Shown here one piece after another: positions 1-64,000 of a stretch of DNA of 64,000 bases. Positions within the stretch are counted from its first letter, which is position 1. Every line of letters begins with the position of its first letter. The position numbers and the translations under genes are program-made. The notes beneath the pieces are model-generated. The model was not told the origin of the DNA and did not search any database. It saw nothing but the letters and a program-made list of their open reading frames with translations. The DNA comes from an uncultured Gammaproteobacteria bacterium. GTDB taxonomy: Bacteria > Patescibacteriota > Microgenomatia > UBA12405. Where the stretch lies: contig CAZIZX010000004.1 in assembly GCA_964544275.1 (NCBI GenBank), positions 20,251 to 84,250 of the forward strand, written 5' to 3'.

Positions 1-237
1 CTTGTTTTGTCCGTAATATTTCAGCTCACCTTTTCTATTTATTACAGTAGCGAAATCATTAATCAAAATAACAACTACTATCAAAATCAAATTAAACTTG
101 AGGAACTCAAAGAACAGCACCAAATTCTGGAAAATCGGCTTTCCCAAATTACTTCAATCAATCATCTCCAGCAGCAAGTCCTCAAACTTAATCTCGTTCC
201 CATTTCCCAACACATCAACCTAAACATCTCACCATGA
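1..237 (+). CDS. FtsL-like septum formation initiator, 5'-partial at the window edge
   Basis: The reading frame is open back to nt 1, while the listed ORF starts at TTG nt 7. The product is rich in coiled-coil heptads. The stop overlaps the ftsI start (ATGA at 234-237). It sits directly upstream of ftsI, as ftsL does in dcw clusters. Confidence 0.4.
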   Translation, partial: LVLSVIFQLTFSIYYSSEIINQNNNYYQNQIKLEELKEQHQILENRLSQITSINHLQQQVLKLNLVPISQHINLNISP

Positions 238-1883
238 ATCAGCAACGCTCCAAAATACTTCTAATCACCCTTCTTCTAATCTTCTTATCAGTCTTAGCCC
301 GCTTGTTTTACTGGCAAGTAATTATGGGTCCGCAACTCAAGGAAAAAGCTCTCTCCCAAACCTACAAACTCCAAAAAAAATTGCCCCAAAGAGGCAAAAT
401 ATTATCCAGCGATAAATATCCGCTTGTTTTAAACCAAAAAAATTATCAACTGTCAATTTACAAACCCAACTTAACCATAGACCCAGATCTGGCCATCTCC
501 AAAGTAGAAGCGGTCAAGCCGGAATTTTCTCAAACCGACAATAGTACCTCAAAGTTTTTTTTGTCTACCGAAAATCAAAAATGGCAAACATTTCTTACTC
601 TTTTTAACAAGGAAGACCTCGAGTCACTAAACAACCCTGGCTTTAGCTTTCAGGAAATAAACAAGCGACTTTATCCAGAAAATAACCTAGCTAAAGATAT
701 TTTAGGTATTGTTGGCAAAAACTCCCAGGGTAATGACATTGGTTACGGCGGCTTGGAGGGTTACTATAATAAACAACTCAAAGGTAAAACTGGCTTTTCC
801 TGGATCACCACCGATGCCACCGGCAAAACCATACTCACCAAAAAAAGTTGGCAATCTGAAAATTATGACGGGTTAGACCTCCACACCCACATAGACCGTC
901 GTGTTCAATATCAAATTGAAAATATTTTAACCCAAGGAATCGACAAGTACTCAGCTGACTCCGGTTCTATCACGGTCATGGATAGCAAGACCGGGGCTAT
1001 TATCGGCATGTCCAGCCTTACTGCCACTAGTTCGGCTACCCCCAGCGCCACCAAAAATCCGGCCATCGCCGATCTCTTTGAACCAGGATCAATTTTTAAA
1101 CCTCTGATAATGGCTATGGCCCTTGATAGTAAAAGTATTGACCCGGATTTTATTTGTAACCAGTGCGACCGACCCCGAACTATCGGCCAATACACTATAA
1201 ATAATTGGAACTTAGAAACGTATCCCAATTCCACCATCTTCGACATTATCAGAAACTCAGACAATATTGGTATGAGCTCAATAATCAATCGCTTGGGCCT
1301 GGAAAAATTTCTGTCTTATTACAAAACATTGGGACTTAACCAAAAAACAGGGATTGACCTTCAGGGTGAAGCCAAGCCTCCCATGAAAACCCACTGGCCT
1401 GAAATCGACCTGGCTACAGCTTCTTTTGGCCAAGGTTTTGCCACCACCCAAATTAATATGCTTCAATCATTCAACGTCTTGGCTAACAATGGTGTTCTGG
1501 TTCGTCCCCACGTCTTAGATTTTCTTGACGATAACGGCAAAAAAATTACCACTCCCCACAATCAAGTCGAAACTGTCTTTGATACGAAAACTACCGATCT
1601 TATCAAAGAAATACTAAAATTCTCTGTTGAGAACAGCGCCGTGTCCAAGCTAAAACCAGCTCATCTAGAAGCTTGCGCCAAAAGCGGCACGGCTCAAGTA
1701 TCAATCCAAGGAGAATACGTCGACTCATCTACTATTGCCTCATATATCGGTTTCTCTCCCTGCGACAATCCCAAATTTACCATGATCGTTACTATCAACA
1801 ACCCCAAAACATCTCCTTACGGGTCCAGTACCGCCGCCCCCATCTGGTTCGACTTGGCTTCGATCATTACCAATCTGTTATAA
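234..1883 (+). CDS. ftsI: Peptidoglycan D,D-transpeptidase FtsI (class B PBP)
   Basis: N-terminal TM helix. Transpeptidase motifs SxxK (GSIFKP), SxN (RNSDN) and KSGT are present. dcw context. Confidence 0.85.
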   Translation: MNQQRSKILLITLLLIFLSVLARLFYWQVIMGPQLKEKALSQTYKLQKKLPQRGKILSSDKYPLVLNQKNYQLSIYKPNLTIDPDLAISKVEAVKPEFSQTDNSTSKFFLSTENQKWQTFLTLFNKEDLESLNNPGFSFQEINKRLYPENNLAKDILGIVGKNSQGNDIGYGGLEGYYNKQLKGKTGFSWITTDATGKTILTKKSWQSENYDGLDLHTHIDRRVQYQIENILTQGIDKYSADSGSITVMDSKTGAIIGMSSLTATSSATPSATKNPAIADLFEPGSIFKPLIMAMALDSKSIDPDFICNQCDRPRTIGQYTINNWNLETYPNSTIFDIIRNSDNIGMSSIINRLGLEKFLSYYKTLGLNQKTGIDLQGEAKPPMKTHWPEIDLATASFGQGFATTQINMLQSFNVLANNGVLVRPHVLDFLDDNGKKITTPHNQVETVFDTKTTDLIKEILKFSVENSAVSKLKPAHLEACAKSGTAQVSIQGEYVDSSTIASYIGFSPCDNPKFTMIVTINNPKTSPYGSSTAAPIWFDLASIITNLL

Positions 1884-1884
1884 T

Positions 1885-3207
1885 TTGTTGCTTTACATGT
1901 CAACAACCAAGCTGGGCATTTTTATCCAAAAGTTCAAAAATATTTTTTGGCACCTCCCCAAAAGTATATTTTTTAGTTACCTATATTCTTTCCCTTCCAA
2001 AAGATTTATTCTTATCGGTGTCACCGGCACCGACGGCAAAACAACTACCAGTACTCTCATTTATCACACTCTCCAAAAAGCCGGCTATAACACCGGCCTG
2101 ATAACCACCATTGGCGCCAAAATCGGAGATAAAGAAATCAGCACCGGCCTCCACACCACCAGTCCCGACCCTTCAATCATTCAAAAACTCTTCCAGGATA
2201 TGGCCAAAACCGGAATTACTCACGTTGTCTGTGAGGTTACTTCTCATGCTCTTGACCAGTACCGTTTTTGGGGCTGTGATTTTGATGTTTCCCTTCTCAC
2301 CAATATTTCCCACGAACATCTAGATTACCACCAAAATATAGATAACTACATCGCTTCCAAATCACGATTGTTCCGTCAATCCCGACATTCCATTCTCAAC
2401 AAAGACGACCTATCCTATCAACCCATAAAAAACTCTGTCAAATCTACCGTTTCCACCTATAGCATTACCAGTAAATCTGATTTTCAAGCCAAAAATATCA
2501 AATTAGGCCAAAAATTAACATTCCAGGTAAACAATATCAAACTCTCTACCGACAGCAATTATTACTATCAAGTCTACAACATTACCTCTGTTCTGGCACT
2601 GATGTCTCACTTAAAAATTGATATAAATTATCTGCTCAATACCATTAAAACGTTTCCGGAAACCAAAGGCAGAAGAGAAAGAGTGGTAAACGACTCAAGC
2701 ATAAACACTATTATCGATTTTGCCCACACTCCGGCAGCTTTGAAATCGACGCTCACTTCTCTAAAAAAGACTAACAAAGGCAAACTTTTAGTCATATTCG
2801 GCGCCACTGGAGGTCGCGATCCATCCAAAAGACCACTTATGGGTCAAGTAGTCTCACAAAATTCTGACATCGCCTTTATAACCGCCGACGATACTAGGGA
2901 TGAAAATATCTTCGACATAAACAAACAAATTATTTCCGGTATCGACCCACAAAAATCAATACTAATCGACAGCAACTCTACCACTCTCAACAAAATCAAA
3001 AAAATCATCTCTGCCAACAGCAAAAAATTTATTTATTTTAGTGTTCCCAACCGCCAGGACGCTTTTGACCTAGCCGTTAAACTGGCTCAAAATAATGATA
3101 CTATCGTCGCCTGCGGCAAAGGTCATGAAACCACCATACTCCACGGTCAAACTGAATATCCCTGGTCGGAACAGGAAGCCTTTAGAACCGCTTTTAGATC
3201 AAAATAA
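1885..3207 (+). CDS. murE: Mur ligase, MurE-like (UDP-MurNAc-tripeptide synthetase)
   Basis: P-loop 'IGVTGTDGKTTT'. Mur ligase middle and C-terminal regions. The position after ftsI is typical of murE. Substrate assignment rests on position only. Confidence 0.7.
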   Translation: MLLYMSTTKLGIFIQKFKNIFWHLPKSIFFSYLYSFPSKRFILIGVTGTDGKTTTSTLIYHTLQKAGYNTGLITTIGAKIGDKEISTGLHTTSPDPSIIQKLFQDMAKTGITHVVCEVTSHALDQYRFWGCDFDVSLLTNISHEHLDYHQNIDNYIASKSRLFRQSRHSILNKDDLSYQPIKNSVKSTVSTYSITSKSDFQAKNIKLGQKLTFQVNNIKLSTDSNYYYQVYNITSVLALMSHLKIDINYLLNTIKTFPETKGRRERVVNDSSINTIIDFAHTPAALKSTLTSLKKTNKGKLLVIFGATGGRDPSKRPLMGQVVSQNSDIAFITADDTRDENIFDINKQIISGIDPQKSILIDSNSTTLNKIKKIISANSKKFIYFSVPNRQDAFDLAVKLAQNNDTIVACGKGHETTILHGQTEYPWSEQEAFRTAFRSK

Positions 3208-3828
3208 ATGATTACCTCCTTCAATATCACCACTTCTACCGACATCGAAAAAAACTACAACCTTGGATTGCTTCCTCAAAGAAACAACAAAAACCTTTTT
3301 TATCAGGAAAGTTCTGCTCGCTCAAACCTAGCCCGTTTTTCCATTAGTTCAGAAAACAGAAGGATTATTCGCAAAACTGAAAGCTATTCTTTCCAAAAAA
3401 TTCCACTAAATCAATTTTCCTATACACCCCAAATCCAAAAAACAATTAAAAGTTGGATCAAAGATTTAAGCTGGGATTTTCCTGTTGCCTCGGTCAAAAA
3501 CATTTTTACCAACCATATTTTTAACTATCTCTATATCTGGTCAGATTCGTCCGGAAAAACAATTGCCTACGCCATCTGTTTTTTTTCTGATACTATTTCC
3601 CACATTGCTTATGTTTTTTATGATCCCAAAGTATCTCACCACGACCTTCCCATCCGCCTGGTGATTCAATTTATCCAAGATAGCTTTAATTTAAAATTAA
3701 AATATTCTTATCTTGGCAGATTTTCTAAAAATACGGGCTATTACAAAAGGAACATGCCAGGTCTGGAATTCTTTGTAAATGGTAATTGGATTGAATATAA
3801 TAAAGAAAACCAACAATTACTTGCCTAA
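3208..3828 (+). CDS. ATE_C/Bpt-like aminoacyl-tRNA--protein transferase family protein (GNAT-like fold), function unknown
   Basis: The motifs 'FSISSENRRIIRK', 'SHIAYVFYDP' and 'YSYLGRF' resemble the conserved 'F-S-(K/R)SQRRVLRKN', 'S(S/A)VY-FYDP' and 'YYLGYY' blocks of arginyl/leucyl-tRNA-protein transferases (ATE1/Bpt). The comparison is from memory only. The gene is wedged between murE and the next Mur ligase. Confidence 0.4.
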   Translation: MITSFNITTSTDIEKNYNLGLLPQRNNKNLFYQESSARSNLARFSISSENRRIIRKTESYSFQKIPLNQFSYTPQIQKTIKSWIKDLSWDFPVASVKNIFTNHIFNYLYIWSDSSGKTIAYAICFFSDTISHIAYVFYDPKVSHHDLPIRLVIQFIQDSFNLKLKYSYLGRFSKNTGYYKRNMPGLEFFVNGNWIEYNKENQQLLA

Positions 3829-3833
3829 AAATC

Positions 3834-5228
3834 ATGCATATTCACATCGTCGGTATAGCCGGCACCATGACAGCACCCTTAGCTGTTGCCCTAAAAAACC
3901 AAGGTCACCATATCACCGGTTCTGACCAACAACAAATTTTTCCTCCAGTTAGCCATATTCTCAAAAAAGCCCAAATAAAGATCAATACTCAAAACATTAT
4001 CAATAGTCAAATTGATCTGTGCATTATCGGCTCGTCTTACCTCTCATTTGCCAACACCCGACAAGAATTTGATACCATCAAAAAACTAAAACTCCCCTAC
4101 ATATCAGCCACCGAATATATTGCCCAAAACGTTTGTAAAAATAATTCTATACTCGTTGCCGGAACATACGGTAAAACTACCATAACCAGCCTGATTTCTT
4201 GGATACTCATTCGCGCTCAATACCAACCCAGCTTCATGTTTGGCGGTGAACCCAAAAACAATATCCCCTCGCTTCAAATTCAAAATTCTGACTGGTCAAT
4301 AACAGAAGCCGATGAATCCATAAATGGCCTTGACCTCCAAGGGAAATTTCTTTACTACCCCCTAAAATATCTCCTGCTTACCAGTGCTGACTGGGAGCAC
4401 AAAGAATCCTACCTCAAAGAAAGTGATAATTTTTCAGCTTTTTCCCGATTAATAAAAAAAGTTCCTAAAGCTGGTTTTCTGGTTCTCAACTCTCAGGGCA
4501 CAAACATTCTTAAACTCTCAAAACTCACTCCGGCCAAAGCAATCTTCTATAATTCTAATTCCTCATCCTATTTCATCAAAAATACCACCAAATCTAACCA
4601 CCGCACCCTAATTACAATAGCCACCCCAAAAGGGGATTTAACCGTAATTAGCCGGCTCTGGGGTCAATTTAATTATGAAAATATTTTGGCGGCCGTTACC
4701 CTGACCAGCGAACTCGGGATCGACCCTTTAATTATTAAAAAAGCCATAGCCAGTTATAAAGGCATCAAAAGAAGACTTGAACTTTTAAATTTCTCCAATA
4801 ACATCCATTTTTTTGATGATTTTGCTCAATCGGCTTCCCGGATTCAATCCGTCATCGACAGCCTCAAACAAGAGTTTCCCCAATCAAACATAAAAGTATT
4901 TTACGAACCTCACGCCTCATATATGAAAAATAAAAACAGCCTACCTCAACTCAAGCCAGCTTTCAAAAATGCGTCCGAAATAATCATCGGAAAAATTAAT
5001 TACACCTCAACTAGTGATAAAATTAATCGGGTTACGGCAACGGACCTCAAAAAATCAATTGGCAACAATTCAACATATCTGCCTCTTTATGATCAGGTCT
5101 TTCGTCATTACACCCAAAACCTCAAACCCAATGACATTCTGATTCACATGAGTTCTGGCGGTATCTTAGGACTAAATACCTACAAAAAAATTATAAATTA
5201 TTTCAATAATGTCAAGATACATCGTTAA
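3834..5228 (+). CDS. murC: Mur ligase, MurC/Mpl-like (UDP-MurNAc--L-Ala ligase family)
   Basis: The N-terminus 'IHIVGIAGTMTAPLAVALKNQGHHITGSD' resembles the MurC/Mpl Rossmann start. P-loop 'VAGTYGKTT'. Overlaps murA by 20 nt. Confidence 0.65.
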   Translation: MHIHIVGIAGTMTAPLAVALKNQGHHITGSDQQQIFPPVSHILKKAQIKINTQNIINSQIDLCIIGSSYLSFANTRQEFDTIKKLKLPYISATEYIAQNVCKNNSILVAGTYGKTTITSLISWILIRAQYQPSFMFGGEPKNNIPSLQIQNSDWSITEADESINGLDLQGKFLYYPLKYLLLTSADWEHKESYLKESDNFSAFSRLIKKVPKAGFLVLNSQGTNILKLSKLTPAKAIFYNSNSSSYFIKNTTKSNHRTLITIATPKGDLTVISRLWGQFNYENILAAVTLTSELGIDPLIIKKAIASYKGIKRRLELLNFSNNIHFFDDFAQSASRIQSVIDSLKQEFPQSNIKVFYEPHASYMKNKNSLPQLKPAFKNASEIIIGKINYTSTSDKINRVTATDLKKSIGNNSTYLPLYDQVFRHYTQNLKPNDILIHMSSGGILGLNTYKKIINYFNNVKIHR

Positions 5229-6552
5229 TGGTGGCCACCCTCTAAAAGGTGAAGTTTCAATCAGAGGCGCCAAAAACGCCAGTTTTAAGCAAATAATCGC
5301 TTCCATGCTCTCCGATCAAAATACTCAACTTACTAATATTCCTCAAATTTCAGACGTTAGAATAACCCAAAGCATTGCCAGTAAACTCGGTGCCCAAATT
5401 ACCCAAACTGGAGAACATAGTATAGAAATCGTCACTCCCAAATTTATTTCAGACACCGTACCTCATGGTACTGGTCAAAAATCCCGAACCTCTTTTATGT
5501 TTGCTGCACCTCTTCTTGCCAGAAACGGCAGCGCCGTTGTTCCCTTTCCCGGAGGCGACAAATTAGGTGACAGGCCTCTGGACCGCCTGTTTGATTGTCT
5601 CGAGCAAATGAATATCAATATAGAAATAAAAGACGATTTAATTTTTTTCAAAACAGATCGTATCAAACCAACCCATTATCGCTTTCCCAAACCGTCTCAC
5701 ACTGTCACCGAAACAATTCTTATGCTCGCCGCCACCGCCAACGGTGAAACTATTTTAGATAATGCCGCTCTCGAACCTGAAATTGATGACTTAATCGACA
5801 TGCTCAATTCTATGGGAGCCAAAATTAACCGCGATAATTCAAATCCGAGCAAAATAATTATCCAAGGAGTACCTTGGCTCAATGGAACTAAACACCAGGT
5901 AATTTGTGATCGAAATGAATCGGTCACCTTCGCCTGTGCCGCTCTCGCCACCAAAGGTTCGATCAATATTCTTAAAATAGATCCTGATACTATCAAGACC
6001 TTCCTGGAAATTATCGACCAAATGGGCGCCAAAATTAACACCGGCAAAGACGAAGTTTCCGTTAGTTGGGATCAACCATTAAAATCTATATCTATCGAAA
6101 CATCTCCAGAACCCGGATTTATGACCGACTGGCAGGCAGTTTTTTCTGTTCTTCTAACTCAAGCCGTCGGCTGTAGTTCTATCATCGAAAGAGTCTTCCC
6201 CAACCGCTTCCAACACATTGAATACTTAAAACAAATGGGGGGCAAAATTAAACCGTTTAATCCCGAAAACACCCATCCTGATTTTTACTTTTTTAATCAG
6301 GAAAGTGATCGACCAGAATTTCAGCATGGTATCAAAATTTATGGACCAACCAAACTTATGCCCGACAATCTAGTGGTCAATGACCTTCGGGCCGGTGCTT
6401 CTGTAACACTTGCAGCCCTAGTAGCCTCCGGTCAATCGATAATTGATGGCGTCGAATATATTGAGAGGGGATACGAAAAACTGGCCGAAAGACTCAGCTC
6501 TCTTGGCGCCAGCATAGAATATATCAAAACCTCTTTAGTTCGACCCATTTAA
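5209..6552 (+). CDS. murA: UDP-N-acetylglucosamine 1-carboxyvinyltransferase
   Basis: The N-terminus 'IVNGGHPLKGEVSIRGAKNA' and the overall EPT-family length are MurA-like. The active-site Cys/Asp position was not checked. Confidence 0.9.
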   Translation: MSRYIVNGGHPLKGEVSIRGAKNASFKQIIASMLSDQNTQLTNIPQISDVRITQSIASKLGAQITQTGEHSIEIVTPKFISDTVPHGTGQKSRTSFMFAAPLLARNGSAVVPFPGGDKLGDRPLDRLFDCLEQMNINIEIKDDLIFFKTDRIKPTHYRFPKPSHTVTETILMLAATANGETILDNAALEPEIDDLIDMLNSMGAKINRDNSNPSKIIIQGVPWLNGTKHQVICDRNESVTFACAALATKGSINILKIDPDTIKTFLEIIDQMGAKINTGKDEVSVSWDQPLKSISIETSPEPGFMTDWQAVFSVLLTQAVGCSSIIERVFPNRFQHIEYLKQMGGKIKPFNPENTHPDFYFFNQESDRPEFQHGIKIYGPTKLMPDNLVVNDLRAGASVTLAALVASGQSIIDGVEYIERGYEKLAERLSSLGASIEYIKTSLVRPI

Positions 6553-6581
6553 CATCAATGCTATATACTCTATCTTAAGAC

Positions 6582-7616
6582 ATGACCCACTTATACTTAG
6601 GACTCCTGCTTTTCTCCTTTTTTATTACCAGCATTTTAGTAGTTCCCTTCATCAACTTACTTTACAAACTAAAATTCCAACGGCAAAAACAAAAAACACT
6701 TGATTTCCAAAACGAACGCACTCCTACTTTCGACAAGTTTCACTCATCCAAATCCGGTACACCTATTGGCGGTGGCATTCTCATCATCTGCTCAGTTTCC
6801 CTGCTCTTCTTTTTCCTCCTGCCCATCCTCAAGTTTTCCAACATATTCATCTCCAGCAATTACCAAATCAACCGAGAAATCGAAATCTTATTTTTTACCT
6901 TTATCAGTTTTGGCTTGCTTGGTTTGTACGACGACGTTAAAAAATTCTTTGATTTCAAAATTAGCGGCTTTTTTGGCCTTCGCATGCGACAAAAATTTTT
7001 ACTTCAGGTCTTTTTGGCCCTGATAATATCCTCACTCATCTACTTCAGACTCAACATAAACTTTATTTACATTCCTTTTCTTGGTCCGCTAACTTTGGGT
7101 ATATTCTTCATCCCCATATCTGTTTTCTTTATTATTGCCTTTGCTAATTTTTTTAACATTACTGACGGCCTGGACGGACTTTCGTCAGGACTTCTGATGA
7201 TAGCCCTGTTTGCCTTTTGGTTTATCTCCAATACCTCACTCGACACTCCCATTTCACTCTTTCTTGCCCTCTGGCTTGGAAGTTTAATCGCCTTTCTCTA
7301 TTTCAATGTTTACCCCGCCAGAATTTGGTTAGGAGATGTTGGCTCGCTTTCCTTCGGAGCTACTTTTGCAGTTATTGCCATTCTTTTGGGAAGAATAGTG
7401 CCCCTATTAATTGTCGGTTTCCCCTTTATTGTTGAAGGCGTAAGCAGTGCTATTCAGATTGTCAGCAAAAAATATTTCAACAAAAGAATTATTCCGGCCG
7501 CACCACTTCATTTGACCCTTCAAAAAATGGGCTGGGAGGAACCAAAAATTGTTTCCCGTGCTTGGTTGGCCGGTATCATACTGGCAATATTTGGCTTATG
7601 GTTAGGTCTAAACTAA
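6582..7616 (+). CDS. mraY: Phospho-N-acetylmuramoyl-pentapeptide transferase
   Basis: Polytopic membrane protein. Motifs 'DDVKKF', 'NITDGLDGL' and 'NVYPARIWLGDVGSL' are typical of MraY. Confidence 0.9.
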   Translation: MTHLYLGLLLFSFFITSILVVPFINLLYKLKFQRQKQKTLDFQNERTPTFDKFHSSKSGTPIGGGILIICSVSLLFFFLLPILKFSNIFISSNYQINREIEILFFTFISFGLLGLYDDVKKFFDFKISGFFGLRMRQKFLLQVFLALIISSLIYFRLNINFIYIPFLGPLTLGIFFIPISVFFIIAFANFFNITDGLDGLSSGLLMIALFAFWFISNTSLDTPISLFLALWLGSLIAFLYFNVYPARIWLGDVGSLSFGATFAVIAILLGRIVPLLIVGFPFIVEGVSSAIQIVSKKYFNKRIIPAAPLHLTLQKMGWEEPKIVSRAWLAGIILAIFGLWLGLN

Positions 7617-8269
7617 ACACCAAACTATCAAATGAAGCCGAGCGTTATCTCGGGCTCCCTTATTGGCAAAACCGTCTAATCGACGGCAAAATTACCAAAG
7701 AAGGTTTTATGGGCGGCAAGGGCAACTGGCATCAAATCAACCAGGCCACAAAAGAACTGCTCTCCAAACTACCCCACAAACCACCTTCCTCTGAAATTTA
7801 TAACCTTCAAAAAAAGAACCATATTGGCATCGACTGTTCTGGTCTAGCCTATAATTTACTCAACTTTCTCTCGCTTGAAACAAAACAAAAAAGCATTGAG
7901 GAAAAAGTTGTCGGAACAGGAGGTAAATTTGGCATCAGGCGCGTCTCCTCAAATCTATTAACTTCGCCAGCAAACTCCATCCCAGTAACTTCTTATCAAA
8001 ACATTCAGCCGGGAGATTTAATCAGACTGGAAAAAGGTAGGCATGTAATTGTTATTTTAAAAAAAGTCGGCAACACCATAAATTATATTCACAGTAGCAA
8101 CAAAACCCTGATCCGGGGAGTCCACCTTGGCACTATTAAAATAATCAACCCCAAAGCTACTCTGGAACACCAGCACTGGATCGAAACCACCAAAGACAAC
8201 CAACCTTACTCTTCCTTGTTTAATTCCCAAAATGGCGACGGTATTTTCCGTCTCAAATGTCTAAGTTAA
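7562..8269 (+). CDS. NlpC/P60-family cysteine peptidase (cell-wall hydrolase)
   Basis: Catalytic Cys in 'IGIDCSGLAYN'. A downstream 'GDLIRLEKGRHVIVIL...IHSS' His block is NlpC/P60-like. The annotated start overlaps mraY by 55 nt, so the true start may be an internal Met (e.g. MGGKG). Confidence 0.5.
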   Translation: MVGRYHTGNIWLMVRSKLNTKLSNEAERYLGLPYWQNRLIDGKITKEGFMGGKGNWHQINQATKELLSKLPHKPPSSEIYNLQKKNHIGIDCSGLAYNLLNFLSLETKQKSIEEKVVGTGGKFGIRRVSSNLLTSPANSIPVTSYQNIQPGDLIRLEKGRHVIVILKKVGNTINYIHSSNKTLIRGVHLGTIKIINPKATLEHQHWIETTKDNQPYSSLFNSQNGDGIFRLKCLS

Positions 8270-8270
8270 A

Positions 8271-8438
8271 TTACTTTTCCTCAACTAATTCTTGGTACTT
8301 CAGTGGTTCTAGCAACAGAATCTCTACCTCAGTCCCACACTCATCACATTCCACAATATCTCCTACCGCCACATCAACCCCCAGTCTCTTCTCGTGCTTA
8401 CAATCAGGGCAAACAACTATTTTACTGTCTTTATTCAT
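8271..8438 (-). CDS. Small zinc-ribbon protein, LysW/amino-group-carrier-protein-like (55 aa, absent from the ORF track because it is under 60 aa)
   Basis: Reverse-strand translation gives MNKDSKIVVCPDCKHEKRLGVDVAVGDIVECDECGTEVEILLLEPLKYQELVEEK. It has two CxxC pairs. The pattern 'V.C..CG.E.E(I/V)..L(E/D)PL' recalls LysW. The acidic C-terminus ends EEK rather than EDWGE. It lies divergent to the PLP/ATP-grasp pair. Confidence 0.5.
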   Translation of the reverse strand: MNKDSKIVVCPDCKHEKRLGVDVAVGDIVECDECGTEVEILLLEPLKYQELVEEK

Positions 8439-8479
8439 CTTTTAATGTCAAAATATATTAAGTATCACAATTATAACCC

Positions 8480-9295
8480 ATGACACCTCTAGACCACACT
8501 TCTAATCTCTACTTCAAAAGGGAAGATCTGAATCCAACCGGATCGGCCAAAGATCGGGCTATTAGTCAACAGATAGAAAACCTCGTCCGTAAAAACTTTC
8601 ACTCCGCCGTCATATCCAGCTCAGGCAATGCCGCCATTTCTGCCATCCATTACTGCCAACAATCAAATATTCCATTGACCATATTTTTGTCACCCAAAAT
8701 TGATCCCAACAAACTTAAACTTATTCAGCAAAGACACCCTAAAATTCACTTTTCTCCAAAACCTGTCAGCGACGCCTTTAAATTTTCCAAAGCTAATTCT
8801 TCCTATTATCTTCGTCAATCAACAGATCCAACCGCCCTCAAAGGTTACCAGCAAATATCCAAAGAACTAATCAGCCAATTACCCCAAATCACCAGTATCT
8901 TCATCCCGGTTGGTAGCGGCACCACCCTCCTCGGCCTAAGTCAAACTCTGCCTAACAACGTCAAAATATTTGCCGCCCAGCCAGCATCCTATTGTCCCAT
9001 TAGCTCCCTTTTTGATCGCGATTACCAACCGGAGCAATCAACTATCACCGACGCCCTCTCCGTCAAATCCCTACCGCTTAAATCAAGCGTCATAACCGCC
9101 ATCAGACAATCAAGAGGGCGGGGGATTGTGGTCCAAAATCAATCCGTTATGGACGCCCAAACCACTCTTCTTAATTTGGAAATAAACTGTTCTCCAGAAG
9201 GCGCGCTTGCTTATGCTGCTTTCCTTAAAACTCAAAAAATCAAATCAGACCCGGGTAATTACCCGGTTATTCTTATTACCGGCACCCAAAGATGA
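8480..9295 (+). CDS. PLP-dependent enzyme, fold type II (threonine synthase / Trp-synthase-beta superfamily), short form
   Basis: 'FKREDLNPTGSAKDR' matches the PLP-lysine motif of threonine synthase, cysteine synthase and Ser/Thr dehydratase. At 271 aa it is shorter than ThrC. Its stop overlaps the start of the next gene (ATGA). Confidence 0.6.
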   Translation: MTPLDHTSNLYFKREDLNPTGSAKDRAISQQIENLVRKNFHSAVISSSGNAAISAIHYCQQSNIPLTIFLSPKIDPNKLKLIQQRHPKIHFSPKPVSDAFKFSKANSSYYLRQSTDPTALKGYQQISKELISQLPQITSIFIPVGSGTTLLGLSQTLPNNVKIFAAQPASYCPISSLFDRDYQPEQSTITDALSVKSLPLKSSVITAIRQSRGRGIVVQNQSVMDAQTTLLNLEINCSPEGALAYAAFLKTQKIKSDPGNYPVILITGTQR

Positions 9296-10455
9296 CCCGA
9301 CTGATAGATCAACTCAATAACAGTCACTTTATCTTCTACTTCCTGGTAGTCGATAATTTTTTGGATATCAGCTTGCCGGAACTAAAAAACTTTCACTTAA
9401 TCTACGCTTCCAAAAATCAAAATCTAAAAAGTCTCAAAAAAAACAACTTACCCTATTTTTGCCTCGAAGAACAAGGTATAAAACTCGATACCAAAAATTC
9501 CGGCAAACTTTTATCCCACAAACTGGTCGCTGAATATATAAAAAAGACCAGCCATGCTTCCAAGCTAACCCCAGCTATCATTCCTTTCAAACCATCCGCC
9601 AAAATCGATCATCTTTGTCGACTACACAAATGGACCCTGGTCAGTAATCCCTCAAAAGTCAACCGCCAGTTAGAAGACAAAATTAAATTTCCCCAAATTT
9701 GTCAACAGTTCAACATACCCGTCCTCCCTTTTTCCATTGGCAAACTTACTCAAAAAAATTTTCAGAAACATCAGCAATTATTCGGTCCGGACCTGGTCGT
9801 CCAAACCCATTTTGGCTGGGCCGGGAATAGCACTCACTACGCCAATACCTTCAGCAAAATTTCGAAATTAATTCCAACCGATACGCTGGTCAAATTTTCT
9901 CCCCTCATGGAGGGTTACACCCTAATAAACAATTGCTGCCAGACACATCTCGGTCTAATTCAAAGCCCTCCCGGTTTTCAGTTAACCGGAATCAAATCCT
10001 TGACCCAAAACCCTTTTGCCACCGTTGGTCGGCAATGGCCCTCTACCGCCCCACCAAATATCCAAAAGCAAGTCAGAAAAATAACCAACCAATTTTCTAC
10101 TCTTTTATCAAAATATAAATACCGCGGCTTTTTTGGACTGGACTTCTTTGTCTCCAAAGACCAAGTCTACCTCCTGGAGTGCAATCCTAGGTTAACCGCC
10201 TCTTTTTCCTTCTATACCCAATTAGAAAAAAACGCCAAAATTACACCTTTATTCTATTACCATCTAGCTGAGTTTATTAGCCAAAATTATAAATTTAATT
10301 ATACTTTACAAAAATACCGTTTTAATAATACCTCTATCGTTGGGACCGAACTGACACCCAAAAACAAAAATAACGTTACTATCCAAAAAATTCATATACC
10401 ATCAACTGTTCATTCGGTTCAGAATATTCCGAATCTCTCCATTAATCTCCCTTGA
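9292..10455 (+). CDS. ATP-grasp ligase (Ddl/CPSase-like C-terminal ATP-binding block), function unknown
   Basis: The C-terminal 'YRGFFGLDFFVSKDQVYLLECNPRLTASFSF' matches the ATP-grasp E-x-N-(P) Mg/ATP block ('R.DFF...YLNEIN..PG' in Ddl, 'EMNPR' in CPSase-like enzymes). The N-terminal half is divergent. It occupies the murD/ddl position in the dcw cluster. Confidence 0.55.
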   Translation: MTRLIDQLNNSHFIFYFLVVDNFLDISLPELKNFHLIYASKNQNLKSLKKNNLPYFCLEEQGIKLDTKNSGKLLSHKLVAEYIKKTSHASKLTPAIIPFKPSAKIDHLCRLHKWTLVSNPSKVNRQLEDKIKFPQICQQFNIPVLPFSIGKLTQKNFQKHQQLFGPDLVVQTHFGWAGNSTHYANTFSKISKLIPTDTLVKFSPLMEGYTLINNCCQTHLGLIQSPPGFQLTGIKSLTQNPFATVGRQWPSTAPPNIQKQVRKITNQFSTLLSKYKYRGFFGLDFFVSKDQVYLLECNPRLTASFSFYTQLEKNAKITPLFYYHLAEFISQNYKFNYTLQKYRFNNTSIVGTELTPKNKNNVTIQKIHIPSTVHSVQNIPNLSINLP

Positions 10456-11630
10456 AAATGAACAAGTCTCAAAATAGATATATTCTTCCCCTGGTTACTT
10501 TTTCCTTGGTTTTAATTGGCTTAATTTTTATATCAGTTTCGTCTCTCTCCGAAGCCTCTTCCACTACCGGCAATAAATTTTTCTTTATCGAAAAGCAACT
10601 AATTTGGCTGGGATTAGGCCTAATCTGCTTTTATTTTTTCTCCAAAATCAAAATATCCACCATCCAAAAAATGTCTTTCCCTCTATACATTGTCTCGATA
10701 ATAACCTTGGTTCTGGTTCTCATTCCTACTCTGGGAAATCAGGCATTAGGTGCCAGACGTTGGCTGGATTTAGGCATTATCGGCATTCAGCCCTCCGAAA
10801 TTGTTAAATTCACCTCCATAATCTACTTCTCCTTCCTTTTCTCAAAAGAAAACAAAAGAAACATGAAAAACCTGATTATCTACTTGGCTATTCCTTTCAT
10901 TCTAATTCTTCTTCAGCCCAATTTAAGCACAGCCATCCTGATTTCTACCATCGTCATTTCCGTCTATTATCTGGCCGGCGGCGAAATTATGTCCCTCTTT
11001 CTTCTCTGCATTTCCACCGCTTTTTTGAGCCTATTATTAATATTCACCTCCTCCTACCGGCTTGCCCGATTTAGAACTTTAATCAACCCCCAGGAAAACA
11101 CCACTTCCGCCTCCTATCACAGCAATCAAATAATTTTAGCCCTCGCCTCAGGAGGCTTTTTTGGTAAAGGTGTTGCCAACTCAGATCAAAAATACCGCTA
11201 TATTCCCAAAGTTTCTACCGACTCGATTCTGGCGGTTATCGGAGAAGAGACCGGCTTTATCGGCACCGGTTTAATCGTTCTAATTTACCTCTACCTGATC
11301 ACCTACCTTTTTAAATTAGCCCAAAAAATCACCGACCCGTTCCAGTCTCTCTTCGTCAGTAGTACCGCCTGCTGGATCGGTTATCAATGTTTAATTAACA
11401 TTTCAGCTATCGTCGCCATCATCCCTCTAACCGGCGTTCCTCTTCCTTTCATCTCCTATGGCGGATCTTCTCTCATCACTCTACTTTCAGCCATCGGTCT
11501 GGTTAGAAATATCGAAAAAAACAATGCCAAGCTGATATACTCAATTAGTGAACCAGAAAGTAAAGACCATCCTGATAACCGGCACCCACATTACCCCGGC
11601 CGTCGAGCTCATCAACCAACTCAAAAATGA
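10452..11630 (+). CDS. ftsW: SEDS-family peptidoglycan glycosyltransferase FtsW
   Basis: About 10 TM helices. Motifs 'ARRWLDLGIIGIQPSE' and 'IPKVSTDSILAVIGEETGFIG' are SEDS-like. Sits between the mur genes and murG. Confidence 0.85.
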   Translation: MKMNKSQNRYILPLVTFSLVLIGLIFISVSSLSEASSTTGNKFFFIEKQLIWLGLGLICFYFFSKIKISTIQKMSFPLYIVSIITLVLVLIPTLGNQALGARRWLDLGIIGIQPSEIVKFTSIIYFSFLFSKENKRNMKNLIIYLAIPFILILLQPNLSTAILISTIVISVYYLAGGEIMSLFLLCISTAFLSLLLIFTSSYRLARFRTLINPQENTTSASYHSNQIILALASGGFFGKGVANSDQKYRYIPKVSTDSILAVIGEETGFIGTGLIVLIYLYLITYLFKLAQKITDPFQSLFVSSTACWIGYQCLINISAIVAIIPLTGVPLPFISYGGSSLITLLSAIGLVRNIEKNNAKLIYSISEPESKDHPDNRHPHYPGRRAHQPTQK

Positions 11631-12636
11631 TCCTCTTGTCAAATGGAATATCGTTTATATTGGACGCAAACACAACTCCAGCACCTCAGACATTCCTTCG
11701 ATAGAATCAAAACTAATACCATCTCTTGGTGTCAAATTCTTTGGTATCAACTGTGGCAAACTTGACCGAAGATGGTTTCCCAACACCATCAAAGGCATCC
11801 CTCAGACATGTCGCGCCTTAACTGCCTCGCTTGAAATTCTCAAAAAAACCCAGCCTGATATCGTAATTTCCTTCGGAGGATATGTTTCAGTTCCTGTAAT
11901 CATCGCCTCCGAAATTAGCCACATCCCGTCCATCACCCATGAACAAACCCTCACCAACAGTCTATCCACTCGGATCAATAGCTACTTTACCGACAAGATA
12001 GCCTTGTCGTTTAACAATAAAAAACAGATCGGGTCGTTACCCGGAAACAAGGTCGTCGTCACCGGAAACCTTTTACGTTCTCAGATCTACACTACCAAGT
12101 CGAAACTTTTCTCCAAAATCAAGACCAAACTCCCAATTATTTATGTCACCGCCGGCAACCAGGGCTCTCAAACTATCAACCAGACTATTTCCCACCTCTT
12201 ACCTCAACTCAAAAATTTTTTGATCATCCACCCCGTCGGTCAACAGGACTATTCCCAAATTAAAAAATTATCGTCAAAATATCCCAATTATCTGGTATAT
12301 GAATACATTGGTACCGACGACATCGGTTGGGTACTCAATAAAGCCCAAATAATTATTAGTCGTTCCGGTGCCAACACCAGCCAGGAAATCGTCGCCTTAA
12401 ACAAAAAATCTATCCTTATCCCTCTTCCTTTTAGTCAGCAGGACGAACAACTCAAAAACGCCCAATGGGTCCAAGATAAACTCCCTCACCACACCATTAT
12501 TCTCGATCAATCGCAACTTAATCCGGAAAGTCTATTAACAGCCATCAATAACCTCTTAGAGAAACCGGAGCTCAAAAAGGATAAAATAAACCATGGCAAC
12601 CAAAAATTGGTCCAAGTCATTCACGATCTTATATAA
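11548..12636 (+). CDS. murG: UDP-GlcNAc:lipid I GlcNAc transferase (GT28)
   Basis: N-terminal 'ILITGTHITPAV' glycine-rich loop. GT28 C-terminal domain 'SRSGANTSQEIVALNKKSILIP'. GTG start, and the gene overlaps ftsW by 83 nt. Confidence 0.8.
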   Translation: MNQKVKTILITGTHITPAVELINQLKNDPLVKWNIVYIGRKHNSSTSDIPSIESKLIPSLGVKFFGINCGKLDRRWFPNTIKGIPQTCRALTASLEILKKTQPDIVISFGGYVSVPVIIASEISHIPSITHEQTLTNSLSTRINSYFTDKIALSFNNKKQIGSLPGNKVVVTGNLLRSQIYTTKSKLFSKIKTKLPIIYVTAGNQGSQTINQTISHLLPQLKNFLIIHPVGQQDYSQIKKLSSKYPNYLVYEYIGTDDIGWVLNKAQIIISRSGANTSQEIVALNKKSILIPLPFSQQDEQLKNAQWVQDKLPHHTIILDQSQLNPESLLTAINNLLEKPELKKDKINHGNQKLVQVIHDLI

Positions 12637-13000
12637 AAAAACCTTTCTCGCCCTTCTATTTTCGCTTTTAGCCTATTTGCTTTTTTTTCAGTTACACAAC
12701 GACAATCTCCATATCCAGATAGACCCGTCTTCCAATAAAAATGAATACTTACATCGACTTAATTTAGTCCTGAACACAGCCAACATCAACCCAAGCCAAC
12801 TAATATTGCGTGATTTTCAAAACGAAGTTGAGTTTCTTCTCGTAGACAATAATCATACTTCCAAAGTTATTCTATCTACCCAAAAAGACCCCTATCAACA
12901 AATTGCTTCTTTACAACAAATTTTAAAAATAGCTAAAATTAGTGACAAACATGTTAAGTTTATCGATTTAAGTATAGGCCGCCCATATGCAACACTCTAA
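12593..13000 (+). CDS. Putative short FtsQ/DivIB-like division protein
   Basis: Single N-terminal TM helix and a small periplasmic domain. The position between murG and ftsA is that of ftsQ. Only 135 aa, so the homology is unconfirmed. Confidence 0.3.
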   Translation: MATKNWSKSFTILYKKTFLALLFSLLAYLLFFQLHNDNLHIQIDPSSNKNEYLHRLNLVLNTANINPSQLILRDFQNEVEFLLVDNNHTSKVILSTQKDPYQQIASLQQILKIAKISDKHVKFIDLSIGRPYATL

Positions 13001-14237
13001 AATAGTCAGTGGCATCGACATTGGTACCTCAAAAGTTACGACCATAATCGGCCAATACTTTGATACCGAAGACAGGTTCAATGTTATTGCCGTCTCCTCA
13101 ATACCTTCCCTCGGTTTTAGAAAAGGCCAGATTATCAATCTGGAACAAGCCTCCAACACTATAACCCAAAGTATTGAATCAGCCGAAAGAATGGCTGGCT
13201 TTCAAATAAGTAATTCTATCGTCTCTTTCTCTGCCCCCCATATCGAATCTATAAATTCCCACGGCGTCGTCGCTATCAGTAACCCCAACGGCGAAATTGA
13301 ACCCATCGATATTAACCGTGTTATTGAAGCCGCCAAAGCTATTCCTCTTCCTGCAGGCAAAGAAATACTTCATGTCCTTCCTCGAAAATATACTGTTGAT
13401 GGTCAGGAGGGAGTAATCGATCCTGTTGGCATGAACGGCATCCGTCTTGAAATAGAAGCCAATATCATAGTTGCCTCCAGTCCAGCTATCAAAAATCTCA
13501 AAAAATGCCTTGAAGAAATTGGTATTCATATAACCACCTTAATTTATTCCGGTTTACCCACAGCCAAAGCAGCTCTTACCGAAACCGAAAAAGAACTCGG
13601 CGTTGCCCTAGTGGATATCGGTGGTAGCATCACCACTATAACCATCTATTCCGAAGGATCACCCTGCTATACTGCTGTCCTGCCGGTAGGAGCCAACAAT
13701 GTCACCAATGACCTGGCTATCGGACTTCGATTTTCACTTGAAGATGCCGAAAAAATTAAACTCCGTCTCAACAAAGCAGTCGAAAACAAAAAATTTGACG
13801 ATGAAATTGAACTATCACATTTCGGCGTCAGTTCCGAAGACAAAAGGAAAATTTCGCTCTCCACTGCCGTCAACGGTATAATCAAACCCAGGCTTGAGGA
13901 AATGTTCAGCCTGGTTTACACCCAAATTGAAAGTAGCGGTTTTCAAAATATCATCCCTGCCGGTATAGTTTTAACCGGTGGAGGGGCTCAAACAATTAAT
14001 GCCAGAGAAATTTGTTCCAAAACCATACCCCTACCTTTCAGGATCGGCAATCCACCCAAAATTGGTGGAGTTGTTGACGATATTATCAACCCTAGTTTTA
14101 CAAGTTCCATCGGTCTGCTGATGTACGCCCTAGACCAAAACGTCAAAGAAGACCCTTCCTCGGGCAAAAAAGGTAAAGTTTCTCTTAACGGTCTCTTTGG
14201 TCGTATCAAAAGCATGCTCGAACCTCTTCTTCCCTAA
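12987..14237 (+). CDS. ftsA: Cell division protein FtsA
   Basis: Actin-fold N-terminus 'VSGIDIGTSKVTTIIG' and 'VDIGGSITTITIY'. Lies directly upstream of ftsZ. Confidence 0.85.
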   Translation: MQHSKIVSGIDIGTSKVTTIIGQYFDTEDRFNVIAVSSIPSLGFRKGQIINLEQASNTITQSIESAERMAGFQISNSIVSFSAPHIESINSHGVVAISNPNGEIEPIDINRVIEAAKAIPLPAGKEILHVLPRKYTVDGQEGVIDPVGMNGIRLEIEANIIVASSPAIKNLKKCLEEIGIHITTLIYSGLPTAKAALTETEKELGVALVDIGGSITTITIYSEGSPCYTAVLPVGANNVTNDLAIGLRFSLEDAEKIKLRLNKAVENKKFDDEIELSHFGVSSEDKRKISLSTAVNGIIKPRLEEMFSLVYTQIESSGFQNIIPAGIVLTGGGAQTINAREICSKTIPLPFRIGNPPKIGGVVDDIINPSFTSSIGLLMYALDQNVKEDPSSGKKGKVSLNGLFGRIKSMLEPLLP

Positions 14238-14239
14238 AT

Positions 14240-15406
14240 ATGGCACTAATAAAAACACTGGCCGGACAATTCGCCAAAATGAAAGTTATCGGAGTGGGTG
14301 GGGGTGGAAATAATGCCATTAACTCCATGATATCCGAAGAGGGAATAACCGGAGTCGACTTTATCTCCATCAATACCGACTCCCAAGCCCTCCTAAACTC
14401 TCTCGCTCCCATAAAAATACAATTAGGTGAAAAATTAACCAAAGGCTTAGGCGCTGGTGGTAACCCTCAAATAGGGGAGGAGGCCGCCGAAGAATCCCGG
14501 GAAAGAATCAAAGAAATTCTCGAAGGTACTGACATGGTCTTCATTACTGGCGGCATGGGCGGAGGCACCTGCACCGGAGCCGCTCCTATAATCGCCGAAA
14601 TTGCCAAAAAAGAACTAGGGATTCTCACCATTGCCGTTGTCACCAAACCCTTTCTTTTTGAAGGTACCCGTCGCATGACCAATGCCGAAGAAGGTATTTC
14701 CCGTCTTCGTGAAAATGTTGACACTTTGATTGTCATCCCCAACCAAAAAGTCATGGATATAGTCAACGACAAAGCCACTCTCCTCGAAGCTTTCAAGATT
14801 GCCGACTCTGTTTTGAACAAAGGCACCAAAGCCATTGCCGAGCTGATTACCACTCCTGGCCTTATTAATCTCGATTTTGCCGATATCAAATCAATCATGA
14901 GCAACGCCGGATCGGCACTTATGGGAGTAGGGGAGGCCGAAGGCGACAATCGATCCAGGAATGCCGTTATTGCCGCCATTGATTCCCCGCTGGTCGAAGT
15001 CAATATCGAAGGCGCTCGCGGAGTTTTAATTAACATCAGTGGTGGACCTGATTTGACCATGGCCGAAATCGAAGAATCAGCCAAAACTATTACCGAACAC
15101 ACCGCCCCCGATGCCAATATTATTTTCGGTGCCACCATCGACAATAATCTCAAAAACAAAGTCAAAATTACTGTTATCGCCACCGGATTCGACCAACGGC
15201 CCAAACTTTTTCAGCCAACCTCAAAACCCCTTCAATCCCAAACACCCCCTCCCTCCAAACAGCCTGAACTTATTAAAACCGATCACGAAAATAAAACCGC
15301 GACTGACCCCAAAATAAAACAAATTATCAACGAAGATGATCTGCCTCAAGGAGTCGATATTGTTGATGAATTTGATATTCCCGCTTTCCTTCGGAAGAAT
15401 AAATAA
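14240..15406 (+). CDS. ftsZ: Cell division GTPase FtsZ
   Basis: 'GVGGGGNNAIN' and the tubulin signature 'TGGMGGGTCTGAAP'. Disordered C-terminal tail. Confidence 0.95.
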   Translation: MALIKTLAGQFAKMKVIGVGGGGNNAINSMISEEGITGVDFISINTDSQALLNSLAPIKIQLGEKLTKGLGAGGNPQIGEEAAEESRERIKEILEGTDMVFITGGMGGGTCTGAAPIIAEIAKKELGILTIAVVTKPFLFEGTRRMTNAEEGISRLRENVDTLIVIPNQKVMDIVNDKATLLEAFKIADSVLNKGTKAIAELITTPGLINLDFADIKSIMSNAGSALMGVGEAEGDNRSRNAVIAAIDSPLVEVNIEGARGVLINISGGPDLTMAEIEESAKTITEHTAPDANIIFGATIDNNLKNKVKITVIATGFDQRPKLFQPTSKPLQSQTPPPSKQPELIKTDHENKTATDPKIKQIINEDDLPQGVDIVDEFDIPAFLRKNK

Positions 15407-15460
15407 TCAGTGCTATAATATTTCAAGCTTTCAGGCCCTATTCAAAAAGACAATTTTCAC

Positions 15461-18271
15461 ATGAAAAATAAAAAGTTTTTCAACGATATTCCAGACAATT
15501 TCAATTTTGCCGAAAATGAGAAATTTCTCCTTGATTGGTGGGATAAAAATGATCTCATCAGAAGTTACCTAAATAAGAATGCGAATTCCGACAAAAATTT
15601 CTCTTTTATCGACGGCCCCATTACAGCCAATGGTCCAATGGGAGTCCACCATGCCCGAGGTAGAACCCTGAAAGACGTTTTTCAAAGATACAAAAACTCC
15701 CAAGGATACAGGCAACGCTTCCAAAACGGCTTCGACTGCCAAGGCCTGTGGGTCGAGGTGGAGGTCGAAAAAGACGCTGGTTTTAACTCCAAAAAAGACA
15801 TCCAAACTTTCGGACTGGATAACTTTACCCAAGCCTGTCTCGCCCGGGTAGAAAAATTCTCCAACCTTCAAACCAATCAATCAAAACGTCTCGGTATGTT
15901 TATGGACTGGGAAAACTCCTATTACACAAATTCAAGAACCAACAATCTCTACATCTGGCATTTTCTCAAAAAAGTCCACTCAAACGGCTGGCTGATCAAG
16001 AAAAAATCTGCCGCCACTTGGTGTCCCCGCTGTGAAACCGGCCTTTCCCAACACGAACAGGCCGACGGGTACCAGGAAATTAGCGATATTTCTGTTTACA
16101 CCAAATTCAAACTAAAAGATTCCGCCAACGAATATGTCCTTGTTTGGACCACCACGCCCTGGACCCTTTCGGCTAATGTTTTATTGGCTATAAATACGAA
16201 TTTTCAATACGTCAAAGTCCATCAAGATGATAACTACCTTTACTTAGCCAAGGAAGCCGCAGACAGGCTGGGCTTGACCGATTATGAAATAATCGATCCG
16301 TCAATATTAATTAATCGTTCTTATGAATCGCTCTTTGATATTCCCGCTCAAGAAGGCATCAGCCACTACATCACCCAATGGGATGCAGTTGACCCCATAG
16401 AAGGCACCGGCGTGGTCCACATCGCTCCCGGCTGTGGTCAGGAAGATTTCGAACTCGGCCAAAAACTTAACGCCGACATCATAGCTCCAATAAACGAAAG
16501 AGGCTATTTTATTGATGGTTTTGGTCAACTGACCGGCCAATACGCTCATGATGTTGCCCCACTCGTGTTTACCTATCTCAAACAATCGGACTCCTTTTTT
16601 AAAACAGAAAAAATTACTCACCGCTATCCTCACTGCTGGAGATGTAAAACTAAATGTCTTTTCCGGCTTGAAGATAGCTGGTTTATAAAATCAGACGAGA
16701 TCCGGCCATTGCTAAAACAAGCTGCTAGCACCGTCAAGTGGCACCCAAAATATTCCGGCCGTCGTATGCAGAATTGGCTCGACACCATGGAAGATTGGAT
16801 GATAAATCGGAAACGGTTTTATGGTTTAGCCTTGCCTTTCTACCAATGTACCCACTGTCACCAACTTACTGTAATCGGAAGTCTCGAGGAGCTGAAGTCC
16901 TTGAGTATCAACCCCCAACTCGTTGACCAACTTCAAAGCCTCCACCGGCCCTGGATTGACAAAATTGAAATCCGCTGTCCCCAATGTCAACAAACAGTCA
17001 GGCGTATTCCTGACGTCGGTGATGTCTGGTTGGATGCTGGCGTCGTCCCGTTCTCCACTTTAAAATATCTCGAGGACAAAGAGTATTGGCAGCAATGGTT
17101 TCCGGCAGAATTGGTCTTAGAAATGATTGAGCAAGTCAGATTGTGGTTCTATTCCATGCTGTTCTTCAGTGTTACTCTCGAGAACACCGCTCCATACCAA
17201 AACGTCGTCGCTCACGGAGAAGTCCGTGATGAACGCGGGGACAGAATGAGCAAAACCAAAAAAAACGGCATCCCTTACGACGAAGCCGTTGAAAAAATGA
17301 CAGCCGACGCCATGCGTTGGTTATACTGTCAACAAAAACATTTCATTTCGGTAAATTTTGGTTACAACATCGCCGACAATGTCAAACGAAGCTTCATTCT
17401 AATCCTCTGGAATACCTATCGGTTTTTTATCCAACATGCCAACGCCATCAACTGGTCACCGTCCTCAGAAACTTTAGATATTACCCAAATCACCAATCCA
17501 CTTGACCGTTGGATTCTTTCCCGGCTCCACACCGTTATCGCCGCCGCCACTAACCATCTGGATAAATTCGACACACCCAAAGCCACTACTAACATTGAAA
17601 AACTGGTTGAAGACCTGTCTACCTGGTATGTCAGGCGCTCCCGTGAGCGTGACGATAATTTGGGAGTTCTCCATGAAGTTTTAACCACAATTTCCAAGCT
17701 AATCGCTCCCTTTATGCCTTTCATGGCTGAGACCATGTATCAAAACCTTGTGGGTACTTCTGATTCAGCCAAAACCACCTCTGTCCACCTGCAAAATTGG
17801 CCAACAGCCCAAAATAATCTGGTGGACGAAAAGCTAAATCTCGAAATGGACCTGGTTCGGGATATCTCCCGCCAAATCCACGGTATTCGCCAGAAAGAAG
17901 CTATTAAAGTCCGCCAACCACTCAGCCAAGCCACAGTAAATATTAACCAATCTTCGATATCACCTTCCCTGATAAACATTCTCAAAGAAGAAACCAATGT
18001 CAAAAACATAATCTGGGAAAAAAGTACTTCACCTACCCCTCAAGTCAGTTTGGACACCAAACTCACTCCCGACTTAATCAGTGAAGGAGAGTACCGGGAT
18101 TTTACCCGCTCAGTTCAAATATTGAGAAAAGAAATGGGACTCAATCTCCAAGATAAAATCAAAATATTTGCCCCTTCCTGGCCAAAAAATTTTGAGGAAA
18201 ATATCAAGTTAAAAACCTTGGCCGTGTCGATCGAAACATCTGACAACCTCAAAATTGAAAAAGTCAGTTAA
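15461..18271 (+). CDS. ileS: Isoleucyl-tRNA synthetase
   Basis: HIGH-region 'PITANGPMGVHHARG', 'KMSKTKKN' (KMSKS) and a CP1 editing region. A zinc-knuckle-like WCPRCETG motif is present. 936 aa. Confidence 0.9.
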   Translation: MKNKKFFNDIPDNFNFAENEKFLLDWWDKNDLIRSYLNKNANSDKNFSFIDGPITANGPMGVHHARGRTLKDVFQRYKNSQGYRQRFQNGFDCQGLWVEVEVEKDAGFNSKKDIQTFGLDNFTQACLARVEKFSNLQTNQSKRLGMFMDWENSYYTNSRTNNLYIWHFLKKVHSNGWLIKKKSAATWCPRCETGLSQHEQADGYQEISDISVYTKFKLKDSANEYVLVWTTTPWTLSANVLLAINTNFQYVKVHQDDNYLYLAKEAADRLGLTDYEIIDPSILINRSYESLFDIPAQEGISHYITQWDAVDPIEGTGVVHIAPGCGQEDFELGQKLNADIIAPINERGYFIDGFGQLTGQYAHDVAPLVFTYLKQSDSFFKTEKITHRYPHCWRCKTKCLFRLEDSWFIKSDEIRPLLKQAASTVKWHPKYSGRRMQNWLDTMEDWMINRKRFYGLALPFYQCTHCHQLTVIGSLEELKSLSINPQLVDQLQSLHRPWIDKIEIRCPQCQQTVRRIPDVGDVWLDAGVVPFSTLKYLEDKEYWQQWFPAELVLEMIEQVRLWFYSMLFFSVTLENTAPYQNVVAHGEVRDERGDRMSKTKKNGIPYDEAVEKMTADAMRWLYCQQKHFISVNFGYNIADNVKRSFILILWNTYRFFIQHANAINWSPSSETLDITQITNPLDRWILSRLHTVIAAATNHLDKFDTPKATTNIEKLVEDLSTWYVRRSRERDDNLGVLHEVLTTISKLIAPFMPFMAETMYQNLVGTSDSAKTTSVHLQNWPTAQNNLVDEKLNLEMDLVRDISRQIHGIRQKEAIKVRQPLSQATVNINQSSISPSLINILKEETNVKNIIWEKSTSPTPQVSLDTKLTPDLISEGEYRDFTRSVQILRKEMGLNLQDKIKIFAPSWPKNFEENIKLKTLAVSIETSDNLKIEKVS

Positions 18272-19266
18272 TGCAAAAAAACTACGGTCTCCCCATAACC
18301 ATCAGTCTATTCCTCCTCTTTTCCATCAATATTCTGATGGTCAGTTCTCTTGCTCCACACATCTTACTCAGGCAATTATTTGCCTGGTTTATCGGTTTTA
18401 TGTTGTTTCTATTCGGTAGGCAGCTAATTCCTAAACAACTGGCACCCCAGAAAAATCTGATCCTAGCCTTCTCCTGTCTGCTTCTTCTGACTCCAATTGT
18501 TATGAACAATATAACCAGAGGTTCCAGGCGATGGATTGATATCGGTCCACTTTCAATTCAGCCCACCGAAGTCGTTAAGCCCTTACTTATGGTTTTCCTA
18601 GCCACTTCCTCAACACCCCTGCTTCACTTGATTCCAGTTTCGATAATCGCTATCCAACCGGACCTGGGAAGTGCCCTGTCCACGCTCTTTTTAATAACTC
18701 CCATAGTTTTGTACAGCAAAAAACTCCTGAAGCTGACTCTCGTAGGGTTGTTTGCCCTAATCGCCCTATCACCCATAATTTGGAGAAACGTACTCCATGA
18801 CTACCAAAAAAACAGAATTATTTATTTCTTAGATCCGACCTCCGATCCACTTGGAAAAGGATACAACATAATTCAATCAAAAATTGCCATTGGTTCGGGT
18901 GGATTATTTGGCAAAGGTTATCGTAAGGGGAGCCAGGGCCAGCTACTTTTCCTTCCCGAAAAGCATACTGACTTTATGCTGGCCGCTACGGGTGAGGAGT
19001 TAGGTTTCTTCGGAATAACCTTAATAATATCATCCTACTTCCTGCTTATTAGTTCACTTTTCAAAAAAGCTTATTCTACCTCAGACCGACCTCTGTTTAT
19101 TTTTACCCTAGGCATTGCTTTCCAGATTTGGATGCAGGCATTTGTTAATATCGGCATGAACATTGGCATCCTTCCGGTAACCGGAACCCCCCTGCCCTTT
19201 CTATCGGTTGGAGGATCTTCAATTATGTCGCTGTTATTCTCTCTGGGAATCGTCTTTTCTTCCTGA
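18271..19266 (+). CDS. Second SEDS-family protein (RodA/FtsW-like)
   Basis: Polytopic. Motifs 'GSRRWIDIGPLSIQPTE', 'LPEKHTDFMLAATGEELGF' and 'PVTGTPLPFLSVGGSS' are SEDS-like. Confidence 0.8.
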   Translation: MQKNYGLPITISLFLLFSINILMVSSLAPHILLRQLFAWFIGFMLFLFGRQLIPKQLAPQKNLILAFSCLLLLTPIVMNNITRGSRRWIDIGPLSIQPTEVVKPLLMVFLATSSTPLLHLIPVSIIAIQPDLGSALSTLFLITPIVLYSKKLLKLTLVGLFALIALSPIIWRNVLHDYQKNRIIYFLDPTSDPLGKGYNIIQSKIAIGSGGLFGKGYRKGSQGQLLFLPEKHTDFMLAATGEELGFFGITLIISSYFLLISSLFKKAYSTSDRPLFIFTLGIAFQIWMQAFVNIGMNIGILPVTGTPLPFLSVGGSSIMSLLFSLGIVFSS

Positions 19267-19273
19267 ATTCTCA

Positions 19274-19301
19274 TTAACTTACATATCTCTTGTGATATAA
19301 T
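19274..19301 (+). promoter_or_regulatory. Candidate sigma70-type promoter for rplU-rpmA (TTAACT-N16-TGATATAAT, extended -10)
   Basis: TATAAT at 19296-19301 is preceded by TGn. A weak -35 lies 16 nt upstream. The element ends 9 nt before the rplU ATG. Confidence 0.3.
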
Positions 19302-19309
19302 CAAACATT

Positions 19310-19624
19310 ATGAAATACGCAGTTATAGCTATCTCTGGTACCCAGTACCAAGTTGAAGAAAATCAGACAATTACAATTGATAAGCTTGATCTCAAAGAAG
19401 GCGACACGGGCTCTACTGATCAGGTCTTGCTTCATGTTGACAATGATAAAGTTGAAGTCGGCAAACCCACCATCAAAGGTGCCTCTGTAAATTTTAAAAT
19501 TCTAAAAAACTACCAGGGTAACAAACTTCGTGTTTTCAAATATAAAGCCAAATCTCGTTACCGCCGGACCCAGGGTTTTCGAGCCCAACTTTCCGATATC
19601 CAAATTACTCAAATCAACAAATAA
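19310..19624 (+). CDS. rplU: 50S ribosomal protein L21
   Basis: 'MKYAVIAISGTQYQVEENQ' and a KKRKR-rich middle are typical of L21. Confidence 0.9.
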   Translation: MKYAVIAISGTQYQVEENQTITIDKLDLKEGDTGSTDQVLLHVDNDKVEVGKPTIKGASVNFKILKNYQGNKLRVFKYKAKSRYRRTQGFRAQLSDIQITQINK

Positions 19625-19627
19625 ACC

Positions 19628-19879
19628 ATGGCACACACAAAAGCGCAAGGTAAAACTAACCAAAAAAGCAATCGACCCGGTCAAAGACGGGGAGTCAAGA
19701 TTTTCGGCGATCAAAAAATTGCTGTTGGTCAAATAATTGTTCGCCAAGTTGGATCAAAATTCCACTCCGGCCAGGGTACCAAAGTTGGCAAAGATTTTAC
19801 CATCTACGCCACCAGGCCCGGCAAAGTCAAATTCTCAAAAAAATTAGGCAAAAAAGTCATTTCCGTCATCAGCGCCTAA
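19628..19879 (+). CDS. rpmA: 50S ribosomal protein L27
   Basis: 'MAHTKAQGKTNQKSNRPGQRRGVKIFGDQ' is a classic L27 N-terminus. Confidence 0.9.
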   Translation: MAHTKAQGKTNQKSNRPGQRRGVKIFGDQKIAVGQIIVRQVGSKFHSGQGTKVGKDFTIYATRPGKVKFSKKLGKKVISVISA

Positions 19880-19945
19880 GTTTGACCTAGTCTGCACCAT
19901 TTTTTCTTACTTTTTTCACGGGTATTTTCATAGTAATCTATTACT

Positions 19946-20794
19946 ATGAAAGGCGCTGCCCAACTTGCTACCAACCAACTCGAACCCAACCCCTTGCAAC
20001 CTCGTGGAGTTATTAGTCCGGAATCTCTGTCTGAACTCATCGAATCTATTAGGGAACATGGAATTTTAGAACCCTTAATCGTTGCCAAAACTCCCGCTGG
20101 ATACCAAATAATCGCTGGCGAACGTCGTTGGCGCGCAGCCAGATTCCTGAAGCTTGAATATGTCCCCGCCATTGTCAAAGAAACCTCTCCTCAGCAAATG
20201 CTGGAGATGGCCATTGTCGAAAACGTTCAAAGAAAAGACTTGAATCCAATAGAAAGAGCCAAGGCTTTTCTCCGCCTCAAAGATGAATTTGGCCTAGATA
20301 ATCCCCAGATAGCCAAAAAGATCAGCAAAAGCACCCCTTATGTTATCAATGTACTCAAGCTATTATCCCTCCCTGACGCTCTAAAAGACGGACTTTTGTC
20401 TGGTTTGATCACCGAAGGTCACGCCCGAGCTCTTTCAGGAATAGGGGACACTCGGCTCACCATCGAAGCTTACAAGATCGTCCTCAGAGAAAAAGCATCA
20501 GTCAGAAGAGCAGAAGAAATCGCCCGACGCATGAAGAAAAAAATTGAAGAAGGCACTGTTCCTATTACCAAAGAAAACCTTCCTCAATTCCTCAGATCCA
20601 AACTCGACAATCTCAGCACTGATCTTCAGTCAGTTTTTAAAGATAACACTACTGCGGTAAAAATTACTCAAACTAATGTTTTTACCCGAATTACCTTCCA
20701 ATTCAAAGGACCCGTAGATCAAAGGTATCAGAACATCAATACTCTGTACAAACAACTTTGCCAAAAAGAACTCAAATCGGAAGTGGAAAGTTAA
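19946..20794 (+). CDS. parB: Chromosome partitioning protein ParB/Spo0J
   Basis: ParB box 'GILEPLIVAK...YQIIAGERRWRAA' and an HTH region. Confidence 0.85.
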   Translation: MKGAAQLATNQLEPNPLQPRGVISPESLSELIESIREHGILEPLIVAKTPAGYQIIAGERRWRAARFLKLEYVPAIVKETSPQQMLEMAIVENVQRKDLNPIERAKAFLRLKDEFGLDNPQIAKKISKSTPYVINVLKLLSLPDALKDGLLSGLITEGHARALSGIGDTRLTIEAYKIVLREKASVRRAEEIARRMKKKIEEGTVPITKENLPQFLRSKLDNLSTDLQSVFKDNTTAVKITQTNVFTRITFQFKGPVDQRYQNINTLYKQLCQKELKSEVES

Positions 20795-20800
20795 ACCTAC

Positions 20801-21421
20801 TTAATAACTTACTTTGGGCACCATCCCCACTCGACTGACTGGCCAATATTTAAAAAAAGCTTTACCCACTATTAATTCCTTCTTAATTGGACCAAACTCC
20901 CTTCCATCTCTCGAGTGGGATCTGTTGTCCCCCAAACAAAGATAATATCCGGACGGAACTTCCTTCTCAACCCCCTCCACGGCAAACGCACCGGATTCAG
21001 TATAAAACTCACTCGGCAAATAGGTTTCTTCCAGTATCTTTCCATTCAGATATACACTTCCTTCCTTCACCATTACTCTGTCTCCAGGAATTGCAATAAT
21101 TCTTTTTATGTACTCACATTCATCTTCGGCACAAGGTTCGCTTGGAGGGGCTTTAAACACTACCACGTCACCCTTTTGAGGCTCGCCAAAACGATAAGAC
21201 AATTTATCCGTAAGCAGGTATTCCCCATCCTGAAAATTAGGCAGCATTGAACTACCCTTCACTTCATTTGGTTGAACTATAAATAAATATAACAACACAA
21301 AGACCGATAAGGCTAGCACTATTGATTGGGCAAACTCTAGTATCAACCCGCCAAAAGAAGCACCTTTTTGCAATTCAAATTTTATTTTCATAACCTCTAG
21401 TTTATTACTTCCGAAAGCCAA
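20801..21421 (-). CDS. lepB: Signal peptidase I (S26)
   Basis: 'GSSMLPNF' (catalytic Ser), 'YIKRIIAIPGD' and 'GDNRSHSRDGREFG' boxes. Confidence 0.85.
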   Translation of the reverse strand: MAFGSNKLEVMKIKFELQKGASFGGLILEFAQSIVLALSVFVLLYLFIVQPNEVKGSSMLPNFQDGEYLLTDKLSYRFGEPQKGDVVVFKAPPSEPCAEDECEYIKRIIAIPGDRVMVKEGSVYLNGKILEETYLPSEFYTESGAFAVEGVEKEVPSGYYLCLGDNRSHSRDGREFGPIKKELIVGKAFFKYWPVSRVGMVPKVSY

Positions 21422-21467
21422 CTACAACCGCTAAAATTCTCACTTATATTGATATAATTGCCTTAAA

Positions 21468-21541
21468 GGTTGTTTAGCTCAGTTGGTTAGAGCGCATCGT
21501 TCACATCGATGAGGTCATAGGTTCGAATCCTATAACAACCA
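21468..21541 (+). tRNA. tRNA-Val(CAC)
   Basis: Manually folded cloverleaf: acceptor GGTTGTT/AACAACC, anticodon loop TTCACAT, T-loop TTCGAAT. CCA is not encoded. Confidence 0.85.
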
Positions 21542-22915
21542 CTACACATTACAATAAATGTCTGCCGGTTCGATCCACTCTCTCCCATCCTGCTTAATTA
21601 GTTTATCGGCTTCTTTGGGACCCCAGCTACCACTTTTATAAGAATTTACTGCCACTTTTTCCGACTCCAATGCGTCAATAAATTTCCACTGCGCCTCTAC
21701 TTCGGCCGCATCGTTAAAAAACGTTTGGTCTTCATTTAACGCGTCAAATATTAGTTTCTCGTATGGGTTTATCAAATTATTAGATAAACTTTTATAACAA
21801 AATTGCATCAGACCTTCATCCAAAGCCAGCCCCATTCCCGGTTTCTTTACTAGCAACTTCAACACTATTCCTTCGTTCGGCTGGATCCGAAAAACCAACA
21901 CATTTTTCTTTTTACCTTCATTTTTGAACACGATATTAATCTCAGCCGCGTTTTTAGCTAATTTTTTTCCAGCCCTTATATAAACAGGAACCTCCTTAAA
22001 CCGCCCATGCGACAAAATTGTTTTTAGAGCAAAAAAGGTGTTCGTCTTTTTATCTCCCTCGTCAGTATAACCTTCATATTGTCCCAAGACCAACTTATCG
22101 GCCAAAGGCACCAAAGATTTCAACACCTCAAGCCGACGCAAAGTTATTCTCTGATTGTCAAAACTCCCAGGCTCACCCATGGTAGCAAACACCAGCATCT
22201 GCAACAAATGATTTTGGCCAACATCTTTCAACGCTCCAACTTTATCATAATAACTGTTTCTGGCCTCTGCTCCAAAAGTTTCCGAAGCCATTATCTGGAT
22301 ATGATCAATATACTCACTACTCATAACCGGCTCAAATATTTTATTACCAAAACGAAACGCCATAATGTTCTGAATAGTTTCCTTAGCCAAATAATGATCA
22401 ATCCGAAATATTTGATCTTCTGAATAATACCTAGCCATCAATTCATTTAATTTTCTGGCTGTTTTCAAATCCTCACCAATCGGCTTCTCCACCATTAATT
22501 TGATTTTGTTGCCATCTTTATTATCCAATCCCGACTCGTGTATATTCCCCAAAATCGCTTCATACAGATTCGGATGTGTCGCCAGATAAAATATTTTGTT
22601 TTTACAAGGACCCTTTTTATCAACAATCTCCTTCAACTCACCATAAAGACTCCTCTCTGACACATCACCACTGGCAAATTCAAACTTGTCAATAAATCCT
22701 TTAGTCAACTCACCGGAAACGTCCTTATATTTTCCCCTAATTGCTTCTCTTATAAACTGCTTATATTCACCAAGGCTTCTTTCTCTGTGCGACAATCCAA
22801 TCACCTCAACGTCTTTTACTAATCCCTTACTGTATAACCCAAACAACGCTGGAATCAATTTTATCTTCGCCAAATTGCTGGTAATTCCAAACACCACTAT
22901 CAAAAAGTTTTTCAT
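21542..22915 (-). CDS. zwf: Glucose-6-phosphate 1-dehydrogenase
   Basis: N-terminal NADP-binding 'VVFGITSNLAKIKLIPAL' and the G6PD signature 'RIDHYLAKE'. Confidence 0.9.
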   Translation of the reverse strand: MKNFLIVVFGITSNLAKIKLIPALFGLYSKGLVKDVEVIGLSHRERSLGEYKQFIREAIRGKYKDVSGELTKGFIDKFEFASGDVSERSLYGELKEIVDKKGPCKNKIFYLATHPNLYEAILGNIHESGLDNKDGNKIKLMVEKPIGEDLKTARKLNELMARYYSEDQIFRIDHYLAKETIQNIMAFRFGNKIFEPVMSSEYIDHIQIMASETFGAEARNSYYDKVGALKDVGQNHLLQMLVFATMGEPGSFDNQRITLRRLEVLKSLVPLADKLVLGQYEGYTDEGDKKTNTFFALKTILSHGRFKEVPVYIRAGKKLAKNAAEINIVFKNEGKKKNVLVFRIQPNEGIVLKLLVKKPGMGLALDEGLMQFCYKSLSNNLINPYEKLIFDALNEDQTFFNDAAEVEAQWKFIDALESEKVAVNSYKSGSWGPKEADKLIKQDGREWIEPADIYCNV

Positions 22916-22921
22916 TACAGA

Positions 22922-23329
22922 TTATTTATAAGCCTCAACCCTTCCGATTACAACCGCTTTTGTTTTTGTCACCCCATCTTCAACGTCCACTATCTGCCGC
23001 CGCCTAAATCTACCCCATAGATCAGACAAACCATCTTCATGAACACAATCTAATTTCATTACTAAAAAAAGTTTTTCCCCAAGCCTTCTTTCTTGACCAA
23101 ACACACTAATTTCAATAGCTCCATCTCCCTTTTCTTTCAAATCTGCTTCTCCGGGTAAATACTCCGGATGCCTTTCCAAAATCGCCCCAAAAGACAACTG
23201 GTCCAAATTATCTCTGCTTCTTTCCAATATCATTGCCGGAGTCGAACTAGTCGCTGCATCAAACTTTCCATATACTTCCCAAAGTCCTCTCATTAATGAC
23301 TTTTCCATTTCTACAGTTATTCTAATCAC
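22922..23329 (-). CDS. Hypothetical protein (135 aa), upstream of zwf in the same orientation
   Basis: Open frame with a protein-like composition, 7 nt from the zwf start. No motif recognised. Confidence 0.3.
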   Translation of the reverse strand: MIRITVEMEKSLMRGLWEVYGKFDAATSSTPAMILERSRDNLDQLSFGAILERHPEYLPGEADLKEKGDGAIEISVFGQERRLGEKLFLVMKLDCVHEDGLSDLWGRFRRRQIVDVEDGVTKTKAVVIGRVEAYK

Positions 23330-23465
23330 AATAAAACTTTTATTACAGGACTAGATTAAACTTGACCATAATTGAACATTAAAGTTATTAATTGTTATAT
23401 TTTATTAACTATAAGATTCATCTTACAAAGTAACATTTATGCCAAATTTTATGTAAAATTTAAAT

Positions 23466-24155
23466 ATGAAATCGGTTGTCTATTTCTTTTTTACCTTATT
23501 CTTGTTTGTAACCACCAGCCTCCTTTTAACCCAAAATTATTGGCCTCAAATGTTTTCTGTCCAAGACCCAATCGATCCCGACAATTTAATCGAAAAGTTC
23601 AGTACTTCCACCACTGGAATATTTGACAACAAACAGGTACCTGTTCCTAAGTATTCATACAGCAACCCACTCATCCTGGGTGATCAATCCGATGACCATG
23701 TCCAAAAAAGAATTGAGGTCGACCTGACTACTCAACGTTTATACGCCTACGAAAACGACGCCTTGATATTTAACTTCATTGTTTCTACTGGCAAATGGGA
23801 CCGAACTCCTACCGGCACATACAAAATATGGACCAAAATACGATCCCAAAAAATGTCCGGTGGCTCAAAAGAATTAGGAACCTATTATTATTTACCCAAC
23901 GTTCCTTTTATTCTATTTTTTTATAACGAAAAAGTTCCCAAATCTGTAGGTTATAGCATTCACGGTACTTATTGGCACAATAATTTTGGTGTTCCCATGT
24001 CCCACGGCTGTGTCAACATGAAAACAACCGAAGTTGAACAAATTTTCAACTGGGCTGACCATAATACGCCCATTACAATTTACGGTAAATACGAAACCAA
24101 ACTTCCCGACGCCAACCTCAACCCTAAATATTCTACTCTAATTTCTAAAATCTAA
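23466..24155 (+). CDS. L,D-transpeptidase (YkuD domain), membrane-anchored
   Basis: N-terminal TM helix. Catalytic 'HGTYWHNNFGVPMSHGCVNM' (His...SHGC). Confidence 0.8.
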   Translation: MKSVVYFFFTLFLFVTTSLLLTQNYWPQMFSVQDPIDPDNLIEKFSTSTTGIFDNKQVPVPKYSYSNPLILGDQSDDHVQKRIEVDLTTQRLYAYENDALIFNFIVSTGKWDRTPTGTYKIWTKIRSQKMSGGSKELGTYYYLPNVPFILFFYNEKVPKSVGYSIHGTYWHNNFGVPMSHGCVNMKTTEVEQIFNWADHNTPITIYGKYETKLPDANLNPKYSTLISKI

Positions 24156-26562
24156 CTTCATCAAGCAACTTATCCATCACCAAAGATGTCGCATATAACT
24201 TCGCCCAATCGCCCTTTTTCTGCTCAGCTTTGGCCAACTCTTTAAGCTCTTGATAATATTGATAACTCAAAGACTGAAACTTATTTGGCGATGTACATTT
24301 CTTCTTTTTTAATAATGGCAACCTATCTATCACTTCTTCCCTGATTGTAACTTTGCGATACAAAACCTTGGCTTTATTGCCATTCACCTTTTTCTGTTGC
24401 GTCTCAATTAGTTGCACCAAGTTGTTAATTATTCTACCACTCACCAAAGTTTCGTTTTTACTTTTTCTAAAGTTAAATACTCCTGTCAACACCTTTTCCC
24501 AGTCCTTTTTGTTCAATCCTGATACAGCCAGCTTCAATCCCGAATTACCCTTAAAACGATCTTCCAGCAAACGTAAATCCCTCAAAATCAAGCCGTACAA
24601 AAAAGAGCCACCTTTTTGGTCAGCTCGGACCACCCCACTCTCTGAATCAATTTCGAATTTGACCTCTCTTCCACTTACGATCTCATCTTCATAATAACTC
24701 CATTTACCCTTATCAAACGTACTACCAACCACCAAATGATAAGTTCCACTTCCTGTTCCTTGCAAATTTACGCTACAATTTTTGGCTGGATTTTTAAAAA
24801 ACACAAACCCATCTTGATCTTCTTTTACCTCACCGCCACAAGTAACCTTCATTCGAGCAGGGGAACCCAAGTAAAATAACAATCCATTGTCATATCCGCC
24901 TTTTTCATAAACACCACCTCCAGAATATTCACCCAAACCCAACAAATCAAAGACCTTCCCGATAGATTCATTCACCATATCTCCATGGTTTGAAACAACC
25001 TCAACATATTCATCGGACCCGAATATTGCACTCTTTTTTAACACCGTCCCGTCACCTTGCTTAGTAGTAACGTAAGACACTGGCTTCCCGTCTTCCCAAT
25101 ATCCCAATACTTCATCAAAAACCGACCTTTTTTTTACATTTATCCACTCCAAAGTCGGAACTCCGATTGCAGTTACTGCTTCAAACTTCGGAAATATTGA
25201 ATCTACTACTGAGTTTTTAACCATCAAATAATCATTTTTATGCTTCATGTCACCATATTTACGCACCACTCCATTATTTTTTAAATAATTAAAAACCGGC
25301 AATAGGTCTTTAACCACCGAAGCATAAACTCTAACAGTGGCAACATTACTCTCAAAATTTTTCTTTTGTAATTGAAGCAATATATTCATGGCAATAGAAG
25401 AAACATCTGTTTTATCCGATACCCTGCCTCCATACCAAGATTCATAAGCCTTAACTGCTCCAAAATGCGGACTGCCTATACTAACAACCTTTCCAATGTT
25501 CTTGTCCAAATTTTCCTGATACCATGTCCGCGCGACAAGTCCGCCCAAACTATGACCAACCAAATCCAGTTTACTACCCGAATCTACATTTTGACCAACA
25601 AACTCATCAAAATTATCCACAATTTCCGAAACCGGTTTTCTCCAATCATAATTCCACACAAAAAAATCTTCACCCTTCACCAATCCTTTCTGCTCAAAAG
25701 CACTAATTAATTCAGAATAATTATTGACAAATGGAGTCATTCGCCAATCCTCGTTCGATACTACCTCATTAAAAACCATCGCCCTTTCGTTCCAACTTGC
25801 CCCCAATCCTGGGAGAACAATAATTTTTTGGTCAATCTCAGGCGTTACAGAATTTACATCTGACACTTTATAGTAAAGAAATCTATTCGTCGATATGTGA
25901 TTACCACCCCAACTTCTTAGTCCATAACCCCCACAGTCCATAAAAGATTCACTATCGTCTACATAATCAAATACCAAAACACCATCGTGGTAAATCTTAA
26001 AAGAATTGCCGACAGCTTCGATTCTAACATTTATTTCCTGACCCAAAACCAGATCACTTGAACCTATTTCAACGGGCGACGTCTCCCCTAACTTGTGGTA
26101 ATCATCTATGCTGTGATTAGCAGAAGTTGATATATATTTCCACAACCGATAGTTGTTACCATATTCTGCAGTATAACTTGGGTCATGGAAGCGAAAATCA
26201 ACCATATAGTATTTACTAAAATCATCAGAAATACGAAATATATATGACTGATCCAACCCTACAATCGCCTCAGCATTCGATTCAATTACATAATTACAGC
26301 TATCAAAACTATCTTTTACATACAAATGAGCAGAGGCATTAGAACCCACATTACTATAAAGACTACCGTCTTGTAAATACCAATAGTTTTCATCATTTCC
26401 CATTACTACTCTACTAATCCAATTGTCTTCGTAGGTATTATCGTCAAAGTCATCATAGAACAACACTGCCGCACGAGATTTTACAGGAAAAAATAATAAA
26501 AATGATAAAATAATAAAACAATAAACAACAAAATTAGACGTACGTTTAGTATTTTTCATCAC
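24145..26562 (-). CDS. Secreted 805-aa alpha/beta-hydrolase (PGAP1/lipase-like), multidomain
   Basis: Signal peptide. Nucleophile elbow 'VGHSLGGLVARTW...IGSPHFG' is typical of PGAP1-like lipases/esterases. The N-terminal lectin/jelly-roll-like region is uncharacterised. Confidence 0.6.
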   Translation of the reverse strand: MMKNTKRTSNFVVYCFIILSFLLFFPVKSRAAVLFYDDFDDNTYEDNWISRVVMGNDENYWYLQDGSLYSNVGSNASAHLYVKDSFDSCNYVIESNAEAIVGLDQSYIFRISDDFSKYYMVDFRFHDPSYTAEYGNNYRLWKYISTSANHSIDDYHKLGETSPVEIGSSDLVLGQEINVRIEAVGNSFKIYHDGVLVFDYVDDSESFMDCGGYGLRSWGGNHISTNRFLYYKVSDVNSVTPEIDQKIIVLPGLGASWNERAMVFNEVVSNEDWRMTPFVNNYSELISAFEQKGLVKGEDFFVWNYDWRKPVSEIVDNFDEFVGQNVDSGSKLDLVGHSLGGLVARTWYQENLDKNIGKVVSIGSPHFGAVKAYESWYGGRVSDKTDVSSIAMNILLQLQKKNFESNVATVRVYASVVKDLLPVFNYLKNNGVVRKYGDMKHKNDYLMVKNSVVDSIFPKFEAVTAIGVPTLEWINVKKRSVFDEVLGYWEDGKPVSYVTTKQGDGTVLKKSAIFGSDEYVEVVSNHGDMVNESIGKVFDLLGLGEYSGGGVYEKGGYDNGLLFYLGSPARMKVTCGGEVKEDQDGFVFFKNPAKNCSVNLQGTGSGTYHLVVGSTFDKGKWSYYEDEIVSGREVKFEIDSESGVVRADQKGGSFLYGLILRDLRLLEDRFKGNSGLKLAVSGLNKKDWEKVLTGVFNFRKSKNETLVSGRIINNLVQLIETQQKKVNGNKAKVLYRKVTIREEVIDRLPLLKKKKCTSPNKFQSLSYQYYQELKELAKAEQKKGDWAKLYATSLVMDKLLDEVRF

Positions 26563-26569
26563 AATAATA

Positions 26570-27445
26570 ATGGTAGATATTTCACATCATGTCAATAAGC
26601 ATGTTGGAGTAATTATCGTAAACTTTAACTCGACTACATTTCTAAATAAATTAATCCAATCACTTAGTCACATATCACAAGTCATCAACGAAATAATTAT
26701 TGTTGATAATAATTCGCAAGACATTAACAAACTAAAAACAGATAAAAACATCACTTTAATCAAAAAAACAAAAAATGTCGGGTTTGCAAAAGCGGTAAAT
26801 CAAGGCATAAAAAAATCTAAAAGCAAATTTATCCTATTAGTTAATCCAGACTGCCTCATTATTGACGATTCGATAATTGGCCTTATTAAAAAAATAAGCT
26901 CCGATAACAACATAGGAGTAATAGGTGGCAAAATACAGAACTATCACAATTCGGAATACCAACCAACGGCTAATACAAAACCAACATTTCTTACAGCTTT
27001 GTTTGAATTTACTAATCTGAAAAAAATATTTCCAAATAATACATATACAAAAAGGTTTTGGGTTAATGATAAGCAAATCACTAACGATACGGAAGTTGAT
27101 AGTCTATGCGGAGCATTTCTAATATTTAGAAAAATAATCAATAAAAGATTAAACCTTTTTGATGAAAACTACTTTCTTTACCTCGAAGATGTAGATTTTG
27201 GCTTAAAAAATAAAAAGGAGGGCTACAAGGTTGTTTACTCTCCTGACGCCACAATAAAACACCTGGGCGGCGCGAGTAATAATAGCAAATACAACACAGC
27301 GCTAAAGTATTGGTATAAATCAAGAAAGTACTTCTATACAAAACATAGCAATAAAATCGTAGCTATAATTTTATTGCTTTTATTCTCTACAGAAGAAAAC
27401 TTATTAAAAATCTACCACTTTCTTAAAAATGAACCAATTTATTAA
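26570..27445 (+). CDS. Glycosyltransferase family 2
   Basis: 'VIIVNFNS', 'IIVDNNSQD' (DxD) and 'GFAKAVNQGI' are GT2-like. Confidence 0.75.
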   Translation: MVDISHHVNKHVGVIIVNFNSTTFLNKLIQSLSHISQVINEIIIVDNNSQDINKLKTDKNITLIKKTKNVGFAKAVNQGIKKSKSKFILLVNPDCLIIDDSIIGLIKKISSDNNIGVIGGKIQNYHNSEYQPTANTKPTFLTALFEFTNLKKIFPNNTYTKRFWVNDKQITNDTEVDSLCGAFLIFRKIINKRLNLFDENYFLYLEDVDFGLKNKKEGYKVVYSPDATIKHLGGASNNSKYNTALKYWYKSRKYFYTKHSNKIVAIILLLLFSTEENLLKIYHFLKNEPIY

Positions 27446-28205
27446 CCTTACTCTCCTCCTCATCACCAAGAATGAATCAGAAAACCTAAAGAATTATTTT
27501 AGCTGGCTAGATCAGTGCCCCAGAATTAACGAAATTATCGCCGTCGACGACAATTCGGAGGACAACACTAAACAAATTCTAAAATCTTTAGGAAGCAAAA
27601 GTCGTCAAGTAAAAATTTTCAACAGAAAACTGAATGGTAATTTTTCTGCCCAACGACAATTTGCCACCTCAAAGTCCTCCAACAATTGGATCCTCTGGCT
27701 CGACGCTGACGAAAACCCAGACGATAAATTAATTACAATTCTAAATCATATTGATCTACATCAATATTTTAATTTTTCTTTCAAAAGATCGGATGTATTT
27801 CTTGGACATCTGTTAAAACACGGCGAAACATCCTCTCAAACTTTTTTAAGATTATTCAACAAAAAATATGGTCAATTCAAAGGTAAAGTCCACGAAGTGT
27901 GGTCAAGTACCAAACCAACACAAATCAGAAACGATCTGACAATTCTCCATTACTCTCATCTCAACCTAAGCGCATTTCTCCAAAAAATAAATTTCTATAC
28001 CGACATCCGAGCTCAGGAATTATTTGATAGGGGAGTACGATCAAGCCTTTTTCAAATAATTTTTTATCCTTCCGCCAAATTCATTCAAAACTATTTCTTT
28101 CGTCTCGGATTCCTTGATTCCACTCCAGGAATAATTCTAGCTCTCGGCATGAGTTTTCATTCGTTTCTAGTACGATCTAAACTATGGCACTTACAGCAAA
28201 AATAA
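27429..28205 (+). CDS. Glycosyltransferase family 2-like
   Basis: 'LLITKNESENL...IAVDDNSEDNT' is a GT2 N-terminal DxD region. Confidence 0.6.
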   Translation: MNQFINLTLLLITKNESENLKNYFSWLDQCPRINEIIAVDDNSEDNTKQILKSLGSKSRQVKIFNRKLNGNFSAQRQFATSKSSNNWILWLDADENPDDKLITILNHIDLHQYFNFSFKRSDVFLGHLLKHGETSSQTFLRLFNKKYGQFKGKVHEVWSSTKPTQIRNDLTILHYSHLNLSAFLQKINFYTDIRAQELFDRGVRSSLFQIIFYPSAKFIQNYFFRLGFLDSTPGIILALGMSFHSFLVRSKLWHLQQK

Positions 28206-29266
28206 CTCTCTATTTAACTCTACTCGTCTTCTCTTTTGGTCAATTGTTCCGACTTCACATTTTCTCAACTTCCTTTCCACTCCTCGATATCACCATACTC
28301 TCCCTCTTTATAACCAATATTATTTATCTCGAAAAATCAAATCAACTGAAGATAAAAAATAAACCAATTTTCTTTTTTCTAATATTTTCCTGGATTACCT
28401 ATTTAATAAATTGTCTAAGCAATTCATTCTTTTATTTATCCTCACTTTTTTATCTTATCCGACTTAATGTTCTGCTATCATTCTTTGTTTTTCCGATTAG
28501 CCCCAAACTTCTTGACCGTAGCTTCAACCGGTATTTCTCATTATTTTTACTTTCCTGTGTCATCTTTGGCCTCATACAATACCTTCTCTGGCCCGACTTC
28601 ACCTATTTTGATTCTCTAAACTGGGATCCACACTTATATCGTCTAGTTGGCACCTTTTTTGATCCCACCTTTACTGCTCAAATATTTCTGTCATTCCTCA
28701 TTTTTTTATTTGTTAACAATAACTATAAAATAAATTTTTCCATCGTTATAACATATCTCGCCCTAGCTCTTACCTACAGTCGCTCTGCTCTCTTAGGATT
28801 CGTCATCGCATTCTCATTCATATCTTTTAAAACTAAAAATCCCAAAACTTTCTTCGTCAGCCTAATAATCTTCTTGCTAACTCTATTGGCACTTCCCAGA
28901 ATGCCGGGAGAAGGAACTAAGCTGGAAAGAACCTCGTCCATCAAAGCCAAAATTGAGAATTATCAGGAAGCCATCAAGCTAATCCCTACGTCTCCAGTAA
29001 TTGGTATCGGCTACAATAATATCGCTCATTATCGTACCATTACCGATCCTAATTCACATGCTAATTCCGCCTTTGACTCCTCCTTGATCAACATTCTCAT
29101 CACCACCGGAATTATTGGACTGAGTCTATTTGTCATCGGTTTAACAACTTTTTTCAAGAAAGCCACTCTCGTCCAGCAAACAATCCTCGTCTCACTTTTA
29201 TTCCACTCACTTTTTGCTAATTCTCTATTTTACCCCTGGACACTACTCATCCTGTTTCTTGTCTAA
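28184..29266 (+). CDS. O-antigen ligase/polymerase-like (Wzy_C) polytopic membrane protein
   Basis: More than 10 TM helices. The loop 'LALALTYSRSALLGFVIAF' resembles the Wzy_C motif. Confidence 0.55.
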   Translation: MALTAKITLYLTLLVFSFGQLFRLHIFSTSFPLLDITILSLFITNIIYLEKSNQLKIKNKPIFFFLIFSWITYLINCLSNSFFYLSSLFYLIRLNVLLSFFVFPISPKLLDRSFNRYFSLFLLSCVIFGLIQYLLWPDFTYFDSLNWDPHLYRLVGTFFDPTFTAQIFLSFLIFLFVNNNYKINFSIVITYLALALTYSRSALLGFVIAFSFISFKTKNPKTFFVSLIIFLLTLLALPRMPGEGTKLERTSSIKAKIENYQEAIKLIPTSPVIGIGYNNIAHYRTITDPNSHANSAFDSSLINILITTGIIGLSLFVIGLTTFFKKATLVQQTILVSLLFHSLFANSLFYPWTLLILFLV

Positions 29267-29979
29267 ATGTCATACGTTATTGAAATCTGTTTCCTTGATT
29301 CGTTACCAGCCAAATCTCTTGCCACTATCTCCACATCATTCTTACCCGGATTTAACTGTAATTTAATCTTGAACTGCCCCTCATTATCTACCATTGCCAC
29401 CCGAGCGTTTACCAGGACACTCACGTCCTTTTCACACCTACCAATAACATCAAAGTCAGCATATTCCACTATCACACTATCTTCCCCAGGATTGATCATC
29501 TCAATTGACGGGGACTCATTATCATATACAACACTAAAAACCGATGAAAGATCGCTGCTTAACCCATTTTCAGCAATAGCAATAGCATTAAAATAATTAA
29601 CACCAAAATCAAGGTCAATATTTTCAAATTTAAAATCCCCCTCTCGACTAACTAATTCTTTTCCAATTGATACGTCATTTTTTAATAACTCAACACTGGT
29701 ATTTGCCTCTGCTGTCCCGCTAATCACAATTCGGGCACTGTTAGTAGCTTCAAAAGGTAATATTATTCTCGGAGCCAATGGGGGTATTCCGGTACTTTCT
29801 TCCGTCTCGTTTTTACTTTTTGACTCACCTAAAAATATTGAAAACCTGACCAGAAACGGCAATCCAAACACAATTACCATTACTACTGTCAACAACGTTA
29901 TCAAACCCAAAACAACCGTCTTTTTTGTAATTTGTTCCTCGGCTTTCCTCTCCAACCTGGAACGGTTAAATTGTGTCAT
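29263..29979 (-). CDS. Hypothetical membrane-anchored extracellular protein
   Basis: N-terminal TM helix followed by beta-rich repeats with an Ig-like feel. Convergent with the O-antigen-ligase-like gene (4-nt overlap). Confidence 0.35.
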   Translation of the reverse strand: MTQFNRSRLERKAEEQITKKTVVLGLITLLTVVMVIVFGLPFLVRFSIFLGESKSKNETEESTGIPPLAPRIILPFEATNSARIVISGTAEANTSVELLKNDVSIGKELVSREGDFKFENIDLDFGVNYFNAIAIAENGLSSDLSSVFSVVYDNESPSIEMINPGEDSVIVEYADFDVIGRCEKDVSVLVNARVAMVDNEGQFKIKLQLNPGKNDVEIVARDLAGNESRKQISITYDI

Positions 29980-30017
29980 ATTACTTGTTTGTATATTCTA
30001 TTCTACTACACCCTAAG

Positions 30018-30090
30018 AGCCGAAGAGGGGATTCGAACCCCTGACCCCAGCTTTACGAAAGCTATGCTCTACCAACTGAGCTACTTCGGC
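30018..30090 (-). tRNA. tRNA-Thr(CGT)
   Basis: The reverse complement folds as a cloverleaf: acceptor GCCGAAG/CTTCGGC, anticodon loop TTCGTAA, T-loop TTCGAAT. Confidence 0.85.
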
Positions 30091-30115
30091 TAAGTTTACC
30101 ACAAGTCCATTTGGG

Positions 30116-30186
30116 AGCGGCTAGAGGGAATTGAACCCTCGACCTATCCTTGGGAAGGACATATTTTACCACTAAACTATAGCCGC
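30116..30186 (-). tRNA. tRNA-Gly(CCC)
   Basis: The reverse complement folds as a cloverleaf: acceptor GCGGCTA/TAGCCGC, anticodon loop TTCCCAA, T-loop TTCAATT. Confidence 0.85.
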
Positions 30187-30195
30187 ACTTTCGTC

Positions 30196-30813
30196 CTATT
30201 CTATCACAGACGAAGTTTCGATTCTGGGTATTTCCAATACCATTCCAATCTCAATCTCGGAGGGATTCACTACCTGACTTTTATTAGCCTCCCAAATATT
30301 CACCCAACGAAAACCATCGCCGTAGGCTGCTACCGCCAACTTCCACAAGTGATCACCCTTCACCACTGTATATTTTTCTCCTTCAGTAATCTTTGAAACT
30401 ATTCTTTCGCTTTCTTGAACACCCTCCTGCTCCATTTTGGGCAGCAGTAACTTTTGACCAACTTCAATGAGTCCAACGTTCTCTATGTTATTCAAACTAG
30501 CAATATCCTTCCAAGCATAACCATTGTTTAATTTATTCTCCGCAATTCTCCACAAGCTATCACCGGCCACTACTTCATAAGTATTGCCATCCACAGTTAC
30601 CCTATCTTCTCCCGATCCTTGGCCAGAATTATCACTTAAAGATAAATTTTCAAAACTGCTTATACCCGGGATATCAATACTCCCCCTCCTTTTTTGGACA
30701 AAATTTACCACCAACCCAATTACCACAACCACCACCAATAATCCCAAAAACATACTGACGATTTCCTCTGCCGAATTTACTCCCAATTTATCTTTTATCC
30801 CATTTATTTTCAT
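30196..30813 (-). CDS. LysM-domain protein (two LysM repeats), membrane-anchored
   Basis: TM helix. Two 'Y.V..GD.LW.IA' LysM motifs (YEVVAGDSLWRIA and YTVVKGDHLWKLA). Confidence 0.75.
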   Translation of the reverse strand: MKINGIKDKLGVNSAEEIVSMFLGLLVVVVVIGLVVNFVQKRRGSIDIPGISSFENLSLSDNSGQGSGEDRVTVDGNTYEVVAGDSLWRIAENKLNNGYAWKDIASLNNIENVGLIEVGQKLLLPKMEQEGVQESERIVSKITEGEKYTVVKGDHLWKLAVAAYGDGFRWVNIWEANKSQVVNPSEIEIGMVLEIPRIETSSVIE

Positions 30814-30877
30814 TTACTTAAAATTAAATATTATTATCTATAACAAATTTACACCAAATCTATCCTATAGTCAATTA

Positions 30878-31186
30878 CTAGCCTGTTTTTTTTCTGACCA
30901 CAATATCTCTCTCAAAATTATTTCCCGATCCTGAGCCAAATTTATTTAATTTATTTATAAAATTATTGATTAATCTCATATTAATTTCATATATTCTTTG
31001 TTTTCCTTTTGTATTTACCTTCACTAAATTAGCTTTTCTCAATACCGCCAAATGACTGGACAAAGTAGCCTGTGTAATCTCAAAAAACTCCAGAATATAA
31101 TTCACCGATAATCCTCCCTTCTTTTTTAACAAGGTCAAAATTTTCCTTCTGTTTCTATCTGCCAAAGCTTTAAATATCTTATCCAC
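30878..31186 (-). CDS. ArsR/SmtB-family transcriptional regulator
   Basis: Winged HTH 'ADRNRRKILTLL...ITQATLSSHLAVLRKANLV'. Confidence 0.8.
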   Translation of the reverse strand: MDKIFKALADRNRRKILTLLKKKGGLSVNYILEFFEITQATLSSHLAVLRKANLVKVNTKGKQRIYEINMRLINNFINKLNKFGSGSGNNFERDIVVRKKTG

Positions 31187-31194
31187 ACCTTTAT

Positions 31195-31216
31195 TATATA
31201 GATATTTATCTATATA
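31195..31216. promoter_or_regulatory. Perfect 10-2-10 inverted repeat TATATAGATA-TT-TATCTATATA, candidate ArsR operator
   Basis: The palindrome lies 9 nt upstream of the arsR start, within the arsR/ndk divergent region. ArsR/SmtB repressors typically bind 12-2-12-type dyads in their own promoters. Confidence 0.35.
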
Positions 31217-31316
31217 TCAATATTTGTAATTATATTCACCATCAGCAATAGGTTGGTCTTGATATTACCCCGGTAAAATGTAAAAATCAGAAACATTACT
31301 TATTCAACACGTATTT

Positions 31317-31919
31317 ATGGATATTAAAAAAGAAAAAACCCTCGTTGTTATCAAACCCGATGGAATTCAAAGAACTTTAATTGGTGAGATTATCAGAAGA
31401 TACGAAAGGTCCGGCTTAAAATTAATTGCCCTTAAGCTACTGGTTCCCAGCCCTGAACTGATCGACAAACACTACACGGTTGATCCTGAGTGGAAAGCTA
31501 AAACCGGCGCCAAAGCCATTGAATCATATAAGACTCAAAACAAAACCCCACCCTCTGAAAATCCAGTTGAGGTAGGGGATAAAGTATTGGCTAATTTAGT
31601 CAAATATATGTCATCAGGCCCTGTTGTAGCTATGGTCTGGCAGGGGATGCATGCAGTTAGCGTAGTTCGAAAAATTTGCGGTTCAACCGAACCTAGAACT
31701 TCAGATGTTGGCACCATCAGAGGTGACCTAACCATTGATTCTTACGAAATTGCCGATATTGACGGCCGATCGGTCCGAAATCTTGTCCACGCCTCCAGCT
31801 CAGTTGAAGAAGCCGAAAAAGAAATTAGTCTCTGGTTTATGCCCGAAGAACTAATCAACTATCGTCTCATCAGTGAAGAAATCCTCTACGACATCAACCT
31901 GGATGGAATTCTGGAATAA
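31317..31919 (+). CDS. ndk: Nucleoside diphosphate kinase (long form with insertions)
   Basis: 'VVIKPDGIQRTLIGEII', 'YMSSGPVVAMVWQG' and the active-site 'NLVHAS'. About 50 extra residues relative to typical Ndk (~150 aa). Confidence 0.85.
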   Translation: MDIKKEKTLVVIKPDGIQRTLIGEIIRRYERSGLKLIALKLLVPSPELIDKHYTVDPEWKAKTGAKAIESYKTQNKTPPSENPVEVGDKVLANLVKYMSSGPVVAMVWQGMHAVSVVRKICGSTEPRTSDVGTIRGDLTIDSYEIADIDGRSVRNLVHASSSVEEAEKEISLWFMPEELINYRLISEEILYDINLDGILE

Positions 31920-31947
31920 AAAAACGTGATATTATAAGGTTTAATAT

Positions 31948-32580
31948 ATGGGCCTAGAAACCGGACGAATATTCATAATCACCGGACCGTCTGGTACAGG
32001 TAAAGACGCCATCTTTAGTCATCTCCTTCATCAATATCCCCACATCCGAAGAATCGTCACTGATGCCGCCCGCCAACCTCGCAATGGAGAGATTAATGGT
32101 GTCGACTATAACTTTGTATCACCACGACAATTTCAACAAAACATTACTGACGGAATATATGCCGAGTACGTACCCTACGGCGGAGGCAAGGCCACCAAAC
32201 GGACTGATCTACTTCAAGTCCTCAATGGACAAAGTGTCTTCTGGAGAATTGACCCCAGCCGCGCCACCGAAATTCAAGCCTTTTATCAAGATAAATTCTC
32301 TCCTATAGAAGCAGAAGTTCTGACCAACAATACCCAGGTTTTATATATCGGCACCGAACGATTGACAATTCTTAAAGATCGTTTTTTTGCCCGGGATCCA
32401 AAAGCATCCAGAACTGATTTCCTAAAAAGAATAAGAGAAGACTGGACTGAATGGCAAAAGTATGAGGTTAAGATGGAACACGGCACCAACATCCGATACA
32501 GCCTTTTGATAAACCTAAACGGTCAGCTAGACACCACCCTAACCCAAGCCACAGAAATTGTTGCCAGGTCTCTATCGTAA
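31948..32580 (+). CDS. gmk: Guanylate kinase
   Basis: P-loop 'GPSGTGKD'. 'ARQPRNGEINGVDYNFVSPRQF...YGGGKATKRT' matches the Gmk 'TTR.PR.GE.dG.dY.FVS...F...YGT' pattern. Confidence 0.7.
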   Translation: MGLETGRIFIITGPSGTGKDAIFSHLLHQYPHIRRIVTDAARQPRNGEINGVDYNFVSPRQFQQNITDGIYAEYVPYGGGKATKRTDLLQVLNGQSVFWRIDPSRATEIQAFYQDKFSPIEAEVLTNNTQVLYIGTERLTILKDRFFARDPKASRTDFLKRIREDWTEWQKYEVKMEHGTNIRYSLLINLNGQLDTTLTQATEIVARSLS

Positions 32581-32582
32581 CA

Positions 32583-34481
32583 TCAACCGGCACCACCTCC
32601 GCCACCACCTCCGCCTCCTCCGCCACCTCCAGACGATCCTCCCGAGGAACCAACCCCCGAAGCTCCGTAACTAGAACTGGAAACACTAGAAATGCTTGAT
32701 ATGGCATTTGAAATCGAGGAAATACTTGACGAGAAGCTGGTCATATTCCCAGTCGTACTCAAACCCCAATACATCGCTCCCGCCCGCATATCCGTCTCTG
32801 GAAACTTCACTGGCAGCTGACTCAAAACTTTCTCCGACACCCCCAGCACCGTTCCATATACCAAATACTTTTCCCACAAAACAATCGAATCTATAGGGGA
32901 TTCTTTAGTCTTACCATACTCTTTCAAATGCTTTTTAAAAGCCAACCAAGACGCCGCTTCAAAACTACCCTTCTCAGTTCTCTTTTCCCCGTATCTTCTA
33001 AACATCGATGAAAGCATCGCCAACAAAAACGTCATAACTGCCCCCAAGATGGGTATCCACCTAATTGAATCCACTACCATTTGCCTTACTATGTAAACCT
33101 GAACCCAAAGAATCAACCAAAATACCAGATAACCATAGTTTTTTTTCTCGCTGGAAAATTCATTCAGATAACCTTCTTTCAGATTCTTGACCAATACTGT
33201 TTTCGGCAAACTTTCTCTAAAAAATTTCTGACAATAAACCTGGTTACTTCGGCAATAGTTGACAATATCGTCCAGCGCCAGCGTGTCTTTTTCTACCCCA
33301 CCAACCATCACCTTTCTTAAATTTATTCTTTTCAGAAAATTTATCACCCCCTCTTGTACAGATGTTGGACTTTTCTCCCCGAAAATATCTTCAAGATAAT
33401 ACTTGTAATTCTTAAAAATAATCCCTTCCTTCTGGTCACTTCTCACTAAACGATAATATCTATCCTGAATCAGCGACAAAACAGTAGCCGTAAAGGCTTT
33501 AGGAGTCAGATCTTCCCTTCCATTTATCAACTGCTCAATCTGAGCCGGGTCAATATCACTTGGCGGTTCCCACAATCTTCCTGATAAATTCACCTGTGGT
33601 AACGGTGCATCTTTTCCATGTCGCCAGAACTCACGCAACTTTACTACAAAATAACAGGCGGCAAACAAACTCAAACCCAGCGACACCCATACCCACCCCA
33701 TTGCCCGATTGGTCCTACTCTCCAACTGCCTTCTTGTCTCATTGATGAATCCCTCTTCCTCCTGAATAATTTCCTGCCTAGTACCACTTTCCACCGCTCC
33801 GCCACTAAATATCTCTCGTGGTAACAAAATTCTGGCCTCAAAAAAATCTTTTTCCTTTAGACTTCCCAATTCATAGACCACCAAATCATTCTGTGGAATC
33901 GACACTCTACCTGACAATGGTCCGTGTGCATATGCTGTAACCTCATCATCACCCAGACCGGCCGGTAACATTATATTTGCCTTTATATTCTTTTGCGCCA
34001 ACTCCCACTCATTCCCAATCAGTTTCCAATAAACTTCGGCCACATTGTCCCGCAAAGTAACCACATTTACCACATCATAACTTAATTTAAATGTCTTTCT
34101 TTGACCACTGGCTCTATAAAACCACTTAACATAATAAGTATCAAATCTCTCTTCCACATAAAAAAATCCTGGCGTCCTCATAGAATCCAAAGTAGCAGTT
34201 TGACTCCTTTCTACCTGTTCATAACAAGTTACCTCATCACACAACTCAAAACCACTCAAAATATAGGGTGTATTTCTTCCTCCCGATTTCTTTATCTCCT
34301 GGTAAGCAAAGGTATAATCACCATCAAAGTTGTAAACCCTTTCCTCAGTCACACTCATCGACCCATCATCCGTCACCCTTATTCCAATATTTACCTGATC
34401 AATAGAATAAGACCTGGCATGAATACTTCCTGGAAAAAATAAACCTATAGCGAAAACCACCCATAAAAGCCTTTTTACCAT
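32583..34481 (-). CDS. DUF2207-like membrane protein with a C-terminal Ser/Gly-rich tail
   Basis: Signal peptide, a large extracytoplasmic domain, TM helices, and a C-terminus 'SSISSIS...GGSSGGGGGGGGGGGGGAG'. This architecture is recalled for the DUF2207 family. Confidence 0.5.
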   Translation of the reverse strand: MVKRLLWVVFAIGLFFPGSIHARSYSIDQVNIGIRVTDDGSMSVTEERVYNFDGDYTFAYQEIKKSGGRNTPYILSGFELCDEVTCYEQVERSQTATLDSMRTPGFFYVEERFDTYYVKWFYRASGQRKTFKLSYDVVNVVTLRDNVAEVYWKLIGNEWELAQKNIKANIMLPAGLGDDEVTAYAHGPLSGRVSIPQNDLVVYELGSLKEKDFFEARILLPREIFSGGAVESGTRQEIIQEEEGFINETRRQLESRTNRAMGWVWVSLGLSLFAACYFVVKLREFWRHGKDAPLPQVNLSGRLWEPPSDIDPAQIEQLINGREDLTPKAFTATVLSLIQDRYYRLVRSDQKEGIIFKNYKYYLEDIFGEKSPTSVQEGVINFLKRINLRKVMVGGVEKDTLALDDIVNYCRSNQVYCQKFFRESLPKTVLVKNLKEGYLNEFSSEKKNYGYLVFWLILWVQVYIVRQMVVDSIRWIPILGAVMTFLLAMLSSMFRRYGEKRTEKGSFEAASWLAFKKHLKEYGKTKESPIDSIVLWEKYLVYGTVLGVSEKVLSQLPVKFPETDMRAGAMYWGLSTTGNMTSFSSSISSISNAISSISSVSSSSYGASGVGSSGGSSGGGGGGGGGGGGGAG

Positions 34482-34599
34482 TACCCTAATTTATCATCTT
34501 CTCCAAAAAAAATCTGCCCAAACAAGCAGGGGTTTTCTGCGGAGCAGGTGGGTCTGGAACCTTTCTATCCCTATAACACCCTGTCTTATTCTACTCTCT

Positions 34600-34647
34600 C
34601 TTTGTGCCTAAATAAGACAAATAAGACACTATAAAAAAGGAGTGTCT
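34600..34647 (-). terminator. Candidate rho-independent terminator downstream of the histidine-phosphatase gene
   Basis: On the minus strand: stem GAGACACT/AGTGTCTT, loop CCTTTTTTAT, then a T-rich TATTTGTCTTATTT tract. It lies just 3' of the stop at 34679. The region also carries AATAAGACA/TGTCTTATT repeats. Confidence 0.3.
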
Positions 34648-34678
34648 CAAAACCAGTGATCTATTTTGAACTATATAG

Positions 34679-35353
34679 CTACTCAAGACAGTGTGAAGTG
34701 TCATTCCAGCATTGAAGTTTCCATCTTTCATCCTCATAAGTAAAAATACAGACCCCAGTATTGCTTAATCGTAAAAAACTTTTAAGTTTTAAAGATACTC
34801 CAACCGGAAAATTATCCCCCAACAGCATTAATCCAGCCATTAAAGCGATAAAGTTGGCGTGAGACACAACCAAGATATTTTCTTTGTTATGAGACTTTAA
34901 AAACTCTAATGCTGCCAACCCTCGCTTCTTTAAATCTTCAAAATTTTCCTCGTCTGAATAGTGCCAGCTAGGGTCAACTGTATACATTTCACCAATCTTT
35001 TTGAAAATGGCTTTAATTTCTTCATTCTCTTTCGACTTGCCAATCAATTCTTTTGGTTTTCTGGTTTCGGCAAACAGTTCACTAATCTGGACGTTCTCAT
35101 TTATTGCTTTTGCAGTTTGGACCGCCCGGAGGTGCGGACTGGAAACAATTAAATCTAAGTGTGTTTTGGTAAATCTTTTACCAAGTTCTTTGGCTTGTTC
35201 CAAGCCTCGTTGGTTTAGAGGTTCTTCATTGGGCTGGCTGATTTTCTTTTCTAAAGAATCAGTGGAACCATGGCGGACGAAGTATACCTTCATGTTATGA
35301 TCATAGCATATGGAAAATAAGGAGCTATGGGACTTATTAATGACTGAATACAA
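34679..35353 (-). CDS. Histidine phosphatase superfamily (phosphoglycerate-mutase-like) protein
   Basis: The 'MKVYFVRHGSTD' RHG catalytic motif begins at an internal Met (~35296), which is the probable true start. A 'VSHANF' second His motif is present. Confidence 0.65.
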   Translation of the reverse strand: MYSVINKSHSSLFSICYDHNMKVYFVRHGSTDSLEKKISQPNEEPLNQRGLEQAKELGKRFTKTHLDLIVSSPHLRAVQTAKAINENVQISELFAETRKPKELIGKSKENEEIKAIFKKIGEMYTVDPSWHYSDEENFEDLKKRGLAALEFLKSHNKENILVVSHANFIALMAGLMLLGDNFPVGVSLKLKSFLRLSNTGVCIFTYEDERWKLQCWNDTSHCLE

Positions 35354-35981
35354 ACTACTTTTCGAGAACGTGTGGGAGTTTGGGGGTGGTTATGGTTTTC
35401 GCTATCATCACGGAATTCGAGTCATGAAATATTGTCAAAAGATAGCTAAATTTCCTAGATTCAAAGATAAGAATCTAAATATCGACGCCTTATTAACTGC
35501 CGCTTTATTTCATGATATTGGCAAAATTGAAGCAGTTAATGAAAACGGACAATTAGTTTATGGAAATTATGGCGGCATCAGTCACGACGCATTAGGAGCG
35601 CAAGTGGCTCCAAAATATTTAGAAAAATATATTAATGATCAAGAACTTATCGACTTAATATGTTTAATAATTTCTGAGCAGGAAGGTAAAAATACTCCGA
35701 CACGAGTTGAATCAAAAATAATCAAAGATGCCGACAGGTTAGACCACTACGGTGTCCTTCATCTGTGGTGTTCCATCACTCATGCCAATTATCACAAGAA
35801 GAATATTGAAGGCTTACAAGAATTTTGGGAAGGGGAAGAAGGAAGATCGTTATATGAGGCTAACTTCTCCAAATTCTTTTTTCCGGAAGTTAAAAGAATC
35901 GCCGAAAATCGATTTGCTAACTTAACAAAGACTACCGAATTAATGTCTAGTGAGGAAGAAGGTTTGGATATTCTTTTTTAA
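35310..35981 (+). CDS. HD-domain phosphohydrolase
   Basis: 'H...ALFHDIGK...D' HD motif with further conserved His/Asp ('DADRLDHYG'). Confidence 0.7.
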   Translation: MENKELWDLLMTEYKLLFENVWEFGGGYGFRYHHGIRVMKYCQKIAKFPRFKDKNLNIDALLTAALFHDIGKIEAVNENGQLVYGNYGGISHDALGAQVAPKYLEKYINDQELIDLICLIISEQEGKNTPTRVESKIIKDADRLDHYGVLHLWCSITHANYHKKNIEGLQEFWEGEEGRSLYEANFSKFFFPEVKRIAENRFANLTKTTELMSSEEEGLDILF

Positions 35982-37385
35982 TTGACTAAAAAGGAAAAGA
36001 TAATGAAGAATATAGATATAAAAAGTCTTATTAAGGACAATGTAATGTCGGCCGACGAAATCCTGGAATATATTAATGGAAATATCCCCTATGTTGGAAA
36101 AGATTTATCCAATGTAGTTCTATACAAGAATTATAAAGAGTGGAAACAGATTTTAGAGAAATACCCAAAATCGCAAATTATTAATACAAGTAGAAGGAAA
36201 ATATTATTTGATAAAGAAATGCGGAGCCTTGTTATACCAACTAATGAAGGAAATTTTAAAGGTTTCCAATATTCAATACAAGTAAAAGTGTTGAATTATT
36301 TACTGGGCACAAATATTACCTATCAAGAGATTGATCTTCATGATGAAAAAGAATTGTGGAATGAATGGACTTTACGGTTAATCAATAATTGTAAGAACTA
36401 CTCAGTTTCAAACATAACAGGAACTATCGTCGGTAGTATCAATAATACTTATTTTAGATTCAGTAAGTATTTAAATCATCCCATCCTTTGCAATTTGGAT
36501 GGATTCTATAAATCCATATTATCAACGGTGGAATTTAGGAAATATCTTGAGTACAGATTAGATTTAATTTTGGCCGAAGAAGATCTAGTGCTCGGTCGTC
36601 ATCAATTTGATAAAACCTTGTTCATCGATTTTCAACACATTCCTCTTCCTTCAAAAATGGATTATCAAAAATGCGTTGTTGCCAAGGACTATATCTATGA
36701 CCGACCAAATAGACTAGCCAAATTAAATTCAAACGAAAACTTAATTGATTACATTAAAGCTGATTATATTTATTCTCTTGATAGATTGAATCAAACAAAC
36801 TCTATTGATCCTGTATTTCAATCGGAAAATCCTATCATTGTTCGGGATTCATTATTGAGTTATCAGTTAATAAATACCGGGAAGGAATGGCTTATTAATT
36901 TTGACTGGGTTTCATCGAGTCAAATAAATAAAGCCCTGGAAATAATTTCCGGAAACTTTAATATTACCCATTTCTACAATTTTGGAAAATGTGGTTATTT
37001 CGGTAAACGCCTAAAAATCGGCGATTTGGTCAAGCCGATATCTTGTAAAAAGTATCCTGGGACAGGAGGAGAGATTAATTTCATTAATAACATTAGAGTC
37101 GGAACAGAATGCAAGAATTTAACAGTGGACTCGCCCCTTCTCGAGACTCGACCAGGGTTGGTGAATGAAGCAAAAAGCTTCGGATATTCGTCAATAGAAA
37201 TGGAGTTGTTTTATATGCTTAAGGCTCTTAAACCGCATTCCAAAAAATATATTTGTTACTATGTTTCCGATACGCCACTTTCAAATACCAAGTTATCTGT
37301 CAGACTCGACTCTTTAAAGCCTAGGCTGGAAGTTCTCGAAGAAATATTCAATGAAATAGTAAAAAATCATTTTATTGCTCAATAA
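35982..37385 (+). CDS. 467-aa protein with a C-terminal PNP/UDP-phosphorylase-like (nucleosidase) domain; N-terminal ~300 aa unknown
   Basis: 'GKCGYFGKRLKIGDLV' resembles the PNP/MTAN phosphate-binding 'G.AGG...L..GD.V' block. 'SSIEMELFYM' resembles the catalytic 'VEME(S/A)AA' block. The start abuts the HD gene stop. Confidence 0.4.
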   Translation: MTKKEKIMKNIDIKSLIKDNVMSADEILEYINGNIPYVGKDLSNVVLYKNYKEWKQILEKYPKSQIINTSRRKILFDKEMRSLVIPTNEGNFKGFQYSIQVKVLNYLLGTNITYQEIDLHDEKELWNEWTLRLINNCKNYSVSNITGTIVGSINNTYFRFSKYLNHPILCNLDGFYKSILSTVEFRKYLEYRLDLILAEEDLVLGRHQFDKTLFIDFQHIPLPSKMDYQKCVVAKDYIYDRPNRLAKLNSNENLIDYIKADYIYSLDRLNQTNSIDPVFQSENPIIVRDSLLSYQLINTGKEWLINFDWVSSSQINKALEIISGNFNITHFYNFGKCGYFGKRLKIGDLVKPISCKKYPGTGGEINFINNIRVGTECKNLTVDSPLLETRPGLVNEAKSFGYSSIEMELFYMLKALKPHSKKYICYYVSDTPLSNTKLSVRLDSLKPRLEVLEEIFNEIVKNHFIAQ

Positions 37386-37565
37386 ATCTGCAAATGGTAT
37401 ACTACTTTCAAAGCGTTTGAGGTGAAATCCAATCACCAATGCAGATTGGGGTAAAAAACCAATCCGGGGATGCCCGTTATAGCAAATTAAGACTTGGTTG
37501 AGGTGGCACCTCCTGACACGGCCGCAACCCACGATTTGTGTGTCCATTAGTGGTTAATATATTCT
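37384..37565 (+). promoter_or_regulatory. GC-rich structured leader upstream of serS (candidate cis-regulatory RNA, possibly T-box-like)
   Basis: Long-range complementarity AAATCTGCA (37384-37392) / TGCAGATT (37440-37447). Hairpin GGTGA-AATCCAA-TCACC (37421-37437) presents UCC. Stem GATTGG/CCAATC. 'GAGGUGGCACCUCC' (37500-37513) resembles the T-box 'GGUGGNACC' core with N=C. GC content is well above the surroundings. Confidence 0.25.
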
Positions 37566-38810
37566 ATGCTAGATATTAAATTCATTAGGGATAATGTTGA
37601 TATTGTTAAAGAAGGTGTCAGAAATAAAAATTATGACGACCAAATTGTTGATCAATTATTAGAAAAGGATTCGGAAAAAAGAAAAATTCAAACAAAAGTA
37701 GAAACGTTAAAAGGAGAAAAAAATAAACTTGGACCTGAACAGGCAGAACGAGGTAAAGAAATAAAATTAGAGCTAAAAGAATTAGAGGAAAAACTTAAGC
37801 AGGAAGAAGTTTCTTTAAATGATTTGCTAAATGAAATTCCAAATATTCCTTTAAAAGGGGTACCTGTAGGAAAAGGCGAGGAAGGAAACGTGGAGATCAA
37901 AAAATGGGGAGAGCCAAGAAAGTTCGACTTTGTGCCAAACAACCATTTGGATATAGGCAAAAAATTAGGAATATTAGACTTCGAGACAGGTTCTAAGGTT
38001 GCTGGATCACAGTTTTATTATCTTTATGGAGATGGGGCATTACTCGAGTTAGCTCTAGTTCAATATGCATTTAATTTATTATCAAAAGAAGGCTTTACTC
38101 CAGTTATTACTCCAGATGTAGCAAAATCTCGTTATTATCTTGGGACTGGTTATTCACCTCGCGGAAAAGAAGCTCAGACTTACAAAATTGAAGGTGAAGA
38201 TTTAGGTCTAATTGCTACAGCAGAAGTTACTTTAGCTGGCAAACATGCTGACGAAATTCTGTCACAAAGCATTCTTCCAATTAAATATGTAGGGTATTCA
38301 CATTGCTTTAGACGTGAGGCTGGATCCTACGGTAAATATTCAAAAGGTTTGTATAGAGTACATCAATTTACTAAAGTTGAAATGTTCATTTATAGTACCG
38401 CCGAAGACTCAAACAAATATCATGAACAGATTCTCAGCCTAGAAGAAAAAATATATCAAAATTTAGGATTGCCTTATAGAGTGCTTGAAATGTGCTCTGG
38501 GGATTTGGGAGCAATGGCAGCCAGAAAGTTTGATATTGAAGCCTGGATGCCTGGCAGGAATGAATATGGAGAGGTCACTTCTACCTCTAATTGCACGGAT
38601 TACCAGGCTAGGAACTTGAATATTAAATATAAAGCCAAAGACGGATCCACAAAATATGTTCATATGTTAAATGGCACAGCCATAGCAACATCTAGAACAC
38701 CATTGGCAATTTTGGAAAATTATCAAAATGAAGATGGCACTGTAACTATTCCTGAAGTGTTACGACCTATTATGGGTAAGGACAAGATCTTGTTGCCTAA
38801 ATCAATTTAA
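37566..38810 (+). CDS. serS: Seryl-tRNA synthetase
   Basis: N-terminal coiled-coil arm followed by class II motifs ('FRREAGS', 'GRNEYGEVTSTSNCTDYQARNL'). Confidence 0.9.
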   Translation: MLDIKFIRDNVDIVKEGVRNKNYDDQIVDQLLEKDSEKRKIQTKVETLKGEKNKLGPEQAERGKEIKLELKELEEKLKQEEVSLNDLLNEIPNIPLKGVPVGKGEEGNVEIKKWGEPRKFDFVPNNHLDIGKKLGILDFETGSKVAGSQFYYLYGDGALLELALVQYAFNLLSKEGFTPVITPDVAKSRYYLGTGYSPRGKEAQTYKIEGEDLGLIATAEVTLAGKHADEILSQSILPIKYVGYSHCFRREAGSYGKYSKGLYRVHQFTKVEMFIYSTAEDSNKYHEQILSLEEKIYQNLGLPYRVLEMCSGDLGAMAARKFDIEAWMPGRNEYGEVTSTSNCTDYQARNLNIKYKAKDGSTKYVHMLNGTAIATSRTPLAILENYQNEDGTVTIPEVLRPIMGKDKILLPKSI

Positions 38811-39445
38811 TAGCTAATTAGGCTTCTGGCTAATTCTAATGCCTTATCTGCCTTAACAATTCCGTCTTCAAAGTTCTTAGGAACTTCTTTAGTAAAGATT
38901 TCTTTTTGATGTTTTGGATTTACGAATAGAAGGTAGCAGGTATTAGCGTAGGCTCCATTTCTAAAAAACACACCTGGTTGAGTTCCCCATAAAGTGAAAC
39001 CAATTTTCTCAGCAACTTTTATTGCCCCGACATTTGGTTCACGCACATAAGCTCTAATAGTTGATCTATTTATTTGATCGCATGCAAACCAAATGCTAGC
39101 CAAACTCACTAAACTAGCAACTCCTTTGCCCCACCATTCCTGATCCCAGATAGCCAATCCCTGAGTACACGATCCAATATCATCAACTTCATTTAAACTG
39201 ACAATCCCTATTGGCTCGTTTGTATCAGTAGAAGCAATTATCCAAGCATAATCCCGATTTGATTTTGAAATTCTTTCATGCCACTCTTTTTCCATCTCTA
39301 TTGTTGGTGCCCCGATCAAAGTTGTCCATAGATTAGTTTTAAAGTTGGACAAGCCAGTCGAGATCTTCGGTATATCATCCGGAACTGCCGGTCTCAAACA
39401 AATACTTAGCTTCTCATTTTTAATGGAAAAATTCATACCAAACAT
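38807..39445 (-). CDS. GNAT-family N-acetyltransferase (RimJ/RimL-like)
   Basis: Acetyl-CoA motif 'QEWWGKGVASLVSLASI' and the 'VREPNVGAIKVAEKIGF' block. Confidence 0.65.
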   Translation of the reverse strand: MFGMNFSIKNEKLSICLRPAVPDDIPKISTGLSNFKTNLWTTLIGAPTIEMEKEWHERISKSNRDYAWIIASTDTNEPIGIVSLNEVDDIGSCTQGLAIWDQEWWGKGVASLVSLASIWFACDQINRSTIRAYVREPNVGAIKVAEKIGFTLWGTQPGVFFRNGAYANTCYLLFVNPKHQKEIFTKEVPKNFEDGIVKADKALELARSLISY

Positions 39446-39480
39446 AAAAAGTATTATACTACGCTTATTATTTTCAATAA

Positions 39481-40200
39481 ATGTTACATATGATAAAAGC
39501 TGTTATTTTTGATTTAGACGGGACAATTATCACTGAGGACCATATTCAAGAAGGTTTAAAGTATGTCTACCGCAGAAATTCAAAATTTCTTAAAGATATC
39601 AGCCTTTCTGCTTTTTTGTCAGCAAACGAAAAGGCTGTCCAGCATATAATTGAACTCCGTAAAAAAGGCTCAATACTGCTTCATCAAACCGGAATACGGA
39701 TATGGTATGAAGTTTTATCTGACCTAAATATACCGTTGAGTGCTGAACTAGTTTATTCCATGTACAAAGATTTACAGAAGTTTATTTTAGAAAACATTAA
39801 GCTAGATCCTGAATTCATTCCGTTGGTAGAAGAGATAAAAGCAAAGGGGATTAAAATTGGAATACTGTCAAATGGCCTGTTTATTGAGAGATTTGAGCGT
39901 GTAGCCAAAGTAAAAATTATTAATTACATTAATGTGTTGGTTTCTTCTGATATGTTGGGGGTTGAGAAGCCCAATATAAAAATATTTAAGTATATCTGCG
40001 ATTTATTAGAAGTCGATCCCAAGGAAACAGTCTATGTTGGCAATGATTCTTATCAGGACATAAGAGGTGCTCAAAACACTGGAATGATCCCAATATTACT
40101 TGCCAAGAAAGGAGTTGAAGAACAAAAAACACTGGGATCGGTTACGATAGCCAGAAGTTTTGGAGAAATCCAAAAAATTTTAAACAATTTAATACCTTAA
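39481..40200 (+). CDS. HAD-superfamily hydrolase
   Basis: Motif I 'AVIFDLDGTII', 'GILSNG' (motif II region) and 'VGNDSYQDIRGAQNTG' (motif IV). Confidence 0.8.
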   Translation: MLHMIKAVIFDLDGTIITEDHIQEGLKYVYRRNSKFLKDISLSAFLSANEKAVQHIIELRKKGSILLHQTGIRIWYEVLSDLNIPLSAELVYSMYKDLQKFILENIKLDPEFIPLVEEIKAKGIKIGILSNGLFIERFERVAKVKIINYINVLVSSDMLGVEKPNIKIFKYICDLLEVDPKETVYVGNDSYQDIRGAQNTGMIPILLAKKGVEEQKTLGSVTIARSFGEIQKILNNLIP

Positions 40201-40947
40201 TTCATCATCGCAAATACTTATTTTTCCTTTTTCAAAAAAGTCATTAAATTCAATATATAAATTTGATACCACATTCCTCAGTTCATTAACTGAATATGAT
40301 TCCCCTTTGACAAATTTTTTACCCCAGGCTTGAAACGAAGGAAAATTTTGTTTTAGCTCAATCGAATCCTGAACTCGAGTCAAAGTTGTTTTATATTGAT
40401 GCTTATTTATTAAACCTACATAGCTCACTACTTTCCAAAATAAATAATCAGCCAAAGCATACATTCGGACTGTGTCTTCCCGGTCAGATGAATTGAAAAA
40501 TTTGCAAAACGTTTCGTATATATGATTAACGAACTCTTTTTTAAGATAAATACCAAAATCTTGTTTTATTACCTCTTTAAAATGGTTTTTGAATTCACTA
40601 ATTATTAATTCGTTGCCATAAATTACTTTTCCGTCCAAGTAAGTTCCCAGTCGTAATGGCCAAATAAGATCTATTTCACCGATGTCTTTGTAAACCAGAT
40701 TTTTGCCAAGCATTATAGTTTGGTACTTATGACCATTGAAAATTCCTTCAAATGTTTCTTTAAAATCAGGCGATTTCATTATAACTGTCAACTCAACATC
40801 TGAATATTTATCATCCTCATTTCTGCACACCGAGCCATATAAAATTATTGCCTCAATTTCACCTTTATATTTATCTCTAATTAATTCAACGAGACTATTA
40901 ATAAAGTCAACTCTTTCATCGTGTGTTTTTATAAATGGGTAGATCAT
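40189..40947 (-). CDS. ANT(4')/kanamycin-nucleotidyltransferase-like nucleotidyltransferase (Pol-beta superfamily)
   Basis: 'THDERVDFINSLVELIRDKYKGEIEAIILYGSVCRNEDDKYSDVELTVIM' aligns by eye with the KNTase N-terminus ('REERMKIVHEIKERILDKYGDDVKAIGVYGSLGRQTDGPYSDIEMMCVM'). GS...DxD NTase motif. 252 aa. Confidence 0.6.
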   Translation of the reverse strand: MIYPFIKTHDERVDFINSLVELIRDKYKGEIEAIILYGSVCRNEDDKYSDVELTVIMKSPDFKETFEGIFNGHKYQTIMLGKNLVYKDIGEIDLIWPLRLGTYLDGKVIYGNELIISEFKNHFKEVIKQDFGIYLKKEFVNHIYETFCKFFNSSDREDTVRMYALADYLFWKVVSYVGLINKHQYKTTLTRVQDSIELKQNFPSFQAWGKKFVKGESYSVNELRNVVSNLYIEFNDFFEKGKISICDDELRY

Positions 40948-40964
40948 ATTTTGCTGAATAAATA

Positions 40965-42473
40965 TTAGTTTTTAAATTGGGATTGAATAGACTCAATCAA
41001 CTGTTTTCTGATTATCTTGCCGCTACTGGTTCTAGGAAAATTGCTAATCCAAAAAAATCTTTTTGGGATTTTATTGGGGGGTAATTTTTGTTTAAAAACT
41101 TGTGATAGGTAGTTTTCATTTTCTTGGTGGCTAGGCTCATCATTTTCAGCTTTAGTTTCTATACAAAGAATTACTTTTTTAACATTGTCAATTTCAATGC
41201 TCCCTGCGACAACCACTAAAGCAGGATCTTCTCTCTTTACAACATTTTCAATTTCCTGCGGGTAAATATTTTCCCCATTTATCGTAAACATGTCATCTGT
41301 TCTACCTATCAAATATAGGTAGCCATCTTCATCGAGATATCCAGTGTCGTTTGTATGATGATATCCCAATTCATCAGAACACGCTGCAATCTTGCCGTCC
41401 TTAATATAGCCTAATGAGGTATTGTGGCCGGATGTTAATACTTCACCTTTTTGGAAAGGTTCACTTTCAATTTTATTGTTTTCAATATTGAGAATTTTGG
41501 TGTTGCACCCCTTAATCGCTTTTCCTACTGAGTTGGCTTTCCATAAGAAGTATTGTGAGGAGGTATGCAAAGGTGATAACTCAGTTTTGCCATATGCCTG
41601 ATATAAGTGTTTGCCAGTATTTTCATACCATTTCTTCTCAGTGGTAGCAGACAAGTAATCTGCCCCGCATAAAAAATATCTAAAATTTTCTAAACATTTT
41701 TTTACCTTCGCTGGATCTGATAAAAGCAAATCATAAACAGCAGGAATTCCAAATAGTGTATTGGCTTTTGAATCTTCCAGTTTTGCGAAGATTCCATCAG
41801 GGTCGGATAGTTTTATGTTGTCCAAATATAAGGTAGAACCGCAAAATATTGAGGCATTAAATATTACATTCTGCCCATAGCAATGGTAAAAAGGTAAAAA
41901 GCAAAAAATCTTATCTTCTGGGTGTATACCACAGTAGAAAGTAGCCATTTTCCGGTTATAAATTACATTCAAATGAGATAAGGCTACGGCTTTGGGTATA
42001 TTAGTAGTACCCGACGTAAATTGTATTGTCGCCAAATCATTGTATTGCTTATCTTCAATAATTAGGTCGGATTCAAAGTCCAAGCCGATTAACTTATCAA
42101 CTTCAACAATTTTTCTTTTTTGATTTAGTTTTTTGGAATATTCAGAATTTGTAAATATGAATTTTAAATCAAGCTTATTTACAACAGTCTCAATTAATTC
42201 CTCTGGCCAGTTTTGATTCAAAGATACTACGATATTTCCAGTTGCCAGAATTGAATAGTAGGCTACTATCCAGTCTATGCTATTTGGCATAAGTATTGCT
42301 AGCTTGTTGTCTTGGGAATTTTTTAGTGTCTCTCGAATATATTTTGATAAAGCGGCTACTTTAGTAGCTAATTGACCATAAGTAATATTGTCTTTGCTGA
42401 CCATGTCGACAACAGCCACCTCTTTTTCGAGGGTCAGTTTTTGCTCTTCAATTATTAAAGCTATGTTCGGCAT
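40965..42473 (-). CDS. AMP-dependent synthetase/ligase (adenylate-forming enzyme)
   Basis: 'FTSGTTNIPKAV' (A3), 'YGKTE' (A5), 'GYIKDG...DTGYLDEDGYLYLIGRTDDMF' (A7/A8) and the C-terminal 'SSGKIIRK' (A10). Confidence 0.85.
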   Translation of the reverse strand: MPNIALIIEEQKLTLEKEVAVVDMVSKDNITYGQLATKVAALSKYIRETLKNSQDNKLAILMPNSIDWIVAYYSILATGNIVVSLNQNWPEELIETVVNKLDLKFIFTNSEYSKKLNQKRKIVEVDKLIGLDFESDLIIEDKQYNDLATIQFTSGTTNIPKAVALSHLNVIYNRKMATFYCGIHPEDKIFCFLPFYHCYGQNVIFNASIFCGSTLYLDNIKLSDPDGIFAKLEDSKANTLFGIPAVYDLLLSDPAKVKKCLENFRYFLCGADYLSATTEKKWYENTGKHLYQAYGKTELSPLHTSSQYFLWKANSVGKAIKGCNTKILNIENNKIESEPFQKGEVLTSGHNTSLGYIKDGKIAACSDELGYHHTNDTGYLDEDGYLYLIGRTDDMFTINGENIYPQEIENVVKREDPALVVVAGSIEIDNVKKVILCIETKAENDEPSHQENENYLSQVFKQKLPPNKIPKRFFWISNFPRTSSGKIIRKQLIESIQSQFKN

Positions 42474-42486
42474 ATTATAAAGGTTA

Positions 42487-43122
42487 TTAATTAATTATTA
42501 TTTGAAGTATCTTTGATTTTTGATAACAATCCTCAATAGAATCTGGTTGCCACCAACCTTGGAGCTCGCTATTAGGTATCAATACTTTGTCTGCACAGGG
42601 AATCCTACCCGGACTAAATCTCCAACCCATAGGCCATAAGTCAACAGATTGATCAGGTTTGCCTTCGCGAACTTGTAGCGGCATACTGCCACTAAACTTT
42701 AAACCGAGCCGTGATTCGATAGCTAAATTTATAGCTACATGGTGGAACTGGTTTGGTAATCCCGGCACACCGACTAATAGCCTTGGTTTAAAAGCCTCCT
42801 CTCTTGTTACCAGATCTCTGTCGTAAACATAACTGGCATTTTTGATTACCCACCGGCTTTCTTCAGGATGTGATTGAAAGAACGATGTGTACCCTTCAAC
42901 ATATACTTCTTCAAATACCTGGTCAAAATCAACAACTCGGCCATTCGAATATCTCCATCTAACTCTCCAGTTATTTAATCCGTATTTCTCTGTCAATTCG
43001 GCTTCAATTCTGTCTCTATCTCTCCCAAAGAAGCCAATATTTTCTATAGTTTCCCATGCTTCGACATCTGACATTCTGTAATAATAACACCAAATCCATA
43101 TTATTGAATGTTTAGTTGGCAA
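42487..43122 (-). CDS. Hypothetical protein (211 aa)
   Basis: Protein-like composition, co-directional and tightly spaced with the AMP-ligase. No motif recognised. The probable start is the internal 'MSDVEAW'. Confidence 0.3.
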   Translation of the reverse strand: MPTKHSIIWIWCYYYRMSDVEAWETIENIGFFGRDRDRIEAELTEKYGLNNWRVRWRYSNGRVVDFDQVFEEVYVEGYTSFFQSHPEESRWVIKNASYVYDRDLVTREEAFKPRLLVGVPGLPNQFHHVAINLAIESRLGLKFSGSMPLQVREGKPDQSVDLWPMGWRFSPGRIPCADKVLIPNSELQGWWQPDSIEDCYQKSKILQIIIN

Positions 43123-43181
43123 GATCCACTATAATCATAGTACTACATAAAGTCTTCGTCATATACTGTCAAGCAATGGCT

Positions 43182-44033
43182 TTATTTTATATCTTTATCC
43201 AGGACGACTAGGTGTGGAATTGATAATTTTATCAAGTCATCTTTCAGTTTAGATAATCCGACATAAATGCCTGGGTGACATTCACTCATTTTCTTTTTGC
43301 TTCCACAAACACATTTTTTGTAACCTTTGATATTTTTCCTCTTTTTGAGCATTTGCTGAAGAGTGAACTTTTCTTCAGACCGAATTACCATCGAAAACAC
43401 TTTCTCCGTTTTCTCTCGTGAATGAGAATGTGTCTCCCCGTATTTCTCGATAATCCCTAATACGCCGTGAGCATATTCTCCCCAAGGCCAGTGTCGGTAC
43501 CTTTGGTAAAAAGTCTGCTCGTAAAAAAATGGAATAACCATCTGGTTAATGAATTCACTCAACTTAAATCCTGAGGGGAAGTATTCAACTTCAGCCCCCG
43601 CCACACACAGACAAACTGCCCCGTTTGGATTAACGTGAAGATCCGGCAGGTCAATTAAGTTACCCTTGGCGAAGCTCTCAATTTTTTTATCGACTTCAAA
43701 CACATGTGGCAGTTTTGAGGATGGAGTAGAGGTGAATGTCATTTTTATCTGGTATTCATCCTCAACATAGACTCCATTGCTTTGCCCGCCCGCCTGTGGT
43801 CCTATTAAAAACGAGTTATCTGAATTGTTGTAGCTCATAGCAAATTTCAAATTGCCTTGAATTTCATCAACCCCATCAACCCGTCTATCCGCAGTCAATA
43901 GAGGATGGTATTTTTTGAGCCACCCTAGATCTTTGATGGCGAGCCTTAGGTCAAAAGGTTCTCCACGGTTTGGGCGGTGAATGTCCGACATAGACGTTTT
44001 GGGTAAACTGCTTATTATCCTCAAGCTCTTCAT
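43182..44033 (-). CDS. Hypothetical protein (283 aa) with a SEC-C-like metal-binding motif
   Basis: 'KKCVCGSKKKMSECHPG' matches the SEC-C 'CxCGSxKKxKxCC/H' motif. The rest is unassigned. Confidence 0.35.
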   Translation of the reverse strand: MKSLRIISSLPKTSMSDIHRPNRGEPFDLRLAIKDLGWLKKYHPLLTADRRVDGVDEIQGNLKFAMSYNNSDNSFLIGPQAGGQSNGVYVEDEYQIKMTFTSTPSSKLPHVFEVDKKIESFAKGNLIDLPDLHVNPNGAVCLCVAGAEVEYFPSGFKLSEFINQMVIPFFYEQTFYQRYRHWPWGEYAHGVLGIIEKYGETHSHSREKTEKVFSMVIRSEEKFTLQQMLKKRKNIKGYKKCVCGSKKKMSECHPGIYVGLSKLKDDLIKLSIPHLVVLDKDIK

Positions 44034-44289
44034 TGAATATCATTTTCCAATAAGAAAGCGATCCCTCAATATTTCCATCGGATTCCTTATCGACGGCATT
44101 GGAGATTATTTCGTGAAGAGACTGAATTTTTCCCTTGATCGATTCTCTTGTCCAATCGTCCCAATCATCAAGGAAAAATCACCCGAAGAGAGGATTAGAG
44201 GCTATGTGATCCATGTCCTAAAAACTGGATTCTCGGAAGAAAAACAGGATATATTGACACTATTTAAGACAAGATTTATTTTAGAAGAC

Positions 44290-44332
44290 AAGCAAATAAG
44301 TATTTCCCCGAGGCCAGCCTCTGGCCTCGGGG
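44290..44332 (-). terminator. Strong hairpin terminator (perfect 12-bp GC-rich stem CCCCGAGGCCAG/CTGGCCTCGGGG, 3-nt loop) downstream of the HNH gene
   Basis: The stem is at 44306-44332, 15 nt past the HNH stop on the minus strand, followed by a T-rich tract (TTATTTGCTTGTCTTC). Confidence 0.45.
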
Positions 44333-44346
44333 AATGAAAGCCAACT

Positions 44347-44622
44347 TTAAATCAAGTTGCCACCTTTTACACTGTTATTGTGCCAGTTAAGAGGCTGAAG
44401 ATTAGAATAATGGTCCGATCCACCCTTTGAAACCGGGATGATATGATCAATTTCCCAACCATATTCCGAATTTCGGTTGCCATAATCGACAAATCGCATC
44501 GCAGTACCAAATTTGTCAAAACGGTATTCATTACTCACATCAATGCCGTCTCTGGTGGCTGGACCACCTTTGTTCCAAACAAATAATTTAACTTGATCAG
44601 TAATACTAATTTGATTTAACAT
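44347..44622 (-). CDS. Small HNH endonuclease
   Basis: 'EIDHIIPVSKGGSDHYSNLQPLNWHNN' is the canonical HNH motif (DH...N...H/N). 91 aa. Confidence 0.8.
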   Translation of the reverse strand: MLNQISITDQVKLFVWNKGGPATRDGIDVSNEYRFDKFGTAMRFVDYGNRNSEYGWEIDHIIPVSKGGSDHYSNLQPLNWHNNSVKGGNLI

Positions 44623-44685
44623 TTTTTAATTAATAATTATAAATTGCAAAATCTTCCAGAACCGATACAATGAATGTTGAAGTGG

Positions 44686-44727
44686 AAAAGACGTCTGAGA
44701 AGATTTTATCTTAGGCGTCTTTTTTAT
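44686..44727 (-). terminator. Candidate terminator 3' of tRNA-Asp
   Basis: AAAAGACG...CGTCTTTT outer stem with an inner AAGAT/ATCTT stem, flanked by T/A runs. It lies ~280 nt downstream of the tRNA-Asp 3' end on the minus strand. Confidence 0.35.
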
Positions 44728-45004
44728 TGGGTTAATTCGGGCATGATTATATTAAACCTATAATTACGCCAGATATATTTGAACCTCATATCTAGCGTTC
44801 GAAGATATAATATTCACTACCACTAGTGTGTGTCAACTGCAAATTAATAGTACAAAGATGATCAAAGTTCCGGTAAATACCGGACGCATCCCCTCAAGGA
44901 CATGGGTCTGGAACGAAATTGAAGCTAAACAGGAACAAATAGAAAAATGGTCAAGGGAGTAGCATCACCTATATTACATGGAACTATCGGGAACAAGCAA
45001 ACAT

Positions 45005-45081
45005 TGGCGGGCCCAATGGGATTCGAACCCACGATCTTCCGCGTGACAGGCGGATGTGCTAGACCGCTGCACCATGGGCCC
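45005..45081 (-). tRNA. tRNA-Asp(GTC), CCA encoded
   Basis: The reverse complement folds as a cloverleaf: acceptor GGGCCCA/TGGGCCC, anticodon loop CTGTCAC, T-loop TTCGAAT, discriminator G plus CCA. Confidence 0.85.
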
Positions 45082-45218
45082 TGCTACAAAAAGTACATGA
45101 TACTATACCAAACCTCCCTCAAGCTGACAACCAGTAGGAAAATACTAAATGCCAAGCCTTAGACGCAAACTTAAACCCGTTCATGGCCTTTATTTAAAAA
45201 ATTTTCTATAATTAACAC

Positions 45219-46256
45219 ATGTACCTCGAAAAAGAAAATTACACCAATAGTGAGATTGGAGAATTGCTGGAAAATATCGCTACCGCCTACGAAATCAAGA
45301 ACAAAAATTTTTTCAGAATTATTTCCTACCAAAATGCTGCTGAAACCATCTTTAATCAAACCCGACCAGTCCAAAAATTATGGCAAAAAGACAAATCTCT
45401 TCTTGACCAATTACCAGGAATTGGCGAAAATATCCTAGAAAAATTAGATTATCTCTTCACTCACCACGATCTTCACCCGGCTATCAAAAAAGCATTTTCC
45501 AACATCCACCCGGTTGTCTTCACTTTTACCAAAATCACCGGAGTTGGCCCCAAAACTGCTCACAAGCTGACTAAAAACCTTGAGTTTAAGGAAGACCCCG
45601 AAGATGCCCTGGAACAATTGGTTGAGTACGCCCAGCAAGAAAAAATTCGCCACTTTCCTGATTTCGGCCAACGTTCAGAGGAACTCATCCTAGAAAACAC
45701 TCTTAACTTTATGGGGCGGCAAAAAAGAATGAGCTTAAGTCAAGCCCAAAAAATTTCCGACAAACTTATTAAATATCTGAAGAAAGAATTTCCAGACACC
45801 GAGTTTATCCCGCTTGGCTCCCTCCGAAGAAAAGCCTCGTCTGTCGGAGATATCGATATCGCCGTCAAAAGTACTGAAACTGAAAAAATTCTGGAGCATT
45901 TTATTAATTATCCCGACAATATCCAAACAATTACCCAAGGTCCCAAAAAAGCCTCCATCAAAATCAGAAACGATATCAGAGTCGATTTAATGGTCCAACC
46001 ACCCCAAACCTTTGGTTCTCTTCTGCAACATTTTACCGGCTCCCGTCAACACAACATCCTGCTTCGGCGCTATGCCCAAAACTTGGGCTACAGCCTGTCC
46101 GAGTACGGTATCAAAGACTTGCGTACCGACAAAATTAACACTTTTGACAATGAAACCGATTTTTATAACTTCCTCAAACTCTGTTACATTGAGCCGGAAA
46201 ATAGAATAGGGGAATATGAAATCGAAGAAGCTCAAAAATGTTATACTAAAAAATAA
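45219..46256 (+). CDS. DNA polymerase X family (pol-beta-like core, no PHP domain)
   Basis: HhH 'LPGIGENILEKL'. NTase motif 'GSLRRKASSVGDIDIAV'. 345 aa, corresponding to the pol-beta 8-kDa, fingers, palm and thumb regions. Confidence 0.7.
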   Translation: MYLEKENYTNSEIGELLENIATAYEIKNKNFFRIISYQNAAETIFNQTRPVQKLWQKDKSLLDQLPGIGENILEKLDYLFTHHDLHPAIKKAFSNIHPVVFTFTKITGVGPKTAHKLTKNLEFKEDPEDALEQLVEYAQQEKIRHFPDFGQRSEELILENTLNFMGRQKRMSLSQAQKISDKLIKYLKKEFPDTEFIPLGSLRRKASSVGDIDIAVKSTETEKILEHFINYPDNIQTITQGPKKASIKIRNDIRVDLMVQPPQTFGSLLQHFTGSRQHNILLRRYAQNLGYSLSEYGIKDLRTDKINTFDNETDFYNFLKLCYIEPENRIGEYEIEEAQKCYTKK

Positions 46257-46278
46257 TAATTAATTTTTAAAACCAAAG

Positions 46279-46860
46279 ATGACTATCGTAATTATCGCTA
46301 TTTTAGCTTTGTTAGTACTTTTCGTCATCGGTTTTTTCAACCGAATGAAAACTTATCAAGTCAGAATTAAGGCTTCGGTCCAGGAAATTGGTAACCAGCT
46401 AAAACGCCAAGCTAATCTTATTCCTAATTTAGTCGATTCTGCCAAAGGTTACATGAAGCACGAAAAAGGGATATTTGATAACTTAACCGACGCCCGAAAA
46501 ATGATTGCTCAGGCCGTCGATACCAACGACACCAAAAAACTTGATCAGTCGCAAGAAATGATCGGCAAAGCTCTCGGAGCTCTTCGTGTAATTGTCGAAA
46601 GTAATCCTGAAATAAAAGCCTCCGAAGTTGTCTCCAACCTAATGAATGAATTGCGTGATACCTCCGATAAAATCATGTATGCCCGTCGCACTCTCATCGA
46701 TTTAACCGCTGACTACAACACTGCCATCCACACCATCCCTGGTATTTGGTTAGCTTCACTGTTCGGTTTCCAAGAAGAAAAAGGTCTACAAACAGCCTTG
46801 GAAGGTGAACATATCCAAGTATCGGAATCTGACACCAAAAACCCCACTGTCAGCCTTTAA
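46279..46860 (+). CDS. lemA: LemA family protein
   Basis: N-terminal TM helix plus 'QVRIKASVQEIGNQLKRQANLIPNLV' and 'RRTLIDLTADYNTAI', typical of LemA. Confidence 0.85.
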   Translation: MTIVIIAILALLVLFVIGFFNRMKTYQVRIKASVQEIGNQLKRQANLIPNLVDSAKGYMKHEKGIFDNLTDARKMIAQAVDTNDTKKLDQSQEMIGKALGALRVIVESNPEIKASEVVSNLMNELRDTSDKIMYARRTLIDLTADYNTAIHTIPGIWLASLFGFQEEKGLQTALEGEHIQVSESDTKNPTVSL

Positions 46861-47749
46861 CTCTATGCTCAACGTCTACGAACAGGTATCAAGCAACAAG
46901 CTTAGGTCCAATGTAATTATGCTTCTTTTTGTCACCTTCATCGTTGGTGTCGCCTATGCCATTTCTTATGCTTTCGAATTGGGTACACCTTTCATAATTT
47001 TCGCCTTTATCTTCTCCATAGTTTCTGCCGGAATCAGTTATCTGTGGGGCGACAAGATCGTACTCGGCCTCAACAAAGCTCGACCGGCTTCCCGTCAGGA
47101 ATTTTTCGATTTTTACACCATTACCGAGAATTTAAGCTTAGGCCAAGGAACTCCCATGCCCCAAATTTATGTCATCGACAGCCCCGCCATGAACGCCTTT
47201 GCCACTGGCCGTGATCCCAAAAATTCTGTTATTTGTGCCACCACCGGCCTCCTTCAAAAACTGAACCGAACCCAGCTTGAGGGCGTAATTGCTCACGAAT
47301 TGTCCCATATCCAAAACTACGACATCCGTCTTATGACCATCGTCAGCATCCTCATCGGTTCGCTTTCAATTCTTATCAATGTCGCTTCAAGAAGCATGTT
47401 TTACCGCCCTCGCGGCCGGGACAGAAACAATTCTAGTGGAATTTTCATGATTGTCGGCTTAGTTCTAATAATATTTGCCCCCATAATTGCTCAGTTAATT
47501 CAACTGGCTATTTCCCGAAGGAGGGAATATTTAGCCGACGCTTCTGGGGTTAAACTAACTCGTCAACCCCAAGGATTAATTGAAGCCCTAAAAATTATTG
47601 CCGCTGACTCAAATCCTTTCAAAACGGCCTCCACTGCCACTGCTTCACTTTACATCAAAAACCCGTTTAAAGGCGACAAAATCGCCAGTCTTTTTTCTAC
47701 CCACCCGCCCATCGAAGAAAGAATCAAAACACTGGAACAAATGCTTTAA
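46805..47749 (+). CDS. HtpX-like M48 zinc metalloprotease
   Basis: HExxH 'IAHELSHIQNYD'. Four TM helices. The likely true start is the internal Met at ~46865, just after the lemA stop. Confidence 0.75.
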   Translation: MNISKYRNLTPKTPLSAFNSMLNVYEQVSSNKLRSNVIMLLFVTFIVGVAYAISYAFELGTPFIIFAFIFSIVSAGISYLWGDKIVLGLNKARPASRQEFFDFYTITENLSLGQGTPMPQIYVIDSPAMNAFATGRDPKNSVICATTGLLQKLNRTQLEGVIAHELSHIQNYDIRLMTIVSILIGSLSILINVASRSMFYRPRGRDRNNSSGIFMIVGLVLIIFAPIIAQLIQLAISRRREYLADASGVKLTRQPQGLIEALKIIAADSNPFKTASTATASLYIKNPFKGDKIASLFSTHPPIEERIKTLEQML

Positions 47750-47846
47750 ATCTAGACCATTTTAGTTTATATTAAAGTAACCCTGCCTCAAATATAGTGC
47801 CCCACTGTATCTTGAAACAATTACCTTAATCCTGCAAAATTAAACC

Positions 47847-50800
47847 ATGTCTGACTTTGTCCACCTCCACGTCCACACCGAATATTCTCTCCTGGATGGC
47901 TTAAGCAAAATAAAACAATTAATTCCGACCATAAAAGACATGGGTATGGACGCTGTAGCCATTACCGATCACGGTAGTATGTATGGTGCTGTTGAATTCT
48001 ACAAAGCCTGCAAAAAAGCCGAGATAAAACCAATTATCGGAGCTGAAATGTACCTGGCACCCAATGGCCGTCAAGATCGCTCTGCTAGTAACCGACGCAA
48101 TTACCATCTCATCCTTCTGGCCAAAAACCAGCAAGGATACAAAAACCTAATGAAGATGGTCAGTATCAGTTATCTTGAAGGGTTTTACTATAAACCTCGC
48201 ATAGACTGGGAAATTCTACAAAAATACCATGAAGGTTTAATTTGTACTAGTGCCTGCCTAGAAGGCGAAATTTCCCAGCTAATCCTCAATGAAGAACCGG
48301 AAAAGGCCAGACAAAGAGCCAGAGACTTTCAGGAACTGTTCGGCCAAGATTTCTACTTGGAAATTCAAATTCATCCCGGTCTAAAGGATCAGGATAAATC
48401 AACTGAAGAACTGGTAAAAATAAGCCGTGAACTTGGAATCCCTCTGGTAGCCGCCAACGACGCCCACTATATCAAGAAAGAAGACGCCTTTGCCCAGGAT
48501 GTATTGATGATGATCAACACCCAGACCACTCTAAATCACCAAAACCGGCTTTCCATGTACGACATTCAAGATTTCTATATCAAAAGCCCGGAAGAAATGA
48601 AAGAGCAGTTTGCCAAATATCCGGATGCTTTAGAAAACACGATCAAAATAGCCCAAAAATGCGACCTTGACATCGAAATTGGCAGCTGGTATTTCCCCAA
48701 ATTTCCACTACCAAAAGGCAAAACCGCTCCCGAAGTACTAGCCGATTTAGTCATGGAACAAACAAAACTTCATTACGGTCAGATTACGACTGAAATCAAA
48801 GAGAGGCTTGATTACGAACTTGATGTCATCTGTTCCAAAGGCTATGCTCCTTACTTTTTAATTATGCGAGACTTTGTTCAATGGACCGAAAACAATGATA
48901 CCCCCACTAATACCAGAGGATCAGCCGCCGGTTGTCTGGTGGCCTTCGTTCTGGGTATTACCTCTGTTGACCCTCTTATCTACCAACTCCCTTTTGAGCG
49001 CTTTTTAACCAAAGACCGCCCTTCACCCCCCGACATCGACCTGGATGTAGCCGACGTTAAAAGACAGGAAATGCTCTATCACATCGTCGATCAGTATGGT
49101 GAAAATAGTGTGGCCCAAATCTGTACCTTTGGCCGAATGATGGCTCGGGGTGCTGTTCGGGACACTGCCCGTGTTTTGGGCTATGAATATGCCGCCGGCG
49201 ACAAAATCAGCAAATTGATTCCCATGGGTTCTCAAGGCTTTCCCATGTCAATCGATAAAGCCCTAAACACCACTCCCGATCTCAAAGATCTTTACCAAAA
49301 CGACCCGGATGCTAAAAAAATCCTTGATACCGCCAAACAAATAGAAGGTTGTGCCCGCCACATCAGCGTCCATGCCTGTGCTATTGTTATTTCCCCCGAT
49401 GATATCAACGATTTTACCCCGATACAGCTGGAAACCGGCGGTGACAAGCGAATTACCCAATACGAAATGCATGCCTGCGAAGATATTGGCCTCATCAAGT
49501 TCGATATTTTAGGAATCCGCAACTTATCCTTCCTCCGGGAATCTGTCATTAACGCCCGTAAAACGAAAGGAATCGACATCAACCTCAGAAAGGTGCCTCT
49601 TGATGATAAAAAAACGTTTGACATGCTCTCCAAAGGCGACACTATGGGAGTTTTTCAATTAGCCGGAGAAGGAATGACCAAATGGCTCAAAGAACTAAAA
49701 CCGGAAAGAGTTGAAGACCTTATGGCCATGGTCGCGCTCTATCGCCCCGGCCCAATGGCTATGATTCCCGAATATATTGCCCGCAAAAATGATCCTTCCA
49801 AAATTACCTATTTTGATCCCAAAATGGAAAAGTGGCTTAATAAATCTTACGGAGTCTTGGTTTACCAGGATGACTGTTTGTATACTGCCATCGAACTAGC
49901 CGGCTACAGCTGGATCGAAGTCGACAAGTTCCGCAAAGCTATTGGTAAAAAAATACCGGAAGAGATGGCCGCCCAAAAGGAAAAGTTTATCCAAGGCTGT
50001 ATCAGCAATGGCTACACCCAAGAAAAAGCCACCGAGATTTTTAGCTATATTGAACCCTTCACCTCCTATGGTTTCAACAAAGCTCATGCCGCTTCTTACG
50101 GCATGCTGGCCTACCGAACCGCCTACATGAAAGCCAATTTTCCGGTTGAATATATGTGCGCCCTGCTGACAGCCGAATCTCAGAATACCGAAAAAGTCAC
50201 TTCCGGAGTCGAAGAGTGCCGTCACATGGGCATCATAATTAACCCACCTGACGTTAACTTTTCGGAAAGCGGTTTCACCATGGAACCAAACGACAACTCA
50301 TTGGATAATTTAGCCATCCGTTTCGGTCTAAATGCTATCAAAAATGTCGGCGAAGCCGCCATTGAAGTAATTTTAACCGAAAGACAAGAAGGAGGAGAGT
50401 TTAAAAGCCTATCTGACTTCTGCCTTCGAGTAGACGGCCAAAAAGTTAACAAAAGAGTTCTCGAAAGTCTGATAAAAGTCGGTGCCATGGACAAATTCGG
50501 CAAAAGAAGCGCTATGCTTTCGGCTCTGGACCGAATCCGAATAGATTGTGAAAAACTGAACAGTAAAAAAACTAACGGGCAGTTCGGTCTTTTTGATAAT
50601 ATCGATACCGCCAAAACCACTCAAATTGAATCCCCGCCCGACAATCTTCCCGACATAGAAGAAATGACCCAAAACGAAAAACTGGCCTTCGAAAAACAAC
50701 TTATGGGTGTCTTCGTTACCGAAAATCCTATCAGCAAAATTCTTGAACCATTCCAAAAATATGGCTTTCAGCGACTCAGTGACATCCCCCAAAGAGGCCC

Positions 50801-51266
50801 TGAAGTTAATGTCAAAACCTGTGCCGTAATTTCCAAATTCAGAATCATTCGCACCAAAAAAAACAACGCCAAAATGGCCTTTGTCACCCTTGAAGATGAA
50901 ACCGGAAAAATCGAAGCCGTTATCTTTCCCAAAACATTCGACGGTTGTGAAAGTATTTTAGCCGAAAACAAACCGATCTATATCGAAGGTAAGACCAATA
51001 TCCGCAATGACGAATTTTCAATCCTGATTGATGTCATTTCTGAAAACGTCCCCCAAAACTCCAAGACCAAAGAATTCGACTTTGTCATCCAAATCCCTGA
51101 AGGGACCAGTCAAAACCAATTAATGCAAGTTAATACACTACTCAAGCAAAATCCCAACGGTCACCGCGGCCTTATCATTTTGGCCAACGGCAAAAACATC
51201 CCGCTTTCCTACGGGGTCAATTACACCAAAAAACTGGAGCAGGATATTACTGACATCTTAAAATAA
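47847..51266 (+). CDS. dnaE: DNA polymerase III alpha subunit
   Basis: PHP domain 'HLHVHTEYSLLDG'. Palm and fingers motifs 'GLIKFDILGIRNL'. OB fold near the C-terminus. 1139 aa. Confidence 0.95.
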   Translation: MSDFVHLHVHTEYSLLDGLSKIKQLIPTIKDMGMDAVAITDHGSMYGAVEFYKACKKAEIKPIIGAEMYLAPNGRQDRSASNRRNYHLILLAKNQQGYKNLMKMVSISYLEGFYYKPRIDWEILQKYHEGLICTSACLEGEISQLILNEEPEKARQRARDFQELFGQDFYLEIQIHPGLKDQDKSTEELVKISRELGIPLVAANDAHYIKKEDAFAQDVLMMINTQTTLNHQNRLSMYDIQDFYIKSPEEMKEQFAKYPDALENTIKIAQKCDLDIEIGSWYFPKFPLPKGKTAPEVLADLVMEQTKLHYGQITTEIKERLDYELDVICSKGYAPYFLIMRDFVQWTENNDTPTNTRGSAAGCLVAFVLGITSVDPLIYQLPFERFLTKDRPSPPDIDLDVADVKRQEMLYHIVDQYGENSVAQICTFGRMMARGAVRDTARVLGYEYAAGDKISKLIPMGSQGFPMSIDKALNTTPDLKDLYQNDPDAKKILDTAKQIEGCARHISVHACAIVISPDDINDFTPIQLETGGDKRITQYEMHACEDIGLIKFDILGIRNLSFLRESVINARKTKGIDINLRKVPLDDKKTFDMLSKGDTMGVFQLAGEGMTKWLKELKPERVEDLMAMVALYRPGPMAMIPEYIARKNDPSKITYFDPKMEKWLNKSYGVLVYQDDCLYTAIELAGYSWIEVDKFRKAIGKKIPEEMAAQKEKFIQGCISNGYTQEKATEIFSYIEPFTSYGFNKAHAASYGMLAYRTAYMKANFPVEYMCALLTAESQNTEKVTSGVEECRHMGIIINPPDVNFSESGFTMEPNDNSLDNLAIRFGLNAIKNVGEAAIEVILTERQEGGEFKSLSDFCLRVDGQKVNKRVLESLIKVGAMDKFGKRSAMLSALDRIRIDCEKLNSKKTNGQFGLFDNIDTAKTTQIESPPDNLPDIEEMTQNEKLAFEKQLMGVFVTENPISKILEPFQKYGFQRLSDIPQRGPEVNVKTCAVISKFRIIRTKKNNAKMAFVTLEDETGKIEAVIFPKTFDGCESILAENKPIYIEGKTNIRNDEFSILIDVISENVPQNSKTKEFDFVIQIPEGTSQNQLMQVNTLLKQNPNGHRGLIILANGKNIPLSYGVNYTKKLEQDITDILK

Positions 51267-51346
51267 AATCCCTTCCATTTGGGAAAACCCCGTGCTAGAA
51301 TACCAAAGTTCCTTTTGCTATAATTTCAAAGCAAATTTAAAAATAT

Positions 51347-51661
51347 ATGGCTCTCAAATTTACACACCAGGACACCGACTTCAACGTGGGTGACACTGTC
51401 AAAGTCAACTACAAAATCAAAGAACGTGGTGACCGAGAAAGACTCCAAGCATTCGACGGTATTATCATATCCGTCAAGGGTCGAGATGAAAATCAAAATT
51501 TTATTGTCAGAAAATCAGCTTCCGATGGAGTATTTGTCGAAAAGATTTTCCCGGTAGGTTCTCCCTGGATAGACAATATCAAAAAATTACGCGGCCCCAA
51601 AAGAACCGTCCGTCGAGCCAAGCTTTATTATCTTCGGGATCCTAAAGCTAGAACTTTATAA
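51347..51661 (+). CDS. rplS: 50S ribosomal protein L19
   Basis: 'FNVGDTVKVNYKIKERGDRERLQAFDGIIISVKG' is typical of L19. Confidence 0.9.
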   Translation: MALKFTHQDTDFNVGDTVKVNYKIKERGDRERLQAFDGIIISVKGRDENQNFIVRKSASDGVFVEKIFPVGSPWIDNIKKLRGPKRTVRRAKLYYLRDPKARTL

Positions 51662-51667
51662 ATACAA

Positions 51668-51741
51668 GGGTCCTTAGCTCAGTTGGTTAGAGCATCTGCC
51701 TTTTAAGCAGGTGGTCGAGAGTTCGAATCTCTCAGGACCCA
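51668..51741 (+). tRNA. tRNA-Lys(TTT)
   Basis: Cloverleaf: acceptor GGGTCCT/AGGACCC, anticodon loop CTTTTAA, T-loop TTCGAAT. The listed ORF start at 51711 falls inside this tRNA. Confidence 0.85.
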
Positions 51742-51746
51742 CTTTC

Positions 51747-52385
51747 ATGCATTTATACGGATTAATTGTCGGTATCAGTATCGCTGTCGGTACTTACTAC
51801 TTCTCCAGACACAATCAGACCATCCCCAAAAATAAAGAAAACTTGTTCATATTCCTTGTCATAATTTCCGCCATCATCGGCGCCCGTCTTTATCACGTAA
51901 TTGATTTTTGGTCCTTCTATTCCCAAAATTTACCTCAAATACCCAATACTAGGGGTGGGGGACTCGCTATATATGGTGGATTACTCGGTGGTCTGTTTAC
52001 TATTCTTCTTTTTTCTCGCTTCAACAGAATACCTCTCCTAAAAATTACCAACCTGATATCTCCTATCCTACCTTTATGCCAAAGCATTGGTCGTTTTGGC
52101 AATTATTTTAACCACGAAGGTTACAGTTCCAATGGCCAACCGGTTTGGTTCTATGAATCTGTTCTAACCTTCCTTTTATTCTTAATATTAATCAAATCCA
52201 AAACTAATCAGACAGCCACCTATCTAATCGGTTACGGCACCATCCGCTTCTTTCTTGAGTTCCTCCGAACTGACACCTGGACCATCGGTCACCTCAAAAT
52301 CGCCCAGATAATCAGTCTGGCGTTCATAGCCACCGGATTAATAATTATCAAAAACCGTTACACTACAATTAACAAACAGATGTGA
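51747..52385 (+). CDS. lgt: Prolipoprotein diacylglyceryl transferase
   Basis: 'GGLAIYGGLLGG' and the Lgt signature 'GRFGNYFNHE'. The start was moved to the ATG at 51747, just after the tRNA. Confidence 0.7.
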   Translation: MHLYGLIVGISIAVGTYYFSRHNQTIPKNKENLFIFLVIISAIIGARLYHVIDFWSFYSQNLPQIPNTRGGGLAIYGGLLGGLFTILLFSRFNRIPLLKITNLISPILPLCQSIGRFGNYFNHEGYSSNGQPVWFYESVLTFLLFLILIKSKTNQTATYLIGYGTIRFFLEFLRTDTWTIGHLKIAQIISLAFIATGLIIIKNRYTTINKQM

Positions 52386-52682
52386 ACTCACTGTACAGCC
52401 GGAACATTTACTAGAAAGCATCTCGACTTACAAAAAATAAGAGAACTGGTTTTTTTAATACAGCGGCAAAATTATAGTCATCGATACTAAAAAGGTGACC
52501 TATAAACAGCTCTATACTTCAAATACTTAACAGCTTCACTTAAATCTACTGGTATTAATCCCAGTTGTTAGTACTAACCTAACAATCAGTATATATGAAA
52601 GATTGACTATGCTAACGGCATCTGTGAAAAAGAAGTGATTACTCAAAAGTCCTTTTGTTACTAGCGGGTGAGTGAAGGCACC

Positions 52683-53051
52683 CTATCCTCTTAGAATATT
52701 ATGGGCGATTTTTGCCAACAAAGCATCCATATCGAATGGTTTTTCTATAAAATCATCTGATCCTGCTTCCCGAGCAATCTTTTCAGTTTCCCGGTTTGCT
52801 GAAATCATTATAATAGGAATGTGTTTTGTAAGTCGCTGATTTCTTAGATTTCTGCAAATATCTCGTCCGTCTACATCTGCCATCCAAATATCTAAAAGTA
52901 GCAAATCAGGTAAATAGTCACCGACCTTCCGCATGGTATACCCATTAGCTGTTGACTCAACCTCATACCCAGCATCTTCTAACATCATAGTAAGCACAAC
53001 TACAATATCTTTATCGTCATCGGCAACCAGTATTTTTTTCTTCATATTCAT
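52683..53051 (-). CDS. Single-domain response regulator (CheY-like receiver)
   Basis: 'KILVADDDKDIV', the phospho-acceptor 'LLLLDIWMADVDG', and the T/K positions. Confidence 0.8.
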   Translation of the reverse strand: MNMKKKILVADDDKDIVVVLTMMLEDAGYEVESTANGYTMRKVGDYLPDLLLLDIWMADVDGRDICRNLRNQRLTKHIPIIMISANRETEKIAREAGSDDFIEKPFDMDALLAKIAHNILRG

Positions 53052-53066
53052 TCTTTCCCTTACAGA

Positions 53067-56000
53067 TTAGCTCTTTCCTAAAGGTAATGTAAAATAAAAT
53101 TTTGAACCTTTACCCCTCTCACTTTCAACCCAAATTTTTCCCTGATGCCCTTTTATAATTTCCGCTGCTATATACAGTCCTAATCCAAATCCAGCCACAT
53201 TCGTTTCTCCTTTATCTCTGATTCTATAAAATCGCTCAAATACCTTTGCCTGATCGCGTTTTTCAATACCAGATCCAAAATCTTTGACACTTACAATAGC
53301 GTTTTTTTTATCAGTTTCCATCCGAACAATCACCTTATCTGAATTAGCTGAGTATTTGATAGCATTGGCAATAAGATTTGAGAGTACTTGTTCAATACGA
53401 CTTTGATCACCAAAAACCTGCTCCTTAATTTCTCCTTCTTTAACAATTTGATGCGTTTCGGTTGTATGTTGAAAATCTGCTATCATTTTTGAAACAATTA
53501 CGTTTAAGTCAAAATTCTTTTTCGTCATTATCATTTTACCCGCCTGTATCTTACTTGTATCGAGCAAGTCGCTGATAAGGTTTGCCACCCTATCTGTTTG
53601 ATCATTAATGTTTTGTATAAGATAGGTATCTTTACTGTCATTTCGTTGCGAAATACGTTTCTTAAGAATTTGAGCATACGCTTTCAAAGTAGTAATAGGA
53701 GTCTTGAGTTCATGAGAAGCAATACCGATAAATGAATCTTTTTGCTGTTCGATATCTTTGCGATCCGTAATATCCTCAATTGCAAGGAGAATATTATCTC
53801 CATCTTTATAAAACTTACGGGCATTGAGAAGCATTACTTTGTGTCCAATTACAGGAAAACTATGTTGTATTTCATAATTATCAAAGACGTTATCCTGAGG
53901 TAAAATTTCATTTAAGAGTTTTCGCAAAGATGGTATATTCCATTGGCCATTTCCTAAATCGTAGACAAAATTCCCAATTGATTCTTCAGAAGATACCTGA
54001 AACATTTGCTGGAAAGATCTATTTGTAGTTTTTACCCGTAAGTCTCGATCTAAAACGATCAGAGGGATTTGTACCGTCCGAATAATAGCTTCTGCATAAT
54101 TATGTGCTTCGAGGAGCTGTTCATTACGATTTTGTAATTCCTCATTCACTGTAATTAGCTCTTCGTTAGTCGACTCAAGCTCTTCCTTGCTTGTTTCAAG
54201 TTCTTCGTTGATACTCTGCAGTTCTTCATTACTTGAGAGAATTTCCTCAGATGCCGTCTGCAGTTCCTCATTCGTCGCCTCCATCTCTTCGGTAACCGCA
54301 CGCATATCCTCACGGGTTTGAACAAGCTCTTGTTCCAACTCCGTAATCCGATTATACTTAGCTTCCCGCTTGTGACGATCAACTGTCTGTTTTATGGGTA
54401 CTATCCCTGCTTGAGATACGTATTTGGTAGTATCTTCAAACAAAACCAAGTAATACAGTTCCGTTGATGACCCCTTGAGAGGAAGCACCTCAACATTAAC
54501 TAGTTTTACATTAGTACTCTGACTTAGCGGGATACCTTCTTTCCTAAAAGGCTTTCCGCTTTTTTTTACTTTGGAAATTGCACTGCGTAGCTCAAATCCC
54601 AAGCCTTCTCTTGCCATTTTTATAAGATTAAAGCTTGGTTTTCCTTGAGATGGTTCAAGAAACATGCCTGTGGAACCACGAAATTGGATAATCTCCAAAT
54701 CATTGTTGATTACAACACTAGCAGGAGTATAATGGCTAAGAAGAATTGTATCTGCCTGTTTTTGTATTTCAGCCGAATCTACAACAGGTTCGTTTATCAT
54801 TACCGCACTCCTATCAACTTGATTATCTAGCTTTGGAATAATTGTACGAAAGCCACCATTACCTCGAAAAGTAATGTCTTTTCTTGTATAAATTTTGTAT
54901 TTTTTATCAATCTGAGAAAAAAGCTCGGGTGAGGCGGAAGTAGCCTCTGACTTTCCCAGCATGAGAAACCCTCCTGGCTTAAGTGCATACTGAAAAGCAC
55001 GGAGAGTCCTATCTTGCAAGCTTAAATCAAAATAAATAAGGAGATTGCAGCAACTAATTAAATCGAGTTTGGAAAATGGTGGATCTGTAAAGACATTGTG
55101 CAATGCGAAGATGCACATCTCACGAATGGACTTGTTAATTTGATAGAATCCACCTGATTTCTCGAAATACAGGGTTAAGTTTTTTGGCTCTATACCAACC
55201 ACATCACGTTGTGAGTACTTACCTACACGCGCTTTTTCGATAGCAGTTTTACTGACATCTGTCCCGAATATTTGCACCGGGATATTTAGTGACTTACCAG
55301 CCAAAAATCCAGACAAAGACATGGCGATTGAGTAGACTTCTTCGCCGGTTGCACATCCTGGAACCCACACGCGTACTGGCTCTTTTGGTGACCTATTTTT
55401 TATTAAACGTGGAAAGATAGTGTCATATAAAAATTGAAAAGTATGGTGTTCTCTGAAAAAGCTCGTAACATTAATAAGAAGGTCATCGTTAAGAATCGCT
55501 ATCTCACCATTATTATCTTTCAGATATTCGATGTAGCTCTTGAGTGTTTTAATTTTATGAAAGAGCATTCGTCGTCTAATACGACGTTGCATTGTAGCTC
55601 TTTTATAATGGCTAAAGTCAATCCCAAAGCTTTTCCGTAGCATAAAGAAAATCATTTTTAGCCCGTCTTCATGTTCAGGTAGTCCCTGTTGATCTTGTAG
55701 AATCTGAGACTGTTGAACATAAGGGTGATTGTTCATTTTTATCAGTTCATTGGCAATCTCATCAGGTGCGAGAATAAAATCCACATCTCCTGAGGCAATC
55801 GCAGCTTGCGGCATTCCCTGATATTTTGCACTCGAATCCTGAGCAAAGGTAGCGCCTCCTTCACTTTTGATGGCTGTAAGCCCCAGCGTACCATCCGATG
55901 CAGTTCCGGAAAGAATTATGCCAATCGCCCGTTCTTTTTGACTCTTTGCCAAAGAAGTAAAAAATTGATCAATCGGCATGTGTGGTTTGTTACCCTTTTC

Positions 56001-56354
56001 CCGAGTCGTGAGCTTGAGAATTCCACGTCTGATTGTCATATCTTTGTTATGAGGAATAACATAGACATGATTTGGGCGGACAGGGGTTTCGTCTTTCGCT
56101 TCTATAACCCGCATTGTCGTAGCTTTTGATAAGAGCTTGGCCAAAATACTCTCATGGTTAGGATCAAGATGTTGAACCAAGACAAAACCCATGCCTAAAT
56201 TTTCAGGTAGAGCTTTTAAAAATTGAGTGAACGCCTCGAGCCCTCCTGCAGACGCACCAATACCTACAATAGGGAAAAAACTACTTGTAAAAGAGTTCTG
56301 CTCGTTTTCCTTTCTATAATTCGGTTTGACCATTTTTGGCAGGTCATCTCTCAT
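53067..56354 (-). CDS. CheB-methylesterase / CheR-methyltransferase / coiled-coil / PAS / histidine-kinase fusion protein (1095 aa)
   Basis: CheB catalytic 'IVGIGASAGGLEAF...VLVQH'. CheR 'FFREHHTF...VWVPGCATGEEVYSIAM'. Heptad E/Q-rich coiled coil. PAS. HisKA 'ASHELKTPIT'. HATPase_c 'GFGLGLYIAAEII'. Confidence 0.8.
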   Translation of the reverse strand: MRDDLPKMVKPNYRKENEQNSFTSSFFPIVGIGASAGGLEAFTQFLKALPENLGMGFVLVQHLDPNHESILAKLLSKATTMRVIEAKDETPVRPNHVYVIPHNKDMTIRRGILKLTTREKGNKPHMPIDQFFTSLAKSQKERAIGIILSGTASDGTLGLTAIKSEGGATFAQDSSAKYQGMPQAAIASGDVDFILAPDEIANELIKMNNHPYVQQSQILQDQQGLPEHEDGLKMIFFMLRKSFGIDFSHYKRATMQRRIRRRMLFHKIKTLKSYIEYLKDNNGEIAILNDDLLINVTSFFREHHTFQFLYDTIFPRLIKNRSPKEPVRVWVPGCATGEEVYSIAMSLSGFLAGKSLNIPVQIFGTDVSKTAIEKARVGKYSQRDVVGIEPKNLTLYFEKSGGFYQINKSIREMCIFALHNVFTDPPFSKLDLISCCNLLIYFDLSLQDRTLRAFQYALKPGGFLMLGKSEATSASPELFSQIDKKYKIYTRKDITFRGNGGFRTIIPKLDNQVDRSAVMINEPVVDSAEIQKQADTILLSHYTPASVVINNDLEIIQFRGSTGMFLEPSQGKPSFNLIKMAREGLGFELRSAISKVKKSGKPFRKEGIPLSQSTNVKLVNVEVLPLKGSSTELYYLVLFEDTTKYVSQAGIVPIKQTVDRHKREAKYNRITELEQELVQTREDMRAVTEEMEATNEELQTASEEILSSNEELQSINEELETSKEELESTNEELITVNEELQNRNEQLLEAHNYAEAIIRTVQIPLIVLDRDLRVKTTNRSFQQMFQVSSEESIGNFVYDLGNGQWNIPSLRKLLNEILPQDNVFDNYEIQHSFPVIGHKVMLLNARKFYKDGDNILLAIEDITDRKDIEQQKDSFIGIASHELKTPITTLKAYAQILKKRISQRNDSKDTYLIQNINDQTDRVANLISDLLDTSKIQAGKMIMTKKNFDLNVIVSKMIADFQHTTETHQIVKEGEIKEQVFGDQSRIEQVLSNLIANAIKYSANSDKVIVRMETDKKNAIVSVKDFGSGIEKRDQAKVFERFYRIRDKGETNVAGFGLGLYIAAEIIKGHQGKIWVESERGKGSKFYFTLPLGKS

Positions 56355-56360
56355 AAATTA

Positions 56361-56504
56361 TCAATTTCCTCGTATGCCAACATTTAAACCTGGTAATCCT
56401 CTAGAACACACCCATCTACGAACAGCACCTACGTTTACACCTAAGAATTCAGCAACTTCATTTACGTTAAGAAGGTTGGGATTAGACGTCTCATCTTCAT
56501 TCAT
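56361..56504 (-). CDS. Excisionase/MerR-type HTH mini-protein (47 aa, not in the ORF track)
   Basis: Reverse-strand translation gives MNEDETSNPNLLNVNEVAEFLGVNVGAVRRWVCSRGLPGLNVGIRGN. 'L.V.EVAEFLGV...VRRWV..G.LP' matches Xis/AlpA-like HTH_17. It is in the same frame as the kinase gene but separated by TGA TAA. Confidence 0.45.
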   Translation of the reverse strand: MNEDETSNPNLLNVNEVAEFLGVNVGAVRRWVCSRGLPGLNVGIRGN

Positions 56505-56699
56505 ATCAAAATAACCTATTACTTTATAGTACTACATAGTTACTAATAAATATATACGTTTAGGTCTAGTTCCATTTTTAACTTAGAAGCTAAGTCGAAA
56601 CGCTCCAGGCAAGTCCCTCTGTTCCATTCCAAACAGTCCACTCACAAAACTAAAAATCCAGCGGGCACTGGATAAATTTCAAAAAAGGGGTAGAAAATT

Positions 56700-57059
56700 T
56701 TATAACTTTCTAACTACTTCACCGATTTGAGCTAAATTTATCTTACCAACATCTACATCTACTCCCCTCACAGAGAAACGAGCCATGCCAACAGTTTTAA
56801 CCTCTGGAGCTTGTACCCGAATTGCCGCTAATACAGCTTGTCCATCTGCACCATCACCATCGTAGGGATTAAGATTCCCATCAATTATAGCCACTTGGAC
56901 ACCTAATTCCTTTAGTTGTGTAACAGCTTCTAAAGCTTGCTGTCTGGTTTCTGCTGTTAACACAATACTATGCCCTGCAGCAACTAATAGGTATTTTAAT
57001 AATATTTGCGATCTTATATCATCTTCGACAACAAAAACTCTAGCTTTTTCAGGACTCAT
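56700..57059 (-). CDS. Receiver-domain-like protein (atypical REC)
   Basis: 'VFVVEDD', the acceptor-position 'AIIDGNL' and alpha/beta periodicity. Divergent from canonical CheY. Confidence 0.5.
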   Translation of the reverse strand: MSPEKARVFVVEDDIRSQILLKYLLVAAGHSIVLTAETRQQALEAVTQLKELGVQVAIIDGNLNPYDGDGADGQAVLAAIRVQAPEVKTVGMARFSVRGVDVDVGKINLAQIGEVVRKL

Positions 57060-57164
57060 ATTTCATTTCACCTTCCTATTCCATTATTACATTACCCTTA
57101 AATATTTAAAAGACAACCCAAAATAGCCGAAGTAGGCTAAGTGGTCACAACTTTGTTCGCTTGT

Positions 57165-57241
57165 TGGTGACCCCAGGGGGATTCGAACCCCCGATTGCCT
57201 GGATGAAAGCCAGGAGTCCTAGGCCACTAGACGATGGGGCC
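57165..57241 (-). tRNA. tRNA-Glu(TTC), CCA encoded
   Basis: The reverse complement folds as a cloverleaf: acceptor GGCCCCA/TGGGGTC, anticodon loop CTTTCAT, T-loop TTCGAAT, discriminator A plus CCA. Confidence 0.85.
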
Positions 57242-57322
57242 GATTCTATCGGAAACGTTCTAATTTTATCAGCAACCACCCTCAAATTCCAGCCTCTATT
57301 GTTTCAGGTTATAATCTAAAAG

Positions 57323-57943
57323 ATGATTTACATTTATCACGGCGACAACACCAAAGACAGTCGCGAAGCTTTTAACCAACACCTCGACCAGAACAAGGAC
57401 ACAAATATCCTCCGTTTGGACAACAAAGAAGCCGATCCCGATCTTATCAACAACTTCCTCAACGGCACTTCTCTGTTTAGTTCCAAAAAAGTGCTTGCTT
57501 TAACCAATTTCTTCTCTATTACCAAAGCCACTCTGGATAAAATTGTCAAAATTATTAATTCTCAAAACGACACCGACATTTTAATCTGGCAGGACAAAAC
57601 CTTAAATGCTACCCAACTGAAAACATACCCCAAAGCTAACAGTAAGCTTTTTCGTCTGGATAATAAGCTCTTTGCCTGCCTCAATTCTATAAAACCTCAT
57701 AATTTGAGCCAATTTATTCCTCTCTACGAAGAAGTAATCCAGCAAAACCTTTATGATCTCTTTCTTTATCTTCTAAAAAATAATATACGCAAACAATTAA
57801 CCACCTATTCCCGTTTTGACACGGCCTCTCTCAAGAAATCCTATCTTCAAATGATCGAGCTTGACTACCAAAATAAGTCCGGAGAACTAACCATCGCCAA
57901 AGAACTGGCCCTGCAAAGAATCATCATTAATCTGGTCAAATGA
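57323..57943 (+). CDS. Possible DNA polymerase III delta subunit (HolA-like), short
   Basis: The N-terminal 'IYIYHGDNTKDSREAF...FSSKKVLALTNFF' resembles the HolA N-domain pattern (LYLLYGEE...F.S.K.VVL.N). Only 206 aa. Confidence 0.35.
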   Translation: MIYIYHGDNTKDSREAFNQHLDQNKDTNILRLDNKEADPDLINNFLNGTSLFSSKKVLALTNFFSITKATLDKIVKIINSQNDTDILIWQDKTLNATQLKTYPKANSKLFRLDNKLFACLNSIKPHNLSQFIPLYEEVIQQNLYDLFLYLLKNNIRKQLTTYSRFDTASLKKSYLQMIELDYQNKSGELTIAKELALQRIIINLVK

Positions 57944-58172
57944 TATCCTATAACATAACACATTTTGGTGATCTTTTTTGATACAGTATGTATTCTTTAT
58001 TTAAATAATTTCCTATGTATTATTTACTCATAAAAATGGCAATAACTAAAAACAGACTCTTGTTAGCAGTCATCTCAATCGACCGCTAAAATCAAACCTA
58101 AACTCTCATCTGACCTATAATATTGGTACTGACAGTTCCCCCTTCGCCCGTTAATCTGCTATTATTTTATAA

Positions 58173-58568
58173 ATGCAAGTTGTTGTCCCAAAACCATGGG
58201 GTCGAGAAATTGTCTTAACCGACAACAAACTCCCATATACAGCCAAAATCCTGGAAATAAAAGCCGGCAGTAAGCTTTCGCTTCAATACCATGACCAAAA
58301 AATCGAAACATTAACTCTTTTCCAGGGATCAGCCAATATTACTTTTGGACCTTCCGTTCAAAATCTGACCACCCAAACCATGAAATCCAAAACCGGTTAC
58401 ACCTTCATCCCCAACACTATCCATCGTATCGAAGCTACCACCGATTGCATCATTTTCGAAGCCTCTTCTCCCGAAACCGGCACCACTTTCAGGCTGGAAG
58501 ACGACTACCGTCGCCAAAACGAAACCCAAACTATTAGAGATTTACCTAATCGAGGATGGCAACCATAA
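58173..58568 (+). CDS. Cupin-domain protein (mannose-6-P isomerase type II-like)
   Basis: 'VVPKPWGREIVL' is the PWGxE cupin start. 'LSLQYHDQKIETL...IHRIEA' are the metal-binding His positions. Confidence 0.5.
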   Translation: MQVVVPKPWGREIVLTDNKLPYTAKILEIKAGSKLSLQYHDQKIETLTLFQGSANITFGPSVQNLTTQTMKSKTGYTFIPNTIHRIEATTDCIIFEASSPETGTTFRLEDDYRRQNETQTIRDLPNRGWQP

Positions 58569-60877
58569 AATCCAACCAACCCAACATACTTTGGTTCAAT
58601 CAAATTAGTCGTGAAGATATCGACCTTGCCGGCGGCAAAGGGGCTAACCTGGGTGAAATGTATAGCCTAAATATTCCAGTTCCCAACGGCTTTGTTGTCA
58701 CTTCCGCTGCCTACTTTCGCTTCATCGAAGAAAACGAACTCAATCAAAAAATAAAAGACATCCTGACCGCCACCGATATTGACGATCCCAACCAATTACT
58801 TGATGCCTCCAAAAAATGCAAAGCCATAATAAAAAGAGGAGTAATCAACGAAAACCTGGCTATAGAAATCATGAAAGCCTACAAAAAACTTTCCGGCTTC
58901 GGTGGACTAAAAAATATTCCGGTAGCCGTCCGATCTTCCGCTACTGCCGAAGACCTACCCGACGCTTCCTTTGCTGGACAACAGGAAACTTTCTTGAATG
59001 TTATTGGTGAATCAAATGTCTTGAGTCGCGTCCAAGATTGCTGGGCTAGTCTTTTTACCCCCAGGGCTATCTTTTACCGCCAAAAGAAAAAATTTGACCA
59101 TTTCAAAGTTGGAATTGCCGTCCCCATCCAAAAACAAATTCAATCGGAAATCTCCGGTATTATGTTTACAGTTAATCCCGTTACTAACGACAAAACCAAT
59201 ATCATTGTCGAAACCGTTTGGGGGCTAGGAGAATATATCGTCCAAGGCACTATCACCCCGGATCAGCATATTATCAACAAAAACAACTGGACAGTTACTT
59301 CCAAAAGTCAGGTTAAACAAACCGTCCAGCTACTCAAATCATCAGACGAAACCAAAGAAGTAAGTGTCCCCAAAACAAAACAAAATAAGCCCAAAATATC
59401 GGATACCACCGCCGTCAAAATTGCCAAAATTGGACAAAAACTTCATAATCACTACGGCAAACCTCAGGACATCGAATTCGCCATCGACAAAAACCAGATT
59501 TTCATAGTTCAAACCCGACCGATCACTACCATCGAAAGCAATCAAAAAATATTGGAATCCCAACAGAAAATCACCAAAGAACCGGACCTTCTAGGTGAAG
59601 CCGCCAGTCCTGGTATAGCCAGCGGTCCGATAGTCATTATAAAAAGTCCCAAAGAAATCGATCGGGCCAAAAAAGGCCATATTTTGGTTACTTCAATGAC
59701 TACCCCCGATTTTGTTCCGGCTATGAAAAAAGTCAACGGCATTATCACCGACAAAGGCGGTCAAACATCTCACGCTGCTATTGTTAGTCGCGAACTCGGA
59801 GTCCCTTGTGTTGTTGGCACCAAAACAGCCACCTCTTCCCTCAAAGAGGGGGATATTGTCACTCTAAACGGCACCGAAGGTAAAATCTGGCACGGAGACC
59901 AAACACAAGGAAGTCAAATTTTTACACCACCAAGACTCCTTGGCAGCACAGCCCAAAAAACCGCCACCAAAATCATGATTAACTTGGGCGAACCTCAATT
60001 AGCCAAAGATTTGTCTTCCAGAAACGTCGATGGTATCGGCCTTCTTCGAGCGGAATTTATGATCGCCAACATCGGCATCCACCCCAAAAGAATGATTGCT
60101 GAAAATAAACAAAAGCAATACATAAACCAACTTACCAAAGGCTTGCTTCAATTTTGTCAAAATTTTACCCCTCGTCCGGTTATTTATCGAGCCACCGATT
60201 TCAAAACCAATGAATACCGTTATCTTAAATGGGGCAAATTATACGAACCGGAAGAGCCCAATCCTTTACTCGGCTTTCGGGGAGCAGTCCGCTACATCAA
60301 TTCTCCTGATGTTTTTGAAATGGAACTCGAAGCTATCAAACAAGTCAGAAACAAATATAATCTCAAAAATCTCTGGTTGATGATTCCTTTTGTGCGCACA
60401 CCCCAGGAACTTGAAAATGTCAAAAAGATAATTGCTTCAGCCGGCCTTCTTCGTTCTCCCTCTTTCAAGCTTTATATGATGGTCGAAATTCCCAGTAATG
60501 TGGTACTTCTGGACAAGTTTATCGATGTTGGCATAGATGGTATCTCTATCGGCAGCAACGACCTGACCATGTTAACCCTGGGTCTGGATCGAGACAATAG
60601 TGAAGTTGCCAAAGACTTTAATGAGATGGACTCGTCCGTCCTCTGGATGCTCAAAAAAACTATTACTACCGCCCAAAAACGAGGTATTAGTAGCTCCATC
60701 TGCGGCCAGGCACCCAGCAATTATCCCGAACTAGTCGAGAAACTTGTCAAATGGGGAGTTAGTAGCATTTCAGTTAGTCCCGACGCCATCGATCGAACCC
60801 GGGAAATTGTCGCTTGGGCCGAAAATAAACGATTAGATAATAAAGTTAGCAAAAAACCACAACCAGTTCACCCTTAA
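58556..60877 (+). CDS. ppsA: Phosphoenolpyruvate synthase (pyruvate, water dikinase)
   Basis: PPDK_N 'DIDLAGGKGANLGEM'. Phospho-His domain 'GGQTSHAAIVSRELGVPCVVG'. C-terminal PEP-utilising TIM barrel. 773 aa. Confidence 0.85.
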   Translation: MATIKSNQPNILWFNQISREDIDLAGGKGANLGEMYSLNIPVPNGFVVTSAAYFRFIEENELNQKIKDILTATDIDDPNQLLDASKKCKAIIKRGVINENLAIEIMKAYKKLSGFGGLKNIPVAVRSSATAEDLPDASFAGQQETFLNVIGESNVLSRVQDCWASLFTPRAIFYRQKKKFDHFKVGIAVPIQKQIQSEISGIMFTVNPVTNDKTNIIVETVWGLGEYIVQGTITPDQHIINKNNWTVTSKSQVKQTVQLLKSSDETKEVSVPKTKQNKPKISDTTAVKIAKIGQKLHNHYGKPQDIEFAIDKNQIFIVQTRPITTIESNQKILESQQKITKEPDLLGEAASPGIASGPIVIIKSPKEIDRAKKGHILVTSMTTPDFVPAMKKVNGIITDKGGQTSHAAIVSRELGVPCVVGTKTATSSLKEGDIVTLNGTEGKIWHGDQTQGSQIFTPPRLLGSTAQKTATKIMINLGEPQLAKDLSSRNVDGIGLLRAEFMIANIGIHPKRMIAENKQKQYINQLTKGLLQFCQNFTPRPVIYRATDFKTNEYRYLKWGKLYEPEEPNPLLGFRGAVRYINSPDVFEMELEAIKQVRNKYNLKNLWLMIPFVRTPQELENVKKIIASAGLLRSPSFKLYMMVEIPSNVVLLDKFIDVGIDGISIGSNDLTMLTLGLDRDNSEVAKDFNEMDSSVLWMLKKTITTAQKRGISSSICGQAPSNYPELVEKLVKWGVSSISVSPDAIDRTREIVAWAENKRLDNKVSKKPQPVHP

Positions 60878-61511
60878 GCTTTCTTTTCTTTAGAAAAAGA
60901 CTTAACTCCAAAGCACTTCCGGAAATAATTTCTTCATACATCTTTGTCATTTCCCGACAAATTACCACTTTTGTCTCCTCACCATAAACAGTTCTTATCT
61001 CATCAATTAATTTCCCAACCCGGAAAGGGGATTCATATACAATTTTACTTCCACTAACCTTAAAAAATTCTTCCAGCACCTTCATCCTGTCATTGTTCTT
61101 TTTCGGCAAAAAACCCAAAAACGAAAACCTCCCTCCCGGCAACCCCGACAATACCAAGGCATTGACTACCGCACTCGGACCGGGCACAGCCGTCATGTTC
61201 AATCCCAACTCCCGACATCTCTTAACCAATCTGTAGCCGGGATCCGAAATAGTTGGGGTACCAGCATCAGAAACCAAAGCAACATCTACCCCATTTTCCA
61301 ACAAACCAATAACTTCCGGCATTTTTTGCTCCTCAATCTCATCATAAAAGGAGATCAGTTTTGCCCTGCTTTCGATATTTAAATTTTTAAGCATCAAAGC
61401 TGTTACTCGAGTATCTTCACAAAGCAAATAATCTGTCCCTTCCAGAACTTCTCTGGCTCTCACCGACAAATCCTTCAAGTTTCCAATTGGAGTAGCCACA
61501 ATGTAAAGCAT
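60846..61511 (-). CDS. rsmI: 16S rRNA (cytidine1402-2'-O)-methyltransferase
   Basis: 'LYIVATPIGNLKDLSVRAREVL...LLCEDTR' is the tetrapyrrole-methylase-fold RsmI N-terminus. The 3' end overlaps ppsA convergently by 32 nt. Confidence 0.85.
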   Translation of the reverse strand: MLYIVATPIGNLKDLSVRAREVLEGTDYLLCEDTRVTALMLKNLNIESRAKLISFYDEIEEQKMPEVIGLLENGVDVALVSDAGTPTISDPGYRLVKRCRELGLNMTAVPGPSAVVNALVLSGLPGGRFSFLGFLPKKNNDRMKVLEEFFKVSGSKIVYESPFRVGKLIDEIRTVYGEETKVVICREMTKMYEEIISGSALELSLFLKKRKLKGELVVVFC

Positions 61512-62131
61512 TATTCAAAATGTCGAATAATTGCTACCACTTTTCCTCGAATCTCCACATCTGTCACAAATATTGGTGTCATCGTCGAATTAGCCGGCTG
61601 TAAACGAACCCTATTGGCTTCTTTGTAGTAACGCTTTAAAGTGGCAAAACCGTTTCTTAAAACAGCTACTACAATATCCCCATTATTAGCTATTTTCTGT
61701 TCTTTAATAACTACGTAATCTCCGTTCAAAATCCCATCATCTATCATCGAGTCTCCCTTTGCTTGAAGCACATAAGAATGATCTCCCGGTTTCACCATCT
61801 TCGAATTAACCGGCAAGGTCGCCTCCGGATCCGTATATGGCTCAATCGGCTCACCACAGGCTATAAAACCCAACACCGGCAGTTCAATAAATGCCTCGCT
61901 CGTCTGTTCCTGGCCGACTACTTCAATACCCCTGATAGCTCCACGGTACCTTCTAATCAATCCTTTCTTTTCCAATACCGCCAAATGTTCATGTACTGTC
62001 GCCAAAGATGATAGTCCTAAGTAATTAGCAATCTCCGTTAACGTCGGAGCGCAACCGCTTTTATCAATATTTTTAGCGATATAATCCAAAATTTGTTTTT
62101 GCCTTTTATATAATACAGTTGCCATATCCAA
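61511..62131 (-). CDS. lexA: LexA repressor
   Basis: N-terminal winged HTH 'LTEIANYLGLSSLATVHEHLAVLEKKGLI'. Cleavage region and S24 peptidase 'AKGDSMIDDGI...DIVVAVL'. Confidence 0.85.
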   Translation of the reverse strand: MDMATVLYKRQKQILDYIAKNIDKSGCAPTLTEIANYLGLSSLATVHEHLAVLEKKGLIRRYRGAIRGIEVVGQEQTSEAFIELPVLGFIACGEPIEPYTDPEATLPVNSKMVKPGDHSYVLQAKGDSMIDDGILNGDYVVIKEQKIANNGDIVVAVLRNGFATLKRYYKEANRVRLQPANSTMTPIFVTDVEIRGKVVAIIRHFE

Positions 62132-62172
62132 ATATTACACGAAGATTACCCGAAGTCAACTAAGCAATTTTC

Positions 62173-62190
62173 TGTTATATTTAAATAACA
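62173..62190. promoter_or_regulatory. Palindrome TGTTAT-N6-ATAACA in the lexA/transglutaminase divergent promoter region, candidate LexA (SOS) box
   Basis: An 18-bp dyad 'TGTTATATTTAAATAACA' lies 42 nt upstream of the lexA start and 3 nt upstream of the + strand gene. LexA is autoregulatory in characterised systems. Confidence 0.35.
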
Positions 62191-62192
62191 CC

Positions 62193-63971
62193 ATGATCAG
62201 CCTCTTTCTTATATTAATTTTATTCAAAATTTTCACCTCTCCCGCATTTTCCGCCAACGAGTTCAATCTCAAACAAACCATTACTTACACCATCAATCGC
62301 TCTGGCAGCGCCACCATCAATCAAGAGAACAAACTGATCAATAATTTCTCCCAAATTTATGCTCAGGAATACGTAATCCAACTTTCCGGAACCGATATTC
62401 AAAATATTATTGGTACGGATAGTGGCGGCAGTATCGTCAAATCGGTCCAAAAAGACGGAGATCAAACTATCATTTATCTAAAGTTTAACCATCCGGCTAT
62501 CGGCAAAGACAACTACACCTCATTTGAACTTAACTATCAAGTGCCTCAATTTGCTGTCAACAAAGGAAAAATCTGGGAAATCTCCCTGCCGGAATTTAGA
62601 AATCAACAGGAATCAGATACAATTTCAACTAATCTGATAATTCCCACTTCATTTGGAAAAATTTCTTTTTCTTCAATTCCCCTAGGTTCGGTTAATCAAA
62701 TGAGCAGTAATTACCACATCAATATCAACCAATCAAGCCTAGTAAACCAAAAAATACTACTAATTTTTGGTGATTTTCAGCTTTTTGACTTTGACCTAAC
62801 ATTTTATCTCAACAACGACTCATCGGATTTCATCTCCACTCAAATCGCCATCCCCCCCGACACCGAAAACCAAAGACTCATCTATACCCTGATAGAACCT
62901 CAACCAATTAATGTAACTCAGGACAATGACGGTAATTGGCTGGCCCTCTACTATCTCGACCCCAACCAAATCATTGAAGTTAAAGTTGCCGGCCAAGTCA
63001 AAATATCTCCTCTGAAAACAACTTTTGAAAATATCAATACCAACTCCCTCACCCAAGAACAAGAATACTGGCCAATATCCCACCCTCGCATTCAGGAAAT
63101 TGCTGCTAATCTGTCAACTCCCAAGTCTATTTATGATTATGTCACCCAAACATTAAGCTATGATTATGATCGGATTAACTCAGCTAAAAGAAAAGGGGCC
63201 CTCTTGGCTCTCGAGAATCCTAGTAACTCACTTTGTACCGAGTTTACTGACCTTTTTGTTACCCTAGCCCGTGCCAAAGGTATTCCTTCTCGGGAAATCC
63301 AGGGGTTTGCCTATACCAACAACCCCAAAATCAAACCCACCAACACCAACGCCGATATCCTCCACGCCTGGCCACAATACTTCGATCAGACGTCAAAGCA
63401 GTGGATATCCATTGACCCTACCTGGGGCAAAACCACCAACGGCATTGAATACTTTCATGATCTAGACCTAAATCACTTTACTTTTGTCATCCACGGTGAA
63501 GATAGCAGCTTACCACCCCCCCCGGGTTCCTACAAAGATGATCGTAATATAAAAACAGTCGATGTTCGTTTTGCCCAAAACGAAATTAACCCCCCGGAAA
63601 TCCTACCTTTAAAGCTTACTCCAATCAACATTGGTCTAAACCAAAACCCATCCATCATAATAAAAAATCCAAATTTTACTGCCATATCAAATATTGACAT
63701 CTCTGGAATTGGATTTGAATTCGGCCATCACATCGCCACTCTACCACCCTTAGGATCAATCGAAATAGATATTCCCAAAATACCTTTTTTAAAATCCCTT
63801 CTGCCTCACAATCAAGTTATAAAATTATTAATCTCAACAGACACGGGCCACAACCAAACTGCTGAAGTTAAGTATTTACCTCATTTTTTGAATTTAGCCA
63901 TAATCATACTTGGGATAATATTTACCATAAGCACTGGAGCTATAATATTTTTACTCAAGAAAAGAAAATGA
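62193..63971 (+). CDS. Transglutaminase-like cysteine protease superfamily protein, secreted/membrane-anchored
   Basis: Signal peptide and a C-terminal TM helix. The Cys-His-Asp core is 'SLCTEFTDLFVTLARAKGIP', 'ADILHAWPQYFD' and 'ISIDPTWG'. Confidence 0.6.
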   Translation: MISLFLILILFKIFTSPAFSANEFNLKQTITYTINRSGSATINQENKLINNFSQIYAQEYVIQLSGTDIQNIIGTDSGGSIVKSVQKDGDQTIIYLKFNHPAIGKDNYTSFELNYQVPQFAVNKGKIWEISLPEFRNQQESDTISTNLIIPTSFGKISFSSIPLGSVNQMSSNYHININQSSLVNQKILLIFGDFQLFDFDLTFYLNNDSSDFISTQIAIPPDTENQRLIYTLIEPQPINVTQDNDGNWLALYYLDPNQIIEVKVAGQVKISPLKTTFENINTNSLTQEQEYWPISHPRIQEIAANLSTPKSIYDYVTQTLSYDYDRINSAKRKGALLALENPSNSLCTEFTDLFVTLARAKGIPSREIQGFAYTNNPKIKPTNTNADILHAWPQYFDQTSKQWISIDPTWGKTTNGIEYFHDLDLNHFTFVIHGEDSSLPPPPGSYKDDRNIKTVDVRFAQNEINPPEILPLKLTPINIGLNQNPSIIIKNPNFTAISNIDISGIGFEFGHHIATLPPLGSIEIDIPKIPFLKSLLPHNQVIKLLISTDTGHNQTAEVKYLPHFLNLAIIILGIIFTISTGAIIFLLKKRK

Positions 63972-64000
63972 AAAAACTACTCCGCTACTCACTCCTGTTA

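Follow-up and report, generated by a model that had tools for sequence, protein, structure and literature searches.

A skew-free serS block at the 3' end of tRNA-Asp in a strand-biased Patescibacteria chromosome: a candidate relocating genomic island

The 64 kb stretch of DNA analysed here (64,000 nucleotides, hereafter the window) contains a block of ~10.5 kb that abuts a tRNA-Asp gene, is free of the strand bias seen in the genes on both sides of it and is missing from the corresponding site of three relatives. On balance, we consider this block to be probably a non-autonomous genomic island that relocates repeatedly within a small Microgenomates clade, 'non-autonomous' referring to its lack of a recognisable recombinase of its own.

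Results

Strand composition of the flanks and the block

The third-position GC skew (GC3 skew, plus-strand coordinates) of the flank genes, taken over both coding strands, had a mean of -0.51 (n=45, sd 0.09) and ranged from -0.22 to -0.77 in all 45; minus-strand flank genes such as that for DUF2207 correspondingly showed coding-strand skews of +0.4 to +0.8. GC3 in the flanks was ~0.40-0.48, and their four-fold degenerate sites comprised A.21, C.39, G.10 and T.30. The disparity is a property of the chromosome, independent of gene identity or coding strand, and the host, a tiny Microgenomates-type Patescibacterium, has one C-rich and one G-rich strand chromosome-wide. Whole-chromosome curves have revealed a chromosome-wide G/C strand disparity in the Microgenomates order UBA1400, described by Kadnikov et al. 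(2020, PMC7143001), who discuss no islands and no horizontal transfer. The window flanks agree with UBA1400 (PMC7143001) in that one strand carries roughly twice as much C as G, bulk DNA has little AT disparity, gene orientation is irrelevant and cumulative skew is monotonic; they differ in that the block forms a local exception, and the membership of the host in that order is putative.

In contrast to the flanks, the block genes (n=11, 34679 to 44622) displayed a mean GC3 skew of 0.00 (sd 0.12, range -0.21 to +0.18; Mann-Whitney U = 0, p = 3.5e-7 for per-gene skew against the flanks). GC3 was 0.25-0.33 in most of them, the exceptions being His_Phos (0.39) and the E2-like gene (0.43), and four-fold degenerate sites comprised A.33, C.17, G.16 and T.34; a two-change-point fit to raw G-C counts placed the block at 35051-45060. 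The per-gene skew and the lower GC3 thus confirm the compositional discontinuity noted in the first-pass annotation, whereas its likening of the block genes to minus-strand genes such as DUF2207 does not hold, there being no skew in either direction. The CheB-CheR-HK gene forms a second region of weak skew in the window, and its composition equals that of the block.

Insertion at the tRNA-Asp gene

Using the window PolX as query, we found three relatives (PolX identities of 85%, 81% and 57%) that align colinearly with the window to the left and right of the block, namely R1 (L011-L013), R3 (L022) and L003. In each of them merely ~120 bp and tRNA-Asp separate DUF2207 from PolX; since the site is empty in all three, the block is an insertion. 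To its left, colinearity with the relatives extends up to the DUF2207 gene: L012 2715-9705 aligns with window 27440-34413 and homology resumes at L012 9826 (window 45004), giving synteny limits of 34414-45003. The inserted segment itself corresponds to window ~34512/34540-45004, at the tRNA-Asp 3' end (Table 1). The tRNA-Asp body is identical in the window, R1 and R3, and at the left junction homology to the region that follows tRNA-Asp in R1 and R3 covers the T-run and the DUF2207 start, while the hairpin sequence differs from its counterpart there. The left junction is also spanned by two Logan contigs of independent origin, L024 at 100% and L023 at 99.8% identity, which terminate within or at the start of the border element. 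The earlier proposal that the block adjoins the 3' side of the minus-strand tRNA-Asp is borne out, and of the horizontal acquisition proposed with it, a discrete recent insertion at the tRNA 3' end stands and a distant source does not.

Table 1. Coordinates of the block, its boundaries and the adjoining host genes in the window.
Feature	Position	Strand	Evidence and remarks
DUF2207 membrane protein, left host flank	32583..34481	-	Pfam DUF2207 + DUF2207_C; skew -0.58 (plus coordinates)
Left junction zone, T-run and small terminator-like hairpin (34514-34529)	34503..34537	-
Non-coding border element, ~110 nt, conserved	34538..34660	.	Sharp start at GCGGAG
12-nt direct repeat TGGGTCTGGAAC, left copy	34549..34560	+
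Histidine-phosphatase family protein	34679..35353	-	Pfam His_Phos_1, E = 1e-30; GC3 skew +0.06
HD-domain phosphohydrolase	35310..35981	+	Pfam HD, E = 9e-13
467-aa protein, function unassigned	35982..37385	+	Directly upstream of serS
serS, seryl-tRNA synthetase, 414 aa	37566..38810	+	Pfam Seryl_tRNA_N + tRNA-synt_2b
GNAT acetyltransferase, conserved core gene	38807..39445	-	Pfam Acetyltransf_3; also in R1 and R2 blocks
HAD-family hydrolase, conserved core gene	39481..40200	+	Pfam HAD_2 + Hydrolase; also in R1 and R2
KNTase / ANT(4')-like nucleotidyltransferase, conserved core gene	40189..40947	-	Pfam KNTase_C
AMP-dependent ligase (acyl/aryl-CoA ligase family)	40965..42473	-	Pfam AMP-binding, E = 3e-61
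195-211-aa protein, function unassigned	42487..43122	-	No family match
E2-like (ubiquitin-conjugating-type) protein, window-specific accessory	43182..44033	-	PADLOC E2, E = 2.6e-34
Small HNH endonuclease, 91 aa, window-specific	44347..44622	-	Pfam HNH, E = 7e-8; PHROG endonuclease matches
12-nt direct repeat TGGGTCTGGAAC, right copy	44903..44914	+	90 bp from tRNA 3' end
tRNA-Asp(GTC), right boundary	45005..45081	-	ARAGORN + Rfam; block on its 3' side
Family-X DNA polymerase (PolX), right host flank	45219..46256	+	Pfam; skew -0.48

Gene content of the block

Pfam supports most of the gene content first assigned to the block (His_Phos_1, HD, SerRS, GNAT, HAD, KNTase_C, AMP-binding and HNH), the exception being the PNP-like gene: this 467-aa protein had no family match above threshold (PNP_UDP_1 just E = 0.09), its R2 ortholog is 58% identical and R1 retains nucleotide similarity without an ORF. 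The His_Phos protein is weakly similar to phosphoserine phosphatase and phosphoglycerate mutase models, with all NCBIfam matches below cut-off, and the KNTase/ANT(4')-like protein reached 81.6 bits for NCBIfam ANT_4p_I, far under the cut-off of 350. The HD protein is 82% identical to its R1 block ortholog; the AMP-ligase gene is present in the R1 block and missing from that of R2, and the 195-211-aa protein (structure model pLDDT 33) shares 72% identity with the product of the gene that closes the R2 block. The translated C-terminus of the E2-like protein contains a SEC-C-like cysteine motif, CVCGSKKKMSECHP. No integrase, transposase or serine/tyrosine recombinase was found among the block genes with Pfam, NCBIfam, PHROG and PADLOC.

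Related islands and the border element

Relatives carry the core serS-GNAT-HAD-KNTase, along with His_Phos, HD and the AMP-ligase, at different chromosomal positions and in both orientations. The R1 island (L004/L005/L006) is bordered by DUF2726 on one side and PDDEXK/type I restriction-modification genes on the other, with negative flank skew; the R2 island (L008/L009) is bordered by an Mrr-like gene and tRNA-Ser(GCT), with positive flank skew; and the genes of both have a GC3 of ~0.28 and skew near 0. These two cores are close to each other (~0.31 substitutions per four-fold site, with an identity of 0.75 and 96.6% for SerRS), yet the islands have different flanks and opposite settings relative to the strand disparity. 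This is consistent across several independent assemblies (Logan, 102 kb and 55 kb; JGI, 70 kb; ENA, 16.7 kb; NCBI, 87 kb). The sole rearrangement seen within a population, L007 against L004, has its breakpoint in a low-complexity overlap of 21 nt and interrupts two intact genes, and L007 is for this reason probably an assembly chimera.

Read on the minus strand, the border element terminates in ...GGTTCCAGACCCACCTGCTCCGC, an end that resembles the T-arm and acceptor 3' half of a tRNA; the element had no match to Rfam or tRNA models, and no covariation was found. It is ~91-93% identical to L004 4332-4455, L016 8938-9067 and L017 3354-3466, compared with just ~70% for coding DNA, and 89.5% identical over 86 nt to L018 501-586; L016 holds an additional partial copy at 8454-8519. 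Five loci were thus recovered, two of them from one genome. The element stands at island edges in four distinct contexts (the window, L004/L005, L016 and L017), the L018 copy having too little flank to judge, and in the window, L004 and L016 the switch to zero skew coincides with it. It was not found in the R2 locus, and neither the block nor the element had viral relatives among the matches.

Relative to the host terminator, the end of the border element is in register with the tRNA-Asp 3' end. A direct repeat of that 3' end near 34.5 kb, suggested earlier as a check, is absent as an exact copy; the in-register resemblance amounts to 15/26 positions. A separate 12-nt repeat, TGGGTCTGGAAC, has exactly two exact copies in the 64 kb, bracketing the block with one near each end, and three matches with at most one mismatch against 0.19 expected from shuffles.

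Timing of arrival

Four-fold skew in the block compared with the flank was -0.02 versus -0.60 in the window, -0.20 versus -0.31 to -0.50 in R1 and -0.07 versus +0.74 in R2. In a model fitted to the flank, 0.13 substitutions per site bring the skew to -0.15, and 0.6 bring it to -0.41. From this decay and the near-zero block skew beside skewed flanks, it follows that arrival of the block is recent in the window, R1 and R2 lineages on the scale of synonymous change. We also modelled symmetric exposure, with an F81 baseline and strand-specific G loss fitted to the flank, the loss then being halved between strands. This predicted G = C =.156 and A = T =.344 for the window block, where C.170, G.163, A.329 and T.338 were observed; R1 block composition was also fitted, whereas R2 was not (GC4.16 predicted versus.26 observed). 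Block composition is nearly equal in the three genomes despite their differing flanks, and a common outside source would therefore fit too.

SerRS and divergence of the block

The closest relatives of the window SerRS (gene GC3 0.25, skew +0.09) are 85-86% identical, and every named top match belongs to Patescibacteria or Microgenomates, on which ground we reject the earlier suggestion of a xenolog from a distant lineage. Many Microgenomates MAGs have one annotated SerRS, to which island SerRS is 68-73% identical; in the relatives at 72-73%, serS stands beside greA and aspS in a housekeeping setting that lacks the GNAT-HAD-KNTase genes, and matches at 77-81% sit on contigs <2 kb. Amino-acid identity between the window and R1 was 73.5% in the block and 74.7% in the flanks, and four-fold-site identity was 0.364 and 0.352, respectively, both near saturation (chance 0.29-0.30). 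By these identities the block has diverged from its R1 counterpart as much as the flanks have, and it appears not to be foreign to the clade. Of the observations that would have spoken against acquisition, two hold, in that SerRS groups with the host lineage and relatives share the gene order inside the block, while the location is not syntenic. The serS gene is probably the sole copy in the genome.

Discussion

The island would consist of a conserved core (the 467-aa gene, serS, GNAT, HAD, KNTase and the ~200-aa gene), variable accessory ends and the conserved ~110-nt terminal element. In the window lineage it would have entered between the tRNA-Asp 3' end and the tRNA-Asp terminator, and in related genomes it occupies different sites in both orientations. 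Movement within a genome, or exchange between related genomes, would keep changing its place and orientation, such that it stays too briefly on one strand to acquire the G-depleting mutation pressure of the host; the symmetric and AT-rich synonymous sites may be explained in this way. Movement would then be recurrent, with the border element and the tRNA-like end as the putative recombination site of a recombinase presumably encoded elsewhere.

Like integrase-mediated tRNA-adjacent islands of the pathogenicity-island type, the block abuts the 3' end of a tRNA gene precisely, close relatives have an empty site, and composition is atypical and cargo accessory; its far end is tRNA-3'-like, in tRNA orientation, and adjoins the displaced host terminator, and the R2 island adjoins the 3' side of tRNA-Ser by the corresponding end. 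Unlike them, the block has no integrase or excisionase gene and no exact tRNA 3' repeat (15/26), carries a housekeeping aminoacyl-tRNA synthetase (aaRS) and has a terminal element conserved among islands at unrelated sites, and the R1 copy adjoins no tRNA. As with the classical GC-skew anomalies read as inversions or acquisitions, the skew break marks DNA of differing history, and the expected decay towards host skew is usable as a clock. The difference from such compositional amelioration is that copies in three lineages, with saturated synonymous divergence, are all still unameliorated, for which a single event is insufficient. Mobile or duplicated aaRS genes of antibiotic clusters and plasmids likewise move with accessory enzymes on a mobile block, although the SerRS here looks like the ordinary ortholog of the clade, and the analysis yielded no sign of a second copy or of an antibiotic pathway.

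A possible but less convincing explanation is that each skewed genome separately and recently acquired the block from donors outside the clade, either ordinary AT-rich weak-skew Patescibacteria or an unsampled episome, with donor composition kept and native serS replaced or supplemented. The block composition (GC3 ~0.3, no skew) does resemble what ordinary Microgenomates show, L021 for example, it is almost identical in the window, R1 and R2 though their flanks differ, and the weak-skew CheB-CheR-HK region shares it. The window-specific E2-like and HNH genes indicate that the block takes up foreign genes, and relatives of the R2 flank ABC-F reach at most 78% identity in a database containing the R1 assemblies, which, set against the 96.6% of R1/R2 SerRS, suggests exchange between diverged hosts. 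However, the only close relatives of the block that were found (SerRS 85-86%, shared order) are the islands in the skewed R1 and R2 genomes, the SerRS relatives at 72-73% lack the GNAT-HAD-KNTase genes in their greA-aspS context, window-R1 divergence is equal for block and flanks, no viral relatives were found and serS replacement would be needed in three lineages separately.

We think it unlikely that the block serves as an accessory cluster for the modification of small molecules or for resistance, with serS as a second, self-protective copy and the canonical serS elsewhere. Extra aaRS copies are known in antibiotic gene clusters, the block encodes tailoring- or resistance-like enzymes (AMP-ligase, GNAT, nucleotidyltransferase, HAD, phosphatases), serS, GNAT, HAD and KNTase are kept together in three genomes, and distant relatives have serS in a housekeeping context. 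Against this, the identity of island SerRS to the one SerRS annotated in many Microgenomates MAGs (68-73%) is at the level of an ordinary ortholog, the ~1 Mb genomes of this group usually have one copy per aaRS, and no second SerRS among the SerRS matches was assignable to the R1 or window genomes, a weak negative.

A single recent inversion of native DNA, its reversed skew now decaying through zero, was the other alternative raised at first and is very improbable. Island orientation relative to the strand disparity does differ between R1 and the window on the one hand and R2 on the other, and L007 could be taken for an inverted version of L004. We nevertheless reject a simple inversion: the skew is 0.00 +/- 0.12 instead of the expected ~+0.5, three lineages would all have been caught at the zero crossing, inversion alone leaves the lowered GC3 unexplained, no flanking inverted repeats were found at the block ends, the L007 junction breaks two genes in what is probably a chimera, and the empty site in relatives makes the event an insertion and not an in-place inversion.

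Equally hard to credit is an assembly or binning artefact in which the contig of another organism was joined through shared repeats (tRNA-Asp and the border element): in the Logan assembly of SRR8925753 the block does form a contig of its own, 10,538 bp long (L001, window 34546-45083), ending in the border element and tRNA-Asp, both repeat-like in that metagenome, but L001 spans unique block sequence and the entire tRNA-Asp, overlapping L002 by 30 nt (k-1), the host-element junction is unique sequence recovered independently in two samples (L024 100%, L023 99.8%), and skew-free serS islands are contiguous with skewed flanks in 102, 70, 55 and 16.7 kb contigs of four other assemblies. In the window genome, moreover, DUF2207 is not followed by tRNA-Asp, which indicates that something has been inserted there.

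A block without the strand bias of its chromosome

In 2-kb windows, GC skew ranged from -0.1 to -0.43 almost everywhere in the 64-kb window and from +0.12 to -0.12 at ~35-45 kb, where GC was down to 0.33-0.39; the cumulative skew fell monotonically, with a plateau only at the block of ~10.5 kb that carries serS. At third codon positions, all 45 of the 45 flank genes, on either coding strand, showed skews of -0.22 to -0.77 in plus-strand coordinates, corresponding to coding-strand skews of -0.4 to -0.7 for plus-strand genes and +0.4 to +0.8 for minus-strand genes. Since the sign is the same whichever strand codes, the bias belongs to the chromosome strand and not to the direction of transcription. 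Around 70% of the window's genes lie on the C-rich strand. The same chromosome-strand-linked G/C disparity was found in the related metagenome contigs L003, L012, L016 and L022. Being independent of gene orientation, the flank disparity matches the pattern published for the Microgenomates order UBA1400, in which one strand holds 29.8% C and 15.0% G over the whole chromosome and the cumulative skew is monotonic, with no clear AT trend; the disparity was tentatively ascribed to unidirectional replication, and neither islands nor horizontal transfer were mentioned (Kadnikov et al. 2020; PMC7143001).

The 11 block genes had a skew of 0.00 ± 0.12 compared with -0.51 ± 0.09 in the flanks (Mann-Whitney P = 3.5 × 10−7), and GC3 was 0.25-0.33 in most of them versus 0.40-0.48 in the flanks. 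Four-fold sites gave A.33, C.17, G.16, T.34 in the block and A.21, C.39, G.10, T.30 in the flank, that is, a four-fold-site GC (GC4) of.33 versus.49. The atypical composition that the first-pass annotation had noted is thus borne out quantitatively; its impression that the block genes resemble minus-strand flank genes is not, because the block has no skew whereas the coding-strand skew of minus-strand flank genes is positive.

A recent insertion at tRNA-Asp

The nearest relatives of the PolX encoded beside the block belong to the genomes R3 (85% identity; L015, L022) and R1 (81%; L011-L013) and to contig L003 (57%), all of which are colinear with the window on both sides of the block. The common gene order is tRNA-Thr, tRNA-Gly, LysM, HTH, NDK, GK and DUF2207 on the left, and tRNA-Asp, PolX, LemA, M48, DnaE and L19 on the right. 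Homology with R1, R3 and L003 ends at window position 34413 and restarts at 45004, where tRNA-Asp has its 3' end; the relatives go from the DUF2207 start through a T-run and a terminator hairpin directly to this 3' end, over ~120 bp in total. The window holds an extra ~10.5 kb at a site that is empty in these relatives. A mis-join is unlikely, because independent Logan contigs cover the junctions: L024, from the same sample and 100% identical, contains the unique host-side junction and 31 nt of the block's first element; L023, from another sample and 99.8% identical, contains the same junction and ends within the first few bases of that element; L001 runs from the block through the entire tRNA-Asp; and L002, with a 30-nt overlap, continues into PolX.

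The block therefore shows two features of a tRNA-targeting integrative genomic island, insertion at a tRNA 3' end that is empty in relatives and a composition (skew, GC4) distinct from that of the host core genome, and the earlier reading of an acquired island proves right in outline. The description that fits best is that of a recombinase-less genomic island which was inserted at tRNA-Asp recently, carries the clade's serS and would relocate or be exchanged often enough to escape the host's extreme strand bias. A recent inversion, the alternative put forward in the first-pass annotation, is not borne out by the data: a single inversion would give a skew of reversed sign (~+0.5) at unchanged GC, whereas the skew is ~0 and GC3 is lowered, and the empty sites of the relatives contradict it. 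No inverted repeats, as would mark a segment invertible in place, flank the block. A 'CCA swap' at the junction was also set aside, as CCA is encoded in the window's tRNA-Asp and not in those of R1 and R3 through a single-base difference (TTGG versus TTTG) of little weight.

Coordinates of the block, its border features and related loci
Feature	Sequence	Position (strand)	Remark
Block (island)	window	~34512/34540-45004
Block genes	window	34679-44622	11 genes
tRNA-Asp(GTC)	window	45005-45081 (-)
Left colinear segment	L012	2715-9705	window 27440-34413; L022 likewise
Right colinear segment	L012	9826-16538	window 45004-51742; L022 likewise
Border element	window	34538-34660	~110 nt, non-coding
Element with promoter-like site and hairpin	window	34505-34697 (-)
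Promoter-like site	window	34697-34670 (-)	TTCACA-16-TATAGT
Terminator hairpin with T8 run	window	34529-34514 (-)
Exact 12-mer	window	34549 and 44903	TGGGTCTGGAAC
E2-like gene	window	43182-44033 (-)	283 aa
Overlapping ORF	window	43981-44337 (+)	118 aa, probably spurious
Palindrome	window	44304-44334	perfect, 14 bp; TTCCCCGAGGCCAG / CTGGCCTCGGGGAA
Second weak-skew region	window	53067-57059
tRNA-Glu	window	57165-57241 (-)
Peptidase_MA_2-like gene	L004	8436-9095	R1 island
Join in L007	L007	1647-1667	reverse complement of L004 16865-18531 to L004 8524 onward (overlaps 8524-8544, 16865-16885)
tRNA-Ser(GCT)	L008	15663-15748 (-)	beside R2 island
Element copies	L016	8454-8519 and 8938-9067	~480 bp apart
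Island without serS	L016	9127-12241	3 kb, skew-free

The same island at other locations

SerRS relatives at 85-86% identity lie within the same gene core at other locations. The island of R1 (L004/L005/L006, recovered from the samples that also yielded the R1 PolX locus) stands between DUF2726/thioredoxin genes and PDDEXK/type I restriction-modification genes; its flanks have GC3 skews of -0.3 to -0.65 and most of its genes -0.08 to +0.07 at a GC3 of ~0.28, more skew being found in two NUDIX-side genes, a GNAT gene and a host-like PeptMA2-type gene. This last, Peptidase_MA_2-like gene has a host-type skew of -0.53, and after it come ~900 bp without an ORF that still align with the 3' portion of the 467-aa gene in the window; with a host-skew gene next to such an ORF-less stretch, the R1 island appears mosaic. 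In a third genome, R2 (L008/L009), an Mrr-like gene and tRNA-Ser(GCT) border the island; the flank skews, +0.4 to +0.55, have the opposite polarity with respect to serS, and the island skew is once more close to zero. The near-zero skew in the window, R1 and R2 makes the skew-free state a property of the island, seen in at least three genomes and 5 independent assemblies. SerRS relatives at 72-73% identity (L019, L021) come from weak-skew genomes that have serS in a greA-aspS/lysS housekeeping context.

R2 and the window are alike in that the island end with the ~200-aa gene faces the 3' side of a minus-strand tRNA. In R2, the 3' side of tRNA-Ser(GCT) is ~690 bp from the island end, serS thus adjoining a tRNA-Ser gene, and two more tRNAs (Arg, Ser) lie beyond it; this proximity may be coincidence or reflect a preference for tRNA-proximal sites. 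The JGI contig L007, which could be read as an inversion polymorphism of L004, was treated as a probable chimera: its join is a 21-nt A/T-rich low-complexity overlap that breaks two unrelated genes, both intact in three other assemblies.

Divergence and age of the island

The window and R1 share 73.5% protein identity in the block and 74.7% in the flanks; at four-fold sites the corresponding values are 36.4% and 35.2%, with 29-30% expected by chance. Block and flanks are therefore about equally diverged, with silent sites nearly saturated, and over such divergence an island acquired only once, by the common ancestor, would have taken up the host skew long ago. The suspicion that serS might be a xenolog did not hold up either, as the block is as diverged from R1 as the flanks are and the named homologs of SerRS, like those of the flanking PolX, all come from Patescibacteria (labelled Woesebacteria, Shapirobacteria, Amesbacteria, 'Microgenomates group' or 'Patescibacteria group').

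For a time scale, we used a minimal mutation model fitted to the flank (F81 baseline with piG = piC =.39 and an extra plus-strand loss of G, G>T about 2 and G>A about 1 in baseline units). Starting from the observed island composition, the model reaches skews of -0.15, -0.25 and -0.41 at 0.13, 0.25 and 0.6 substitutions per four-fold site, respectively; by comparison, the measured skew of the island is -0.02 in the window, -0.20 in R1 and -0.07 in R2 (R2 flank +0.74). Set against this modelled decay, all three copies are recent in their present orientation, and the window copy is ~10 times younger than the window-R1 split. In a symmetric-exposure model, the DNA would be in either orientation for equal times and the extra G loss would fall equally on both strands; the composition predicted in this way, G = C =.156 and A = T =.344, is close to the window block, and the model fits R1 but fails for R2 (GC4.16 predicted versus.26 observed); we take the modelled fit to the window and R1 as supportive only.

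Gene content

The block encodes, in order, a histidine phosphatase, an HD hydrolase, a 467-aa protein, SerRS, a GNAT acetyltransferase, a HAD hydrolase, a KNTase/ANT(4')-like nucleotidyltransferase, an AMP-dependent ligase, a ~200-aa protein, an E2-like protein with a SEC-C-type tail and a small HNH nuclease. SerRS has the N-terminal arm and the class II core (Pfam Seryl_tRNA_N and tRNA-synt_2b) and is 68-86% identical to SerRS of many Microgenomates MAGs over 99-100% of its length, as a canonical serS ortholog. Among the block ORFs, no integrase, transposase or recombinase was detected by Pfam, NCBIfam, PHROGs or PADLOC, which left three proteins without assignment; for the block proteins without a family, Pfam searches to E <= 5 and PDB sequence searches were also negative for a recombinase, and a single-sequence AlphaFold model of the 195-aa protein was unusable (pLDDT 33). 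As to a viral reservoir, two DNA patterns had no match and the best viral SerRS was 43% identical.

The E2-like protein matches the PADLOC 'E2' models of ubiquitin-like conjugation defence systems (E = 2.6 × 10−34) and carries a SEC-C-like CxCGSKKKxxxCH motif at its C-terminus; an E1 or JAB partner is absent nearby, and the adjoining HNH nuclease has 91 aa. The palindrome just downstream of the HNH gene is probably its terminator, and a plus-strand ORF overlapping the palindrome is probably spurious.

A conserved border element

On the left, the block begins with a non-coding element of ~110 nt. It shares ~93% identity with its counterpart at the left end of the island in R1, where coding DNA shares only ~70%. 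A search with its 23-nt core returned three more metagenome loci. In one of these, L016, skew goes from -0.3 to ~0 exactly at the element, which is present in two copies; the adjoining skew-free island contains a GNAT gene related to that of R1 and genes for 583-aa and 235-aa proteins. As this island lacks serS, the element is not tied to serS. No further copies were found in the 64-kb window by nhmmer; Logan contigs break at the element because it is repeated in the metagenome.

The element starts sharply at GCGGAG; its minus-strand reading ends ...AAAGGTTCCAGACCCACCTGCTCCGC. The direct repeat of the tRNA-Asp 3' end (...GTGGGTTCGAATCCCATTGGGCCCGC) that the first-pass annotation suggested looking for near 34.5 kb was not found as an exact copy at the left border; what stands is an in-register resemblance at 15 of 26 positions, with the host terminator as reference. 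Beyond the element on the minus strand come a hairpin, which differs in sequence from the R1 and R3 hairpins, and then the T-run and DUF2207 start as after tRNA-Asp in R1 and R3. This geometry is what the distal att site of an island that targets tRNA genes should have, but the sequence does not copy the tRNA end. One 12-mer is present in exact form only near the two block ends.

On the minus strand, the element is flanked by a promoter-like site and by a terminator hairpin with a T8 run, an arrangement by which it could be an outward-reading small RNA of ~130-150 nt. ARAGORN and Rfam (E <= 1 and E <= 5) returned no tRNA, tmRNA or known RNA. Structural support for a small RNA is weak, as consensus folds of both strands showed no covariation and the single-sequence fold was unremarkable (z = -1.2). 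To our knowledge, almost no mobile-element biology has been described in this phylum, in which the conserved element now stands as a concrete candidate for a new recombination site, a small RNA or both.

Possible relocation and exchange between hosts

The island cores of R1 and R2 differ by ~0.31 substitutions per four-fold site (identity 0.75; SerRS 96.6%), and despite this closeness their flanks are different and their orientations opposite. SerRS proteins P0002-P0005 form a tight group with 96-97% mutual identity, while PolX of the window, R1 and R3 reach only 81-85%. As a gauge of the R1-R2 host distance, the ABC-F protein beside the R2 island was compared with a 5.8-billion-protein collection that includes R1's assemblies; its best match other than itself reached 78% identity, and none of the matches could be identified as the R1 ortholog. 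SerRS at 96-97%, set against ABC-F at no more than 78% and PolX at 81-85%, suggests that diverged hosts have exchanged the island core; on these sequence comparisons, horizontal exchange between R1 and R2 is likely but unproven.

A fuller reading goes beyond the recently inserted island, and we consider it, with all its steps taken jointly, rather improbable. In it, a cassette without a recombinase would have taken up a housekeeping gene, the clade's only serS. The conserved terminal element of ~110 nt, as a mimic of a tRNA 3' end, would be the target of a recombinase, either encoded by the host or not yet recognised, that repeatedly shifts the cassette from one tRNA-proximal site to another and from one genome to a related one; and turnover would be fast enough to keep the cassette bias-free while all synonymous sites were replaced. 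If this were true, skew-free islands would serve as a built-in residence-time clock in genomes with one-way strand bias.

The bias of this Microgenomates clade, in the same direction along the whole chromosome, is unexplained, which makes local exceptions informative: they show that resident DNA acquires the bias with time and that the sequence itself does not carry it, they set a rate scale on which the island would gain visible skew within ~0.1-0.3 synonymous substitutions per site, and they point to a pool of fast-turnover islands in very small, supposedly static symbiont genomes. Were serS the only copy, an essential translation gene would reside on mobile DNA, an unusual way to secure retention of the island.

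A second weak-skew, low-GC3 region

Beside tRNA-Glu, the window contains a second region of weak skew and low GC3, which ends at the 3' side of this minus-strand tRNA; its four-fold composition, A.37, C.17, G.15, T.31, is the same as in the serS block. It encodes a 1095-aa CheB-CheR-PAS-histidine kinase fusion (skew -0.13, GC3 0.33), which R1 and R3 lack, and a receiver-like protein of 119 aa, at whose position R1 has only a 29%-identical response regulator.

Follow-up and report, generated by a model that had tools for sequence, protein, structure and literature searches.

A recently truncated E2-CBASS operon within a probable patchwork of accessory genes beside tRNA-Asp

Type II 'short' CBASS operons (E2-CBASS) combine a CD-NTase, usually of clade G, with a single E2 and an effector (Yan et al. 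2024, as cited in Xiao et al. 2026, PMC12948482). A C-terminal E2-binding motif of the cyclase has been described, and the E2 enzymes of these systems work without an E1 (PMC12948482). For the aminoglycoside-modifying enzyme KNTase, or ANT(4')-Ia (PDB 1KNY, 6NML), the roles of residues E145, E76, E67 and E142 have been reported (PMC6361787). Here we describe relatives of these proteins encoded side by side in a window of 64,000 nucleotides (64 kb, the whole stretch of DNA analysed) from an uncultured Patescibacteria-type genome (Table 1). With a probability of roughly 75%, this region is a variable accessory patchwork of at least three unrelated pieces, including a broken CBASS, and not one functional operon. 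The pieces would be an HNH nuclease gene with its hairpin, the CBASS relic, and a trio encoding a protein of an unnamed family (u195), an ANL ligase and a KNTase-like nucleotidyltransferase (NTase). The original prediction had taken the row as a single accessory operon with an aminoglycoside-modifying or toxin/defence NTase; its KNTase_C-type NTase, separate HNH gene and adenylate-forming ligase stand, whereas the single operon and both functional labels do not.

Table 1. Features of the region, with coordinates in the 64-kb window.
Feature	Coordinates	Strand	Basis or remark
HNH endonuclease gene, stand-alone, 91 aa	44347..44622	minus	PF01844 profile
Hairpin, terminator-like, strong	44304..44334	minus	3' of HNH, just upstream of CD-NTase breakpoint
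CD-NTase (SMODS cyclase) pseudogene, 5'-truncated	43951..44178	minus	last 75 codons + stop
E2 (ubiquitin-conjugating-like), 269 aa	43182..43991	minus	orphaned member of E2-only type II CBASS
u195, 195 aa, unnamed family	42487..43074	minus	linked to (deoxy)nucleotide metabolism
ANL-superfamily adenylate-forming ligase, 502 aa	40965..42473	minus	PF00501 profile + motifs; predicted
KNTase-family O-nucleotidyltransferase homologue, 252 aa	40189..40947	minus	Pol-beta NTase + KNTase_C/HEPN-like
tRNA-Asp(GTC), flanking landmark	45005..45081	minus	ARAGORN; Rfam 69.4 bits

The five ORFs as first called (40189-40947, 40965-42473, 42487-43122, 43182-44033 and 44347-44622, all on the minus strand) were confirmed as co-directional neighbours of tRNA-Asp by the ORF list, ARAGORN and Rfam. 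The short spacers assigned to them hold for two of the four, 13 nt between u195 and the ligase and 17 nt between the ligase and the NTase; the other two measure 107 and 313 nt, and the longest is not empty, carrying the final 75 codons of a CD-NTase. Two starts were also corrected: the 283-aa ORF probably begins at M15 (position 43991) and encodes 269 aa, and the 211-aa ORF probably begins at M17 (43074) and encodes 195 aa. The gene arrangement is no assembly artefact, because L027, assembled independently, agrees with the window at 100% identity across 6,597 bp. No tRNA-derived, att-like direct repeat was found in 36000-45200. Promoter predictions were weak (25 sites vs 20 expected), the predictor being designed for sigma-70 organisms.

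The HNH protein matches PF01844 at 33 bits (gathering cutoff 21.4) and the HNH/endonuclease VII families of PHROG, with a best value of 2e-8. It has no paralogue in the 64-kb window, and its gene is missing from every related locus except the identical assembly. The hairpin 3' of this gene has 14 bp, 10 of them GC, and a folding energy of -29.6 kcal/mol (z=-3.98), which none of 200 shuffles equalled; the T tract behind it is weak (ATACTTATTT). The HNH gene had been set apart on account of its own strong terminator, and these values agree with a stand-alone nuclease gene that would be closed off by its own strong hairpin.

The 283-aa protein had been presented as a SEC-C unknown and as one of two proteins of unknown fold, a description that survives for the 211-aa ORF (u195). 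In fact it is the E2 component of a type II CBASS of the E2-only kind; the original prediction missed this, and likewise the CD-NTase pseudogene upstream of it. The protein matches the PADLOC models E2 PDLC00865 (E=2.6e-34) and E1-E2 PDLC00833 (E=7.6e-21), and the top PDB fold matches of its model (pLDDT 77) are almost all UBC, UFC1 or UEV, with probabilities up to 0.98. The active-site motif H-x-N...C-L-C is invariant among homologues, and all invariant residues are retained in the window (D117, H119, C127-L-C129, WPWGEY and C227xC229G...C238H239). The reported Zn motif is present as a SEC-C-like knuckle, C-x-C-G-S-x-K-K-x3-C-H, with Cys and His invariant in homologues; the Pfam SEC-C model itself gave no match to the protein. 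In each of the related loci L002-L009, eight in all, the 3' end of a SMODS gene of ~350 aa, with a gene for a ~170-aa protein ahead of it, overlaps the E2 gene; PADLOC assigns the SMODS protein to Cyclase (E=1.5e-50) and the ~170-aa protein to Effector 1TM (E=2.5e-56 and 6e-61). All E2 homologues with an inspected context lie within a CD-NTase/effector CBASS operon, directly 3' of the CD-NTase and the 1TM effector.

The remains of such a cyclase were detected by tblastn directly ahead of the E2 in the window, where a stub corresponds to residues 276-349 of the 349-aa CD-NTase of locus L002 (80% identity, E=3.9e-38) and matches a PADLOC cyclase model from profile position 250 to 312 (of 344; E=7e-4). 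The stub is the C-terminal E2-binding tail of the cyclase; it has a stop codon directly upstream and no usable start, and DNA homology to L002 stops sharply near 44180. No effector or further cyclase sequence was found anywhere in the 64-kb window. Substitutions in the stub are still those of a gene under selection (dN/dS 0.13 over 62 codons outside the E2 overlap, compared with 0.21 for the E2), and the E2 shows no rate acceleration, with 12 window-unique and 13 P0004-unique changes against the nearest outgroup, P0005, and p >= 0.23 for all six outgroups tested; the break is therefore evolutionarily recent. E2 and stub together are a recently truncated CBASS. From an ancestral order of 1TM effector, CD-NTase and E2, the effector and the first ~275 cyclase codons would have been removed by a deletion or replacement that broke the sequence near 44180; what remains is the 75-codon tail, which lacks a start codon, and the E2 gene, which is intact. 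Since it has neither cyclase core nor effector, the relic should be able neither to signal nor to kill, from which we infer that CBASS function as a defence system has been lost. The search for CBASS genes covered the 64 kb of the window, and a second CD-NTase and effector could lie elsewhere in the genome.

An intact E2 without rate acceleration also fits an E2 selected for another role. KNTase and the CD-NTases have a common Pol-beta NTase fold, and one could imagine that the orphan E2 was recruited to a new system in which the KNTase-like NTase replaces the CD-NTase, or in which the ANL ligase serves as an E1-like activator. We give this reading hardly any credence: although the E2 is complete and the interval from E2 to u195 shows no terminator, the CD-NTase stub proves descent from a canonical CBASS that broke recently, and the trio occurs without E2 in both sister lineages. 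Moreover, the NTase C-terminus (…ISICDDELRY) has none of the YVG-plus-tail motif of the cyclases and shows no conserved Gly in the relatives, and the E2s of E2-CBASS require no E1 (PMC12948482). Read-through across the site between E2 and u195, where nothing terminator-like was seen, could join E2 and the trio in one transcript.

The family of u195 has no name; elsewhere it is tied to (deoxy)nucleotide metabolism, and its fold has no solved relative. It has no match in Pfam, NCBIfam, PADLOC or PHROG, its model (pLDDT 96) has no Foldseek match in PDB or BFVD, and an exhaustive search gave 257 cluster representatives of the family at E<=1e-3. Among 17 loci with u195 homologues, NrdR is divergent from the homologue in 10, and a gene for an HD_3/YfbR-like protein (HD 5'-deoxynucleotidase) overlaps its 3' end in seven. 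Further neighbours in the family are MazG-like, HIT, and dNK/Tmk with ThyA, and its fusion partners include cytidylate kinase, HAD, HD and a cytidylyltransferase. The overall result is ordinary, and this family is the sole lead worth following. A distant relationship to NADAR proteins (YbiA, DarT1-associated NADAR) was considered, in view of an E-x-x-Y-Q-x-x-K-like motif, the association with nucleotide metabolism common to both, and weak Pfam NADAR-DarT1 matches in 2 of 56 family members (E about 0.01). We regard it as unsupported: hhalign with YbiA gave a probability <1%, also with a duplicated YbiA that allows for circular permutation, and the 50 top Foldseek PDB matches listed contain no NADAR structure.

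E2 and HNH are absent from all 17 of these loci, and ligase and NTase accompany a u195 homologue only in the closest relative (L001), which keeps u195 and NTase, its ligase deleted except for the last 25 codons. The other sister lineage (L029) keeps ligase (65% identity) and NTase, overlapping by 11 nt, with u195 pseudogenised and in fragments; the NTase is thus retained in both (74-76% identity). Among the eight E2 loci, the 17 u195 loci and the sister lineages, the five (or four) genes nowhere occur together, contrary to the idea of one co-conserved operon. Their narrow spacing suggests that u195, ligase and NTase are probably co-transcribed, and the ancestor shared by this small clade already had the trio. 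The three are not obligate partners, because u195 and the ligase went missing independently in the sister lineages, each of which still has the NTase. The ancestral adjacency would also be expected of a real three-gene pathway. It is possible, if rather unlikely, that the trio is one dispensable three-step pathway decaying piecemeal in the sisters, with E2 and HNH as unrelated neighbours; its substrate could, for example, be a small molecule, nucleotide-derived or otherwise, that is modified or salvaged by acyl-adenylate formation and O-nucleotidylylation. The short spacers, the overlap in L029, the remnants that put all three genes side by side in the ancestor and the nucleotide-related chemistries of all three would suit such a pathway. 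However, u195 homologues outside the small clade are never flanked by an ANL or KNTase-like gene, distant ligase relatives (25% identity) have no NTase neighbour, each sister lineage does without one member, and adjacency among genomes with 85% identical SerRS may be mere shared descent.

Within the favoured patchwork, the NTase invites comparison with ANT(4')-Ia. It has the same two-domain architecture, Pol-beta NTase plus KNTase_C (43.9 bits, cutoff 26.4), and aligns to KNTase (1KNY, E=2.3e-12) over residues 4-213 nearly without gaps (one single-residue gap in ~210 residues), keeping G38, S39, D50, E52, E67, K74, E145 (the catalytic base) and K149. It differs in that identity to KNTase is only 22%, its full-length ANT_4p_I match reaches 81.6 bits against a cutoff of 350, it comes from an uncultured Patescibacteria-type genome, and it has no resistance context. 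Three acidic residues of the kanamycin pocket are lost, E76 (a back-up base that also contacts ring A), E141 and E142 (ring C contact) being replaced by Q, N and H (roles: PMC6361787). The protein is thus a remote relative of KNTase whose catalytic residues are in place and whose substrate pocket has been altered, and its gene does not qualify as a resistance gene. Its most likely substrate for O-nucleotidylylation would be a small molecule that bears a hydroxyl group but is not a classical 4'-OH aminoglycoside. That four or five of the genes form one accessory operon for ANT(4')-type resistance or an NTase-based toxin/defence function is very improbable: the above-cutoff KNTase_C match, the conserved catalytic residues and the co-directional genes near a tRNA speak for it, but the NTase falls short of MntA (26.9, cutoff 60) and HalB (23.8, cutoff 190) as well as ANT_4p_I, has no HEPN or HalA partner, and sits among genes that are not co-conserved elsewhere and include an E2 derived from a CBASS operon.

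The ligase resembles the ANL acyl/aryl-CoA ligases and NRPS adenylation domains, its nearest solved structures being the LgrA A-domain, MenE, and malonyl-CoA and oxalate-CoA ligases (E values from about 1e-41 to 1e-31). Its AMP-binding domain is complete (PF00501, 207.9 bits), and its translation carries the A3, A5, A8 and A10 core motifs (TSGTTNIPK, YGKTE, GRTDDMF..NGENIYPQEIE, SSGKIIRK). In contrast to those systems, it reaches no equivalog cutoff (best NCBIfam models PRK06187, 241 vs 476, and MenE, 197 vs 330) and has no carrier protein or CoA-pathway neighbour, and we predict a generic acyl/aryl-adenylate-forming enzyme.

Compared with E2-CBASS, finally, the window is incomplete, having neither cyclase catalytic core nor effector, whereas in relatives with 42-75% identity the operon is complete and comes with a 1TM effector as well as LexA-like or HTH+M78 regulators. 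E2s from this clade also differ from those of E2-CBASS in being long (~260-270 aa), with the SEC-C-like Zn knuckle at the C-terminus. The likeness lies in the E2, which matches the PADLOC CBASS models and retains the catalytic Cys loop, in the E2-binding tail of the stub, with the conserved Gly of YVG followed by a tail of ~10 residues, and in the cyclase/E2 overlap, whose 41 nt are the same as in intact operons.

We read the row of genes beside tRNA-Asp(GTC) as a mosaic that joins a stand-alone HNH gene, what is left of a recently decapitated E2-CBASS (E2 plus a cyclase tail) and a u195-ANL-NTase trio, a reading to which we assign a probability of about three in four. All five minus-strand open reading frames lie exactly where the original prediction of a resistance or defence operon had placed them, and the neighboring tRNA, 382 nt upstream of the HNH gene, was likewise recovered; an Rfam scan of the window returned tRNAs only. 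The short spacers that had been described hold for the last three genes, which are tightly packed (13 nt between u195 and ANL, 17 nt between ANL and NTase), and not for the rest of the row, where 107 nt separate E2 from u195 and 313 nt separate HNH from E2. An independent assembly from a separate sequencing run (L027) is 100% identical across 6,597 bp spanning all five genes, so the arrangement is not an assembly artefact; querying the contig index with the 269-aa E2 (P0003) for an exact hit gave nothing, and the arrangement was confirmed through u195 instead. We also considered the tRNA gene as an island integration site and set this aside, as a search of 36000-45200, in which short att sites could escape notice, gave no direct repeat derived from the tRNA. 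Compositionally, GC skew lies below zero in nearly all 2-kb bins of window 1-64000, with cumulative skew down to -6.7; the sole exception is ~36-40 kb, with values close to zero or above it. GC content falls to 0.33 at 36-38 kb and over the ANL and NTase genes (40-42 kb).

Table. Features of the accessory region and of loci used for comparison
Feature	Sequence	Coordinates	Strand
tRNA-Asp(GTC)	window	45005-45081	
HNH	window	44347-44622	-
118-aa ORF	window	43981-44337	+
CD-NTase stub (5'-truncated pseudogene)	window	43951-44178	-
tblastn match to L002 cyclase	window	44175-43954	-
E2	window	43182-43991	-
u195	window	42487-43074	-
ANL ligase	window	40965-42473	-
NTase	window	40189-40947	-
SerRS	window	37566-38810	
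467-aa ORF	window	35982-37385	+
Genes in place of HNH/CBASS relic	L029	1-5800	
Tandem u195 paralogues	L014	32-1164	
Operon region with HTH and M78 pair	L002	5123-6472	
Operon region with LexA-like S24 protein	L004	5496-6466	
Operon region with LexA-like S24 protein	L006	5873-6487	

The 283-aa protein first described as a SEC-C protein of unknown function is the E2 of an E2-only type II CBASS, an identification for which genomic context is decisive. It matches two PADLOC CBASS models, E2 PDLC00865 (E=2.6e-34) and E1-E2 PDLC00833 (E=7.6e-21), and Pfam and NCBIfam profiles have no match to it. Gene callers place the start at M15, giving 269 aa, and homologues fall in eight clusters. Across their alignment the D-x-H-x-N...C-L-C active-site loop is invariant (H119-x-N...C127-L-C129 in the eight homologues), as are a WPWGEY motif and a C-x-C-G...C-H knuckle at the C-terminus. 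Loops of this D-x-H-x-N...C-L-C type are typical of ubiquitin-conjugating enzymes. A SEC-C-like pattern, CVCGSKKKMSECH, is present, with C227, C229, G230, C238 and H239 invariant; the Pfam SEC-C family does not match at E<=0.1. An AlphaFold model (pLDDT 77) searched with Foldseek against the PDB gave top listed matches that are almost all UBC, UFC1 or UEV folds, with modest statistics (E of 0.014 or higher, probability up to 0.98). Profile, alignment and model together identify it as an E2/UBC-like protein with a catalytic cysteine.

In all eight related loci (L002-L009), the E2 gene shares about 41 nt with the 3' end of a gene for a SMODS CD-NTase of ~350 aa, and upstream of the SMODS gene come a membrane protein of ~170 aa and a regulator, either LexA-like or HTH+M78. 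PADLOC identifies these relatives' proteins as Cyclase (E=1.5e-50) and Effector 1TM (PDLC00664, E=2.5e-56 and 6e-61), and the operons are of the E2-only type II (short CBASS) kind described in PMC12948482. Regulators differ among the intact operons: L002 carries an HTH and M78 peptidase pair (CapH/CapP-like), with an 88-aa unknown gene between regulator and effector, and LexA-like S24 proteins precede the E2-CBASS in L004 and L006.

No intact CD-NTase stands next to E2 in the window; the apparent 313-nt spacer between HNH and E2 instead conceals the last 75 codons of one. By tblastn, only residues 276-349 of the L002 cyclase are matched in the window (80% identity, E=3.9e-38); for the remainder of the cyclase and for the effector the whole 64 kb gave nothing, and no other SMODS gene was matched there. 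DNA homology to L002 breaks off sharply near 44180, the PADLOC cyclase model meets the stub at C-terminal positions only, and the stub's reading frame is closed off directly upstream by a stop, its sole in-frame ATG coming 30 codons before the terminal stop. Cyclases associated with E2 bind it through a C-terminal helix-plus-sheet tail with a conserved glycine (PMC12948482). The surviving piece corresponds exactly to this E2-binding tail (...YVGHSPPKPWRTF), and its sequence ...NVYVGHSPPKPWRTF aligns with the matching tails of the L002, L004 and L006 cyclases. On the opposite strand we judge a 118-aa open reading frame probably spurious, as it has no family match and is antisense to the stub. 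It terminates inside the HNH hairpin, and the palindrome ATGTCGGACAT holds its ATG and, on the other strand, the E2 start (M15).

Over the 62 codons outside the E2 overlap, the stub and L002 differ with dN/dS 0.13 (dS 0.92) and no frameshift; E2 itself shows dN/dS 0.21, and a relative-rate test found no acceleration of E2 (12 window-unique vs 13 P0004-unique changes with the nearest outgroup, P0005; p 0.23 or higher with all six outgroups). By these measures the CBASS operon was broken only recently in evolutionary terms. The dS between E2 and its L002 homologue (0.63) is well under that of SerRS against the sister lineage L001 (about 2.6, a saturated value), consistent with a relatively recent horizontal arrival of the cassette. 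Since cyclase core and effector are both missing, the system cannot signal; we infer that the remnant is a defunct relic, and for the same reason a test of anti-phage defence would be expected to come out negative.

The HNH call was borne out (PF01844, 33 bits vs cutoff 21.4), with matches to PHROG HNH families as well, as was the gene's own strong terminator, a 14-bp hairpin 3' of the gene with 10 GC (-29.6 kcal/mol, z=-4.0). An HNH nuclease so placed could be taken for a Cap5-like CBASS effector; we rejected this since the protein has 91 aa only and lacks a SAVED or other sensor domain, and since the gene, upstream of the breakpoint, is cut off by its own terminator. With the HNH sensorless and terminator-separated, and the relatives' 1TM effectors without a tblastn match, the window holds no gene for a cyclic-nucleotide-activated effector. 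A viral origin of HNH was also discarded, its basis being a single weak match at 37% identity. The HNH is a stand-alone gene.

The flanking gene order NTase / HAD / GNAT / SerRS recurs in two sister lineages of the window (SerRS 85% identical), which hold partial gene sets only, with neither E2 nor HNH. L001 has intact u195 and NTase genes and a deleted ligase, of which the last 25 codons (64% identity) persist just upstream of NTase; L029 has intact ligase and NTase genes with an 11-nt overlap, and u195 in fragments. Because L001 keeps an ANL remnant and L029 keeps u195 fragments, the trio was ancestral to this small clade and is now decaying piecemeal. NTase is the sole trio gene retained in all three lineages, at 74-76% identity, similar to the neighboring GNAT. 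In place of the HNH/CBASS relic, L029 carries a type I restriction-modification HsdR, a YgjP-like gene and a PDDEXK_1 nuclease, which makes the site look like a variable hot spot for defence genes beside the conserved synteny. Upstream of SerRS, a 467-aa open reading frame of the window has no significant Pfam match; a 471-aa frame beside SerRS in L001, also without a Pfam match, occupies the syntenic position, a likeness of position only.

Co-conservation of the four- or five-gene set, on which the operon idea depended, came out against it: E2 contexts are all CBASS, and the 17 u195 loci analysed contain no E2, no HNH and no intact ANL. NTase occurs in the closest relative only. From its contexts u195 is a nucleotide-metabolism-linked protein and no part of an NTase or E2 system. 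The u195-ANL-NTase trio is probably co-transcribed and functionally loosely coupled.

The u195 gene, first given as a 211-aa frame, likely starts at M17 (195 aa) and matches no Pfam, NCBIfam, PADLOC or PHROG model. A word-indexed search returned one relative and an exhaustive HMM search (E<=1e-3) 257 cluster representatives, either ~190-aa stand-alone proteins or domains in long proteins; all sampled members are annotated as hypothetical. Many members are in Patescibacteria, and 15 further loci were retrieved, mostly from Microgenomates/Patescibacteria. Divergent nrdR adjoins u195 in 10 of the 17 loci, and an HD_3/YfbR-like 5'-deoxynucleotidase gene follows it with a 4-nt overlap in seven; further immediate partners are MazG-like, HIT and ASCH genes. 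At least one member lies on a phage-like contig, beside a dNK/thymidylate-kinase-family gene and ThyA. Fusions join the domain to a cytidylyltransferase-like domain, Methyltransf_28 or a PRTase-like domain, and a 4150-aa protein combines it with HAD, cytidylate kinase, APH and HD domains. Neither the window nor the sister loci hold NrdR, HD, MazG or HIT partners. L014 has a tandem pair of u195 paralogues, of 180 and 197 aa, with a 4-nt overlap between them and the HD_3 gene behind.

The u195 model (pLDDT 96) has no match in PDB or BFVD. A motif and weak Pfam matches in 2 of 56 family members pointed to a NADAR-like domain, possibly circularly permuted; this was dropped when hhalign against YbiA, single or duplicated, gave a probability of <1%; a search for a viral origin of the subfamily gave no match. 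We give even chances that the u195 proteins are uncharacterised enzymes whose fold is absent from solved structures, that they act in deoxynucleotide salvage, sanitation or modification, and that the adjacency to ANL and NTase in the window is incidental. This reading draws on the family's repeated placement under or beside NrdR and on its translational coupling to HD 5'-deoxynucleotidase, MazG, HIT or dNK genes. All other elements of the row are fresh members of known families, and u195, which fell outside the original prediction, is the sole one with real discovery potential: widespread, unnamed, with no solved fold counterpart and steadily linked to deoxynucleotide enzymes, it is a tractable target for function discovery, relevant to organisms that depend on nucleotide salvage. 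For the region as a whole the value is mainly corrective. What had passed for a novel resistance or defence operon by a tRNA is a patchwork, its most mysterious gene a known CBASS E2 left by a recent deletion, and CBASS erosion is seen here in a streamlined, uncultured-type (Patescibacteria-like) genome.

The last two genes are best read against characterized enzymes. The adenylate-forming ligase is confirmed by PF00501 AMP-binding (207.9 bits), and all ANL core motifs, the A10 lysine included, are readable in its translation (TSGTTNIPK, YGKTE, GRTDDMF, SSGKIIRK). No equivalog model reaches its cutoff, and the nearest solved structures are the LgrA A-domain, MenE, and malonyl-CoA and oxalate-CoA ligases. 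A metagenome scan for a wider ANL-NTase pairing found only 25%-identity ANL relatives, none with an NTase neighbor.

The NTase carries the KNTase_C domain (43.9 bits vs cutoff 26.4) behind an N-terminal Pol-beta domain with GS...DxE, for which Pfam scores fall just under cutoff (Polbeta 23.9 vs 26.9, NTP_transf_2 18.7 vs 21). A role in a toxin or defence module, which had been offered as an alternative, would call for an MntA- or HalB-type enzyme, as in MNT/HEPN type VII toxin-antitoxin or Hailong systems; PADLOC matches (PDC-S09 and PDC-M05A) reach no further than the generic NTase core, MntA (26.9 vs 60) and HalB (23.8 vs 190) score far under their cutoffs, and beside the gene stand the ANL ligase and a HAD hydrolase, with no HEPN toxin or HalA partner, so we rejected it. 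As for the proposed ANT(4')-type aminoglycoside modification, the protein aligns over its full length to NF033061 ANT_4p_I, yet scores 81.6 bits vs a cutoff of 350 (ANT_4p_Ia 52.5 vs 500; ANT_4p_Ib 43.6 vs 500). In KNTase, E145 is the catalytic base, E76 a back-up base and ring A contact, and E142 a ring C contact, and E67 also contacts the aminoglycoside (PMC6361787). At 22% identity to KNTase (1KNY, E=2.3e-12), our protein conserves G38, S39, D50, E52, E67, K74, E145 and K149, whereas E76 is replaced by Q, E141 by N and E142 by H, leaving E67 alone of the acidic aminoglycoside-binding set E67, E76, E141 and E142. The label of aminoglycoside resistance enzyme is thus not justified, and the gene should not be reported as a resistance determinant. 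Because the catalytic residues are kept and three of these acidic positions replaced, the NTase is probably an active O-nucleotidyltransferase with a pocket different from, and less cation-adapted than, that of KNTase.
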